Source of the DNA: Squalus acanthias
Lineage: Eukaryota
Assembly: GCA_030390025.1 (NCBI GenBank)
Contig: JASTWF010000244.1
Span: 124,001-188,000 of the forward strand
Length of the DNA stretch: 64,000 bases
Direction: 5' to 3'
Shown here: positions 1 to 64,000 of the stretch, piece after piece
Layout: every line of letters starts with the position of its first letter
Numbering within the stretch: the first letter of the stretch is position 1
The notes under the pieces: model-generated
The model's input: only the letters and a program-made list of their open reading frames with translations
Databases searched by the model: none
What the model was told of the DNA's origin: nothing
Made by a program: the position numbers and the translations under genes

Positions 1-3000
1 TATACGGGATGGTTGCCTGGACCAATATGTCGAGGAACCAACTAGAGATCAGGCCATCTTAGACTGGGTATTAAGTAATGAGAAATGATTAATTAGCAAT
101 CTTGTTGTGCGAGGCCCCTTCGGCAGGAGCGATCATAATATGATAGAATTCTTCATTAAGATGGAGAGTGAAGTAGTTGACTCAGAGACTAGGGTCCTGA
201 ATTTAAATAAAGGAAACTACGATGGTATGAGGCGCGAGTTGGCTAGGATGGATTGGGGAACATTACTTAAAGGGTTGACGGTGGATAGGCAATGGCAAAC
301 ATTTAAAGATCGCATGGATGAACTACAGAATTTGTTCATCCCTGTTTGGCATAAAAATAAAACAAAAAAGGTGACTCAACTGTGGCTAACAAGGGAAATT
401 AGGGATAGCATAAGATCCAAGGAGAGGACATATAAATTGGCCAGAAAAAGCAGCAAACCTGAGGATTGGGAGCAATTTAGGATTCAGCAAAGGAGGACAA
501 AGGGATTAATTAAGAGAGGGAAAATAGAGTATGAGAGTAAGCTTTCAGGGAACATAAAAACTGACTGTAAAAGCTTCTATAGATATGTAAAGAGAAAAAG
601 ATTGGTGAAGTCAAGCGTAGGTCCCTTGCAGTCAGAATCAGGGGAATTTATAATGGGGAACAAAGAAATGGCAGACCAATTAAATACATAGGGGGAGAAA
701 TTCAGTATCGCCCCATTTGGGGCTCAATTATCGGCTGGGCGCAAAGATTAGCGCCTGGCGCTAATTATCGCCTCCGACTGCAAACTTGGCTTTTATCACC
801 CCTGGATGTGATTGGAGCGCTAAATCAGGCGCTTCACAACTGTCTTAAGGCGCAAAGGCCGAGGAGCGAGGCGTTACCTCAGAGCACTGGTGATGCTCAT
901 GTGATGTCAGTCAGCAATAGAACACAGACACAATGGCGCCGGCCAGTTCTTAAAGGGAAGGGTTCATCTTGCTCTCCATCCACATCCTGCTCATTGCAGC
1001 CTTGAATCTCGGTCTGGAGAGACCTGTACATCAAATCTGCTGGAAAGAACAATGGAGAGTTCCCAGGGAAAGAGCTCAGAGTGCAGTCCCCACAGTCTCT
1101 TCTAAATCGATACAAGGAAGGGCAAATCAAAATGAACCTGCAAAGTGCTGCTTAGTACCCAAAACTCCTTCACACAGCGTTGAATCTCTCCAAGAAGTCT
1201 CTCTCTCTCTCTCTCTCTCTCAGAATGCGTGATGCAAAAATGTCACCAACAAAAAAAGGCAGGAAGCGGTCGCCTTTAAATAGCACTTCCCCAGTCCCTT
1301 CCTGACTGCAAAACGCTCCCCTCAACCTGTCGTTGATAGCGGCAGGTGGTAAGGCAGGGGGCGCCACTCAATATCCGGTCCGGGGCGCTACCGGAGCGTT
1401 GCGCACTCGACTGACGTCACGATCTGCCGGCGCAGGAGATCGTGGCGGTAGTGTTTAGCGCCACCGCAAAATGTCTAATTAATTTTGTGAGCGGCGCAAA
1501 CATCGCCACGCACGGGCGCTAGTTGCTTTGCGCCCCATTATTGCCCTCTTAAGGCGCTAATGGGAGGCGCAAACCAACTGAATTTTTCAACCATACTTTG
1601 GTTCTGTCTTCACAAAGGAGGACACAAATAACCTCCCAGAGATGTCGGGGAACACAGGGTATAATGAGAGGGAGGAACTGAATGAAATCAGTATTTGTCG
1701 GGAAATGGTGTTCGGGAAATTGATGGGATTGAAGCCGAAAAATCCCAAGGGCCTGATAATCTACATCCTAGGGTACTTAAGGAAGTGGCCCTAGAAATAT
1801 TAGATGCATTGCTGGTCATCTTCCAAAATTCTATACACTCTGGAGGGTAGTAAATGTAACCCCACTATTTAAAAAAGGTGGTAGAGAGAAAACGGGGAAT
1901 TATAGAGCGGTAAGCCTGACATCGGTAGTGGGGAAAATGCTAGAGTCCATTATAAAAGATGTAATAGCAGAGCACTGGGAAAACAGCGACAGGATCGGAC
2001 AAAGTCAACGTGGATTTACAAAAGGTAAATCATGCTTGACTAATCTACTGGAATTTTTTGAGGATGTGCCTGGTAGAATAGATAAGGGAGAACCAGTGGA
2101 TGTGGTGTATTTGGACTTTCAGAAGGCTTTCGATAAGGTCCCGCATAAGAGAATGGTGTGAAAAGTTAAAGCACATGGGATTGGGGGTAAGGTACTGACT
2201 TGGATAGAGAACTGGTTGGCAGACAGGAAGCAAAGTGTTGGAATAAACAGGTCTTTTTCTGAGTGGCAGGCAGTGACTAGTGGGGTACCGCAGGGATTGG
2301 TGCCAGGACCCCAGCTGTTCACAATATATATTAATGATCTAGACAAGGGAACTGGATGTAATATCTCCAAGTTTGCAGACGACCCAAAGCTGGGTGGGCG
2401 TGTGTGCTGTGAGGAGGATGCAGAGAAACTCCAGTATGATTTGGACAGGTTGGGTGATTGGGCAGATGCATGGCAGATGCAGTTTAATGTGGATAAATGC
2501 GAGGTTATCCACTTTGGTGGCGAAAACAGGAAGGCAGATTATTATCTGAACGGCAATAGATTGGGAAAAGGGGAAGTGCAATGAGACCTGGGTGTCCTTG
2601 TGCACCAGTCGCTGAAGGTAAGCATGCAGGTGCAGCAGGTGGTTAAGAAGGCAAATGGTATGTTGGCCTTCATAGCGAGAGGATTCGAGTACAGGAGCAA
2701 GGATATCTTGCTGCAGTTGTACAGGGCCTTGGTGAGACCACACCTTGAGTATTGTGTGCAGTTTTGGTCGCATTATCTGAGGAAGGATGTTCTTGCCATG
2801 GAGAGAGTGCAGCGAAGATTCACCAGACTGATACCTGGGATGGCAGGAATGACGTATGAGGAGAGATTGGGTCGATTAGGCTTATATTCGCTAGAGTTTA
2901 GAAGAATGAGAGGGGATCTCATTGAAACTTATAAAATTCTAACAGGACCTAGACAGACTAGATGCAGGAAGATTGTTCCCAATGGCGGGGGAGTCCAGAA

Positions 3001-3304
3001 CCAGGGGTCACAGTCTAAGGATAAGGGGTAAGCCATTTAGGACTGAGATGAGGAGGAATTTCTTCACCCAGAGAGTGGTGAACCTATGCAATTCTCTACC
3101 ACACAAAGCAGTTGAGGCCAATTCATTAAATATAATCAAGAAGGAGTTAGATATATTTCTTAAGGCTAAAGGGATCAAGGGATATGGGGAGAAAGCAGGG
3201 ACAGGGTACTGAATTTGGATGATCAGCCATGATCTCATTAAATGGCGGAACAGGTTCGAGGGGTCGAATGACCTACTCCTGCTCCTATCTTCTATGTTTC
3301 TATG
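1..3304 (+). mobile_element. CR1-clade LINE (ORF2 EN/RT, degenerate), split by a Harbinger MITE; 3' end abuts an Ig C1 exon
   Basis: ORF pieces with SDHNMI, YLDFQKAFDKVPH, GVPQG, KFADD, RPHLEYCVQFW; several stops/frameshifts; (TTCTATGT)n-type 3' tail ending ~3304; near-identical to the copy at 60845-63410. Confidence 0.95.
691..1592. mobile_element. Non-autonomous PIF/Harbinger element (MITE), family A
   Basis: TIRs GGGGGAGAAATT / AATTTTTCAACC; 3-bp TSD ATA (688-690, 1593-1595); the uninterrupted CR1 copy reads TAAATACATACTTTGG at ~61721. Confidence 0.9.
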
Positions 3305-3617
3305 CCTCTAATCAATGAATTTAAATCAAGACCATTAAGTATCATATGGCAACATATCAGAAAGAATAATGATTTGAAAGAAATCATTCAGCTGGATAAG
3401 GACAACAGAACAATCTTTCCTAGTGACAAAGGGAAGAAGTCCAAGTATCACCATTACATCAGTGAGATGGAGTGTGACGACAAAACATACAACATCACCA
3501 GTGTACTAGTTATTGTGCCAGATATACTGCAAGACCAGGACACGAAGTTCATCTGTAAGGTACAGCATGAGTGCACCAGCAGTGACCAACAGAGAGAAAT
3601 AATTCTGAAGATTAGAG
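3305..3617 (+). pseudogene. Ig C1-set exon, 5' part displaced by the CR1 insertion (multi-C1 Ig gene)
   Basis: LINEFKSRPLSIIW...YNITSVL...DQDTKFICKVQHEC; phase-1 donor G|GTATGT at 3617/3618. Confidence 0.85.
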
Positions 3618-4076
3618 GTATGTAATATTTTTGACAATACCTTGTATAGAACAATGGATTACATTTTGTTTCCAGATACTATTTCCTTGTTTTTTGCAAT
3701 GCAACAAAATTGCTAATTTTATTTGGCAAATCCTGTGAAGAGTGACGTGTCCTCAGCGCTGTATTTCTTTAATAACTCCTTGAAGACAGTGATACTTTTA
3801 CAAGGGAAGTATTCAGAATGCATCCAAGAATATTCAGAACTCAAATATTTAACAGGGAAACATATTAGCTGATTGCCCTGGAGTCACTGATTTAAATGAG
3901 CTTGTTGTGTAACTTTTTATTTTATACTTGGGTCTTATTTCAGAATTTTCAGAACACAATGGATTAAATGTTCTGGTCATTGTCTGTGGATAGGCAGAGA
4001 ATCTAGCCCACAATATCTCTAATCTGCTTGTGTTAAAGCCTGCGGTAATTTTCTTTTTGTGTGTTTTTTTTCCCAG

Positions 4077-5285
4077 CCACTCCAAAACTGGACCCGATAA
4101 AGTATGAAGCAGAAAAACTAGTTGCAGAAGAGGCTGTGACTTTAAACTGTCGAATACATTCTTTTTACCCCCGTGAAATCACAGTTACATGGCTCAAAAA
4201 TGCTAAGAAAATGACAAAAGAATCCGAAGATAGTGCGGCAACTCTGGGAAAGGATGGACTCTATGGGGTAGAAATTAGGTCGCGCCCCATTTGGGGCGCA
4301 AATATCGTCCGGACGCAAATATTAGCGCCTGGCGCTAATTATCGGCACTGACAGGAAACTTCACTTTTACCGCCCCGGGAGGTGAGTGGAGCGCTAAAGC
4401 AGGCGCTGCACACCTCTCTTAAGGCGCAAAGGGCGAGCAGTGAGGCGCTAACTCGGAGCGCTGGCGAAGCTCATGTAATGTCAGTCAGCAATGGAACACA
4501 CACACAATGGCACGGGCCAGTTCTTAAAGGGGATGGTTAATCTTGCTTTCCATCCACATCCTGTTCATTGCAGCCTTGAATCTCGGCCTGGAGAGACTTG
4601 CACATCAAATGTGCTGGAAAGAACAATGGAGAGCACCAGGCAAAGAGCTCAGAGTGCAGCTCCCACAGTCTCTGCTAAATCGATACAAGGAATGGCAAAT
4701 CAAAATGAACCTGCAAAGTGCTGCTCAGTACCCAAAACTCCTTCACACAACGTTGAATCTCTCCAGAAGTCTCTCCCTCTCTCTCTCAGAATGCGTAGTT
4801 CAAAAATGCCACCAACAATAAAAGACAGGAAGAGGCCCCCTTTAAATAGCGCCCCCCCCCAGCCCCACAGCGATTGATAGCGTTCCAGTCTTCTGGTCGT
4901 TGGAAGCGCCAGGCGGTAAGGCAGGGGGCGCCACTCAATTTCTGCTACGGGGCGCCACAAGGGCGTTGCACCATGGAATGACGTCACAATCTGCGCGCGC
5001 AGGTGGTCGCAGCGGTAAGTTTTAGCGCCGCCGCACAATCTCAAGTTAAGTTCTCGAGTGGCGCAAACATCGCTGCGCCCGGGCGTTAGCGGCTTTGCGC
5101 CCCATTAGCGCCCTCTTAAGGCGCTAACGGGAGGCGCAACCAAGTGAATTTTTACCCCTATGACTTGACAAGTAGTGTGAAGATTGTACCTACCAGAGCT
5201 GATGTTGAGAAGAAATACACATGCCAAGTAGAACATGAGAGCCTAATAGAGCCAGTGGAAGCTGACTGGGTACTCGGTAAACTGG
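4077..5285 (+). pseudogene. Ig C1-set exon split by MITE (4077-4264 + 5162-5285)
   Basis: Acceptor (T)nCCCAG at 4076; TLNCRIHSFYPREITVTWLKN...DGLY joins in frame to DLTSSVKIVPTRADVEKKYTCQVEHESL; donor G|GTAAGT at 5285/5286. Confidence 0.93.
4265..5158. mobile_element. Non-autonomous PIF/Harbinger element (MITE), family A
   Basis: TIRs GGGGTAGAAATT / AATTTTTACCCC; TSD TAT (4262-4264, 5159-5161); colinear with 691-1592. Confidence 0.92.
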
Positions 5286-5457
5286 GTAAGTAAACAAGTT
5301 CTGACCAGAGTATGACTATTACTATTTTTTCTGAACATTTCTTATAAAAACATGTAGGGCCATAACTTGCTGTGGCCCTTGTATGATTTAGGTTTTTAAA
5401 TTTTTAGCGTGGCAAGTTGCTGGAAGTGCGAGCTGATATCACAGCGAGGGAAACCAG

Positions 5458-6302
5458 GGCCTGAATTTTCCCAGTCCCAAGCGTGTGGGTTAGTGGCGGG
5501 TCAGCAGTAAAAATCGCCTAAATTTCCAGCGTGTCGGCAACCCGCCAACTTCCGCATTTAACTCGGGCACGTTTCCCAGCGTGCCACAGACCCGCTCGGC
5601 TGAGGCGGGTGACCTCATTGAAGTGCTTAAATGCTTGTTGAGAGACGCTTAAGAGGCTTTTTAACAGCAGCTTTTAGCTTTAACTTCTTGAGCACAGAAT
5701 TCACAGGAACCTCGCCTGTGAAGTGGAGGCGGAAGCTCAGTGGCCATTGTGCGAGTTCATGAAGTGACCGCATTGCACTCACCTTTCCTGACCTCATGAG
5801 ATCCTTGAATCTTTTCCGGCACTGGAGCCACATCCTCCTGACCACATCCCTGCTACTGACCTCCTCTGCAATCTCCAGCCATGTCCTTTTTGTGTCTTTG
5901 GTTGGTCGTTTGCGTCGATCGCCAGGGAAGAGGACCTCCCTGCGTGCTCTTACTGCCTGCACCAGAACTTCCAGCGAGGCATCGTTGAATCTCGGCGCGG
6001 CCCTCTGCCTCGTTTCCATGACCCACAATTTTATCACATTATTGAAACCTCTGGAAATCACGTTATGCACTCCTACATCAATCTTCAAATGTGATGTGTG
6101 CAAGGCTGCTTTAAATATCCGCGCTGGAAACGAGTGATCGATGACGTCATCAGACCCGCTCCATTTAATTGGGCCAGGAAACACGCATGACTGATTTAAT
6201 TGGAGCTATTCAGTAAACGTGCAGTGCAGAACGCGCTGTTCACATCTTTGGGCTACGCGGCCCGCACGCACACAACCCGACTCCAAGGTAAAGATTCCAG
6301 CC
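5458..6302 (-). mobile_element. Internally deleted Harbinger, family B, retaining exon 1 of the Myb/SANT gene
   Basis: ETRQRAAPRFNDASLEVLV...WLEIAEEV...WLQCRKRFKDL; TSD CAG; right end matches 43300-43518. Confidence 0.85.
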
Positions 6303-6703
6303 CAGGCATTTGGGACCTGAGTGAACAGGGAAAGCAAATGTGTATCTCCTTAACCAATCAGATTGAATGATAGTGAAATTAACAGTGCAAGGTCTGAGCA
6401 GGAAATGTAAATTAGAGTGGGTGAATTCAATGTCAATCAGGTACAGAAAGAGAGGGAAAGAAAGTTTGGATTAAGAGAGAAAAAAGAGACAAAATAAAAG
6501 ATTTTAAAAGAAATTACATTTAAAATTTTACATTTTTAAAATATCCAACAATTAATACCTGAAGGAATGAGACTCCACACTTGTAATAGTTATTTTTCAG
6601 TGCCAGTGAGGTTGATTGGCCGTAATTAACACGTTATTAAAAGAATCTCAGACAGCTTAAAAAGCTCCCTTTGTCTGAATCCATACTTAATTAAATATGC
6701 ACG

Positions 6704-6949
6704 TGTTGAGGCTGCCGCGAAACACGAATGGAGGCTGAATCCATATGTGGAAAACAAGAAGCTTTTATTCACTGCATGGCAAAACAAAATGTCTGAGACA
6801 GCTGCTCCCAGAATTCTCTGGGTAAACTCCCAGAATTCTCTGGGTAAAACCTGAGGCCCCACCCCCTTCTGCCTTAAAGGGAAGGGGCTGGAAATTTGTC
6901 CACAGACGGAAGAGTGGATTATGCCCGTTTTAGGTGGCGATCCGCCACA
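6704..6949 (-). repeat. 3' LTR of Gypsy element
   Basis: Direct repeat of 10823-11068; 3 substitutions seen; internal 22-bp tandem duplication CTCCCAGAATTCTCTGGGTAAA. Confidence 0.95.
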
Positions 6950-6969
6950 CAGCTCCCCCCAGAATCCGC

Positions 6970-9900
6970 TTAGGAGGTGTGGACGAGACGGTGCGGCGGT
7001 CTGATGGGCCGGCTGGAGCGGCTCTTGTAGGACGCCGGTGGACGTGGGACGGCCGGGCGTGGAGCAGCCGGGTGAACCGGCTTGAGGGCAGGTCGGCCGC
7101 GTGGAGGTGGACGAGCTACAGGGACCTGCTCCCCGGGCTCCGAGTGTGCTGGCTTGAGTCGGTCCACCGACACTTTTTCGGTCCTGTCGCCCACTTGCAG
7201 GGTGAAAAATTTGTCCCCAGCCTGTAGCACCTTGTAGGGCCTTTCGTACGGGGGTTGAAGGGGTCCGCGGTGGGTGTCGTGCCGGACGAAAACAAACCGT
7301 GCCTGGTGCAGGCTTAGTGGGACGTGTGAGGTGGATTCGCCGTGTCGGGCAATGGGCACCGGGGCGAACTGCAGCGCCGGTGAGGCGAAGTTGTGGCGTT
7401 GCTGGTCGGCTGACCAGGGTGTCGTGGCGGTGGGCAGGAACTCGCCGGGTACGCGCAGTGGCTGACCGTACACAAGCTCTGCTGCCGATGCGTGGAGGTC
7501 TTCTTTAACCGCGGTGCGCAGGCCAAGGAGGACCCACGGAAGTCGGTCAGTCCAGGCGCCATCTTGGAGGCTGGCTCGAAGAGATGCCTTCAAGGATCTG
7601 TGGAAACGCTCACACAGTCCGTTGGCTTGGGGGTGGTACGCTGTGGTGCGGTGGATGGTCACCCGGAGATTGCGTGCGACGGCGGTCCAGAGTTCAGAGG
7701 TAAATTGCGGACCTCTGTCCGACGTCATGTCGGAGGGGACGCCGAACCGTGCGACCCAGGTGCTGACGAAGGCTCTGGCGATGTCGGCGGTGGTGGTAGA
7801 GGTAAGTGGAATTGCCTCAGGCCAGCGTGTGGTGCGGTCAATGATGGTCAGCAAGTGCGTGTGGCCTTGCGACGGTGGCAGGGGCCCGACGATGTCCACA
7901 TGGATGTGGTCGAATCTCCGCGAGGGGACGGTAAACTCCTCGAGGGGTGCTTTCGTGTGTTGCTGTACCTTGGCACGTTGGCAGGATAGGCAGGAGTTGG
8001 CCCAAGTACGCACATCCTTGCGAAGGCCGCGCCAGACAAAGCGGTTGCCTACCAACTTGATGGATGCGCGGGCGCCGGGGTGGGAGAGGTTGTGGAGAAT
8101 GTCGAATATCCGGCGGCGCCAGGACGCTGGGACGACGGGCCGAGGTTGACATAGGGATATGTCGCACTTGACCGTGACTGCGGTCGGGCCACAGGCGACG
8201 TCGGCCAGGCGTAGCCCTGGTAGGTTGGTGGGTGCGGAGAGCAGATCCGGGTCGGTGATCTGGTCTGCTGCAAGTTGAGCGTAGTCGACTGCTAGGTGTG
8301 CGGCGTGGATGGCGGGGCGGGAGAGGCAGTCGGCTACCACATTGTCTCGGCCGGAGACGTGTTGGATGTCCGTGGTGAACTCGGACACTGCCGCGAGCTG
8401 GCGCTGCTGCCTGGCGGACCAGGGGTCGGTTGTCTTTGCCATTGTGAATGTCAGGGGCTTGTGGTCGACAAACGCAGTGAAGGGGTGGCCCTCAAGCAAA
8501 AACCGGAAATGGCGGACCGCCAGGAACAGCGCGAGGAGCTCGCGGTCGAAGGTGCTGTACTTGACCTCCGGGGGGCGTAGTTGGCGGCTGAAGAAGGCAA
8601 GTGGTTGCCAGGCGCCGTCGACCCACTGCTCATACACGGCGCCGACCGCGTGGTCGGAGGCGTCTGTGGTGAGCGCTACCCTGGCATTGGGCCGTGGGTG
8701 CGCGAGCAGGGTGGCGTTGGCGAGCACGGTCTTGGTGGAATCTAAGGCGGCGGACGCATCTGTCGTCCATTCGACCGCCATCTTGCCGCTCCTGCCCCGG
8801 AGGGCTTCATACAGGGGCCTCATGAGGGACGCCGCTTTGGGGATGAAGCGGTTATAGAAATTCACCATCCCGAGGAACTCCTGGAGGCCTTTGATGGTGG
8901 TGCGGCGGGGAAATTGTTGGACGGCCTGCACCTTGGTGGGCAGGGGAATGGCCCCAGCATGGGTGATGTGGTGGCCGAGGAAGTCGATCTTGTCCAGGCC
9001 GAACTGGCATTTGGCTGGGCTAAGGATGAGCCCGTGGTCGCTGAGGCGCCCGAACAGGATGCGAAGGTGTTCGAGGTGTTCCTGCTTGGAGGAACTGGCT
9101 ACCAGGATGTCGTCCAGGTAGACGAACAGGAACTTCAGGTCCCGAAGGACCGAGTCCATGAGCCGTTGGAATGCCTGGGCCGCGTTTTTGAGGCCGAAGG
9201 GCATCCGCAGGAACTCAAACAGGCCGAAGGGGGTGATTACGGCCGTCTTGGGGACGTCCGCGGGGTGGACGGGGACTTGGTGGTAGCCGCACACCAGGTC
9301 GACCTTGGAAAAGACTGAGCGGCCGGCCAGTCTAGCCGAGAAGTCCTGAATGTGCGGCACGGGGTACCGATCAGGGGTGGTGGCGTCATTGAGGCGGCGG
9401 TAATCCCCGCAGGGACGCCAACCCCCGCCTGGTTTGGGGGCGATGTGGAGTGGGGAGGCCCAGGGACTGTTGGAGCAGCGGATGATGCCGAGCTGTTCCA
9501 TGGTGGCAAACTCGGTCCGCGCGATCTCCAGTTTGGCCGGGTCCAGCCTGCGGGCGTGGGCATACACTGGGGGGCCTGTGGTGGGGATGAAGTGTTCCAC
9601 CCCGTGTTTGGCGGCCTCCGCGGAGAAGGTCGGATTGGTAAGGGCCGGGAATTCGGCCAGGAGTGCCGAGTAGTCATCCGTGGCCCGGGCGTGGCACTGT
9701 GACGCCATGTCGGCGGGTTGACGGGGGGCCATGGCGCCCAGGATGGGGGACATGGTGTTCATGTCCACGAGGCGGTGACGAGGGATGTCTACCAGTAAGC
9801 CGTGGGCACACAGGAAATCTGCGCCGATGAGGGGGGAGAGCATCTTGGCAGTGATGAACTCCCATCGGTAGCGGTGACCAGCGAGGTCGAGGGTGACTGT

Positions 9901-10782
9901 CCGGGTGCCATACGTCTGGATTTCCGAGCCGTTAGCAGCAGCCGGCGCCGGTCCTCATTCGCCCTTTTGGATGTCGAGGGAGGAGGCTGGGATGATGCTG
10001 TGCTGAGCCCCAGTGTCGCACAGGAACCGCCGGCCGGTTTTGTCATCCGTGACGAACAGCAGGGAGCCCGCGTGGCCCACGGCCATCGCGGGGGCTGGAA
10101 CGGGGTCGGACTTGAAAGAGCAAGGAGGTGTGCACCGTTGTGCCCTGGCGCCGACCCGTGCGTGGTAGTAACAGTGGCCCGGGTTAGTGGGGCGTGAAGG
10201 CCCCGGGGGCCTGGTGACAGGCCCTTGTGGCCGCGGGCTGGATGGTGAGGGGTGCGCCCAGGCATTGGCTGCCAGGTCCGGAGTGACGTCGCGGCTGGAG
10301 TGAGCGGACAGCAGCTTGTCGGCCTCATCGGCCAGGGCTTCCAGGTTCGTGAGGCCGGAAGCCACGATCGCTGGGCGGATGCTGAGAGGGAGCTGGCGGA
10401 TGAATAGCGTGCGGAAGAGGGATCCGGGTGGGCTCTCATCGGTGAGGGAGAGCATGTGGGAGAGGAGGTCTGACGGTGAGGCATCACCGAGGCCTGGAAG
10501 GTCGAGGAGGTGGCAATTTCGCTGATATGCCGAGGCCGTAAATTTTTTAAGGAGCGCTGTTCTGAGATGTGCGTACTTGCCTTCCTCTGGTGGGTTCTGC
10601 AGCGTTGTCCAAACCTTGGAAACTGCGACGCTACTGAGTGATGTGACGAGATAGTCGTACTTCGTCCCATCTGTGGTGATATTTCACAGCCGGAAGCGAG
10701 ATTCAGCTTGGAGAAACCAGGCTTCGGGCTGGTTTTCCCAAAACTCCGGCAGTTTCACGGAAACTGCGTTCGTGTCCACCAT
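6970..10782 (-). CDS. Gypsy gag-pol single frame with two in-frame TGA stops (10684-10686, 9955-9957); open RT-RH-IN segment 9843-6970
   Basis: MVDTNAVSVKLPEFW...; FLCDTGA protease; RT YLDD; RNase H TDASD; integrase HVDIVGP/SDRGPQF/GLCERFH. Confidence 0.9.
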
Positions 10783-10807
10783 TGCAGTGCTCGGAATACG
10801 TTCTGAG

Positions 10808-10821
10808 CGTCGGGGTCACCA
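10808..10821 (-). promoter_or_regulatory. Primer-binding site complementary to tRNA-Trp
   Basis: - strand TGGTGACCCCGACG right after the 5' LTR. Confidence 0.85.
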
Positions 10822-10822
10822 A

Positions 10823-11068
10823 TGTTGAGGCTGCCGCGAAACACGAATGGAGGCTGAATCCATATGTGGAAAACAAGAAGCTTTTATTCACTGCATGGCA
10901 AAACAAAATGTCTGAGAAAGCTGCTCCCAGAATTCTCTGGGTAAACTCCCAGAATTCTCTGGGTAAAACCTGAAGCCCCGCCCCCTTCTGCCTTAAAGGG
11001 AAGGGGCTGGAAATTTGTCCACAGACGGAAGAGTGGATTATGCCCGTTTTAGGTGGCGATCCGCCACA
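10823..11068 (-). repeat. 5' LTR of Gypsy element
   Basis: Direct repeat of 6704-6949, followed on the - strand by the PBS. Confidence 0.95.
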
Positions 11069-11834
11069 CACGGACCTTAAATGGCTCCAAGATGGAGTCC
11101 TTGCGTCACTTCAGATCAGCCCTAACTTTCTGTGGCGGCTTTAGTTCGGATCTACTGTGCAAATACAGCAACTTCACGCCATTCAGTGCATTTCAATGGT
11201 GAGGCAAACGGCGAGATGCCCTTTTTGCGAAGCTAAAGGCAACTCAGACAGCAACTTTTGGATTTTTGAGTTTAACCACGCCTCTACCCCTCACCTGAAG
11301 TTGCTGTACAGTTTGAGCATAAATAACAGTGAGCGCCGTTAGACTCATTGTTATTTTGAGAGCAAAATCTGGGGCATAATCGACTGGTGTGTTTAATTGT
11401 TCTCGTTTGATTTAAAAATGCATAACCTGTAATTATTTGATAATTGGGAAATATTAATAATCTGAAACTAATATACAGATTTAAGTTGGTGACTAACAAT
11501 TCTACTGGGCAGTTTCAGCATTGGCAAAGGTCTGTTCGTGAAGGCCCATGACCTGGAGTGATCCGATTGGAGACAAGGGGAATAAAGAAACCAAAATAAA
11601 TTAAATGGAAATCTTGCTCTCACCCAAAAATAAAATTACCTTGGTTGTTTTTTCGATATTTTAGCAAACTGAGAAAATCCGAGTTGATCTTTTTGCAGTC
11701 TGTGAAAAATAATCCATTTGGGGTACTTTTTTGGTCTGGAAGAGCAAACAATAAAATAAAAGCCCAGAATAACAGAACAATAATACGAAAGAAAAACCTT
11801 GCATTTATAGAGTTCATTTCCTATCCTATTTAAG

Positions 11835-12200
11835 TCCATAAACACTTGATTGCTAATGAATTAGTTTTGAAGTGTAATCTTTGTTGTTTTGTAGGCAATT
11901 TGTGCAGAGCAGTGTCCCACAAACAGCAATGTGATGAGTGACCAGTTAATCTGTTTTTTGGGGGATTTTGTTTTGAGGGCGAAATGTTGGCCAGGACATC
12001 AGGAGAAGTCCTTGCTCTTTGGATAAGTGCAATGAGATCTTTTATGTCCACCTGAAGAGGTAGACAGGGCCCCTTTCTGTACTGCAGTGCTCTTTCAGTA
12101 TTGTACTGACCTGTCGGCGTAAATTATTTCCTCAAGTCCTGGAATGCCGCGAGAACCCAGACCACCTTCAGTGGCAAGAGCAGTACTGCTGAACCAAGCT
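11835..12200 (-). mobile_element. tRNA-derived Deu-domain SINE (SacSINE1-like), degenerate
   Basis: Similar to copies at 15330-15770 and 44800-45215. Confidence 0.55.
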
Positions 12201-12696
12201 GAATAGAGTTGGAAAGGATTGTTTGCAGCTCCCTATTAGCTCATTGGGAAAATGCACCACCTGATTCGGGCCTGAGCCATAGAGAACTGTAAGGTTGCAA
12301 GTCTGATCTCTGAGTTAGCTGATCTCCGCTAGGTGGAGTGGTACAATCTGCCTCGGCCCCCATGGACTAGCGAAGTGAAATGTCACTGTCAAATGACCCC
12401 TGTTGCAAAGTGTGTGTGGATGCTTATTCGGTGAATGCAGGATCAGGCTTGAATAGCCTCCCAGTACTCAGTTCAGTCTCACATGTGATATCTGGCCACT
12501 TCCAAGAGATACTGGAGCATTGACTGCAGCCATGGCCTGTACCACAGTGTGAGGGAAGAAAGAGGGACAGAGAAAAAGGATAGTTATTCAAGAAATCAAT
12601 GTTTAAAATTTATCAAGGCATACTAGACATTTTTTTTTAAATTGTGGTCTTCTCTCAGTTACACAATCTCTAACACTGTTTCTTTTGTACGAGTAG

Positions 12697-12863
12697 TGTC
12701 GATGCCAAAGGTAACAGAAATTAAAACCGATCCACTTTACCCAGAGGTGGGAAAACCTGTAACACTGTCCTGCAAAGCAAAGGGCTTCTTTCCAGAAGAT
12801 CATCAAATATTCTGGTTCAAAGCATTTCAGAAAACTAATGATGGAATTGAAACAGAAGAAAGT
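12697..12863 (+). pseudogene. Ig C1-set exon, 5' half only
   Basis: Acceptor TAG at 12696, phase 1; MPKVTEIKTDPLYPEVGKPVTLSCKAKGFFPEDHQIFWFK; Ig similarity stops after ~ETEES and no F-strand Cys or donor was found. Confidence 0.8.
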
Positions 12864-13593
12864 GTTCATTTTGAGAGGTTCCTGTTTTGTGCATGTTTGG
12901 TTGTAATCCATAGTGGTGTCAGTGTGGTATTTCAGATTATTTGCAGAATAACCCAGATATTCCTATTTAGGTGGGCAGCTGTGGGGTGCTGTATGCCAGC
13001 TGCCAGCCCACTTCTGTGCTCGCTCAATATTCTGACTTTATTTCTGGCTGTTGGCAGAATCACCCACCCTAAATGGGCTGTTAAAATGAGGCTGTGATGA
13101 CATCATGGATTCCATTCTCCATCATTACTACCTTATTTACACTCAGTATACAATGGCTGTCTAGGGTTGCTAGATGCTGGGGAAAAGACAAACATGCATT
13201 TAAAGAGCCAAATACAGATATAATTAAAGCTTTGAAAAATCCTTATTTCTTCAGTGATTTTGGATTTTTTTTGCTGTTCCTAATGTTTTACTCTCTGCCA
13301 TTTGCCGATTGTCGCCATCTTCAGGCAAGACACAACGTAGGTTTCTAATTGGGGATTCCCCTCTACCTTTTGCTTCCTAGAAGAGGATAGTAGGGAATCC
13401 AGGTTGGTGAGGCTGCACTGGAAACCCATGAAATGTACCCACCAGTACCCCACACCTGACGATAGAGGAAGAGGTGACCCTATCTGCATTTGCCCAAGGA
13501 AGAGAAGGAGCAGCAGCAGAGGCCTGTAGATAAAGTAGAGCATAACCTTTTCCTATCTGCAGCACATATTTGTGCTATATTGGGACAATAGCA

Positions 13594-13806
13594 GGGGGGG
13601 AAATTCGGTCCCTTTGGGACGCTAACTTCCCCGCGCCTGAAATTCACTGGTAGCGTCCCAAGAGGGAGGCGGGCCACTACTGGAAGCGCTCCCCCTCCCT
13701 CTTGGGGCGGTACCAGTGAATATCGCGTGCGACATGCTGTGATACTGCAGGCCTTCCTCCACTTAGGGCGCTAACGGGAGGCGCAAAGCAACCGAATTTT
13801 GCCCCC
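13594..13806. mobile_element. Short (~210 bp) Harbinger family-A-type MITE
   Basis: TIRs GGGGGGGAAATT / AATTTTGCCCCC; subterminal GGCGCTAACGGGAGGCGCAA shared with family A; no clear TSD. Confidence 0.7.
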
Positions 13807-13979
13807 TGGGTGTTCTCTTGACTACCACATCTGGTCATTGCACAACCAATCTTGTGCACATTTTTTCCCCCACACCCTTTCCCATGCGCATCAACTCACA
13901 CAGTTTTCATTCATGCCATCTGAACAAATCCATTTTCAAATATTGCTATGGATAATGTGTGCACACACAACTTTAATGC

Positions 13980-15320
13980 AACCATAGTTTTAATGAAACC
14001 CTGTATAGTGTGTGTGCATGCACCTTTTCCTAGGTGCCATCTGAGTGGTAAGCTGGTGTGAGGTGGCTGGATGCTGTGTCAGCATAAACCTCAGGGCCTG
14101 CAGTGGCTGTTTCCACAAGGCAGGAAAGTTCTGAGATGGACCTGCTGTCGGCTGCACCTCTTCTGCTGCTGCCTGAGAAATTTGGCCCTGCTTCCTTTCT
14201 CTCATGTGCAGGCATCTGAGGGGCTGGCAGGAGGGCATGCACGTGCTGCTGCCCATAGAGACCATCATCTGAATGCATTCCTGCCATGCTGCCAGCACTG
14301 GGCTGTGGCTCTGCATGGTCACTGGTCTGCAGGAAAGCAGATCTATCGGTAATAGTGAGATTAATAAAGATCCATGAGATATCCCTTCCCAATCTGACGC
14401 CTCAGACCTCTATGGCAGCAGTCTGAGCAACCATGAAAGAATTTCTGACTGCTCTCATGGCCTCTGTCATGTGGTCCCCTCTTCAAATGTTCCAAAGTGG
14501 ACTGCAATGCACACAGTGGACTCCTCCAGTTTACCCACCATCTGCTGCACAGTTTCTGACACTGTCTTTGGCGTCTGCACACACGTTTAATACCCTGCAA
14601 GCATCCTTTTAAAAGCAAGACTCCTGAGATCATGATCACTTGGCTTTTGAGCCAAGGGGCAATGTATCCTGATCCTTCAGTCAGTAACTTCTTCCGCCTC
14701 ACATTCCACGTTGGCTCCTCCAGCTCACTTGTGATCTGTGCATTACCCAATGCACTCCCCTTACACTCAGTCTGTAATGGATGTCTCTGGCCTGGTGTTT
14801 GGGAGGGAGTGAATGAGTGTTAGTTTGTACTCTGCAGTGCTGGCAGGGCTGGATGCACTGGAGTCTGGCTCACCATATTCAGAAACACCTAGATAAAGAA
14901 AAGAGAAAGACAGCTTAGAATAGAATCTCAGGAATGGAGCTCGTATCAATTTCAGTAGAAAGAGTAATAGGGTTGTCATGATATGCTTCACTGAGGATTA
15001 ATGCAAGGTGCAATAGGAAGAGTAGAATGTCATGACTGTTGGCAAATACCCTTCTACCTTGCTGTCTCTATCACCCAAAGTACTTCACTCAGAATCTGCA
15101 TGGCTTCCTCCTCATTGAAGTGGTAAGTTTCAGGTTTGGGGGGCCGACCAACTTTGCTGTTTTCTCCTGATTATAAGGCTTGTCTGCTTGAAGAAATCAT
15201 GCAAAAAGTGAGAATGACCTCTTGCTCTTATGATATGCAGTAAACCCCACGGATCAGAATGCAGACAATAATGGGTATGCTGACAGCTGCAAGGCAGGCA
15301 GTATAAAAGGCACTGCACTG
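13980..15320 (-). mobile_element. Highly degenerate Harbinger SANT-gene remnant
   Basis: Patchy similarity to 40808-42100 (e.g. AGPSQ, terminal PRKR). Confidence 0.4.
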
Positions 15321-15329
15321 CTTCAAATG

Positions 15330-15770
15330 TCAGCTTGGATCAGTGGTAGCACACTCGCCTCAAAGTCTGAAGATTGTGGGTTCAAGATCCATAAGAGCTT
15401 GAATACATAATCCAGGCTGGCACTTTAATGCAGTACCGAGGGAGTGACGCATTGTCAGAGATGCTGTCTTTCAGTTAAGATGCTAACCGAGGTCCCATCA
15501 GATGTAAAAGATCCCATAGCATTATTCAGAAAGAAAGAAAGCTGTTCTCTCAGTGTCTTGGTTACATTGGCCCTCAACTAACACAAGCAAAACCTATGAA
15601 CTGGTCATGTATCTCATTTAATGTTTGCGGTGCCTTGTAATACACAATTGGCTACCACATTTGCCTACTAAAGAACAGAGACTGCACTTGAAAAGTAATT
15701 CATTGACTGAAATGCTTTGAGATATGCTGAGGATGTGAATGGCATTATATAAATGCAAGCTCTTTCTTTT
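15330..15770 (+). mobile_element. tRNA-derived Deu-domain SINE (SacSINE1-like)
   Basis: A/B boxes (TGGATCAGTGG; GGTTCAAGATCC), TGCAGTACCGAGGGAG core, ATATAAATGCAAG(CTTT)n tail. Confidence 0.7.
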
Positions 15771-15799
15771 CTTTCTCATGGATATTGATGGTAGGGCTG

Positions 15800-16940
15800 T
15801 ATTCCCTGGAATTTAGAAGATTAAGGGGTGATTTGATTGACGTTTTCAAAATATTAAGGGGAACGGATCGGGTAGATAAAGAGAAACTATTTCCGCTGAT
15901 TGGGGAATCTAAAAATTAGAGAAGGCCTTTCAGGAGTGAAGTTAGGAAACACTTCTCCACGCAAAGGGTGGTAGAAGTTTGGAACTCTCTTCTGCAAATG
16001 GCAGTTGATGCTCGATTAGTTGTTCATTTTAAATCTGAGATTAATAGATTTTTGCTAAGCAAAGGTATTAAGGGATATGGGGCAAAGGCGGGTATATGGA
16101 GTTTGGTCACAGATCAACCATGATCACATTGATGCGGAGATGCCGGTGTTGGACTGGGGTGGACAAAAATGAGAAGTCGCACAACACCAGGTTATAGTCC
16201 AACAGTTTTATTTAAAATTACGAGCTTTCGGAGCTCCGCTCCTTCTTCAGCCAAAGGTACAGTGAGGGAATCTATTACACAGTATATATACACAGAGAAC
16301 AATTTGTCTGCAGAGATACAATCTGTTAGGGAGGCATTACATCAAAGACACATCAGAGTACAGCTAAGACAATGAGGTGGGTCACAGGGGGTCCAACGTG
16401 TCAAATGCTGCCGTCTGCAGTTAAGCTTTTAACTTTTTTGTTTTTTTTTAAAAACTGGAAAGACAGACAACGATGTTGAGTCACGTTCTGTAGCATGACA
16501 TGAACCCGAGATCCCTATTGAGGCCGTCCTCATGGGTGCAGAACTTGGCTATCAGTTTCTGCTCGATGATTTTGCGTTGTCGTGTGTCTCGAAGGCTGCC
16601 TTGGAGAACGCTAACCCGCAGATCCGAGGCTGAATGTCTTTGACTGCTGAAGTGTTCCCCGACTGGGAGGTAACAATCCTGCCTGGCGATTGTTGCGCGG
16701 TGTCCATTCATACGTTGTCTCAGTGTCTGCATGGTCTCGCCGATGTACCATGCCGCGGTGCATTCTTTCCTGCAACGTATGAGGTAGACAATGTTGGCCA
16801 AGTCACATGAGTCTGTACCATGAACCTGGTGGGTAGTGTCCTCATGTGTGATGATGGTATCTGTGTTGATGATCAGGCATGTCTTGCAGAGGCGGAAGAG
16901 GTTCAAGGGGCTAAATGGCCTACTCCTGTTGCTATGTTCC
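15800..16940 (+). mobile_element. CR1 3' fragment interrupted by a Penelope element
   Basis: RRLRGDLI-type coding 3' end at 15810-16130; tail GGCCTACTCCTG resumes at ~16900. Confidence 0.7.
16135..16890 (-). mobile_element. Penelope-like element fragment: GIY-YIG endonuclease plus pseudo-LTR
   Basis: NIVYLIRCRKECTAAWYIGETMQTLRQRMNGHR...EDGLN (16481-16890); hammerhead core at 16225-16250. Confidence 0.85.
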
Positions 16941-17797
16941 TGTGGTAAGCTATTCAAGCACTTTAATACAGTTAGTGGAAGTGGTTATAAAGTGGTAGGC
17001 AAGCTTAGTAGAGTGCATTCTTGGTTGGCTTCTTGTAATTTACCTGACCTGGTGAGGTTATTAAACATTTTGTGGCATGGAGTGACTGTGTGCTAAATAG
17101 TTGAATTCATACTGACTATCCTACTTATCTCCTGCGGCTCTCCTTTTGTCTGTTCCCAAAGGGTGCTATTTCATAATTGCTTCAAATTAAATAAATATCT
17201 CTGATATGGGAAACATTTTTTGCACATGTGAATAAATTATACCAACAATATAACTTTTAACATGTTACGGTATAGCACTGTAATCTCACACTTTCATAGT
17301 TCCCAATTTGAAAATCAGATTTCCTTCTTATATCTGCATTCTTGAATATTTTACTTGCTTCCCTCTTCCATGGCCCCATCTCCATTATCCCTTCAACTCC
17401 AAGTCTACTTAACAAAGACAGGAGGACGGCTGGATGGTCTCTGGCTGCTGCTATGGTCGTTGTTATTTTATTGGCCTCTCTTCTTGGACATCAAGGCTCG
17501 TGATTTATGGAGGGGCATCCGTGACTCTTGGTAAAATGGCTCATCTCTCGTAGAACATTCCATGGCCATGGTGTACGTCTCCTGATTCCAAGCTTTTAGG
17601 CAGGAAATGCCAATTGATGGCTGCGTTCAAACGTCAGAAGTAGCTGGGATTAAAATGAAATGTCCCTAGTCTAGGAGTGCAGAGCTCTGCTGCTGGAACC
17701 AGCAACTTTCCTTGTACTTTCATTATAAAATCAAATCTATATTTTTGTCACATTATTAAGGGTTTTGCATTATTTATTTCAAATTTTATTCCAACAG

Positions 17798-18102
17798 ATA
17801 ATTTTCAGGAGGTGTCGAGGATAACTTGCCAAACAGAAAATTCTAAAGCTGACCAACCCGTAACTCTTTCCTGCACTGTTAAAGGAGTCACCATAGCAGA
17901 TGCTCACATCACCTGGTACAGAGAAGTTTACCCCATTGAAGATATGAGCTGTATTGAAAACACAGCATTTGCAACTGGTAAAGGTTTCACCACTGCACTA
18001 ACGTATATACCAAGGCAAGAAGATGACAATCGTCTGTTCCAAATTGATGTTATCACTGAGATGGACCCAGTTAGCAGATATTTCAACCTGAAATTAAGTT
18101 GA
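17798..18102 (+). CDS. Probable last Ig-domain exon of the multi-C1 gene (divergent; F-strand Cys absent), ending in TGA
   Basis: Acceptor CCAACAG at 17797, phase 1; PVTLSCTVKG...AHITWYR...FTTALTYIPRQEDDNRLF...FNLKLS*. Confidence 0.75.
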
Positions 18103-18190
18103 GTTGGTGTGGCACTTTCTGGGTCAGTTGTGGTTTTGATATAGAAATGGAAGCAACTTCCCTATTTGAACCCCTCTCATCATGTACATT

Positions 18191-18860
18191 GGGCCGGATA
18201 TTCCGATCCCTACGGGTGGGTACGCGCTGTGTACTCACCTGCAGGGACATTGGAAATGCCGGTTTCAGGCATGCACTGCGCATGCGCTGGAAACGGGCAT
18301 TTCCGATCTGTCAAGAAAGCTCTTGACAGATCCTCCGGCTGCCCTGGAGAAGGGCCTCTGCGGGCGGATAGTTCCGCTTTTTGGAGACCCTCCGCCCGCA
18401 GAAAACACTTACAATTCTTGCGCCTGGTAAAAGCAGGCATAAGGCCTGCTTTTACCAGGATAAGAGTTGAAAAAAGTTTTTTTTTTAATTTCCATTGATT
18501 TATCATTTAAAAATACTTTAAAGAAAGGTAAGTTTATTTTTAGCCCCGTTAAAAATTTAATTATTTTTTTCAAATATTTAAATTTTTGTTTAAAATCGTT
18601 AATTTATGTAATTTCAAGTCATTTTAAAAATGTGATGTTTTTTTTTAATTTATTTGAAGTTTTACTATGTTTTGGGGGTGATCTCCATTCATATAACTGA
18701 CAGGTATGAAGGGAGATTCCCTTCTCTGATTGGCTCCCCATGGCCCATGTGATCCCAGGGACGCTGCGAACCGCATGTACACCGGCAGTTTGGAGAGGCC
18801 CAGCAGTGGAACCCTCAGGTAAGGGCGCAGATTTTTCCAGATCTCAGCCCTCTGCCCGCG
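18191..18860. mobile_element. Probable non-autonomous DNA transposon (Harbinger-like GGGCCGGATATT start)
   Basis: GC-rich ends with AT-rich core, like the other MITEs here; right TIR not identified. Confidence 0.35.
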
Positions 18861-19243
18861 GGTGTGAGTAAGTGAGGGTTGCAATAGTGGTGAGAGTAGG
18901 AGGAGGAAGGTGGAGTGGTGCAGTGATTGTAGGAGAGTGAAGGGAAGCGGGGGAGGAGAGTGTTAGTGTGGCTGTAGGTATGAGGAGAGAACAGTTAAGG
19001 TGGGAGGTAGAATTCGTACCTTGACAACGCTGGGGATGTCATTAAACTTTCTTCAGGATTGTAGCCATGTCATGGGAGCTGAGCTAAGCTAAGTTGGCAT
19101 TGGCATCCTCAGCCACCTCTTCTCACTGGTGATGAAGGTGTTGACTGGAGGGCTTTCTGCCCCCTTCCCCAGGTGGAATAGGACCTTCTTCCTCCCACCT
19201 GGACCAGAGCCTCCAAAGCTGCATCGGAGAACCAACGGAGGGT

Positions 19244-19269
19244 CTGACGAAGGGTCATCGACCTGAAAC
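19244..19269 (+). ncRNA. Minimal hammerhead ribozyme core in Penelope-derived repeat (~19225-19378)
   Basis: CTGACGA-AGGGTC-ATC-GACCT-GAAAC. Confidence 0.7.
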
Positions 19270-20057
19270 GTTAACTCTGTTTCTCTCTCCACAGATACTG
19301 CCTGACCTGCTGAGTATTTCCAGCATTTTCTGTTTTTATTTCAGATTTCCAGCTTCCACAGTATTTTGCTTTTGTATTAGTGAGATAAATTTAACAGACT
19401 CGGTGATGCTGGAGATTTTCATTAAAACTGCAATTGAACATCCAGCCCAATCTCATTGCAATATGTGCCTGCGCCTTTTTTTTAGTTCTAACCGTGGGTG
19501 ACAATTGCACTTATTATTTTATCCTTTTCATAATCTATTAAAATTAATAAGTAATGCATATGCGCTTTGGAACAATTAGATGCAGCAGTTGACAGTTGTG
19601 GGTTAGATCTTGTTGGCATAAGGAAATGGATTAATTCAGCTTCTGAAAGGTGTTCATGTTTAGTTCATTCAGTATAGGGAAAAAATGTGGCTGGTATTGT
19701 AGCCAGTTCCTGCAGCAAGAACGCATTCAATTTAAATACCAACATTAAAGGGTCAAACAGCTGTACTGTAAAGGCAGTTTTGTGAAATTAACCAATCATA
19801 AGAAACTGACCAAACTTCGTATCCCAGTATAACGTGAGAAACCAACGAGGCTTTTAAAAGGAATTTGTAATACACGCTCTGGATAAACAGGATAAGAACC
19901 ACAGACACGACTCCTTTTACTTCATGAATATGCTAACCAAGGAAGTGGCTGGAACAATCAAACCACACTATGTCATGTGTTTGTGTAAATTCAACTGACT
20001 ATCCTGTCCAGTGAAACACCTTGGTCCAGCTGTTAACCAGACTTACAGTTGGTTCCA

Positions 20058-20597
20058 AAATAAAAACAGAAAATGCTGGAGACACTCAGCAGGTCAGGCA
20101 GCATCTGTGGAGAGAAACAGAGTTAACGTTTTAGTTCGATGACCTTTCATCAGAACTGGAAAAAAGCAGGAAATGGAACAGATTTTTAAGCAAGTGTAGA
20201 GGCTGGGAAAGCGGGGAGGGGATGAAAGAACAAAAGGGAAGGTCAGTGATAGGATAGAAGGCGAAAGAGGTTAAGAGACAGTAAGAGATATTCAAGGCAA
20301 AATGAGATGGTAATGGGACAGGTTAAGAAACAAAGGATGGCTCTAGATGAAGTGTAAATTGCGCTGGCAGAATGAAAGACAGCTGCCATGTGGGGGAGAA
20401 GAAAAAAAAGACAGACAAAGAGTGTGGATAAAATATATATATATATATATGATAGGGGCCGAGGTTATGATCTGAAATTGTTGAACTCTATGTTGAGTCC
20501 AGAGGGCTGTAAGGTGCCTAATCGAAAGATGAGGTGCTGTTCCTCGAGCTTACGCTGAGCTTCCGTGGAACAATGCAAGAGGCCGAGGACGGTGAGG
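20058..20597 (-). mobile_element. Penelope-derived non-autonomous insert with degenerate hammerhead core (~20128-20153)
   Basis: 15-bp TSD TTACA(G/A)TTGGTTCCA (20043-20057, 20598-20612); - strand CTGATGAAAGGTCATCGAACTAAAAC. Confidence 0.75.
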
Positions 20598-21331
20598 TTA
20601 CAATTGGTTCCACCGAGTCTGGAATGGCTCCCTCATCTTTTGCAAATGTCGTTGCATTGAAACCCATTCACTAACCTTTCAAACTGATGATAAGCAAGGA
20701 AGTGTCTAATCAAGATGTGTGATAATGGTCGAACATCAAACAGGATGAAGACATTTCTTTTTGTATTGTATGGTTTGAAATCGAACAGAATGGCAGGAAG
20801 ACAAGATTAAGATGGTACAATCAAAAGGGGAAGGGTTTGCGTCAATCTAGTATCACGGGTTTTGATCTTTTGTATTATAAAAGGGTGTGTTTAGAAACGG
20901 GTGCAACTTGCAAGGAAACTGCGGACGAATTTGATCACCCGTACAGATGGAAACATACTGCTCCACATGATCGCCGGGGTGAGTGGTGTTTGAAATTAAA
21001 GAGTTAAAGGGAACGGTGTATGTTAGTATTGTTTGGAGTTAAAAGGGGACAGTGCATTAACATTTGTATGTTATTCGTAGTACAATAAATAGTTAAAGAC
21101 ATACTGAGTCTTGACCATTTTACTCCACCCGGAAGGAGTTCAAGTCAGGATTCTGGAATTATAAGATGGGTGGTGTGGGTTCACCTACCTATAGATTAAA
21201 ATTCGATATAGGGAAAAAATGTGGTTGGTATCATTGGAGAGAGAGAGACAGATTTCACTTAGCAACAGCTGGTGTTTGCAACCAACCAGCCGTGGATATT
21301 TTCAGAATCGAATGTTTAGATTAGAAATACT

Positions 21332-21961
21332 GGGGGTGAAATTGGGTGCCTTTGCGCCGTCCGTTCCAAGGACGCTAACAGGGCACAAATGGCTTTGCGA
21401 CCGGGTGCGGCACTGATATCGACTCCCGCCATATTCGGCGGGAGCTTTGCGGCGACGCTACAACTTTGGGCACTGATCTCCTTCGCCCAGAGATTGTGAC
21501 GTCATCGCCGTGCGCATCGCCCAGTAGTGCCCCGGACTCGAAATTGACTTCCACCCCCAGCAGCAGCGCCGGTTAAAAACACCGACAGCTGCAGGAGGTG
21601 TACATCGGGCGGGCAGGCAGCCGCTTCGGGGGCGATGATTAAAGGCGCAGTCGCCGAGGTAAGTTAACAAAAAACTTACCTTGTTCCATTTTCTTCGTGG
21701 GTTCCTGCCCGCTATCGATCAGCTTGGTTGAGCTGCCTTGGTGGTCCAGGTAGGTACTTTTTATATTGCAGAGCCTGCAGCGATGGCCCTTCCCTTTAAG
21801 GGAGGGAAGGAGCCTTTGAACATTGTAGCACGGCTGAAGTCTCCGGCCCACCTGCTGCCGAGCACAAACGGCGATTTTTTCAAAAGTTTGATATTGTTAG
21901 CGCCCGGCACTAACTTTTTTAAATTAGCGCCCTAAACGGGGCGACAGTGAATTTCTCCCCC
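21332..21961. mobile_element. Harbinger-type MITE (family-A-like ends)
   Basis: TIRs GGGGGTGAAATT / AATTTCTCCCCC; flanks ACT/ATT. Confidence 0.8.
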
Positions 21962-22341
21962 ATTATGTTAGGATAAGAAAGTCTAGAGACCAGAAGGTTT
22001 ATGCTTACCACAGCAAGGTCACGATATTTTTATATGCTTTTAACGTTGACGTATGTTGAAGAAAATGCAGACTTGTGTCTCTGGACTATGCAGTAGCCAG
22101 AGACTACCATATTAGGTAATGCTTGCTCCAGTTTGATAAGAAAAAGGTGTATAAATATAAGCTTTTTCCTTTATTCAAGCAGCATGAAAGGACCTTTGCC
22201 TCGGTTCGTGTGGTCTATCTGTGACTGTACTCCGCTTGTAAATTGCTTTCTATGCTGAATTTAAAGAATAAAATGATTACAACCAAAAGACTGAACTCGT
22301 TACTAGTCAAGTGAACAACAGAACTCTGTTTTAAGTCAACA
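21962..22341 (+). repeat. 3' part (U3-R-U5) of the ERV 5' LTR; true 5' start unresolved
   Basis: TATAAA at ~22150, AATAAA at ~22267, ends in CA immediately before the PBS. Confidence 0.65.
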
Positions 22342-22342
22342 T

Positions 22343-22360
22343 TGGCGAGCCAGGCACGGT
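22343..22360 (+). promoter_or_regulatory. ERV primer-binding site, tRNA-Arg(ACG)-like
   Basis: TGGCGAGCCAG matches the complement of the tRNA-Arg(ACG) 3' end (TGGCGAGCCAGCCAGG). Confidence 0.75.
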
Positions 22361-22674
22361 CTGAACCTGCAGCTTTTTGTTCTGATAACCGGGGAGGTGT
22401 CGATACCAGACTAAAGTGAGACCTAGATCATCAAGAACTCGATCGGGACGGGCTCTGAGACAGGAGGTAGACTATTTCCACCATCGGCAACTTACGGTGA
22501 CAATTATGTTGCGGGGCACAAAATAAAAACCTATACGTATGAGTAGTAAACATTTTATGGACGTATAGCAGGTAAAAAGTTAAATAGTGTCTTAATATGA
22601 CATTGGCTGAATGACCATTGTACTAATCATATAGTCCTCAATCACTTACAGGCATCATAGAAAGGGGGAGATTG

Positions 22675-25600
22675 TTTTTTTTTTATTCGTTTATGGGATG
22701 TGGGCATCGCTGGCAAGGCCAGGATTTATTGCCCATTCCTAATTGCACTTGAGAAGGTGGTGGTGAACCGCCGTCTTCAACCGCTGCAGTCCGTGTGGTG
22801 AAGGTACTCCCACAGTGCTGTTAGGGAGGGAGTTCCAGGATTTTGACCCAGCGACGATAAAGGATCGGCGATATACTTCTAAGTCAGGATGGTGTGTGAC
22901 TTGGAGGCGAACTTGGAGGTGGTGGTGTTCCCATGCGCCTGCTGCCCTTGTCCTTCTAGGTGGAAGAGGTCGCGGGTTTGGGAGGTGCTGCCGAAGAAGC
23001 CTTGGCGAGTTGCTGCAGTACATCTTGTAGATGGTACACACCGCAGCGATGGTATGACGGTGGTGGAGGGAGTGAATGTTTAAGGTAGTGGATGGGGTGC
23101 CAATCAAGCGGGCTGCTTTGTCCTGGATGGTATCGAGCTTCTTGAGTGTTGTTGGAGCTGCACTCATCCTGGCAAGTGGAGAGTATTCCATCACACTCCT
23201 CATTGTGCCTTGTAGATGGTGGAAAGGCTTTGGGGAGTCAGGAGGTGAGACACTTGCCGCAGAATACCCAGCCTCTGACCTGCTCTTGTTGCCACAGTAT
23301 TCATGTGGCTGGTCCAGTTAAGATTCTGGTCAATGATGACCCCCAGGATGTTGATGGGGGATTCGGCAATGGTAATGCCGTTGAATGTCAAGGGGAGGTG
23401 GTTAGACTCTTGCTTGTTGGCGATAGTCATTGCCTGGCACTTCTGTGGTGTGAATGCTACCTGCCATTTATCAGACCAAGCCTGAACGTCATCCAGGTCT
23501 TGTTGCATGGACTGCTTCATTAACTGAGGAATTGTGAATGGCACTGAACACTGTGCAATCATCAGCGAACATCCCCATTTCTGACCTTATGTTGGAGGGA
23601 AGGTCATTGATGAAGCATCTGAAGATGGTTGGGCTGAGGACACTGCCCTGAGGAACTCCTGCAGTGATGTCCTGGGGCTGTGATGATTGACCTTCAACCA
23701 CCACAACCATCTTCCTTTGTGCTAGGTATGACTTCAGCCAGTGGAGTGTTTCCCCCCCGATTCCCATTGACTTCAGTTTTACTGGGGCTCCTTGATGCCA
23801 CATTCAGTCAAATGCTGCCTTGATGTCAAGAACAGTCACTCTCACCTCATCTCTGGAATTCAGCTCCTTTGTCTTTACTCCCAGTGCCATGTGCTAGCAG
23901 GAGCAGAAATAGGAGAATAGACCAGATGAATGCATGGCTGGAGAGTTGGTGTAGGAGGGAGGGATTTAATTTCCTGAGGCATTGGGACCGATTCTGGGGA
24001 AGGTGGGACCTGTACAAGCTGGACGGGTTACACCTCAGCAGAAGCGGGACCAATATCCTCGCAGGGGGGGTTGCTGGTGCTGTTGGGAAGGATTTAAACT
24101 AGTTTGTCAGGGGGCTGGGAACCTAAGTGTGAGCCCAGAACAGAGAGAAACAAAGCTGGAAGTGCAAGTTGGAAAAGTAGTCAGCAAAACTAGTAGGGAG
24201 CAGAAACAAAGGCCAACAGTAAAGAGGGTCAAAGTGCAGAAGAATATTAAACAGGCAAAGTTGAAGGCACTTTATCTAAATGCATGTAGCATTCGCAACA
24301 TGGTGGATGAACTAATGGCACTAATAGAAGTAAATGGGTATGATGTAATTGCCATTACAGAGACATGGTTGCAGGGTAACCAAAGCTGGGAACTGAATGT
24401 TCCAGGGTACTCAACATTTAGGAAGGACAGACAAAAAGGAAAAGGAGGTGGCATAGTGCTGTTAATAAGGGATGAGATTGGTACGGGAGCGATAAAAGAT
24501 CTTGGCTTGGCAGATCGTGATGTAGAACTGGAATCAGTTTGGGTGGAGCTAAGAAACAGCAAAGGGCGGAAAACATTGGTGGGAGTTATGTATAGGCCAC
24601 CAAACAGTAGTAGTAATGTAGGGCACAGTATCGATCAAGAGATTAGAAGTGCATGTAACAAGGGCAATACGGTAAGCATGGGGGACTTTCATCTACATAT
24701 TGACTGGGCAAATCAAATTACCACTAATGGTGTGGAGGACGAATTCTTGGAATGCATGCGAGATGGTTTCCTGGATCAGTATGTGGAGGAACCAACCAGG
24801 GAACAGGCTATTCTGGATTTGGTACTGTGTAATCAGAAAGGGCTAATCAATAATCTTGTGGTAAAGGGGCCTTTAGGAACAAGGGACCATAATATGATTG
24901 AATTTTATATTAAGTTTGAGAGTGATGTAGTCCAATTTGAAACTAAGGTCTTCAATCTAAACAGAGGAAACTACAAGGGTATGAGGGACAAGTTGGCCAT
25001 GGTAGATTGGGAGACTACACTAAAAGGTATGAAGGTGGACATACAATGGCTAACATTCAAGGAAATAATGCATAATTTGCAACAAACCTATATTCCTCTA
25101 GGGCATAAAAACCCAAAAGGAAAAGTGATCCAACCATGGCTAACAAAAGAAATTAAAGCTAGTATTATGTCAAAGGAGGAAGTTTATAAAGTTGCCAGAA
25201 AAAGCGGTCAGCCTGAGGATTGGAATCTTTTTAGAAATCAGCAAAGGGGGACCAAAAATTGATAAAGAAAGGGAAAATGGAATATAAGCACAAACTAGCG
25301 AAAAATATAAAAACGGATTGTAAAAGCTTCTATAGGTATGTGAAAAGGAAAAGACTGGCGAAGGTAAATGTAGGTCCTTTACTGTCAGAGACGGGAGAAT
25401 TTATAATGGGGAATGAGGAAATGGCTAAGAAATTAAATAAATACTTTGTTTCTGTCTTCACGGAGGAAGACACAAAAAAACTCCCAGAAATATGAGAAAA
25501 CCAAGGGTGTGGCGAGAATGAGGAACTTAAAGAAATTATTATTAGTAAAAAAACAGTACCAGCAAAATTAATGGGACTAAAAGTCGATAAATCTCAAGGA

Positions 25601-28600
25601 CCGGATGACCTACATCCTAGGGTTTTGAAAGAGGTGGCCATTGGGTTAGTGGACGCATTGGTCGTCATCTTCCAAAATTCTATAGATTCTGGAACGGTTC
25701 CTGCTGATTGGAGGATAGCAAATCTAACCCCGCTATTTAACAAAGGAGGGAGGGAGAAAACGAGGAACTACAGCCCTGTTAGCCTCACATCAGTAGTTGG
25801 GAAAATGCTGGAATCTATTATAAAGGATGCAATAACTGCGCACTTAGAAACTAATGGTAAGATTGGGCAGAGTCGACATGGATTTATGAAAGGGAAGTCC
25901 TGTTTGACAAACCTATTGGAGCTCTTTGAAATGTAACTAGTGGAGTAGACAAAGGGGACGATGTGGTGTATTTGGATTTTCAGAAGGTCTTCAATAAGGT
26001 CCCACACAAGAGGTTGGTGAACAAAATTAGGGCACATGGAATTGGGGGTAATATACTAGCATGGATTGAGAATTGGTTAACAGACAGAAAACAAAGAATA
26101 GGGAAAAACAGGTCTTTTTCAGTCTGGCAGGCTGTGACCAGTGGGGTACTGCAAGGATCAGTGCTTGGGCCCCAGCTATTCACAATCTATATCAATGATT
26201 TGGATGAGGGGACTAAATGTAACATTTCCAAATTTGCTGATGACACAAAGCTAGGTGGCAGTGTCAGTTGCGAAGAGGATGTGAAGAGGCTTCAAGGGGA
26301 TCTTGACAGGCTCAGTGAGTGGGCAAGAACATGGCAGATGGATTATAATCTGGATAAATGTGAAGTTATTCACTTTGGTAGAAAAAACAGAAAGGCAGAG
26401 TATTTCCTAAATGGTGAAAGATTGGGGAATGCAGATGCTCAAAGGGACCTGGGTGTCCTTGTGCATGAGCCACTGAAAGTGAATGTGCAGGTGCAGCAAG
26501 CCAATAGGAAGGCAAATGGTATGCTGGCCTTCATTACAAGAGGATTTGAGTATAGGAGTAAAGAAGTCTTACTCCAATTATATAGGGCCTTGGTGAGACC
26601 ACACCTGGAGTACTGTGTACAATTTTGGTCTCCTTACCTAAGGAAGGATATACTTGCCATAGAGGGAGTGCAACGAAGGTTCACAAGATTGATTCCTGGG
26701 ATGGCGGGACTGTCGTATGAGAAGAGATTGAGTAAACTAGGCCTGTATTCTCTTGAATTCAGAAGAATGAGAGAGGATCTCATTGAAGCATACAAAATTA
26801 TTACAGGGCTTGATAGGGTGGATGCTGGGAGAGCATTTCCCTTGGCTAGGGAGTCTAGAACCAGGGGCCACATCCTCAGGATAAAGGGTAAGCCATTCAG
26901 GACTGAGATGAGAAGAAATTTCTTTACACGGAGGGTGGTGAAACTTTGGAATTTTCCAACCAGACAGCTGCGGAGGCTCAGTCATTGGGTATATTCGAAA
27001 CAGAAGTCGATAAATTTCTGACGAGTAAGGGCACCAAGGGATATGGCGATAAGGCCGATGAATGGAGTTGAGGCAGAAGATCAGTCATGATCTCGTTGAA
27101 TTGCAGAGCAGGCTCGAAGGGTGAATGGCCTACTCCTACTCCTGCTTCTTATGTTCTTATGTCCATGTTTGGATCAAGGTTGTAATAAGGCCGGGAGCCG
27201 AGTGGTCTTGGCGGAACCCAAACTGGGCATCAATGAGCAGGTTATTGATGAGTAAGTGCCGCTTGATAGCACTGTCGATGACACCTTCCATCACTTTGCT
27301 GATGATTGAGAGTAGACTGATGGGGTGGTAATTGGCCGGGTTGGATTTGTCCTGCTTTTTGTGGACAGGACATACCTGGGCAGTTTTCCACATTGTCGGA
27401 TAGATGCCAGTGTTGTAGCTGTACTGGAACAGCTTGGCTAGAGGCGCGGCTAGTTCTGGAGTACAAGTCTTCAGCACGATAGCCGGGATGTTATCGGGGC
27501 CCATAGACTTTGGTGTATCCAGTGTGCTCAGCCGTTCCTTGATATCACGTGGAGTGAATCGAATTGACTGAAGACTGACTTCTGTGGAGTAGGCCGATAT
27601 GAATCATCCACTCGGCACTTCTGGCTGAAGATGGTTGCAAATGCTTCAGCCTTGTCTTTTGCACTCACATGCTGGGCTCCACCATCATGGAGCCTCCTCC
27701 TCCTGTTAGTTGTTTAATGGTCCACCACCATTCACGACTGGATGTGGCAGGACTGCAGAGCTTTGATCTGATCCATTGATTGTGGGATCGCTTAGCCCTG
27801 TCTATTGCATGCTGCTTCCACTTTTTAGCATGCATGTAGTCCTGTGTTGCAGTTTCCCCAGGTTGGCATTTTTAGGTATGCCTGGTGCTGCTCCTGACAT
27901 GTTCTTCTACACTCCTTATTGAACCAGGGTCCCCTGGCTTGATGGAAATGGTAAAGTGAGGAATATGCCATGCCATGAGGTTACAGATTGTGGAGGAATA
28001 CAATTCTGCCGCTGCTGATGGCTCACAGCGCCTCATGGATGCCCAGTTTTGAGCTGCTAGATCTGTTCTGAATCTATCCCATTTAGCACGGTGGTAGTGC
28101 CACACAACACAATGGAGGGTGTCTTCAGTGTGAAGACGGGACTTCATCTCCACAATGACTGTGTGGTGGTCAGTGCAACCAATACTGTCAGGGACAGATG
28201 CATCTGCGACAGGTAGATTGGTGAGGATAAGGTCAAGTAGGTTTTTCTCTCGTGTTGGCACTCTCACCACTTGTTGCAGGCCCAGACTGGCAGCTATGTC
28301 CTTCAGGACTCGACCAGCTCAGTCAGTAGTGGTGCTACCGAGCCACTCTTGGTGATGTACATTGAAATGCCCCACCCAGAGTACAGTCTGTGCCCTTGCT
28401 ACTCTCAGTGCTTCTTCGAAGTGGTGTTCAACATATGGAGGAGTACTGATTTATCAGCTGAGGGAGGGCGGTAAGTGGCAATTAGCAGGAGGTTTCCTTG
28501 CCCATGCTGGGGTCCAGAGTCAATGTTGAGGACACCCAGGGCCACTCCTTCCTGACTGTATACCACTGTGCCACGACCCCTGGTGGGTCAGGACATACCC

Positions 28601-29151
28601 AGGGATGGTGATGGAGAAGTTTGGGAGATTGGCTGAAAGGTATGATTCTGTGAGTATGACTATGTCAGGCTATTGCTTGACTAGTTTGTGGGGCAGCTCG
28701 CCCAATTTTGGCACAAGTTCTCAGATGTTGGTGAGGAGGACTTTGCAGGGTCGACTGGGCAAGGTGTGCCGTTGCTGTGTCTCCATAGTCGGTGCCGAGT
28801 GGTTTCATTCTTATTATGTTTCGTAGCGGTTAGATACAACTGAGTGACTTGCTAGGCCATTTAAGAGTCAACCGCATTGCTGTGGGTCTGAAGTCATATG
28901 TAGGCCAGACCAGGTAAGGACAACCGATTTCCTTTGCTAAAGGATATCAGTGAACCAGATGGGTTTTTAACGACAATCCAATAGTTTCATGGTTAACATT
29001 ATTGATACTAACTTTTTATTCCAGATTTATTTAATTAACTGAATTTAAATTCCCCAGCTGCCGTGGTGGGATTTGAACTTACGTCTCTGGATCATTAGTT
29101 CAGGCTTCTCGATTACTAGCCCAGTGACATTATCACTATGCTACCATTTCC
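22675..29151 (-). mobile_element. Near full-length non-LTR retrotransposon (CR1/L2 group, distinct from CR1) with a tRNA-like 5' head, inserted in the ERV leader
   Basis: EN (PTREKNLLDLILTN, TDHHTV) and RT ([21 protein letters not shown]); poly(A) end at ~22675; GGAGATTG on both flanks (22667-22674, 29160-29167). Confidence 0.85.
23874..27160 (+). mobile_element. CR1 LINE (ORF1 SGNH-esterase tail plus frameshifted ORF2) nested in the preceding LINE
   Basis: DGLHL ORF1 motif; YLNACSI/ITETWL/GDFH EN; KFADDTK RT; (TTCTTATG)n tail; host LINE resumes at GTCCATG 27161. Confidence 0.95.
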
Positions 29152-29241
29152 ATAAGTGAGGAGATTGGAGACTGATCACCTCCAATAGAGGTCGAGTCCA
29201 AGAAGGAGAGGGCCGAATGGAAAACAGCTGTAACAATAAAA

Positions 29242-30950
29242 ATGGATAGCGATGATAAAGGAATATTATTGAGCAGAGCATAGGCAGAAAATTATGTCCA
29301 AAAGCGCACTACGGAAGGACCTTTTGAGGAGGGTGACACTAATGACCCTTATGGGGGACTTTTCAATGAAGTGTGAGAATCGAATATAAATTTAAAAAAT
29401 AACAAAGCAAGAAAGGCCAATTGCATAATGGCAATGGTGCAAATAATAACTAGTTTGAATGAGAAATTCACTAAACACTCAGGCTGTACAGGCAGAAGTA
29501 GAGAGATTGAAAAATGAATTGGGTGCTGCACATGCAGAATGGAGATTAGCCGCCAACCAACAGTTGGAGATGCAACAATTACGCATCCAGCTGCAGCATT
29601 CTTCAGAAACAATAGCTGAGATACAGGGAAAACGGAAGGATACCAAAATAGCTTATTGAGAACGATGGAACTTTTCGTAAGAAAACAACGATAGAGAGGT
29701 GGTAAGGCAATGGAGAGAGGAGAGACGGGGAAGAGCAGAGGACAAGAAAAAGATTAAAGAATTCAAAGTTAGAGTGGCAGCCTTGTTTGTTGGCACTTAT
29801 GAGGAGGAATCCAGTCCTCCCAACAGCGCCCCCACAGTTCAGAAGACCACTGAAGGTGGAGGTTTCTGAGGCCGAGCAGGGAGGAAGTGATACTTCTACT
29901 ATCAATAGTAATGCAGGGGGTGTCGCGGATTATACCCGGTCTAAAACAGGTGGTAGTACGGGGAGTACACAGCTCTGTTAAAATGGCCCCGTTAGTGAAC
30001 AAACACCTGCGCACAAAAGGGGAGACAGATATGCGAACAGGTCAAACAGTATATGAATACGAAAATAACGTAAGTCAGGATCTGACTCTTTTAGAATCAT
30101 GCCACCTCAGTGACCAATTGCCCAAATATGAGGGAATAGGAGACCCAACTCGGTTATTAAATAAAGTACGATTGCTCCAGCGGGTGTACGCCTTGACAGA
30201 CAAGGATGCTTGTGGACTGCTGCAGGCTGTCTTGCCTCCAGGCGTGACATTGCTTGATGAGTTTGAACTGGGGAAGAGGGCCAATTCTCAGACCATGAAG
30301 AGCGTAAGACCATAGTGTGTGAAGCGGTGGGATATAGTGGCGGATATGGGAAAGATTATGGACCATAATCCCAGGGATGAGCACCCAATCCAGTATTTGA
30401 GGGACTTTGTGGAAGTGTATAATCAGAACTGTGGACCCCGTGGTGCTCGAGTAGAATTGTCCGAGGATGATCCCACTTTTTGGAGTTTAGTGATGAATAA
30501 ATACAAGACCCGAGTAAGTCCTGCTTGTGAGCATATACTTCATCAATACGCCATGAACTGAGGGCGATGAAACCACGAGAAGGGATAGGGAGGGATATTC
30601 AGACACCCCTTCAAGCCTGGCATAAATCCCGACTCGAGCATAAAACTCTGACAATCCCAAAAACTGAAAAAGCAGCGACAGTTGTGACTAATGAAGGGGC
30701 AAAAGGAGGGAAGCCTTGCTTTAACTGTGGGAGACAGGGACACTTTGCCAAGGAGTGTCGTACACAAAACATCGGTGGTAACCGTGGCAAGTCAGGACAC
30801 ACTAAAGGACAGCGTTGGTCTAAGGGAGGAGGAGCCCACGGGCAGGGACCCTAACAGAGAGGAGGACAGAGTCTCAGTTTAACCGCTTCCAGATGAACAG
30901 AATGTGTATGTAGAAGTAGTTTGAGCCTTACTGAAATTGTGGGAGAGAAA
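29242..30950 (+). pseudogene. ERV gag (degenerate) with N-terminal coiled coil and CCHC zinc knuckle
   Basis: AEVERLKNELGAAHAEWRLAANQQLEMQQLRIQL; CFNCGRQGHFAKEC at 30717-30758; many stops. Confidence 0.8.
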
Positions 30951-30999
30951 GAATCAGGGCAAGTCCACGAACCCAAATCCTTTTAAAAAGGATGAACAG

Positions 31000-33900
31000 G
31001 GGCAGGCCTCAGTAGCTGCTGTGAGTCAGCTTCGATATGATGTCGAGGGCAGACCTTTGTCTCAGTCTTGGTAAGAGGCCGCCGAGACAATTTTCTAGTG
31101 GACATGGGGGCGTCCTGTTCCATCACTCACCATGAAGATTTCCCCTCCAGCGGGCATTGCCTGCAGTTATTGGGAGCAGGAGGAGGAGGCATCTCGGCAG
31201 AGATGACCCTTCCCCTTCAATTACAAATTGGCAGTATTAAGTTTGAATTATCATTGTGTATGGCCTCCACACATGAAGGGTCAATTTTAGGGTCAGGCGG
31301 GATCGCTAAAGGGAAATTGATTATTGATGTTACAAACCATATGATTTGACAGGGACCCGATCCACCCCATGACATGCATTTGCCAACCGTAGTACATGAT
31401 GTACACTCAGTGTATACAGTAAAAGGGATAAGGGTTTATGATGTTCCCCATCTATTACAAACGTTCGATCAGTGTTTGGCTCACATAATTTGGAAACATC
31501 AGAAGGTATGGGCACAGCATGAACATGATTGTGGGAGGGTGATAAATATGGTGGTAGCCGTAGACGGTGAGATCCTTCACCCCAGAAGCAGTATCCGTAT
31601 CCAGAAGATGCGGAACAGGCAACTGGGGACGTCATACAGTCCCTTTTAGGCCAGGGGATACTACGGGAATGTGTCTCCGGAACAATGCACCCGTATGATC
31701 TGTAACGAAGTCTGATGGCTCGTGGAGAACGACTATCGATTACTGTCAGCTAAATGCCGCCCTGTTAGCCAGTCACCCTGATGTGATGTCCAAGTTACGG
31801 GGCACTGCCACCATCTATTCAACCTTGGACATTTCAAATGGATTCTGGAGCATTCCAGTGCATCCAGACAGTCAGTAGAAATTTGCATTTACCTTCAGGG
31901 GACAACAACACACTTGGGTAGGGTTACCCCAGGGATTCCACAAATCGCCTACTTTGTTTCACCAGTGTATGGCAGATGTATTACATTCATGTTCACGACC
32001 TGACGATGTGATTCAGTATGTTGATGATTTATTGTTGCAGTCAGAGCCAATGGGGAAGCATTACTTCCTCTTGGAGGAAGTCTTGAGCCTCTTAGAAGAG
32101 GTTGGATTTAAAATTAATCTGAAAAAAGCTGCACTTGCGCAGAAAACTAACTTTTTTGGGTGTTAAAATTGAACAGGGAGGAAAAACCCCCAGATCCAGC
32201 CACGATATGACTGGTAGCGGAACTACCAAGACCACACACGTTTACAGCTTTGCGGTCGTTCCTGGGTTTTGTGGAATTTTGTAGGGAGTTTATTGAAGGT
32301 TTCAGTGAGATGGCAGCCGCATTGTATCGCCATCTACAGGGCAACCCCGGTAAAGAATTGGGACTGGGAATCACATCAGGCATTCAAAAATCTTAAAAAG
32401 GCACGCAAACAAGCTCCAGCCTTGCGGAGTCCAGATCCCTCTCAGCCCTTCATTATGGAAGTTGCAGTTTCAGAGCAATGTATACCTGCCGTGGTAATGC
32501 AAGAGGTGCACGGAAGGTGCATCCCAGTAGGATATTTCTCACGTACACTCACCCCTGTAGAGAGATCGTACGACGAATGTACTAAGCAGATTCTGGGGGT
32601 CCACTGGTTAGTCAAGCACACGGAATGTTTGGTGTGATTTAATCAGTTCATCTTTCACACCCCTCATACCCCAGTGGTGTTATTAGTGAAGGGCCAGGTG
32701 AAAGGTGTGTCCCCAGCGCAGTGGGGAAGATGGATCTTGGATTTGAGCAGTGAAGATATTACGGTCCGACACTTCCACACCTACCAATTGGCTCAAATGT
32801 TGCAATATGAGGGAACACCCTGTGCCTGTAAAGTGGAAGAGGTCGTATCTAGTGGACCTATTAAAACCATACCACTGGTGGGCTCCGCTAGTGTTTACGT
32901 GGATGGTTCCAGGTTTTATGAACAGGGACAATACCATACAGGCGCTGCATGCTGGATTCCACAGGACTCTCATTAAATGTCCGCCCCAGCACTCTGCCCA
33001 AAAGGCCAAAGTTATTGCTGTAGTTACAGCTCTCCAGACAATTATGGGGAAGGTCACTAAATGCTCTTGATAGTTCATTTGTGTGCCATTCCCACACAGA
33101 CTATTTGCCAATTTGGCAAAAATGTGGCTTCTGCACTGCAGAAGGGCAACCACTCGCCCATCATTCGGAACTCCAAATGATTTGGGATAGCGCCGGTGAG
33201 CGACATGGGCAAACTGCCATTTATAAAGTGAAAGCCCATCAGTGGGAGGGAATTAGCCAAGAAGGTGACCATAATAATGTGGCTGATCAATTGGCCAGAG
33301 AAACAGCTATAAAAGAGATTCCATGGAAACCACCTACCTCACAACCACTGGCATCAGTGCGACAGACTCCGGTCATACCTGATTTGAAAAGCTGTCAGGA
33401 TACTGACCCCGATGTGGTCATGGCTAAAGAGGCTATACGCAATGGGAAGGATCTTCCTCTGCCCTTCGCACTCAGTAAGAACTCGCTTGTCCTACATGAA
33501 GAGGTTTTGTACCATGAGGATGGCCCCAAATTGACATGGGTCACCCCTCTCTGTCTTAGAAAAGAGTTGATTCTGTATATGCATCAAATGCCTCTGTTTC
33601 TCGGCTTATGGATATGTTACACAGTTGTTACTGGTGGCCAATGATGCGCCAGGATGTTCAACATCACCGAGATTTGTGTCTCATTTGTGCCCAAATGAAT
33701 CCGGCCCCAACTAAAGAAAAGGTCCCGATGGGTACCTCTCACCCGAATAATGATCCATGGGAAACATTGCAGATTGACTCTACAGGCCCATTACCCACAG
33801 CAAAAGGAGGGTATTGGTTTATCTTAGTGGTTATACATATGTTTACCCGGTGGATCGAAGCCTTTCCAGCCCGTAAAAATGATGCAGTTACCACGGGAGC

Positions 33901-34560
33901 AAATTTTTACCAGATGGGGTTTTCCAAAAAGGATAGAAAGTGATAATGGATCACATTTTATGGCAGAAGTGATGCAACATCTGTGCCGCCTCATCGGTGT
34001 GGAGCAATATTTCCACATCCCCTACCACCCACAGTCTATGGGATGGTGGAACGCTTGGATCGCACTCTGAAAGCAGGGCTGAAAAAAGCTGTCATGCAGG
34101 GAAGTGATGATCTGGTTAAGACCAGTACTGATTGGGTTCTGGCTTTGCCTGGTATTCTGATGGCCACACCAGTGAGCTCTACCGGCTGATTTGAGCTGAT
34201 GACAGGCCGACAGATGCAAATTGCACATCCAAGTGAGGTTCCACTCCCCATTGCTACTCGCCAGATCCATAACCAGTTCCTCCAGAACCTCCAACAATCT
34301 TTACAGTCCACTCTGCTCCATGTAGTGGAGAAGATGGGTGCTACCCATTTTAACACCACCTGGGACGACCACCCCACCTATTGCATTAACTACTTGATTG
34401 CGAGCAAGTCATGCTTAAAACTTTTTTAAAAAGGGGGGCCTGGGAGACTAATTGGGAAGGTCTGTATGAAATCATGGACAAATTGGGAGAAACAAACCTT
34501 AAATTGGCCATCCAGAAACGAGATCAGTGTAAACTGTACAAGAAAAGGAGGTCAGATAAC
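31000..34560 (+). pseudogene. ERV pro-pol (degenerate): protease, RT, tether, RNase H, integrase
   Basis: FLVDMGAS; LPQGF, YVDD (32017-32028); tether PDPSQPFIMEV; RNase H VYVDGS/SAQ/KVKAH/NNVADQLA; IN LQIDSTGPLP/ESDNGSHF/GMVER. Confidence 0.88.
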
Positions 34561-34608
34561 TAGATGGAGAATAAATGCTGCATTTGATTTTATTTTAACT
34601 GGAACAGG

Positions 34609-35230
34609 ATGTGGAGAGTCATTGTACTACTGCTGACCTCTACCAGTGTGAAACAACAGCTGGAAAGAAGATGGAACTGTGTAACAAGCCCGGTTGGCCC
34701 GAACGGATCCAGTGATGAACGCACCTGGAGGGTGCAAATACCAGCAGGGGATGGGTTACAAATACGATGTGATTGTATGGGAAATAATACTTTCAGTGTA
34801 ACTAAGATCACTTTTAACTGGATCAAAATTCAAGGACCTATCAGCAGCAAAATTGGGGACTTGGGGATCCTGTATAAAGGAGCCTTAATAATTAATGCTA
34901 ATTAAAGTGAGTTGAAACAAAAATTGAACTGGCCGAGAATTTGGAAGCATAGCTTTCTCAAAGATGCGATAGGAGTGGGATGCTCCGTGAAGGACAGTAC
35001 TAGCCGTTTAACTGCAGTATCTGGAAACTTTGTTTATATTAATGCAACAGATGTTGAGGAAAAGCTTGAGCATGTGTTCAACTCAAGCCTACAAGATTAT
35101 ACCTGCCCACCTCAGTGACCAAACCCAAATAGAAACGGACTTGAAGTAATCAAATCCGGGACTGTACGATGTAATGTTGCCCGTTTTGAGATTGTACCAA
35201 TGTTATTGAATATGAAATTGGACATATCCA
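34609..35230 (+). pseudogene. Putative ERV env N-terminus (two in-frame stops), truncated
   Basis: Signal-peptide-like MWRVIVLLLTSTS just after integrase; N-glycosylation sequons (NGS, NNT, NAT, NSS); one frame across stops at 34903 and 35116. Confidence 0.6.
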
Positions 35231-35258
35231 AAAAGCTTTTCATTGTAATTATACAGAT

Positions 35259-37250
35259 ATGGACAGGGTGAAAGAACGAGCTCAGCGCTTCAGCGAGCGG
35301 GCCTTGGAGGCTCTGGTTGGCGCGGTGGAGCGCAGAAGATCTATACTCTTCCCTGAGAGTGGCAGGAGGCCTTTGTCGCATGACCACAGAAGATTGTGGA
35401 GGGAGGTGGCTCAGCACGTCTCCTCCAGGAGCATGGCGCCCAGGACCCATACTCAATGTCGCAAAAAGTTCAACGACCTCACTCGGGTCATCAGGGTGAG
35501 TGGCTTTTTTTCAATACCTCTCCATCCCTCTATTTCAACCTCACTCTATTGCCAGTGGGTCTTAAAACCCCAATGCCCAACACTCATGGCCCTCTCATGA
35601 AATGCACATTCCACACCTTGCATACAGTAAGAGCTATTCAATTATGGGAGGCACATCAGGCAAGACCATGGCTGTATATTTACTCAGACCCCGTCCTTTT
35701 TCTTGCAGGCCAAGCTATTTCATAATAGCAGACAGCAGCAACGGACGGGTGGAAGGCGGCCTCAGCTGCAACCCCTCAACGATCTTGAGGCGCGCACCCA
35801 CAGGATTGTGTCAAGCCAGGTGATTGGTCCCATTGCCCCTGGAGAGGCCAACTCCGTTCGGGACAGCAATGGTAAGGCCTCTCCTCTCTCATTCCACTTG
35901 TCCCTCACAACACCAGCCTTTGACACTTTCAATCCAACTTACTAAATCGCTGCAACAACAGAAAACGCTGGAAAAACTCAGCAGGTCAGACAACATCTGT
36001 GAAGAGAGAAACAGAGTTAATGTTTCAGGTCGAAGACCTTTCGTCAGACCTGAGAAAAAAGCAGGAAATGAAACAGATAAAAAAGCAGGTGGGAGGCTTG
36101 GGGGAGGAATAAAAGAACAAAAGGGGTGGTCTATGATAAGTAGAGACATTAAGAGATGCTCAAGGCAAGACGAGATGGTAATAGGACAGGTTAAGAAACA
36201 AAAGATGGCTCAGAAGTGTGAAGTGTGAAATGCTGACAGAATGAAAGACAGCTGCCGTGGGGGGAGAGAGAGAAAAAAAAAGGGAAAAGGCACAAACAAC
36301 TTACTAAATCGCTGCACTCCTTCCTCCCTTACTGCCTCCCTGTGCTCACACTAAAGCCACTCTTGTACCTCCCTGCCTTCAGGTGGTAATTCACCAGCTG
36401 AGGAGATGGGCCCTGAAGCTGCCAGTGGGAGCGAAGCGAGGAGGAAGAGGAAGCCGGAGCATCAGTGCTACCCTCTCCTGAGGAAGCCCATGCCCACACT
36501 GGGACCACGTCTTCCCTGGAGGGGAGCAGGGGGGAAGGGTCTGATGAGGGTGAAGCTCCGGGACCCAGCGGGCTGCAGTAACGCAATGTGGCTAGGCAAG
36601 CTCGGGGGCCTTCTCCCCGGAGGGAGAGTAGGACAGCGAGTCCTGCTGCACTAGACGCAGAGGAGGAGTGGCTCATCGCTGAAATGAACACCCAGGCGGT
36701 GGACATGCACACTCAGCTCATGGGTGCAGTGGGAAGGGTCCCCAATTGCATTGATGCACTGGCAAGGAGTGTGGAGCATGATGCTGTAGCACAGGCGGAT
36801 GGCACGCTAATGCTTAGTGCTGCAATTCGGTCACTGGCTGCCGTGATCCAATCTCAGACTGGTCTCATGCAGACTCAGATTGAGGCCACGCAAGCACTGA
36901 CTGCTGCCATTGTCGCTGGTTCGGACACATTTCCCCAGGAATCTCACCGCGCCGCAGCAGGCCAGCAATCTCTGCTCCAGCAGATTGCTCCGGATGCTGA
37001 GGTGTTGCCCCGTGGGTGTGCCAGTGTGTCGGTCGAGCAGGGAGTTGCTGTCTTCTCTCAAGATAACAGCATTCCTGCTGCCACCGCTGTCACTTCCCCA
37101 TTGCACTTGCCACCGCCTGTAGCCCAGACTGCTGCCGCCCATGCAGAGTAGGTGCAGTCTGCAGCCGGGCCCTCCAGGCACCGAGCTGGTCGAGGCCGTC
37201 CTTCAAGTGCGTCTGTAGTCTCAGGTTCTGACAATCAGCAGCCTTCCACC
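35259..37250 (+). CDS. Harbinger Myb/SANT DNA-binding protein (exons 35259-35495, 35709-35871, 36383-~37250; stops in exon 3)
   Basis: RAQRFSERALEALV...LWREVA...QCRKKFNDL; GT-AG junctions; KLFHNSRQQQRTGG. Confidence 0.8.
35955..36296 (-). mobile_element. Penelope-derived short insert with intact hammerhead core (36022-36047)
   Basis: 20-bp TSD CAACTTACTAAATCGCTGCA (35935-35954, 36297-36316); - strand CTGACGA-AAGGTC-TTC-GACCT-GAAAC. Confidence 0.85.
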
Positions 37251-37284
37251 ATTCATGTTGTTCTCCATACCAGAAGCCATTTCC

Positions 37285-38457
37285 TCAGTGGGGGCCTAGA
37301 AGCGGCTTGTTATCAGCCGTTGCAGTTTCAACATTGTGGGCCTCCCTCCCGCCTTGGTGCTGCTGCTGATCATCCTCCTCCTCTTCCTGCTCCTCTTCCT
37401 CCTCCTCCTCCTCCGGTGGTGCTCCAAGACCTGGTGGCATTGGATGGGTCCTGAGGATTGCCAGGTTATGAAGCATGCAGCACACAACTATGAAGAGGGA
37501 GACTCGCTCAGGCAAGTACTGCAGGGCTCCTCCTGAGTGGTCCAGACAGCAGAACCGTTGCTTGAGCACGCCGATCGTCTGCTCAACAATGTTCCTGGTG
37601 GCGAGATGGCTCTCATTGTACCGCAGCTCAGCAGGGGTGTTGGGGTTACGGAGCGGTGTCATCAGCCAGGTGCACAGTGGATAACCCTTGTCCCCGAGGA
37701 CCCAACCACTTGGCTGATGCGGAGCCTGAAAAAGTTCTAGCACAGCAGTCTGGTGCAGGATGAAAGCATCGTGGCTGCTGCCAGGATAGCAGGCATTGAC
37801 AGCGAGTATCAGCTGTCTGTGGTCACAGACCAACTGGACGTTTAAGGAGCGGAACCCCTTGCGGTTTCGGAAAACCTCGGCATTCTCATGCGGTGCCCGC
37901 AATGCCGCATGCGTGCATTCAATGGCGCCCTGCACCATGGGGAAGCCCGCTATCCTCGCAAAGCCCAATGCGCGTTCATGCTGTTTGGCCCGGGTCATCG
38001 GGAAAGAGATGTACTGGCGTCTCCTTTTATAGAGGGCATTTGTGATCTGACGTATACAGCAATGGACCGCGAACTGGGAGAAATTGGTGATGTCCCCAGT
38101 AGCTGCTTGAAAGGAGCCGGTGGCATAAAAGTTCAGAGCCACTGTGACCTTCACTGCCACTGACAGAGACGTCCTGGTCCTCAGTAGAGGCTGCAGATCT
38201 GGCTGCAGCAGGTGGCAGAGCTCAGTGACTACCTCCTTGCTGAAGCGCAGCCTGCGCAAACACTGCTCCTCAGACAAATTAATGTCGGAGAATTGTTCCT
38301 GGAATACCCTGGGAGGATAAGGTCTCCTGTGCAGAGGCCTGTTGGCCCTCCTCCGTCTGGCCATGATTGCCACTCTCTCTCTGCGTCTCTGTTGCCTCCG
38401 ATTTTGCAGGCACAGGTTGACGCCACGAATCAGTGCAGCCCCCAAGTCTCTTGGCAA
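37285..38457 (-). CDS. Harbinger DDE transposase (HARBI1-like), 390 aa
   Basis: [58 protein letters not shown]. Confidence 0.92.
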   Translation of the reverse strand: MPRDLGAALIRGVNLCLQNRRQQRRRERVAIMARRRRANRPLHRRPYPPRVFQEQFSDINLSEEQCLRRLRFSKEVVTELCHLLQPDLQPLLRTRTSLSVAVKVTVALNFYATGSFQAATGDITNFSQFAVHCCIRQITNALYKRRRQYISFPMTRAKQHERALGFARIAGFPMVQGAIECTHAALRAPHENAEVFRNRKGFRSLNVQLVCDHRQLILAVNACYPGSSHDAFILHQTAVLELFQAPHQPSGWVLGDKGYPLCTWLMTPLRNPNTPAELRYNESHLATRNIVEQTIGVLKQRFCCLDHSGGALQYLPERVSLFIVVCCMLHNLAILRTHPMPPGLGAPPEEEEEEEEQEEEEDDQQQHQGGREAHNVETATADNKPLLGPH

Positions 38458-39579
38458 TCGAAGTAATGAAGGTCAAATCCAAAAGTACCTGCAAAGTGAT
38501 GCTCAGTAGCCAAAACTACTTCACACAGTGTTGACTCTATGCAGAAGTCTCTCTACCTCTCTCTCAGAATCTCTCTCTCTGTCAGAATGAGTGGTGCAAA
38601 AATGTCTACCACAGAAAAAGCCAGGAAGAGGCCGCCTTTAAATAGTGCCCCCCCAAGCCCCTCACCGACTGGGAAACGTTCCAATCTCCCTGTCGTTGCT
38701 TGCGCCAGGCAGAAAGGAGGGGGGCGCCACTCAATATCCGGTCCGGGGCGCCACCAGGGCGTTGCACGCTCGACTGACGTCACGATCTGTGGGCGCAGGA
38801 GATCGGGGCGCTAAACTTTTGCGCCGCCGCAAAACTCGCCAATTTTGTGAGCGGCGCAAACATCACCGCGCCCGGGCACTAGTTGATTTGCGCCCCATTG
38901 GCGCCCTTTGGGGCACTAACGGGAGGCGCAAGCCAACCAAATTTTTCCCCCATTGGATTTAACAGCATAAATGCTGTCAGTTGGCTCTGACGGCAGGCTC
39001 CTGGAATCTAAATTAAAAGACCAATATAAAAGTGGCTTTTGTCTTCTGCTCACATTCTCTGTCATATGATGCCTGTATTGCTCTGACATTTTTGATTTGT
39101 TTTTGTATCATTCTATAATTCTCTCCTCTTCTCCATATCTTTCTTTTGTATGTCTTTAGGCATGAGGGAATAATGTGGGTTTGCAGTATGGACTCTGGGA
39201 GGACTTTTGGGGATGGGTTAGATTTGAAAGCACGGAAAGAGAGGGCTGAGCTGTAAGGCCTGGGATCAATGGGGGTTGGGGCAAGGATGCTATTGCCTGA
39301 GATCACTCTGGGGAGGGGATACACTCTAGGAGGAGTCAGATGTTTAGAGATTTTTGACTACAGACCGTACTATCTCACAGTTCTTGTTCATGGAAGGGGT
39401 TGGACCACTGAGGTTGTGCTGGATAGGGAGAAGTGGCACAAGTAAGTAGTTGGGCGTGGTAGTATACAGGGTAGATTTCACTGGATTGGTGTGTGGGAGC
39501 ACAGAGAGAAACAGTAAGTACTGAGGGGGTGAGATGGGGGGCTGGAAGCAATACAGGATACGTGCCTGGGCTTCAAGTA

Positions 39580-42500
39580 CCTGGGAACTCGGCCAGGTCG
39601 CTGCAGACATTTGTAGCTTGCTGGAACAAGACCTGTTGCCCAGAGGTCCTGGTGGCCACTCCATACCAGTGGCTGTCAAAGTCCCCACCGCCCTCAACTT
39701 CTTCACCTCAGGCTCCTTCCAGGGATCTGCAGCAGACATTTGTGGGATTTCGCAGTCGGCCACCCCAGGTGACCGATGCCATGTTTCACAAGTCAGCCAA
39801 TTATGTCAACTTTGCCACTGATGAGGCCAGTTTTACTGAGCAGGCGCTCGACTTTGCAGCTCTAGCTGACTTCCCACAGGTGCAGGGCATCATCAACTGC
39901 GCACATGTGGCCATGAAGGCACCCCATCATCACCCAAGAGTGTTTGTGAACCGCAAGGGCTTCCACTCCCTCAATGTGCAGCTCATCTGTAACCATAAAA
40001 AGATCATCATTCATGTGTGCACCAGATTCCCTGACAGCTGTCATGATTCTTTTGTGCTGCGCCAATCCACCCTCCCTGAGCTCATTGCACCTCCAAACAG
40101 ACTTACCAGACTTAGGCTGCTTGGAGACAAGGGCTATCCACTGAAGACGTGGCTCATGACACCCTTGAGGACGCCAAGTACTGAGGCCGAGGAGCGATAT
40201 ATGAGAGCCACATGTCCACCAGATGTGTCATAGAGCAAGCAATAGACATGCTGAAGATGTGCTTCAGATGCCTTGACAGATCTGGAGTAGCCCTTCAGTA
40301 CGCACCAGAATCATCGTAGTTCGCTGTGCGCTACACAACATACTGCAGCAGCGAGGATTGGAGCTGCAGGAAGAGCAAGGTGCAGAGTGCACAACCTCTT
40401 CAGAGGAGGAGGAGGTGGAGCAGGTGGAAGACGGGGAGGAGGAACCTGAGGTGGAGATGGCACCGACAGTGGCGCACATTGCTGCCTGGGAGGCCTGGGA
40501 TGGCCTCATAATGGCCCAATTTACTTAACTTGCTCCAATGCAGCCACATGGCTGCCACATGCTGTACTAAGTCCCCCACCCCCCCAACAATACCATAAAG
40601 CATCCCTACAATGACCAAGCCATTCCTCTCACCCAAACCCCCAGTGCTCGAGGTTAAGTAATGTCTCAGCATTCACTCCAAGTGACAAAGCCACTTCCAA
40701 GGTAGCAGGCAAAAATGGACAAGACTGGAAAGTGGTGCAAAGAAATACATTTATCTGTGTCATCAAAAGAACTGAAACTTAACACTCATGTGCATAACCT
40801 TGTGCATCTACTTTTGTGTCTTTTTTCTTTTCCGAGTGCTTCTACGAGGTGCAGCCCCTATGGCTTCAGCAGAGGTAGAGGCAGGCTGCTCACTTCTCTG
40901 CTGCGACTTGTCAGACACTTTTGGCGGACGTCTTCTGGGTTTTGGAGTTTGTGATGGCCCCGCCAAAGTCTGTTCCCCCTGCGACTGTGCAGGGGCAGAC
41001 TCGGCCATCGCGATCCGAGGAAGCATGTGGGGCTCTGACTGAGGGGGAGGCAATGGGGAAGAAGTGGGAGCGCTTTGAGAAGAGCCCCCACGTCCATGTC
41101 CCCTCTCACCATCATCCCTCTCATGGGCCACACGCATTTCCCTGCTAGCAAGGAGCTGGAGAGCACCTTGCTGCACAGCAGTGGGGCGATGAATGCCCAG
41201 GTCTACATTTATATCCCTCCTAGAGATGAAGTCTATGAGCATCTGCTATCTTTGTCCACAGCTAGCATGTGCTCATGTGACTGCCGCATTTGCTGCTCCA
41301 TGCAGGTGGCCATCCTTTCCATGGAACAGCACATCATCGTCATCGCCTGTGAGATGGTGGTGCTCATGTTGGAGATGGACTCCTCCATTCTCTGCACATT
41401 TGCAGATATCGCGGCTCCAGAAGATGCCAGAGCCTCATGCAATTCTTGCTGCCCCTCCAAGATCAGCCTCTTTCTCGATGGCCCCAGAGGCTCAGCGTCT
41501 GCATGCAGCTCAGCAGAGCTTGGAGGGTCCTGCACCCTCCGCGAGGAGTCTCCACTGCTGTCCCTGTCAACACCATCTGCTCTTCCTCACTTGCGAAGTG
41601 AGAGACACCAGGTGACAACAGTACTCTATGGGGCACAGGACCCACCGAGGTGTTTGTATCTGCACTGTGCTTGGGTCTGCTGACAGTGCACCCTCAGAGG
41701 CTGGAGCTTCCTCTGAGGAGTCGTCTTCCTCCTCTGGCTCGACATTGTGGGGGGGGGGGGCTGAGAGGAGGCGGGGGTCACTTGATGGGCCTGTGGGAGA
41801 GTAAAGAGATGAATTAGAAGTGTTATAATAAGAATGGGTAACGTTACCATTATGCACAGGATGACATTTCACTGGCTGCTGACATCATTCACCATATGAG
41901 CGACTGCTGTATGCCATGTGGCTGTATGAGATGTAATTCTGTCACCAGGTTGCTGGGATGATCCCCTCTCTCCGTCTTCCACTGCCAGCAACTCTGCAAC
42001 TCCTGATAGCTCCAGGTCCCCCTCCTCTGCTGGCATCAGTTGGGTGAATACAGGAGGGCCACCTCCGGTTCTCTGCCTTTCCCCTGTGTTCTGGACTCTT
42101 TTCTCCTGCAAGGAGGGAAAGAAGAGAACTTTGAGTGAGAGTAATGGAATGAGTGTTACGAATGGATGGGTTACATCTGTAGAGGGTGACTAGGAGGGAG
42201 TGGGATGACAATGCCAAATGGCCTCCTTTTGTGGTGTTACTTGCTATGATTGCATTAGGATGAGGGTTAGTTTCAGGGGTGGTTAGTCAGATGGGGATGT
42301 GAGTATGTACATAGAGAGAGAGGGATGGGTGGACGTGCAAGGTATGTTGGTGTGAGGAATGATATGCAGGAGTAGGCTTGGGAAGGCAGAGTGATGGGGA
42401 TGTGGTGACAGGCACATCAGGATGAAGGTGAGTGTGGCATTGCACTCACCTTTCCTGATCTCATGAGATCATTGAATCATTTCCTGCACTGGATCCACGT

Positions 42501-43518
42501 CCTCCTCACCACATCCCTGCTGCTGACCTCCTCTGCTATCTCCAGCCAGGCTCTTTTGGTGCCTTTGGGAGGTCTCCTGCACTTTTCTGCAGGGAACAGG
42601 ACCTCACTGCATGCTCTCACTTCCTCCACCAGCGTATGCAGGGATGCATCATAAAATCGGGGTGCAGCCCTCTGCCTTTGACTATTGTGGAAGTGCATTT
42701 TGTCTCAGACACAAAATGGCTTCCTAGACACAAAGAGTGATCCAAAATGGCCGACTCTGACTTGTATTGAATAAAGAAAGAAGTTGTTTATGACTTCTCA
42801 TGGAAATGAAAATTAAACCTTGCAGACTATGTTGTTTTCATAGTACAGAACAAATTATGCTTCTTCTAATCAACTTGAGATAACCAAGGAATAGTGAAGT
42901 AAACAGCCAGGTGCCTTGGCCTTGGTGGGAGAAGAACAGACAAACAGACTCCATTTTGTAGAGATTAGCTAGTCTCATTGTAAGGCATTTCTTATGTGTT
43001 TTTTAACTCGTAACTTAGCTTACCTTAAACAACATGTCATGTGATATGGGAAGCTTGTGTTTTCAGTGTATAAGATCTTCCATTTTCTGTGATTCTTCAG
43101 TGTGTCATCATAGCTATTTGGCTACGGTTGCATTCTCCTTGCAAGTAAAGTAAATAATAAAGCCTTCTTTGACGATATTGTTCCAAGAGTCTTACTCGGA
43201 GGTCGAAACTTCGACACTATCCATCATTGCTAGTTTAGAACAATACTCAGACCTTTGTATTTCAGCTTCCACACTCCTTTAGCAACCTTCAAATGAGTGG
43301 AATGCAAGGCTGCTTTAAATATCAGCGCTGGAAACAAGTCATCAATGACGTCATCAGACCCGTTCCATTTAATTGGGCCAGAAAAAGTGTATGACTGCTT
43401 TAAGTGGGGCCATTAAGTTAAAGTCGCCCTGAAGAACACGCTGAACAGAACATCGCGTTCCCGATCCACTACGTGGCCCGTACACACCCGACCCAACTCC
43501 AAGGTAAAAATTCCGGCC
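39580..43518. mobile_element. Two-gene PIF/Harbinger transposon, family B (degenerate, left end missing)
   Basis: Transposase on + (~39580-40520: [17 protein letters not shown]); SANT gene on - (exons 43224-42450, 42105-41946, 41790-40808); right TIR AAAATTCCGGCC. Confidence 0.88.
42686..43216 (+). mobile_element. Solo LTR inserted in codon 3 of the Harbinger SANT gene
   Basis: TGTGGAAG...CTTCGACA termini; TSD CTAT (42682-42685, 43217-43220); TATAAG and AATAAA inside; removal restores MDSQRQRAAPRF. Confidence 0.85.
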
Positions 43519-43589
43519 ATTGTTTTTTCGGGGCCCAGCTGCCAAAGGGTTGGCATCAATAATACTGTGAACATTGGGGAATCCTGCAA

Positions 43590-44085
43590 TGTTCCTGCTT
43601 GGTTAAAGGGGTGGGTTTTAAGGAAGGTTTTAAAGGAGGAGACGAAAGTGGAGAGGTGCAAGGGTTTAGGGAGGGAATTCCATAGTGTGGGTTTAGGTGG
43701 TTGAAGGTATGGCCAGCAATGTTGGGGTAAAGGGAGGGGGGATGCACAAAAGGCCAGAGTTAGAAGATAGGAGAGTTTGGAGGGGTTGTAGAGCAGCAGG
43801 AGGATAGAGATACAGTGGGATGAGGCCATGGAGTAATTTAAACATGAGGACTGGGAGCCATTGTAGGTCAGCAAGGACAGGAGTGATGGGTGATCAGGAC
43901 TTGGTGTGAGATAAGATAGGGGCAGCAGAGTTTTGGATGAGTTGAAATTAATGTAGGGTGGAGATGAGAGGCTGGCCAGGAGAGCATTGGAATAGTCAAG
44001 GCTTGAGGCGACAATGGCATGAATGTGTGTTTCAGCAGCAAGTAGGCTGAGGCAGAGGCAGATGCAGGCGATGTTACGATGCTCC
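43590..44085 (-). mobile_element. L2-clade LINE 3' fragment
   Basis: LWNSLP...FKTFLKT; similar to 53730-54250. Confidence 0.7.
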
Positions 44086-44799
44086 GTTCATAATAATGGT
44101 TGCAGGAGATAGCCACCTGTACAGGTGAATCTCCCTTTGTTCATCCTTTAGTTCAGCCTTCAAATATTCAGGGATAGAGAAGCAGTAAATGTTATTTTGA
44201 CAATTTTGGTTGCCGCAGTTCTAAATTAAAAAATCTACTTCCGAAAAAGGAAGGACTGGCTTTTAACACCCATATTATATAGATAGGATGAACAAACTGC
44301 ATGAATCAGGGCATTAGCAATGAAAAATTACGTGAGAGATCATTTGCATCTGATCATATGCAAATGAAGCTCACATACAAATGCTGCAAAAGTATTATGC
44401 ACCTGCATTAAACATCCCCTGTAGTGAAGAAAAGTGCAAAGTTCACTACCTGGTTCTTTTTGTCCTGCATAAAGTGCAAGCTTTCTTCATCTGCATGGCA
44501 GTACCAGCTAAGTCCTCAATGGAGGAATCACCACTTGATTCTAAAGCCCCTTTATATTGGAAGCAGTGCCATAAATAAGCCTGCTTCCCTTGGTGCCAAA
44601 TCATCTGATTGCACAGCAAAGCAGATTGGACATCAATGGGCTAAATGCCCATATGTTTCATGACCTTTTTGATGTCTGGATGAGGTCTATATTTGCCGAT
44701 AATGGCAAGTGCATTTTGAGAGGAGGGGTTTTAGAAAACTGTCTGCCCTATAGGCTGCCCCAGTATGACAAGAGCAAGTGCCACAGGCAGGAGCCATTT

Positions 44800-45215
44800 A
44801 AAAAGAAAGAACTGCATTCAGAAAGTGGCTTTCACATTCTCAGGTCATCCCAAAACATTTCTTACCCAACAAATTACTATTGAAGTGTAGTCACTGTTGC
44901 TATGTAGGTAAACAAGCCAATTTCTGTACACCAAGGTCCCACAAACAGCAACGAGATAAGTGACCAATTATACTGTTTTGCTGGTATTGGTTATGGGATA
45001 AATGTTGGTCAATTTTCCTGGTCTCTAAGTAGTGTCATGGGATATTTTACATCTACTCAAATCGTCAGACAGGGCATTGGTTTATCACATCATCCAAAAA
45101 GCGACACCTCCGACAATGTCACACTCCTTTAGTAGAGTACTGAAGCGTTAGCCGAGATCATGGGCTTCAGCCTTTCTGACTCAATGGCGAGGGCCTGCCC
45201 CTTAGCCAAGCTTTG
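44800..45215 (-). mobile_element. Deu-domain tRNA SINE (degenerate)
   Basis: Colinear with the other copies of this SINE. Confidence 0.6.
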
Positions 45216-45454
45216 CTTTGCCACCGGCTGGGGGAGGGTTCAATTCACTCCCACAGTAAGAGCAACGGCTCCTTTATGCTAACAGGAATGTTGCTCATTC
45301 TGTCACAGGTTAACCCTTGCTCTGTCATGGGTAAATCACTTTCCACTTTGTAAGGCATATGATATGAGTTGAGGTACAGATGATCTAATAGGCTGGCAGG
45401 ACAGGCTTGAGGGGCTGAATGGGCTACTTCCTATGTTGTTTGGTTGTCATTTAA

Positions 45455-46855
45455 AAAAAGACTTGCATTTATATAGCACCTTTCACGACCACCAAACATC
45501 CCAAAGTGCTTTACAGCCAATGAAGAACTTTTTGAATTGTAGTCACTGTTGTAATGTAGGAAACGCTGCAGCCAATTTGCACACAGCAAGCTCCCACAAA
45601 CAGCAATGTCGTAATGACCAAATTATCTGTTCTAGTGATGTTTATTGAGGGATATATATTGTCCAGGACACCAGGGATAACTCCCTTGCTCTTCTTCAAA
45701 ATAGTGCCATGGGATCCTTTACGTCCACCTGAGAGAGAGAGAGAGAGAGAGAGAGAGCAGACGGGGCCTCGGTTTAACATCTCATCCGAAAACATAAGAA
45801 CATAAGAAATAGGAGCAGGAGTAGGCCATTGGGCCCTTCGAGCCTGCTCCGTCATTCAATATGTTCATGGCTGATCTTTTACCTCATCTCCACTTTCCTG
45901 CACTATCCCCATATCCCTTGATTCCCTTAATATTCAAAAATCTATCGATCTCTGCCTGGAATATACTCAACGACTGAGCCGCCACAGCCCTCTGGGGTAG
46001 AGAATTCCAAAGATTCACCACCCTCTGAGTGAAGAAATTTCACCTCATCTCAGTCCTAAATGGACAACCCCTTATTCTGAGACTGTGACCTGTGGTTCTA
46101 GACTCCCCAGCCAGGGGAAACATCCTCCCTGCATTTACCCCGTCAAGCCCTTTAAGAATTTTGTATGTTTCAATGAGATCACCTATCATTCTTCTAAACT
46201 CTGGGGAATATAGGCCTAGACTACTCAATCCCTCCTCATAGGACAATCCCCCCCGACCATCCCATGAACCAGTCTGGTGAACCTTCATTGCACTCCCTCT
46301 ATGGCATGTATATCCTTCCTTAGGTAAGGCGACCAAAACTGTACACAATACTCCAGGTGTGGTCTCACCAGGGCCCTATATAATTGCAGTAAGACATCTT
46401 TACTCTTGTACTCAAATCCTCTTGTAATAAAGGCCAACATACCATTTGCTTTCCTAATTGCTTACTTTACCTGCATGTTAACTTTCAGTGATTCGTGCAC
46501 AAGGACACCCAGGTCCCTCTGAACACCAACATTTCCCAATCTCTCACCATTGAAAAAATACTCTGCTTTTCTATTTTTCCTACCAAAGTGGATAACTTCA
46601 CATTTCTCCACATAATATTCCATTTGCCGTGTTCTTGCCCACTTATTTAGCCTGTCTATATCCCCTTGAAGCCTCCATGCACCCTCCTCACAACTTACAT
46701 TGTAGGACAGCACCTTCAACAATGCAGCACTCCCTCAGTACTGCACTGCTGTGTCAGGCTAGATTTTTGTGCTCAAGTGTCTGGAGCGGGACTTTGAGCC
46801 CACAACCTTCTGACTCAGAGATAGGAGTGCTGCCAACTGAGCCACTGGCTGACAC
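45455..46855 (-). mobile_element. Deu-domain tRNA SINE split by a CR1 fragment (SINE parts ~45455-45788 and ~46703-46855)
   Basis: Tail AAGACTTGCATTTATATAGC; head GTCAGCCAGTGGCTCAGTTGG on - strand; (GA)n at 45731-45756. Confidence 0.75.
45790..46702 (-). mobile_element. CR1 LINE 3' fragment
   Basis: (AACATAAG)n tail; RT C-terminal motifs on - strand. Confidence 0.9.
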
Positions 46856-46929
46856 ACAATTTTAGTGCATTTAAATTCAGTTGTTTCAGCCTTTGGGTAA
46901 TATAAGTGAGCTGTACACTTCCTGATTGT

Positions 46930-47420
46930 TCATCACGCGTGTGTCAATCGTATTTAACCTGCTTTCGGTGGTGTTGACTGGGAGGACAGTCTCGCTCCTG
47001 CCAGTGGGTCGGTGACCCGCTCAGCGCAGTGACCGGCGCCTGGGACCAGCGGTTGCGCGCGCACCTCCGCCTAGTTACGCCCCGCCCGCTGGTGGCGAAA
47101 GTGAAACTGGGGCGAAAGGGAGTCTGTTGCCGCTTCCCGGTCAGAGCGGGAGAAACTCGGGGTCCAGAGACAGAGAGAGAGGCAGAAGCTGGGGGTCATG
47201 GGCCGGAGCGGGAACTCGCTGCCGCTCCTGGTGCCGGTGGTGGTCGCGCTGGCCGCTCTGATACCGCTTTCAGGTAAAGTGCGAGGCGCGACGGGCGGAG
47301 CGGCCTATAGGCCACTTTTGAGCCTGGGCACAAGGGTTAAGGGGTTTGTACTTTGGCTGTTTGTGGATTTCCCCCGGAGTTCAAGGTAAAATTGGAGCAG
47401 AGCCAACTCTCCCGCGCGGT
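46930..47420 (+). promoter_or_regulatory. CpG-island promoter of the NCR3LG1-like gene, with GC box (47079-47087) and ISRE/IRF-E (47097-47108)
   Basis: Local CpG-rich unique sequence; GCCCCGCCC; GAAAGTGAAACT ~90 bp before the ATG. Confidence 0.75.
47198..47273 (+). CDS. NCR3LG1: Exon 1 (signal peptide) of NCR3LG1/B7-H6-like gene
   Basis: GTCATGG Kozak; MGRSGNSLPLLVPVVVALAALIPLS; phase-1 donor CAG|GTAAAG, compatible with the phase-1 exon at 63853. Confidence 0.8.
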
Positions 47421-47549
47421 CTGTAACTGATGTTCCTTTTGGGCTTGGTTTGCAAACCAGAAATTAATGCAATTTAAAAAAAAAATGTTTACGTTAATTA
47501 TTCCTGAGTATTTCACTTTTATTTTGTCAGTAAAATAGCATTAGTTGAA

Positions 47550-47662
47550 AACAAAAGCAAAATACAGTGGATGCTGGAAATCAGAAATAAAAGCTGAAAA
47601 TGCTGTAAATACTCAACAGGTGCCGACTGACCTGAGTATTTCCAGGATTTTCTGTTTTTTTT
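47550..47662. mobile_element. Tiny Penelope-derived insert with inverted halves
   Basis: 14-bp TSD TAGCATTAGTTGAA (47536-47549, 47663-47676); both halves match the Penelope-derived repeat at 19290-19378, in opposite orientations. Confidence 0.7.
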
Positions 47663-47729
47663 TAGCATTAGTTGAAGTTGTATGCATTTAAAGAATACAC
47701 AGTGTTACTCGGCCCAAATGGGTGTGCTA

Positions 47730-49064
47730 ACCCAAGGGAAAGGGAAATCGTGTTTGACAAATTTGCTGGAGTTCTTTGAGGATGTAACAAGCAGGGTGGA
47801 CAAAGGTGAGCCAGTGGATGTGGTGTATTTGGATTTCCAGAAGGCATTCGATAAGGTGCCACATAAAAAATTACTGCATAAGATAAGAGTTCACGGAATT
47901 GGGGGTAATATATTAGCATAGATAGAGAATTGGCTAACTAACAAAAAGCAGAGTCGGGATAATTGAGTCATTTTCCGGTTGGCAAACGGTAACTAGTGGG
48001 GTGCCACAGGGATCAGTGCTGGGGCCTCAACTATTTACAATCTACATTAATGGCTTGGATGAAGGAACTGGGTGTAATGTAGTCAAGTTTGCAGATGATA
48101 CAAAGATGGGTGGGAAAGCAAGTTGTGCAGAGGACTCAAAGAACCTGCAAAGGGATATAGACAGGCTAAGTGAGTGGGCAAACATTTGGCAGATGGAGTA
48201 TAATGTGGGAAAGTGCGAGGTTATCCACTTTGGCAGGTAAAATAAAAAAGCAAATTATTATTTAAATGGAGAGAGATTACAAAATGCTACATTTCAGAGG
48301 GACCTGGGGGTCCTTGTGCACGAAACACAAAAAGTTAGCATGCAGATACAGCAAGTAATCAAAAAGGCAAATGGAATGTTGGCCTTTATTTCAAGGGGGT
48401 CCTTGAAAACACTTTCTGTGTTTCATGCACAAAGACCCCCAGGTCCCTCTGAACTGTAGCATTTTGTAATCCCTCTCCATTTAAAAAATAATTTGCTTTT
48501 TTATTTTTCCTGCCAAAGTGGATAAAAGCAGGGAAGTCCTGCTACAACTGTACAGGGTATTGGTGAGACCACACCTTGAGTACTGCTTACAGTTTTGGTC
48601 TCCTTATTTAATGAAGGATATACTTGCATTGGAGGCAGTTCAGAGACGATTCACTAGGTTAATTCTAGAGATGAGGGGGTTGACTTACGAGGAAAGGTTG
48701 AGCAGGTTGGGCCTATACTCATTGGAATTTAGAAGAATGAGAGGTGATCTTATTGAAACATATAATATACTGAGGGGGCTCGACAAGGTTGATGCAGAGA
48801 GGATGTTTCCCCTCATGGGGAAATCTAGAACTCGGGGGCATAGTTTCAGAATAAAGAGTCGCCCTTTCAGAACTGAGATGAGGAGGAATTTCTTCTCTGA
48901 GGGTCATAAATCTGTGGAATTCTCTGCCGCAGAGAACTGTGGAGGCTGGATCATTAAATACATTTAAGGTGGAGATAGACAGATTTTTGCAAGATAAGGG
49001 AGTGAAGGGTTATGGGGAGCGGGCCGGGAAGTGGCTTTGAGCCCAAGATCAGCCATGATCTTAT
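47730..49064 (+). mobile_element. CR1 LINE 3' half with an internal inverted duplication
   Basis: KSCLTNLLEFF, YLDFQKAFDKVPH, KFADDTK, RPHLEYC. Confidence 0.9.
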
Positions 49065-52000
49065 TGAAGCAGGAAGAGGTCCTACAAGCAGAATTTAGGG
49101 AGCTAGGAGCTAAATTAAAAAGTAGGACCTCTAAGGTAGTAATCTCTGGATTGCTACCAGGGCCACGTGCTAATCAGAATAGAGAGAACAGGATAGTGAG
49201 ATTGAATACGTGGCTTGAGCAGTGGTGCAGGAGGGAGGGATTCAAATTCCTGAGGCATTGGAACCAGTTCTGGGGGAAGTGGGACCTGTACAAAAGGGAC
49301 GGTCTGCACTTGGGCAGGACTGGAACCGATGTCCTCGGGGTAATATTTGCTAAAGCAGTTCGGGAGGATTTAAACTAATATGGCAGGGGAATGGGAACCT
49401 ATGTAGCGAAACAGGGGGAAGTAATATGCAGTCAGAAACAAATGTTAGAAGGGTGAGAAACAATAGGGGAAGGCCGAGTAAACAAAGGCAAGAAACACAA
49501 AGGGCCATACTAAATCATAAGTCTAAAAGGACAAAGGATGTTAATAAAACAAGCCTAAAGGCTCTGTGTCTTAATGCAAGGAGTATCCGTAATAAGGTGG
49601 ATGAATTGACTGTGCAAATAGATGTTAACGGATACGATGTGATTGGGATTACAGAGACGTGGCTCCAGAACAATCAAGGCTGGGAACTGAACATCCAGGG
49701 GTATTCAACATTCAGAAAGGATAGAATAAAAGGAAAAGGGGGTGGGGTAGCATTGCTGGTTAAAGAGGAGATTAATGCAATAGCTAGGAAGGACATCAGC
49801 TTGGAGGATGTGGAATCAATATGGGTTGAGCTGCAGAACACCAAAGGGCAGAAAACGTTAGTGGGAGTTGTGTACAGACCTCCAAACAGCAGTAGTGAGG
49901 TGGGGGAGGGTATGAAACAGGAAATCAGAGGTGCGTGCAAAAAAGGCACGGCAGTTATCATGGGTGACTTTAATATGCATATAGATTGGGCTACTCAAAC
50001 TGGAAGCAATACGGTGGAGGAGGATTTCCTGGAGTGTTTAAGGGATGGTTTCCTAAACCAATATGTTGAGGAACCAACTCGAGGGGAGGCCATCCTGGAC
50101 TGGGTGTTGTGTAATGAGGAAGGACTAATCAGCAATCTTGTGGTACGAGGCCCCCTGGGGAAGAGTGACCATAGTATGGTGGAGTTCTACATTAGGATGG
50201 AGAAGGAAACAGTTAAGTCAGAGACCATGGTCCAGAACTTAAATAAGGGCAACTTTGAGGGTATGAGGCGTGAATTGGCGAGGTTAAATTGGCAAGCGAT
50301 ATTTAAGGGGCTATCAGTGGAAGGGCAATGGCAGACATTTAGAGATCGCATGGATGAACTACAACAATTGTACATCCCGGTCTGGCGTAAAAATAAAAAA
50401 GGGAAGGTGGCTCAACCATGGCTAACAAGGGAAATCAGGGATAGTATTAAAACCAAGGAAGTTGCATACAAATTGGCCAGAAGTAGCAGCAAACCCGGGG
50501 ACTGGGAGAACTTCAAAACTCAGCAGAGGAGGACGAAGGGTTTGATTAGGGCAGGGAAAATAAAATATGAAAGGAAGCTTGCAGAGAACATTAAAATGGA
50601 CAGCAAAAGCTTCTATAAATATGTAAAAAGAAAGAGGTTAGTAAAAACAAACGTAGGTCCCCTGCAGTCGGAAACAGGGGAAGTCGTAATGGGGAACAAG
50701 GAAATGGCGGATCAATTGAACAAGTACTTTGGTTCGGTGTTTACTGTGGAGGACACACACAACCTGCCGGAAATAAAAGGGGTCAGAGGATCTGGTAAGA
50801 GGGAGGAGCTGAGGGAAATCCTTATTAGTCGGGAAAAGGTATTGGGAAAATTGATGGGACTGAAGGCTGAAAAATCCCCGGGGCCTGATGGTCTGCATCC
50901 CAGAGTACTTAAGGAGGTGGCCTTGGAAATAGTGGATGCATTGACGATCATTTTCCAACATTCCTTAGACTCTGGATCAGTTCCGATGGAGTGGAGGGTG
51001 GCCAATGTAACCCCTCTTTTTAAAAAAGGAGGGAGGGAGAAAGCAGGGAATTATAGACCGGTCAGCCTGACATCGGTTGTGGGTAAAATGATGGAAGCAA
51101 TTATTAAAGATGTCATAACAGACCATTTGGAAAGTGGCGACATGATAGGTCCAAGTCAGCATGGATTTGTGAAAGGGAAATCATGCTTGACAAATCTTCT
51201 GGAATTTTTTGAGGATGTTTCCAATAGGGTGGACAGGGGGGAACCAGTAGATGTGGTGTATTTGGACTTTCAGAAGGCCTTCGACAAGGTTCCACACAAG
51301 AGATTGGTGAGCAAAGTTAAAGCACATGGGATTGGGGGTAATGTGTTGACGTGGATTGAGAACTGGTTGGCACACAGGAAACAAAGAGTAGGAGTAAATG
51401 GGTACTTTTCAGAATGGCAGGCAGTGACCAGCGGGGTACCGCAGGGTTCGGTGCTGGGACCCCAGCTGTTTACATTATATATTAATGATTTGGACGAAGG
51501 GATTAAATGTAATATCTCCAAATTTGCGGATGACACTAAATTGGGAGGCAGTGTGAACAATGAGGAGGATGCTAGGAGGCTACAGAGTGACTTGGACAGG
51601 TTGGGTGAATGGGCAAATGTATGGCAGATGAAGTACAATGTGGATAAATGTGAGGTTATCCACTTTGGTGGTAAAAATAGAGAGGCGGACTATTACCTGA
51701 ATGGTGGCAGATTAGGGAAAGGGGAGGTGCAACGAGACCTGGGCATCATGGTACATCAGTCATTGAAGGTGGGAATGCAAGTGCAGCAGGCAGTCAAGAA
51801 AGCAAACGGAATGATGGCCTTCATAGTAAGGGGATTTGAGTACAGGAGTAGGGAGGTGATGCTGCAGTTGTACAGGGCCTTGGTGAGGCCACACCTGGAG
51901 TATTGTGCGCAGTTTTGGTCTCCTAACTTAAGGAAGGACATTCTTGCTATTGAGGGAGTGCAGCGAAGGTTCACTAGATTGATTCCTGGGATGGCCGGAC

Positions 52001-52107
52001 TGACATATCAAGAAAGATTGGGTCAACTGAACTTGTATCCTCTTGAATGGCAGAGCAGGCTCGAGGGACCAAGTGGCCTATTCCTGCTCCTATTTCTTAT
52101 GTTCTTA
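49065..52107 (+). mobile_element. CR1 LINE with ORF1 esterase tail and long open ORF2 (49426-52134, 902 aa); internal deletion near 3' end
   Basis: VISGLLP...DGLHL; EN CLNARSI/ITETWL/GDFN/SDH; RT YLDFQKAFD/GVPQG/KFADD. Confidence 0.95.
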
Positions 52108-52394
52108 AACATTGATTATCCACGGGCGATTTGACTGGTGGATTATGTGCAGAAGTAGGAACTGTATCTTTTTTTTTTCTCCCATCCCTGGGTGGAGAGG
52201 AGAGATTCAAAGATAATTGTGGTGCCCAAGTGGTTGTCCCAAGTGACATCAGCTAACTCAGCACAGACTGCTTTAACATAGGGCTGTAAAGATGGAAGGC
52301 AACCAAGATAATTAATTATCTGAATATCTTACCTCCATTGCCTTTTTTCTCCTTTTAATTTTCTCATTCTTCATTTTTCTCCTCCACGCTACAA

Positions 52395-52670
52395 AGCCTG
52401 GCAAGACTCCGTAAACTTGAGGTCATCCAAAACTCTGTTGCCCATGTCCTAACTCTCTCCAAGTCCCATTCACCCATCACCCCTGTGCTTGCTGACAAAC
52501 ATTGGCTCCGGTTAAGCAACTCCTCGATTTTAAAAATTCTCATCCTTGTTTTCAAATTCCTCCATGGCCTCGCCCCTCCCTATCTCTAATCTCCTCCAGC
52601 TCCACAACACTCTGAGATATTTGTGCTCCTCTCATTGTTAAAGGTGCTATATAAATACAAGTTGTGTTAT
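52395..52670 (+). mobile_element. L2-clade LINE 3' fragment
   Basis: Matches the reverse complement of 53620-54140; GCTATATAAATACAAGTTG tail. Confidence 0.65.
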
Positions 52671-53356
52671 TTGTACTGTATGTAAAAATCCTCAGTGCTA
52701 TGGGGATCAGATTCTGTAACTGCATTCTGTGAAAATTGATGAGAGGTCCTTTAGATTCACAGCAAGATGTTGGAAGTAGGTATCTGGCTTTTAGTAGTTC
52801 TTGGGAGAGGATGGGATTTTGTAGTACTGGGGTGATCCTGAGCTTTGGTTGTGTTGGAGAGGATGGCTCTCGTGTTTGGCAGAGCTGGATTGAGTATCCT
52901 GGACCTTAGCAGCCTGCATTGGGCATCCTGGAGGAATGTAGCACGGGGTGGGGGGTCCTGTGGCTTGATAGCAAGAGTAGGTATGTAGTCTGAGACCACA
53001 GTGCAGGAAAAACCTGGGGTTTGATAGAATTTGGAGCGTAGGTTGACTGGTAGATTCTTGGGGTCTGTCAGCAGTGAAGTGAGAGGAGTGCATGGGTCTG
53101 ACGGCACTGGGGGTGAGGGAGCCCTCATTGGTAAGTTTCTAAAGGATCAATATTCCCACATTTCCCACATTACAACAGTGACTACACTCCAAAAGTGCTT
53201 CATTGGCTGTAAAGCGCTTTGGGACGTCCGGTGGTCATGAAAGGCGCTATAGAAATGCAAGTCTTTCTTTTCAATAAAACGTTCATTCAATACTTTCTGA
53301 TTCAATTTCCAGTTTGTATTCAAATTGTTTTCAAAAACACACAAACTCAAACACAT

Positions 53357-56300
53357 GGGCCGCGATTTTACTAACCTCGGCGGGCAACGTCGATGGTGGG
53401 TCACGGCCCCGCTGCTGGCTCCATCCCACTGCCTAGAATGACTTTCCATTGATTGAGCTTGTTAAGCCCGCCCAGCACGTTTCCCAGCCAATTAGAGGAA
53501 GCGGGTCTGGTGACGACATTTAATAACTCGTCATCAGCCGGTTTCCTTAAAGGGACATGGCCAACTTTAATTTGTCATTTGTGCTGTCAGTGTTCTACAG
53601 CATTGAGGTGCTGCAAACAACAACAACTTATATTTATATAGCGCCTTTAATGTAGTAAAATGTCCCAAGGTGCTGCACAGGAGTATTTTAAGACAAATAA
53701 TTTGACACCGAGCCACATAAGGATAATTTAGGGCAGGTGACCAAAAGCTCGGTCAAAGAGGTAGGGTTTAAGGAGCGTCTTAAAGGAGGAAAGAGAGGTA
53801 GCGAGGCGGACAGGTTTAGGCAGGGAATTCCAGAGCTTGGGGCCTAGGCAACAAAAGGCACGGCCACCAAAGGTTGAGCGATTATAATCAGGGATGCTCA
53901 AGAGGGCAGAATTATAGGAGCGCAGATATCTCGGGGGAGTGGTTGTAGGGCTGAAGGAGATTACAGAGCTAGGAAGGGGTGAGGCCATGGAAGGATTTGA
54001 AAACAAATGAGAATTTTGAAATCGAGGCGCTGCTTAACCGGGAGCCAATGTAGGTCAGCGAGCACACGGGTGATGGGCGAACGGGACTTGGTGCGAGTTT
54101 GGACACGGGCAGCCGAGTTTTTGATGACCACAAATTTATGTAGGGTGGAATGTGGGAGGCCAGCCAGGAGTGCGTTGGAATAGTCAAATCTAGAGGTAAC
54201 AAAGGCATGGATGAGGTGAGGGGGAGACGGGCGATGTTACGGAGGTGGAAGTAGGCGGTCTTAGGTATGCTGCGGATATGTGGTCTGAAGCTCATTTCAG
54301 GGTCAAATATGACACCAAGGTTACGAACAGTGTGGTTCAGCCTCAGACAAATGTTAGGGAGAGGGATGGAGTCAGTGGGAACGAAGTTTGTGGCGGGGAC
54401 TGCAAACTATGTCTTCGGTCTTCCCAATATTTAATTGTAAAAAATTTCTGCTCATCCAGAACTGTGTGTCGGACAAGCAGTCTGACAATTTAGACACCGT
54501 GGAGGGGTGGGGAGAAGAGCTAGTGAGGTAGAGCTGGGTGTCGTCAGCGTACAGGTGGAAATTGACGCTGTGTTTTCGGATGATGTCGCCAAGGGGCAAC
54601 ATGTAGATGAGAAATAGGAGGGGGCCAAGGATAGATCCTTGGGGGACACCAGAGGTAACGATGCGAGAGCAGGAAGAGAAGCCGTTGCAGGTGATTCTCT
54701 GGCTACGATTAGATAGATAAGAATGGAACCAGGCGACTGCAGTCACACCCAGCTGGACGACGGTGGAGAGGCGTTGGAAAAGGATGGAGTGATCAACCGT
54801 GTCAAAGGCTGCAGACAAGTCAAGAAGGACCAGGAGGGATAGTTTACCTTTGTCACAGTCAGAAAGGATGTCATTTGTGACTTTGACGAGAGCTGTTTCG
54901 GTACTGTGGCAAGGGTGGAAACCTGATTGGAGGGATTCAAACATGTAATTGCAGGAAAGATGGACACTGATTTGGGAGGCGACAACACGTTCAAGGACTT
55001 TGGAGAGGAAAGGGAGGTTGGAGTAGTTTGAGTAGTAGGGTCGAGGGAGCAGGAGGTGGGTTTCAGGGACAAGATGAGCACAGAGAGATCTTGAGGAAAG
55101 ATCGGAGAGAAACTGGAGAAAGATGTGAGTTCAGGGCTAGGAAATGGGGGAATCTTAGAGGAAGTTTGGCCCAGTGGGCTAGGGGAAGGAAGGGACATGG
55201 CAGAGGCCTCAATCTTGGAGACAAAGAAGTTCATGAGCTCCTCACACTTGTTATCGGAGGTGAGGGTGGAGGAGACAGGGGAGAGGGGTTTAAGAAGACG
55301 GTTAGCAGTAGAGAATAGGAGCCGGGGTTTATCTTTGCATTCCAGAATGATTCTGGAATAGTGAGCAATTTTGGCAGACGAGAGCAGGGCCCAATAATGC
55401 TTTATGTGGTCCAGCCAGATCTGGCGGTGAATGGCTAAACCAGTTCTCCACCATATCTGTTTGAGTCTGCGTTCCTCGGACTTAAGGGAGCGAAGATGAG
55501 CCGTACCAGGGGGAACGGCCAGGGTGAGAGGGTAATTGTTTTAGTAGGGACTAGGGCATCAAAGGTGGTGGTGAAGGTGTGGTTGAGCAGATGGGTAGCT
55601 GCAGAAATGTCATGGTGAATGGAGGGCCAGAGGCTGGACAGTTGGGATTTCATAAGTGCAGTTGGGAGAGAGTTTTTTCTGGGGCGGACACAGAAGGAAG
55701 TAGGATTTGGTGGGGGGGATGTGGGTGGAGAGCGATACGAGGAAATGGTCAGTGATGGCCTCATGTGCAATTGACACGATGGGAGTAGCGAGGCCACGAG
55801 AGATGGCAAGGTCGAGAGGGTGGCCGTGAATATGGGTTGGGGAGTTTATGTGGAGGGAGAACTTAAGGGAGGATAGGAGGCTAGTGAACTCAGGAGAGAG
55901 AGCATGATGAATTGAGATGGAAGTTGAAGTCACCGAGGATGGGAAGTCGTTCGGTGCAGAGGCTGAGGGAGGAGAACAGTGAAGATATCTCAGCAATAAA
56001 AATGTTATGGTACTTGGGTGGGCGGTAGAGAACAAGAATTTTAAATGAGGCGAGAGTGGTGGAATAAGGTGAGATGCTCAAAGGAGGAGAAACTGCCGGA
56101 GGAATAGGGGGACAGACCAAGGTGTGATTTGGTGATGAGAGCTACACTGTCACCACGGTGGTCTGAGTGGGGCAAGTGGTGGAAGGTATAGTCAGGTGGG
56201 GAGGCTTCATTTAAGGGTAAGGTGACATCACCCCTCAACCAAGTTTCCGACAGGGCCATGATATCGATGCAGTCATCCACGATTAGCTCATGGATAGCAA

Positions 56301-57998
56301 GGGCCTTGTTTGCATGTGTGAACGGACATTCTGGAGGGAGATGCGAAATGGGTCGGTGATGGATGCCCCTCTGCCAGCGTCCACAGGGTCGACACTGGGG
56401 GCGAGGAGTTGGATGGGGAGGGGATTGCAAGATTTGCCCCCAGTGGGCACGCAGGTCGGCGAGAAAGTAGGATGGGACAGTTGGGGTTGCTGCTCGTAAG
56501 GCGGCAGCGACGAGTGCCTCCACTGACAATCACTGCATAGAGGTGCAGGGCTGCACCCAGGCTCTCGCATGACTCCTTCTATATGCTTATGGAGGGAGTC
56601 ACAGCACGCAAGGAAGTCCTCTTCCCTTTCCATGGGCGGAAGAGACCTCCCCAGGAGATCAACACAGCCTGGTTGCAGATTGCAGAGGAGGTCACAAGCA
56701 GGGATGTCGTTAGGAGGACCTGGGTGCAGTGCCGCAAACGTTTCAGTGATCTCAGTAGATCACGAAGTGTTCGTACAGAGCCACACTCAACCTCATCCTG
56801 CTGTGCCATCATCACATCCCCATCACTCTGCCTTCCCTACCCTATTCCTGCACATCCTTCTCACACCAACTTACCTTGGACCTCCACTCATCCCCCTCTC
56901 TATATATTATCACATTCCCATCTCACTAGCCACCCCTCACACTCGCCCTTATCCTAGTGCAATCATACCAACTAACAATACACAAGGGTAGGTACTTGGG
57001 TGTTATATGCAATGTTCGTGTAAAGTTTCTGTTAATATGGTGTCAAAACATTGAAACCTTTATTTTCAACACTTGCATTCTTGGACAGATTTGTGTGCAC
57101 CTTTGGAAGTGGCTTCGTGAGTTGCAGTGAATGGTGAGACATAACGGTACCTCCTACAATGGTGATGAGTGTGAAAGGAATGGCTTGGGCATTGTAGGGA
57201 TGCTTTATGGCGTGATGTGCCAACCTGGCACATCATGTGGCAGCCAGGGTGTACAGTCAGGTGAAGTAAATCTGGCCAAGGTGAGACCATCCCTGGCCTC
57301 CCGGGCAGCAAGGTTTAGGGAGTTGCTGATGCCCTCTGTCCTGTGCAACATCAGGTGATTGCAGTGAAGGTTGGTGTTGTTGGTGCTGCTGGTGTTGGGG
57401 CTGATCGTGGTGGGATTCTGAGGACCAAGGTGAGCGAGTATAAAAGGCACCCATGCTGATGGAATAGATGGCAGGTGAAGTAGAGATGACGGAAGCGATC
57501 TGTCAATGGTGAGAGAGGTAATGAGGTGAGACTGGATGGAGACTTGTGTAAAGACTTGCAGCATAGTGAATCTGTTGTGGAAATGCAGTGAGGAAGAGCT
57601 TGTGGCTGAGGGAAGATATCTCTAATGTGGGAGCTTTTACTGTTCATTTGAAGCTGTCAACTCAACAGCTGATTCAATGGCCACTGAACTCCCACCTCAG
57701 CTTCACAGACGTGGTCCACGACCAGCGTGGACCTTGTGGGCGAGCTGTCAAATGCAGGAGGTGAGCTGAAATTCATTAAGTGGCTCTAAACAAGCCACTG
57801 ATTACCTGAATTGGGTCCCCCATTGTGAACCCGCCGCTGCGTGTCGGGTCTGCTCAGCACTGACAGACCCGACATCGGGTAAAGGCACGTGGCTTACAGC
57901 AGGGTCCTGACCTGGGGGAGAAAAACCACTTTCCCACCCGACCCGCCACCAATCGCGCCTTCGACCCCCCCCCCCCCCCCCCCAGGAAAATCTTGGCG
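53357..57998. mobile_element. Internally deleted Harbinger element (SANT exon 1 at ~56545-56770, +) split by an L2 LINE
   Basis: GGGCCGCGATTTT start, GGAAAATCTTGGCG end; ARKEVLFP...AWLQIAEEV...WVQCRKRFSDL. Confidence 0.7.
53617..56520 (-). mobile_element. L2-clade LINE (EN+RT, frameshifted)
   Basis: LQNVRS/LSETWL/LGDFN EN; LLDLSAAFDTVDH, GVPQGSILGPLLF, YADDTQLY; (GTT)n tail. Confidence 0.9.
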
Positions 57999-58034
57999 TT
58001 TGATTTCTCCCACTGAGAAAATAAAAATTGATAA

Positions 58035-59610
58035 TTCATAGGATTACATAAGTTATACGGCACAGAAACAGGCCATTCAGCCCAACCAGTCCATGCCGAC
58101 GTTTATGCTCCGCTCGAGCCTCCTCGCGTCTTTCCTCATCGAACTCTATCAGCATAACCCTCTATTCCCTTCTCCCCCTTAAATGCATCTATGCTATTTG
58201 CCTCAACTACTCCCTGTGGTAGCGAGTTCCACATTCTTACCACCCTCAGGGAATTCAGAAGAAACTTCTTTATCTAATTTGATTTGTTGGTGACTATCTT
58301 ATATTGATGGCCTCTAGTTATTCTCTTCCCCACAAGTGGAAACACTCTGTATCTGCTCCATCAAAATCGTTCATAATTTTAAAGACCTCTATTAGGTCAC
58401 CCCTCAGCCTTTTTTCAAGTGAAGAGAGATCCAGCCTGTTCATCCTTTCCTGATAGGTATACCCTTGCATTTCTGGTATCATCCTTGTAAATCTTCTCTG
58501 CACCCTGTCCAGTGCCACTATATCCTTTCTATAATATGGCGACCACAATTGTACGCAGTACTCCAAGTGTGGTCTAACCAAGGTTTGATACAAGTTCAGC
58601 ATAACTTCCCTACTTTTCAACTCTCTCCCTCTAGAAATAAACCCTAGTGCTTGGTTTGCTTTTTTATGGCCTTGTTAACTTGTGTCGCTACTTCTGGTGA
58701 TTTGTATATTTGTACTTCGAGATCCCTTTGCTCCTCTACCCCACCCAGACTCACCCCCTCCAAGTAATAAGTGCCCTCCTGAGTCTTCCTACCAAAATGT
58801 AATACCTCACATTTATCTGTGTTGAAATTCATTTGCCAATTATATACCCATTCTACAAGTTTATTAATGTCCTCCTGTAATTTGTTGCAGTCCTCCTGAG
58901 GCGGCACGGTGGCATAGTGGTTAGCACTGGTGCCTCACAGCGCCAGGGACCCGGGTTCGAATCCGGCCTCGGGTGACTGTCTGTGTGGAGTTTGCACATT
59001 CTCCCCGTGTCTGCGTGGGTTTCCTCCGGGTGCTCCGGTTTCCTCCCACAGTCCAAAAATGTGCGGGTTAGGTTGATTTGGCTATGATAAATTGACCCTT
59101 AGTGTTAGGGGGGGGGATTAAATATGTGGGGTTACGGGGATAGGATGGGATATGTTAGGGGGAATTAAATACGTGGGGTTACAGGGATAGGGTGGGATAC
59201 GTGTTGGTGCAGGCTCGATGGGGATTCTGTGTGGGAAAAGCAGGGACAGGGTACTGGATTTGGATGATCAGCCATGATCATATTGAATGGTGGAGCAGGC
59301 TCGACGGGCCGAATGGCCTACTCCTGCTCCTAGTTTCTATGTTTCTATGACTATTCCCGCCCCCCACCCCCAATTTGGTGTCCTCCGCAAATTTAGAAAT
59401 TGTGTTTTTGATTCCAAAGTCTAAATCGTTGATATAAATTGTGAACAGTGGTCCCAGCACTGATCCTTGTGGAACACCACTACACACCTTCTGCCACTGT
59501 GAATGGCTACCCTTTACTCCTACTCTCTGCTTTCTGTCCTGAAGCCAGCTAGCTATCCAATCTGCTACTTGTCCCCTGACTCTGCATTCTCTGACCTTCG
59601 TCATTAATCA
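58035..59610 (-). mobile_element. CR1 LINE fragment interrupted by a V-SINE
   Basis: [28 protein letters not shown] on - strand. Confidence 0.85.
58900..59349 (+). mobile_element. V-SINE (HE1-type) with CR1-derived 3' tail
   Basis: tRNA head GGTGGCATAGTGG/GGTTCGAATCC; V domain TGTGTGGAGTTTGCACATTCTCCCCGTGTCTGCGTGGGTTTCCTCCGGGTGCTCCGG; tail identical to the CR1 3' end. Confidence 0.88.
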
Positions 59611-60844
59611 TTGATTCAAACAAATGATGCAACAATTGTGTAATCAGTTTTGTCTTTGTTTGAAGTGGACTTTATTTGCTCACACAAACACCCTCTGTTT
59701 AAAAAAAAAAAGGTCTTTGAGAAAAACATTAAATATAAACCATTAGAATAAAACTTTTGAAATATGCCCTCTAGTCAAAGGCTTCCTTGTGGGGCATCTG
59801 GTGAGCACTCCTGCTCCTCTTGGCCCACAAGGAGTGCTGAAGGGGGGCCAGCAGCTCTTGCCTCCCTTTTACTACCGAGTTTCCTGACCCCTGGGAAATC
59901 CGTGCAGCAGCAGTAAATTTCAAATCGGGCTCCCAATTGCACTGATTTAAATATGTCAATTAATCATCTCGCCTCTCCATGGCAGGACACTCCGACGCCC
60001 CGATGTCCGCCGTAAAAAAGGGAGGGTTGAGGGTCATTATTTCACTTTTTAATGCCCCCTGACCCTCCTCCCGCCTGTCGTGGGGGGTTAATATCAAGGT
60101 CGTTGTGTCAGTTGGGCAGAAAAAGTGCTACTGATGAATCTGTCTTCAGCAAAGAGAACCATAACTTGGAGGAAGAATATCAAGGCCAAGCCCAGGCTTT
60201 TGGGAGAAGCTGAGGCCCTCAAGTAAAAACATTTATGAAGCTACTAAAAGACAACTTTATAGTTAAGTTTAATCATATCATGAAAAATGTAATTTTTTAG
60301 TGGAATTTGATTTACTCAGTCAATGTAATCTGGTGTCCATAACCATTATGTTTGCCGTCATGGGATATTGAAAATTTTGGATGTGGAATTGAAGGGAAAT
60401 CAGCTTCCTTTGTGTGATGTGTAGCAGACACGTTTCCGGGATCTTTATTTGTCCAAATAAAGCACAAGCAACAAAGAAGCAAATACTGTATGTTGTAATG
60501 TTGGGCCGCATAAATATTGTATCCAATAGCGCTCAGGTTTGTAGCAAGGATATAGGCAGAAGCAAACTGGACTATGGAGCATTTGATGAGATGCTGACTC
60601 AAATAGGCTACGTAGAATTACATGGAATCTACAGCACAATAACAGGCTGTTTAGCCCAACTTGTCTATGCCGGTATTTATACTCCACTCACACTCTCCTC
60701 CCATTCTAATTACCACTTCCCACCCTGCATCCATGGTAAATTTTGTTTTTTTGGATTTACTGTTGGTACTAGACTTATTTAGCTTGGTTCTTTGGCGATT
60801 TTGTAATACCCTGGTATTTCTCAGCTCTAATACTAAGAGCCGAG

Positions 60845-63410
60845 AAATACCAAGGGGCAGAAAACGTTAGTGGGAGTTGTATACAGACCCCCAAACAGTA
60901 ATGCTGAAGTTGGGGATGGCATTAAACGGGAAATTAGAGACGTGTGCAATAAGGGCACAGCTGTTATCATGGGTGACTTTAATCTACATATAGATTGGGC
61001 TAACCAAATTAGTAACAATTCTGTGGAGGAGGAATTCATAGAGTGAATACGGGATGGTTTCCTGGACCAATATGTCGAGGAACCAACTAGAGATCAGGCC
61101 ATCTTAGACTGGTTATTATGTAATGAGAGAGGATTAATTAGCAATCTTGTTGTGCGAGGCCCCTTGGGGAGGAGCGATCATAATATGATAGAATTCTTCA
61201 TTAAGATGGAGAGTGAAGTAGTTGACTCAGAGACTAGGGTCCTGAATTTAAATAAAGGAAACTACGATGGTATGAGGCGCGAGTTGGCTAGGATGGATTG
61301 GGGAGCGTTACTTTAAGGGTTGATGGTGGATAGGCAATGGCAAACATTTAAAGATCGCATGGATGAACTACAGAATTTGTTCATCCCTGTTTGGCATAAA
61401 AAAACAAAAAAGGTGACTCAACCGTGGCTAACAAGGGAAATTAGGGGTAGCATAAGATCCAAGGAGAGGACATATGAATTGGCCATGAAACGCAGCAAAC
61501 CTGAGGATTGGGAGCAGTTTAGGATTCAGCAAAGGAGGACAAAGGGATTAATTAAGAGGGGGAAAATAGAGTATGAGAGTAAGCTTGCAGGGAACATAAA
61601 AACTGACTAAAAGCTTCTATAGATATGTGAAGAGAAAAAGATTGGTGAAGTCAAGTGTAGGTCCCTTGCAGTCAGAATCAGGGGAATTTATTATGGGGAA
61701 CAAAGAAATGGCAGACCAATTAAATACATACTTTGGTTCTGTCTTCACAAAGGAGGACACAAATAACCTCCCAGAGATGTCGGGGAACATAGGGTCTAAT
61801 GAGAGGGAGGAATTGAATGAAATCAGTATTTGTAGGGAAATGGTGTTAGGGAAATTGATGGGATTGAAGGCTGATAAATCCACAGGGCCTGTTAATCTAC
61901 ATCCTAGGGCACTTAAGGAAGTGGCCCTAGAAATAGTAGATGCATTGCTGGTCATCTTCCAAAATTCTATAGCCTCTGGAATAGTTCCCATGGATTGGAG
62001 GGTAGCTAATGTAAGCCCACTATTTAAAAAAGGTGGTAGAGAGCAAACTGGAATTATAGCCTGACATCGGTAGTGGGGAAAATGCTAGAGTCCATTATAA
62101 AAGATGGAATAGCAGAGCACTTGGAAAACAGTGACAGGATCGGACAAAGTCAACATGGATTTACAAAAGGTAAATCATGCTTGACTAATCTACTGGAATT
62201 TTATGAGGATGTAACTGGTAGGATAGATAAGGGAGAACCAGTGGATGTGGTGTATTTGGACTTTGAGAAGGCTTTCGATAAGGTCCCGCATAAGAGATTA
62301 GTTTGCAAAGTTAAAGCACATGGGATTAGGGGTAAGGTACTGACTTGGATAGAGAACTGGTTGGCAGACAGGAAGCAAAGAGTTGGAATAAACGGGTCTT
62401 TTTCTGAGTGGCAGGCAATGACTAGTGGGGTACCGCAGGGATCGGTGCTAGGACCCCAGCTATTCACAGTATATATTAATGATCTAGACAAGGGAACTAG
62501 ATGTAATATCTCCAAGTTTGCAGACACGACAAAGCTGGGTGGGCGTGTGTGCTGTGAGGAGGATGCAGAGAAACTCCAGTATGATTTGGGCAGAAGCGTG
62601 GCAGATGCAATATAACGTGGATAAATGCGAGGTTATCCACTTCGGTGGCAAAAACAGAAGACAGATTATTATCTGAACGGCAATAGATTGGGAAAAGGGG
62701 AAGTGCAACGAGACCTGGGTGTCCTTGTGCACCAGTCGCTGAAGGTAAGCATGCAGGTGCAGCAGGCAAATGGTATGTTGGCCTTCATAGCGAGAGGATT
62801 CGAGTACAGGAGCAAGGATGTCTTGCTGCAGTTGTACAGGGCCTTGGTGAGACCACACCTTGAGTATTGTGTGCAGTTTTGGTCGCCTTATCTGAGGAAG
62901 GATGTTCTTGCCATGGAGGGAGTGCAGCGAAGATTCACCAGGCTGATACCTGGGATGGCAGGAATGACGTATGAAGAGAGATTGGGTCGATTAGGCTTAT
63001 ATTCGCTAGAGTTTAGAAGAATGAGAGGGGATCTCATTGAAACTTATAAAATTCTAACAGGACTAGACAGACTAGATGCAGGAAGGATGTTCCCGATGGC
63101 GGGGAGTCCAGAATCAGGGGTCACAGTCTAAGGATAAGGGGTAAGCCATTTAGGACTGAGATGAGGAGGAATTTCTTCACCCAGTGTGTGGTGAACCTGC
63201 GGAATTCTCTACCGCAGAAGGCAGTGGAGGCCAATTCATTATATATATTCAAGAAGGAGTTCGATATATTTCTTAAGGCTAAAGGGATCAAGGGATATGG
63301 GGAGAAAGCAGGGACAGGGTACTGAATTTGGATGATCAGCCATGATCTCATTAAATGGCGGAACAGGCTCGAGGGGCCGAATGGCCTACTCCTGCTCCTA
63401 TTTTCTATGT
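60845..63410 (+). mobile_element. CR1 LINE, 5'-truncated, same subfamily as 1-3304
   Basis: EN/RT motifs with stops; near-identity to the first copy. Confidence 0.95.
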
Positions 63411-63852
63411 TACCCCATTCATATTTTATAATTGCTTCTCTTCACATTCCAAGTCAGGACTCGGTACTAGTGAGATACAGTTGCACATATGCACAAAGCG
63501 CAGTGCTAAATATCCTTGCATCTGCAATCACAATTTAAAATTTCTTGCCTCAGCCCTTCCCTGTATCGGCCAGCAATGTTAAAAGTGCATTTCTGGATTC
63601 AGACCTCAGCACTTTCAGCGCCATCATAACTGGTGACCGATGGGTACCACCTAACGAGGCTATTTGCATTTGCTGTCATCCTATGGAAGTGCCTATTATA
63701 GAAAGCGCTGGCTGTCGGGCACCATGATAACAATGTATCATAAATCCACATTTATTTTAACATTAGTAATCATTCTTTTCTAAAACAATTTGTCCTACTT
63801 TTTGTTAGGAAATTGATTTGTATACTGATAATTTTGGTCTTAATTATTGCAG

Positions 63853-64000
63853 AGGAAGGTGACCTAATTGTGTCGATGAATTCAAGAACCGTGAAAGCCA
63901 TTGTAAATGCAGATGTTGTTCTTGAATGCCAAGTGTCTGGTTACACGACTAAAGAAATTGATCTTAAAAACGTGGGAGTTCAGTGGTTCTTCCAAAAATT
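63853..64000 (+). CDS. NCR3LG1: Exon 2 (IgV domain, partial) of NCR3LG1/B7-H6-like gene
   Basis: Acceptor TTGCAG at 63852; EEGDLIVSMNSRTVKAIVNADVVLECQVSGYTTKEIDLKNVGVQWFFQK resembles the B7-H6 V-domain start (EGDL.V.M...N..V...C...G..WF). Confidence 0.8.

Follow-up and report, generated by a model that had tools for sequence, protein, structure and literature searches.

Transposon-damaged exons in Squalus acanthias, almost certainly derived from the C1-set tail of a B7-H6 (NCR3LG1) gene

Textbook accounts place C1-set domains outside the cell or in the lumen, as parts of antigen receptors, MHC molecules and a few relatives. In tapasin and SIRP, the transmembrane segment (TM) follows the last C1 domain. 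Human B7-H6 (NCR3LG1) is an activating ligand for killer cells. It is described as a type I protein with phase-1 Ig exons, as found here, and a tail bearing Gag homology together with ITIM, SH2 and SH3 motifs (PMC2715080). Structural work gives Thr127-Pro128 and Lys130 as the residues that contact NKp30 and describes the ectodomain as a monomer (PMC3135353). Shark-type B7-H6 carries C1 domains instead of the Gag-like tail, while human B7-H6 has no C1 tail; a siamang B7-H6 record matches Gag_MA at E 1.7e-5, below the cut-off. Another shark IgSF protein, UrIg2, shares the long C1 array. It is described as a VJ unit and nine C1 domains followed by a TM, so that its array precedes the TM and is hence extracellular (PMC12227049). 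The intact shark B7-H6 (NCR3LG1) layout is leader-V-C1-TM-(C1)x7, and a nurse shark record already named B7H6 (P0136, 1092 aa) has it.

The window, a stretch of 64,000 nucleotides of the Squalus acanthias contig JASTWF010000244.1, contains two B7-H6 paralogues and transposons only. Its features are given below, with c2 standing for tail domain 2 and so on.

1..3304, plus strand: CR1-type LINE, 3' part, running past the window start; 92-96% identical to the copy at 61047-63411; tail repeat ends at 3304
691..1587, plus strand: Harbinger-derived MITE within the LINE; target duplication ATA; 84% to 4265-5153 and 80% to the Harbinger end at 38432-38947
3305..3617, plus strand: c2 exon remnant (tail domain 2, exon 1); 78/102 identical to P0005 from residue 455
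4077..4264, plus strand: c3 exon, 5' part (tail domain 3, exon 2); intact acceptor; 42/62 to P0005; Pfam C1-set 42.4 bits
4265..5158, plus strand: non-autonomous Harbinger MITE in the c3 exon, 894 bp; TIRs match at 11/12 bases; target duplication TAT
5159..5285, plus strand: c3 exon, 3' part; 35/40 to P0005; intact phase-1 donor at 5286
6704..11068, minus strand: Ty3/gypsy-type LTR retrotransposon in the c3-c4 intron; RT, RNase H, integrase; target duplication CACG
12697..12863, plus strand: c4 exon, 5' half (tail domain 4, exon 3); 45/54 to P0005; profile positions 1-57 of 107
17798..18102, plus strand: c7 terminal exon (tail domain 7, exon 4), intact; 74/100 to P0001
47198..47273, plus strand: leader exon of the downstream gene B; phase-1 donor; translation resembles the P0124 and P0128 leaders
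63853..64000, plus strand: start of the gene B V exon, cut by the window end; 86% to P0124

The four coding segments on the plus strand are C1-type. Their Pfam C1-set scores are 18.5 bits (exon 1), 42.4 and 19.9 (the two parts of exon 2), 24.3 (exon 3) and 18.1 (exon 4); two of the five pieces pass the cut-off of 21 bits and the others lie at 18.1-19.9, with whole orthologues reaching 200-243 bits. Profiles of orthologue domains gave E values far beyond chance (8e-51, 2e-29 and 4e-20, 3e-28 and 1e-53 among 2,947 six-frame segments). Exons 1 to 4 are collinear with residues 455-556, 557-660, 661-716 and 1002-1102 of P0005 and correspond to tail domains 2, 3, 4 and 7 of shark B7-H6 proteins at 69-88% identity. 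In a tree of 171 domains, built by a quick search over 107 columns and without rows for Ig, MHC or tapasin, every window exon was placed with its own tail-domain class, the c2 remnant included. All nine matches of exon 4 are shark proteins of 755-1170 aa, eight of them with the V-C1-TM-(C1)n layout. Judged from these sequence comparisons, the exons almost certainly are tail domains 2, 3, 4 and 7 of a shark B7-H6 (NCR3LG1) gene. The closest orthologues, at 61-75%, are Pristiophorus P0005, Heptranchias XP_067849968.1, Scyliorhinus canicula LOC119971843 and Rhincodon LOC109934976. Such shark paralogue-A proteins are full-length uncharacterised models with no function given in their records. The tail domains of nurse shark B7H6 are the same and follow one another in the same way (58.8% identity to the five window pieces), and its terminal exon is likewise anchorless. 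Unlike the window copy, in which three exons are broken and c5, c6 and the linker are missing, the nurse shark protein is intact with seven tail domains.

The exons have next to no probability of encoding domains of Ig heavy-chain constant regions, UrIg, SIRP, MHC or tapasin. They are C1-like, and the 5' half of c3 matches SIRP-alpha (E 4e-13), MHC class I, Ig chains (E 9e-10) and UrIg2, the last weakly (E 1.4e-7). However, among solved chains c2 reaches E 0.044 (IgM) and c7 E 8e-4, while B7-H6 tail domains give E 1e-38 to 1e-42. IgM, IgW and IgNAR constant regions were rejected on these values and on the identity to B7-H6 tails; in these sequence comparisons the exons stand far closer to the latter than to the Ig constant regions with which, by the first-pass annotation, a grouping would have refuted its reading. 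Tapasin and SIRP were rejected on the stop at 18100-18102, after which the TM of their layout was not seen up to 47197. The AlphaFold model of c7 is a beta-sandwich (pLDDT 94). Foldseek found MHC class II entries in all matches listed (TM-score about 0.72), and VIA-align tied CD22, SIRP-gamma, MHC II and titin at Z 11-12 (rmsd 2.1-2.8, 89-100 aligned residues), which does not separate the subtype.

The terminal exon ends in TGA at the same position as in most shark orthologues and, as first noted, has no anchor. A TM-like exon was sought on the plus strand of 18103-47197 and none was found, the two candidates being the interior of a Harbinger ORF and the leader of the next gene. Splicing to a downstream TM exon is likewise unsupported, as all 48 homologues with domain 7 end at most 15 residues after it. 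Because the exons match the tail of leader-V-C1-TM-(C1)x7 proteins, the TM exon of this copy would sit upstream, outside the window, together with the leader, V and C1 exons. A separate gene of tandem C1 domains without any TM beside B7-H6 is very improbable. The window does hold no TM exon for this gene, and a few amphibian poly-C1 models lack a TM by the threshold used (P0014, P0016). Against it stand the collinear identity to the tail of V-C1-TM proteins and the apparent sharing of a contig by paralogues A and B in five species, with adjacent locus numbers in one, like the two genes here. Gene B is, from its two exons in the window, a tandem paralogue whose orthologues bear the same kind of C1 tail; P0124, for instance, is a 978-aa V-C1-TM-(C1)x6 protein. 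The exons had been placed next to B7-H6: a downstream B7-H6 gene does exist, but it is a paralogue, and the exons belong to a B7-H6 gene too.

The layout is widespread, being shared by chimaera, rays, reedfish, coelacanth, lungfish, amphibians and turtles, with a domain number between 3 and 10. A TM followed by at least three C1 domains was found in 60 of 69 matches, to a query built from such proteins. Frog, axolotl and turtle models named NCR3LG1 belong to the family, and most of its proteins are labelled 'uncharacterized' or 'hemicentin-1-like'. The earlier description of C1-type, poorly characterised, NCR3LG1-linked domains was borne out. Between cartilaginous and bony vertebrates, identity is 34-37% for c2-c5 and 37% for V and C1, which makes tail and ectodomain equally conserved. 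In the AlphaFold model of P0005, a helix at 256-270 accompanies nine Ig folds (mean pLDDT 83.8), and a leader with a single TM after C1 is seen in the orthologues (8/9 exon 4 matches, 60/69 matches, the P0005 helix). In orthologues P0005 and P0124, the V and C1 ectodomain is nearest to human B7-H6, the best solved match (E 7e-31 and 2e-30), and B7-H3 is weaker (E 3e-15 and 2e-17); the ectodomain of the window copy lies beyond the window. At the NKp30-contact positions, Thr-Pro is present in 26 of 32 V domains and the FG-loop Thr-Pro-x-Lys, shared with human B7-H6, in 21 of 32. The latter include the chimaera sequence and 10/10 sequences of paralogue A from sharks and rays; in paralogue B the Lys is missing. 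The C1 tail of B7-H6 was undescribed in the literature covered by the search, which did not extend to the specialist papers likeliest to mention it. The array of C1 domains after the TM is already in databases.

The first-pass annotation had described four consecutive phase-1 exons of one domain each. The four C1-type segments stand and the surviving splice sites are phase 1 (donors at 3618 and 5286; acceptors before 4077, 12697 and 17798), but the terminal exon alone is whole, and the breakage of the other three was overlooked. Exon 1 has no usable acceptor and misses about 25 codons because the LINE 3' end abuts it at 3304/3305; the start of the c2 exon would be upstream of the LINE. The c2 remnant covers profile positions 26-127 of 127 and lacks strand A, most of strand B and the first Cys. 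In exon 2, the reading frame meets a stop 29 codons into the MITE, and the first 3 bases of the 3' part are the duplicated target. In exon 3, homology ends at about 12863 and a consensus donor is absent. The remainder of c4, c5, c6 and the linker, located between exons 3 and 4 in most orthologues, were not found on either strand of the window. Two peculiarities described earlier, the long C-D segment of exon 1 and the missing second (F-strand) Cys of exon 4, are both present.

The frame damage (LINE, MITE stop, truncated c4) lowers the standing of this copy as a functional gene, not its descent from the B7-H6 family. Its full-length product has very probably been lost, and the copy is likely a recent pseudogene or a truncated allele. 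The damage is read as recent because of the MITE target duplications, the remaining 360 codons with zero stops or frameshifts, and the closeness to paralogue-A and chimaera proteins: to all nine of these the window copy is at least as similar as intact P0005, and it beats P0005 for one of four more distant proteins. This reading covers the c2-c7 region, the exons that precede it in this copy (leader, V, C1, TM and c1) being outside the window. The LTRs of the Ty3/gypsy-type element differ at 3 of 248 bases. Absence of c5-c6 alone is no lesion; several ray and bamboo shark models also lack them. Expression of this copy as a short-tailed B7-H6, with an intact upstream ectodomain and TM and with the damaged exons skipped or the protein ending within the MITE, appears unlikely. 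In its favour, every surviving junction is of phase 1, so that skipping would preserve the frame; databases contain models with a smaller number of tail domains (P0007, P0019, P0166, P0172, P0180); the terminal exon is undamaged and its acceptor is good; and splicing at 13 GT-AG pairs could excise the MITE in frame. These pairs have weak sites, though, three neighbouring exons carry three separate lesions, and the intact acceptor and donor of c3 mean that the MITE and its stop are probably included.

The tail is quite probably cytoplasmic. Both canonical Cys are kept in 63 of 64 outer domains versus 78 of 196 in the tail, where five of seven domains (c1, c4, c5, c6, c7) mostly lack the pair. 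N-glycan sequons number 75 observed versus 55 expected outside and 131 versus 128, the chance level, in the tail, and K/R are richer after the TM than before it in 20 of 31 cases (9 ties, 2 reversed). All these counts come from related sequences and are non-independent. Total Cys per 100 residues is 3.0 in the tail versus 2.4, so the tail is not Cys-poor. The canonical B-F disulphide pair is retained in c2 (31/33 sequences) and c3 (32/33); a reducing cytosol requires neither this pair nor such a Cys content, and both count against a cytoplasmic tail. It is quite unlikely that the array acts outside the cell or in the ER lumen, either as secreted V-(C1)n by TM-exon skipping or by a topology other than type I. 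To our knowledge, C1-set domains are otherwise extracellular or luminal, and RefSeq isoform models without the TM exon exist in toad and turtle (P0048, P0173), which favour such a location along with the c2 and c3 pairs, but the TM precedes the tail in most matches, the named nurse shark record included, and the Cys and sequon patterns speak against it. The exons had been proposed to encode a soluble or intracellular family. Of this, the intracellular part probably holds; a separate soluble family does not, the exons being the B7-H6 tail itself.

With a cytoplasmic tail, a mechanism can be outlined. The leader and single TM would make a type I membrane protein, and the outer V-C1 pair would bind shark NKp30 through the FG loop, by homology with human B7-H6. 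Seven predicted beta-sandwiches, five mostly without the usual disulphide, would form the tail. Tail domain 2 is predicted to form a homotypic pair between two chains by way of the ABED sheet, much like antibody CH3. In antibodies this sheet is the pairing face of CH1/CL and CH3 pairs (PMC11926128); the predicted c2-c2 pair shares the face but would be cytosolic and on a type I membrane ligand. The ligand would thus be held dimeric from inside the cell, while the other tail domains would form a rod-like scaffold for docking. An acidic Tyr motif ahead of domain 7 in shark paralogue A could recruit SH2 proteins; the pattern occurs in 7 of 33 linkers, essentially of this paralogue only.

This mechanism is tentative and is given somewhat less than an even chance. 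The two-copy model of P0005 residues 429-767 scored 0.44 versus 0.00 for the best of three controls (pLDDT 85, contact agreement at least 97%); the interface is symmetric and confined to the uncharged ABED face of domain 2. The dimer mark was reached by 21/30 paired and 0/23 single microbial chains and by 17/29 paired (animals 7/16) and 0/30 single eukaryotic chains; among eukaryotic pairs without an older relative, 1/7 passed. The alignment was unused in the model, and the pass may reflect memory of solved CH3-type pairs. Conservation of the interface versus the rest of domain 2 was 0.56 vs 0.51 (p 0.12) and 0.62 vs 0.54 (p 0.04), and the same face is more conserved on domain 3. The monomeric state of the human ectodomain also weighs against the dimer. 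A cytoplasmic but monomeric tail, serving as a spacer or in trafficking control (the ligand kept inside until stress, or tied to the cortex), is a serious possibility, short of an even chance. Tandem intracellular Ig domains serve as rods in titin-type proteins, and titin is among the tied c7 matches; the variable domain number and the weak interface conservation also fit. The symmetric modelled interface argues against a monomer, and each domain position keeps its own identity from sharks to tetrapods, which suggests specific partners. The monomeric spacer shares identity and topology with the dimer scaffold and differs in the domain 2 pairing alone. Overall, the reading of the locus as the transposon-hit tail of a cytoplasmic-C1 B7-H6 gene, likely a recent pseudogene or truncated allele, with the dimer mechanism, is considered fairly probable.

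The locus itself, as a damaged copy of a known gene, is of little import; the family layout that it exposes is more important. The labels 'uncharacterized' and 'hemicentin-1-like' imply that B7-H6 gene counts in cold-blooded vertebrates may be off. If true, a seven-domain cytoplasmic C1 array, found also in turtles and, from sharks to amphibians, no less conserved than the ectodomain, would broaden the picture of the C1-set. It is possible, if doubtful, that ancestral B7-H6 had seven distinct cytosolic C1-set domains, kept from sharks to turtles, with an intracellular CH3-like dimer. C1-set domains would then have served intracellular signalling since early jawed vertebrates, and mammals would have swapped the module for a retroviral Gag domain; the idea would be new in print. 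The family offers a direct test of the function of the B7-H6 tail, including the reason for the Gag-like domain of mammals.

Four C1-type segments lie on the forward strand of the window, and the splice sites still present in them are of phase 1. They correspond to the following C1-set domains (c1 to c7) of the tail found after the transmembrane segment (TM) in shark B7-H6 (NCR3LG1) proteins, in which a linker precedes c7.

3305-3617, forward strand: exon 1, part of c2
4077-5285, forward strand: exon 2, c3, interrupted
12697-12863, forward strand: exon 3, part of c4
17798-18102, forward strand: exon 4, c7, with a TGA at its end and without the second Cys

The first-pass annotation had read these exons as a separate, anchorless poly-C1 gene adjoining B7-H6, and both its observation and its interpretation were borne out in part. 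All four exons are present, but only the last is whole, the other three being broken. A TM exon is indeed absent between the last C1 exon and the next gene, as the two candidates from a scan of 18103-47197 were not TM exons. The separate gene did not hold up. Searching with exon 4 returned nine shark proteins at 63-74% identity, eight of which have the layout leader-V-C1-TM-(C1)n, n being seven in most of them; the remaining one, an incomplete draft model, lacks the TM. The window pieces are collinear with tail domains 2, 3, 4 and 7 of P0005, an intact Pristiophorus orthologue (69-88% identity), and a quick tree built from 171 domains groups each piece with its own class (SH-aLRT 96, 95 and 100 for the sets containing c2, c3 and c7; c4 has no starred set). 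As for the ectodomain of the orthologue, the best solved chain is human B7-H6 (E 7e-31), and B7-H3 is matched at 3e-15. A nurse shark record of 1092 aa carries the name B7H6, and NCR3LG1 is the name given to several models from frogs, axolotl and turtles. The ESM Atlas gave nothing beyond generic Ig clusters. The collinear tail matches, the B7-H6-like ectodomain and the NCR3LG1 names therefore assign the exons to B7-H6 itself, with the missing TM upstream. Judged from its sequence, the locus adds a damaged member to the known B7-H6 family.

The DNA is vertebrate, free of Ns and rich in transposons, and the nearest relatives of its immune exons are shark proteins, which makes a shark its very likely source. 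No Rfam match was obtained. The mobile elements are as follows.

6704-11068, reverse strand: young Ty3/gypsy-type LTR retrotransposon (994-codon pol frame; LTRs differing at 3 of 248 bases; CACG target duplication)
about 34900-38955: Harbinger-like element (DDE_Tnp_4 at 37285-38472, reverse strand; Myb/SANT at 35190-35600, forward strand)
5627-6205, 39475-42700 and 56541-56957: other Harbinger pieces with Myb/SANT or DDE frames
about 29200-34000, forward strand: decayed, fragmented retrovirus-like element that retains a zinc knuckle, RT, two RNase H-like stretches and an integrase zinc-binding domain, interrupted by frameshifts and stop codons
49354-52134 (+), 23970-27150, 60850-63411, 54372-56529 (-): LINE copies, that at 49354 with an endonuclease-RT frame of 926 codons
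16481-16984, reverse strand: GIY-YIG fragment in the intron lacking c5-c6 (E 1e-3, below the cut-off), likely of a Penelope-type element

Exon 1 has lost its acceptor, strand A and first Cys, and the 3' end of a LINE abuts it at 3304/3305. None of the 12 in-frame AG sites nearby is a usable acceptor (11 are closed by stops, and one is internal and weak). An insertion of 894 bp, bounded by inverted ends and a TAT target duplication, interrupts exon 2, and the frame stops 29 codons inside it. This element is akin to the Harbinger sequence at about 38.4-39.0 kb; the Harbinger-like element is the likely source family, since the MITEs at 691-1587 and 4265-5158 resemble its right end. In exon 3, homology ends at about 12863, and a consensus donor is absent. 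A c4 intron shared with other species was considered, as the draft model P0004 is interrupted close to that position. It was rejected because just 3 of 217 domain matches are partial and the same species has a whole chromosome-level model. The missing half of c4, c5, c6 and the linker were recovered neither by tblastn with five orthologues nor by searching 2,947 six-frame segments with profiles, and c5, c6 and the linker are absent from both strands of the window. A scan for linker mini-exons gave six candidates, none of them linker-like (acidic or Tyr-bearing). A phase-1 GT lies at 18098, near the stop of exon 4; the exon is nevertheless read as terminal because all homologues possessing domain 7 end there (48/48).

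The 360 codons left contain neither stops nor frameshifts. Compared with P0005, the window copy is equally close or closer to all nine paralogue-A (its own type) or chimaera proteins, and at least as close to one of four more distant proteins. Both features suggest that the damage is likely recent. Less probably, the copy could still be expressed as a truncated ligand, for which the phase of the exons and the occurrence of short-tailed models speak; we consider such expression unlikely. Loss of c5-c6 alone is seen in several rays, and half a c4 solely in one draft model.

A tandem neighbour, paralogue B (gene B), begins downstream.

47198-47273, forward strand: leader exon of gene B
63853 to the window end at 64000, forward strand: start of the V exon of gene B, 16.6 kb from the leader exon

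All seven matches to paralogue B, obtained with a query that included 13 intronic codons, come from sharks or rays and are 742-978 aa long; in the five examined, three to six C1 domains come after a TM. The partial V exon alone gave no Pfam or useful PDB match, with queries that partly included these codons. An ORF at 60393-60782 was considered as a V exon and rejected. Models of A and B apparently share a contig in Heptranchias, Scyliorhinus canicula, Pristis, Carcharodon and Cetorhinus, and have adjacent LOC numbers in Scyliorhinus canicula.

In the family as a whole, a TM is followed by at least three C1 domains in 60 of 69 matches to a query built from such proteins; in four the tail is short or missing, and five have no TM by the threshold used. 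The tail is present in named records from a chimaera, sharks, rays, reedfish, coelacanth, lungfish, caecilians, salamanders, frogs and turtles. None from a teleost, squamate, crocodilian, bird or mammal is among the matches listed for which a name was looked up (20 of 92), the searches having covered a limited number of candidates (8,000 in one of them). The sole mammal, a siamang, has a Gag_MA match instead of the C1 tail (E 1.7e-5, below the cut-off), in agreement with the Gag-like tail of human B7-H6 described in excerpts of PMC2715080. The layout varies: the V-C1 ectodomain is doubled in two skate proteins (P0018, P0137), c3-c4 or c4 is repeated in two ray proteins (P0133, P0134), and an eighth tail domain occurs in coelacanth, reedfish and lungfish (P0028, P0037, P0090). 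A second, more divergent frog set (P0014, P0016, P0023, P0046 and others; 1,000-2,200 aa) has many C1-like repeats, which often also follow a TM, and possibly represents expanded amphibian B7-H6-like genes. Ranid frog members of the B7-H6 family, P0150, P0152 and P0155-P0158, are labelled 'hemicentin-1-like', likely a mis-annotation.

A leader and a single TM place the C-terminus in the cytoplasm, and the tail is very probably cytoplasmic. Among 33 aligned proteins, whose relatedness makes the counts non-independent, both Cys are retained in 63/64 outer domains and 78/196 tail domains. The pair is kept in c2 (31/33) and c3 (32/33), and is found in 1/32 c1, 0/30 c4, 7/25 c5, 2/23 c6 and 5/20 c7 domains; counted overall, the tail is no poorer in Cys. 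Sequons number 75 outside (55 expected) and 131 in the tail (128 expected). K/R is greater after the TM in 20 of 31 proteins and equal in nine, two rows without a TM being excluded. Two isoform models, P0048 and P0173, skip the TM exon, and their V-(C1)n product would be secreted. The AlphaFold model of P0005 (pLDDT 83.8, pTM 0.41) shows nine Ig folds, with a helix spanning 256-270. The Cys-less c7 of the window gives a confident sandwich (pLDDT 94), with MHC class II chains as Foldseek matches and C1, C2 and I-set domains tied in VIA-align.

Outside the cell, by analogy, the V domain would bind NKp30. Human B7-H6 contacts NKp30 through Thr127, Pro128 and Lys130 (excerpts of PMC3135353); the positions aligned to Thr127-Pro128 are Thr-Pro in 26 of 32 proteins, and Thr-Pro-x-Lys occurs in 21 of 32. 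Paralogue B has no equivalent of Lys130, the residue that makes the salt bridge with NKp30 in humans. Tail domains 2-5 are 34-37% identical between cartilaginous and bony species, and the ectodomain 37%; being conserved to the same degree, the tail is under selection. Two copies of P0005 429-767 were predicted to pair (score 0.44, best control 0.00; contact agreement at least 97%, pLDDT 85), and the interface is the CH3-type face of domain 2, formed by strands A, B, D and E. The score mark was reached by 21/30 paired and 0/23 single microbial chains, and by 17/29 paired (animals 7/16; 1/7 without an older relative) and 0/30 single eukaryotic chains. Since these passes include just 1/7 eukaryotic pairs without an older relative, the dimer pass may reflect model memory. 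The interface face of domain 2 is uncharged, but its conservation exceeds that of the remaining domain only slightly (p 0.12 and 0.04); the same face is better conserved in domain 3. The reading preferred here, tentatively, is a dimerising scaffold that would cluster the ligand from inside the cell; a monomeric spacer or a control of trafficking has a similar probability. Ahead of domain 7, an acidic Tyr motif, found by pattern in 7/33 linkers, is essentially confined to shark paralogue A, and the linker bearing it is absent from the window copy.

The literature searched yielded no account of B7-H6 with a C1 tail; it included parts of PMC3135353, PMC2715080, PMC12227049, PMC11599192, PMC10751288, PMC11926128 and PMC11544004; Flajnik 2012 and Ohta and Flajnik 2015, outside this scope, may describe it with their supplements. 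The terms B7H6 and NKp30 were not found in the portion covered of the elephant shark genome supplement (PMC3964593). The naming of the nurse shark record suggests that specialists have seen the sequence. Shark NCR3 genes are reportedly treated in a 2021 Immunogenetics paper. For the B7-H6 family, a likely cytoplasmic array of C1 domains is both surprising and testable.

Follow-up and report, generated by a model that had tools for sequence, protein, structure and literature searches.

A degraded endogenous retrovirus of Squalus acanthias, probably related to snakehead retrovirus and placed outside the lokiretroviruses

The window analyzed here, a 64,000-nucleotide stretch of Squalus acanthias DNA (contig JASTWF010000244.1, positions 124,001 to 188,000), contains a degraded endogenous retrovirus (ERV) on the + strand at 21966-35257. 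The element is real and non-coding: no protein can be made from this copy. Translation in all three frames together with a Pfam scan recovers the order LTR, primer-binding site (PBS), gag, protease, reverse transcriptase (RT), tether, RNase H, integrase and an open reading frame (ORF) in the env position. An earlier note had described a provirus of this kind and proposed that it may belong to the lokiretroviruses. The first part of that description stands, namely a degraded ERV with a tether, a second RNase H and an env-position ORF, whereas membership of the lokiretroviruses does not.

The 5′ LTR (21966-22341, + strand) is 376 bp long, runs from TG to CA, and carries a TATA motif at 22150 and AATAAA at 22267. 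The PBS (22343-22360, + strand) starts one base past the LTR end and, as labeled in the earlier note, is presumably of the tRNA-Arg type. It matches the PBS of snakehead retrovirus (SnRV) at 14 of 18 bases, the first 11 being identical. Because seven other 18-mers within the 64-kb window score at least 13 matches to the SnRV PBS, one of them 15, the identification depends on the place of the site directly after the LTR's CA. The LTR end and PBS reported previously are thus both present. No second LTR copy was found within the window, and Rfam gave no match in the window at the gathering score.

The broken gag gene (29400-30854, + strand) comprises a charged helical N-terminal part, a capsid-like middle and one CCHC knuckle at ~30715-30760 (zf-CCHC, E = 1.4e-6). 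Matches of the middle part to Gag_p24/p30 are leads, at 0.87 or less. The N-terminal part is 40% E/K/R/Q and gives weak coiled-coil Pfam matches (E = 0.04), but its heptad score was equaled by 88 of 300 shuffles, as against 8 of 300 for SnRV Gag. Of the long N-terminal coiled coil described earlier, the charged helical character is therefore retained, while the coiled coil itself, which did not beat shuffles, is a plausible prediction. For the SMC-like region upstream of Gag that occurs in some lokiretroviruses only, the window sequence gave weak generic coiled-coil matches and that same heptad score. By eye, a short motif at ~30960-30985, past the CCHC knuckle and in another frame, resembles the last residues of SnRV Gag.

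The pol region, likewise on the + strand, begins with a protease (31041-31346; RVP, E = 3e-5) and an RT (31571-32357; RVT_1, E = 2.6e-16) that is distributed over several frames and contains LPQGF and YVDD motifs. It is followed by the tether (32368-32860), a degenerate Gypsy-type RNase H (RT_RNaseH_2, E = 1.8e-21) that also matches the RTs of MLV and Ty3, by the second RNase H (32878-33317; RNase_H, E = 6e-6) and by a broken integrase (33560-34557; Integrase_H2C2, E = 5.7e-8; rve, E = 6e-7). The YVDD RT, the integrase, the single gag knuckle and the degenerate tether preceding a second RNase H were all correctly recognized from the sequence and lie in the right order. The second RNase H had been called complete; it is full length but not intact, being split among three frames and having lost the acidic residue at one catalytic position. 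The top PDB matches are to foamy virus proteins, both for the RT (E = 3.5e-29, versus 8e-17 for Ty3 and 2e-15 for MLV) and for the second RNase H (E = 8.5e-4).

Only the 5′ part of the env-position ORF is present (34609-35257, + strand), recognized by its position and composition. It consists of 216 N-terminal codons with a hydrophobic start, four intact N-glycosylation sequons, six cysteines and two stops. The ORF reported earlier is thus there, while its signal peptide is a candidate only, consisting of one N-terminal hydrophobic stretch. A search of 1033 candidate proteins of 406-2000 residues detected no homolog with an E-value of 1 or below, which is weak evidence, and similarity to SnRV Env was undetectable (E = 0.48). 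The 216 codons left for comparison with paramyxovirus/pneumovirus F (PF00523) gave no Pfam match. They also lack a CXXC motif such as marks the SU of gamma-type Env, and the TM region is absent from the window. By eye, the N terminus looks Ig-like. Single-sequence structure models were unusable for both the window env (pLDDT 32) and the SnRV TM (pLDDT 38). A language model scored the SnRV Env TM (L001, 7820-9100) at 0.92-0.93 to the Baculo_F and Fusion_gly clusters, a weak hint given that its recognition value of 1462 falls below the 2300 mark. Foamy virus Env is F-like by cryo-EM, as described in PMC11468914.

The provirus is heavily decayed and interrupted. Matches to pol pass through about ten frame changes, and the pieces read contain six in-frame stops in pol and three in gag besides the two in env. 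A 6.5-kb block of LINEs (22675-29149), identified by Pfam and by matches to other LINE copies, is nested in the leader. It comprises an endonuclease- and RT-encoding LINE on the + strand (~23875-27160) within minus-strand LINE remnants. A short duplicated word flanks the block on both sides, a likeness equaled by 72 of 20,000 random pairs. From the order of the parts and this duplication, we infer that the LTR belongs with gag across the LINEs. The span of 21962-35230 given in the earlier note includes both these LINEs and an env truncated by a Harbinger element, neither of which was mentioned there.

Harbinger-type elements flank the provirus on both sides. On the 5′ side lies a Harbinger-related non-autonomous element (21331-21961) that has inverted-repeat-like ends and resembles the Harbinger end at 38720-38952 (68% match). 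On the 3′ side a Harbinger/PIF transposon (35258-38952; Myb_DNA-bind_5 and DDE_Tnp_4) occupies the expected place of the remaining env and the 3′ LTR, and env is cut off where it begins (~35258), a junction seen in the sequence and at loose contig ends. The transposon opens at its Myb ORF, and its left end was not seen there. Most of env was likely lost by deletion, along with the 3′ LTR and the neighboring Harbinger's left end.

Of the 114 matches of the adjacent Harbinger transposase, 111 come from elasmobranchs, the top 78 among them, which agrees indirectly, by way of a neighboring transposon, with a shark or ray host. Its DDE ORF (37285-38472, minus strand) is an unbroken frame of 394 residues, and a second Harbinger DDE ORF lies on the opposite strand at 39475-40233 (+). 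Further Harbinger ends are found near 1080-1594 and 4653-5158. Elsewhere in the window, an unbroken 926-residue LINE ORF (49354-52134, +) encodes an endonuclease and an RT, and this LINE family occurs at least five times. A young Gypsy-type LTR element (6704-11070, −) has 248-bp direct repeats that are 99% identical and an unbroken 993-residue pol ORF with RT, one RNase H and integrase.

Contigs related to the provirus cover all 30 bins of 29150-35500, the env fragment included, in 4/4 runs from four organisms; coverage depth here is not copy number. Their likeness to the window ranges from <90% to >99%, and up to 19 contigs share differences at one site. The shared differences and full coverage together indicate a multi-copy family. 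Three listed contigs of one other organism (B) are 96-98% alike to the window over 278-500 bases, which suggests that the insertion predates the split from that organism. Just upstream of env, at ~34520, length differences set several of the related contigs, in three runs, apart from the window. A metagenome scan returned two distant loci (31-34% identity), which did not enter the comparisons.

For phylogenetic placement, the comparison set was drawn from an RT search and held the best 150 of 21,678 matches. The trees of 57 and 52 rows are hand-picked subsets. An RT+tether tree was also built with six foamy, three gamma and two delta rows added that were labeled by motif and genome length; the fish foamy-like rows are represented by one, P0149. 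Rows were dropped from the quick tree (3/153), the integrase tree (11/46) and the RNase H tree (18/44, including 5 of 7 lokiretrovirus rows). P0020 stands for SnRV: it contains the RT string given for that virus in Dataset S3 of PMC7947760 and matched a 10,688-base genome at 99%. P0097, P0093, P0099 and P0072 correspond exactly or almost exactly to published lokiretrovirus rows, with fitting host names in three. The trees were built without published clade Huo rows (Xu 2018, Hayward 2015) and CmiERV sequences.

In the 57-row RT+tether tree, the window falls inside the canonical retroviruses, which are supported at 96/94 apart from one foamy-like row and at 99/94 when the foamy, gamma and delta rows are added. 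Within this set, derived from the best 150 matches, it groups with the coelacanth sequence P0006 and with P0007 (100/99), and the next to join are P0158 and P0031, from clusters that include Rana and Xenopus sequences (100/98 and 100/99). Coelacanth is again sister to the window in the integrase tree (99/98), and the RNase H tree, despite its dropped rows, places the window with SnRV and frog ERVs (88/90). RT+tether identity to the window is 58% for P0006 and 36% for SnRV. The position of SnRV itself shifts between trees: it is an open fork in both RT+tether trees, and in the quick tree it groups with the window at an SH-aLRT of 87. A clade of the window, 13 near rows and SnRV was not rejected (p = 0.24). 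From these sequence comparisons, the element is probably a canonical class III ERV related to SnRV (clade Huo), a reading to which we give a probability of roughly 0.8.

The earlier note had suggested a chondrichthyan lokiretrovirus instead. Like the lokiretroviruses of PMC7947760, the element has a tether and a second RNase H, a YVDD-type RT, a charged helical Gag N terminus and an env-position ORF. These features do not discriminate, however, because a tether with RNase H, a coiled-coil Gag and an F-like Env occur elsewhere; a tether plus second RNase H is described as general to retroviruses in PMC7947760. In favor of the lokiretrovirus reading, the second RNase H has its top PDB match in foamy viruses, that study reports lokiretrovirus and foamy RNase H as one group, and grouping the window RNase H with lokiretroviruses was not rejected (p = 0.149), with two of their rows remaining. 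The other domains argue against it. The window has LPQGF where all 24 published lokiretrovirus rows shown have PFG[YL] and all 15 canonical rows shown have LPQG. Lokiretroviruses form a separate clade in the 57-row tree (100/100) and in that with foamy rows (100/99), all six of their rows compared are 30-33% identical to the window in RT+tether, and they are separate in the integrase tree as well. AU tests reject a lokiretrovirus grouping for the window RT+tether (p = 4.2e-6), the window integrase (p = 0.00024) and the five-row clade in RT+tether (p = 0.00155), the last being a group named after the tree was seen. The first nine PBS bases had no match in the searched part of the lokiretrovirus supplement of PMC7947760, where three copies have another PBS. 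In the published lokiretrovirus screen, 0/6 chondrichthyan genomes were positive, and the literature searched, which covers few subscription papers, contained no report of a chondrichthyan lokiretrovirus. The zebrafish lokiretrovirus Bik-1 has been described as having a glycine-rich patch at the C terminus of its Gag. The RT and integrase phylogeny that the note had named as a check nests the RT among canonical retroviruses, taken here as the kind of outcome that it gave as refuting. With the window placed as it is in the RT+tether and integrase trees, the lokiretrovirus reading is refuted, and we leave it next to no probability.

Two other readings concern the position within or near the canonical retroviruses. 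The element could belong to a separate deep canonical lineage common to elasmobranchs, coelacanth and frogs, for which SnRV would be no nearer a relative than ERV-L/S or gamma/epsilon; the five-row clade is itself well supported but branches from an open fork together with SnRV, ERV-L-like rows and gamma/epsilon, and the env fragment is without any match. Against this stand the SnRV-like PBS and Gag, the RNase H grouping with SnRV, the failure to reject a clade with SnRV and the description of the main coelacanth ERV class as SnRV-like elements, which together make it improbable. A foamy, epsilon/gamma or Gypsy element is a far slimmer prospect. The foamy PDB matches of the RT and the scoring of the tether as a Gypsy-type RNase H would fit it, but in the enlarged RT+tether tree, which includes P0149, the window lies outside the foamy clade (100/99), the Gypsy clade (100/100) and the clade that contains gamma/epsilon (98/96). 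In addition, spumaviruses are described as lacking a CCHC box, and the window gag has one.

The SnRV-related reading agrees with what is known of the nearest relatives. The coelacanth proteins P0005/P0006 (UniRef, Latimeria chalumnae) are sister to the window in both the RT+tether and integrase trees, and the frog proteins P0158 and P0031, whose clusters include Rana temporaria and Xenopus tropicalis, are sister rows in RT+tether, at 47% and 44% identity. These ERV proteins differ in host class and were compared from Pol alone. SnRV (L001; P0020) shares with the window a Gag with one CCHC and a coiled coil, predicted in the window, the LPQGF and QYVDD motifs and a tether plus RNase H, besides the PBS; it differs in its low RT+tether identity and in the lack of detectable env similarity. 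In the elephant shark, Han 2015 (PMC4422223) described an SnRV-clustering ERV lineage, CmiERV lineage I, which by eye resembles the window in its layout, repeat-rich charged Gag, one CCHC and RT motifs, and differs in its PBS, longer LTR and complete gamma-type TM with ISD and CX6CC. Clade Huo is reported to have infected all major vertebrate lineages and to take in class III ERVs. In a neighboring clade, the P0012 cluster of bullfrog and leopard frog holds many full-length 1218-residue Pol proteins with a NYNRIN-like annotation, which may represent an SnRV-type ERV family that was active recently.

When active, the virus would have been transcribed from its LTR and primed by a tRNA at the PBS, with Gag assembling the particle and its CCHC knuckle packaging the RNA. 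The RT with tether and second RNase H would have copied the genome, the integrase inserted it and Env mediated entry. Decay followed, with LINEs entering the leader and pol acquiring its frame changes and stops, and the proposed deletion would have removed the 3′ part together with the Harbinger left end.

A shark lokiretrovirus would have filled a gap in the host range of that group; the present element is not one. As a probable class III/SnRV-type ERV, it adds one family to a group that is already reported as the most frequent among the ERVs of cartilaginous fish, where clade III RT loci are reported to number 2843 in six chondrichthyan genomes and to be the majority class. Its remaining value lies in its closeness to coelacanth ERVs and in its env, the type of which matters for the question of whether retroviruses had an F-like envelope ancestrally. 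We consider it rather unlikely, though worth stating, that the provirus represents an elasmobranch family of a deep canonical lineage shared with coelacanth and frogs and bearing a non-gamma, F-like Env. If true, this would mean, together with the weak hint from the SnRV TM, that F-type envelopes persist among canonical retroviruses other than foamy viruses and may represent the ancestral state of the family.
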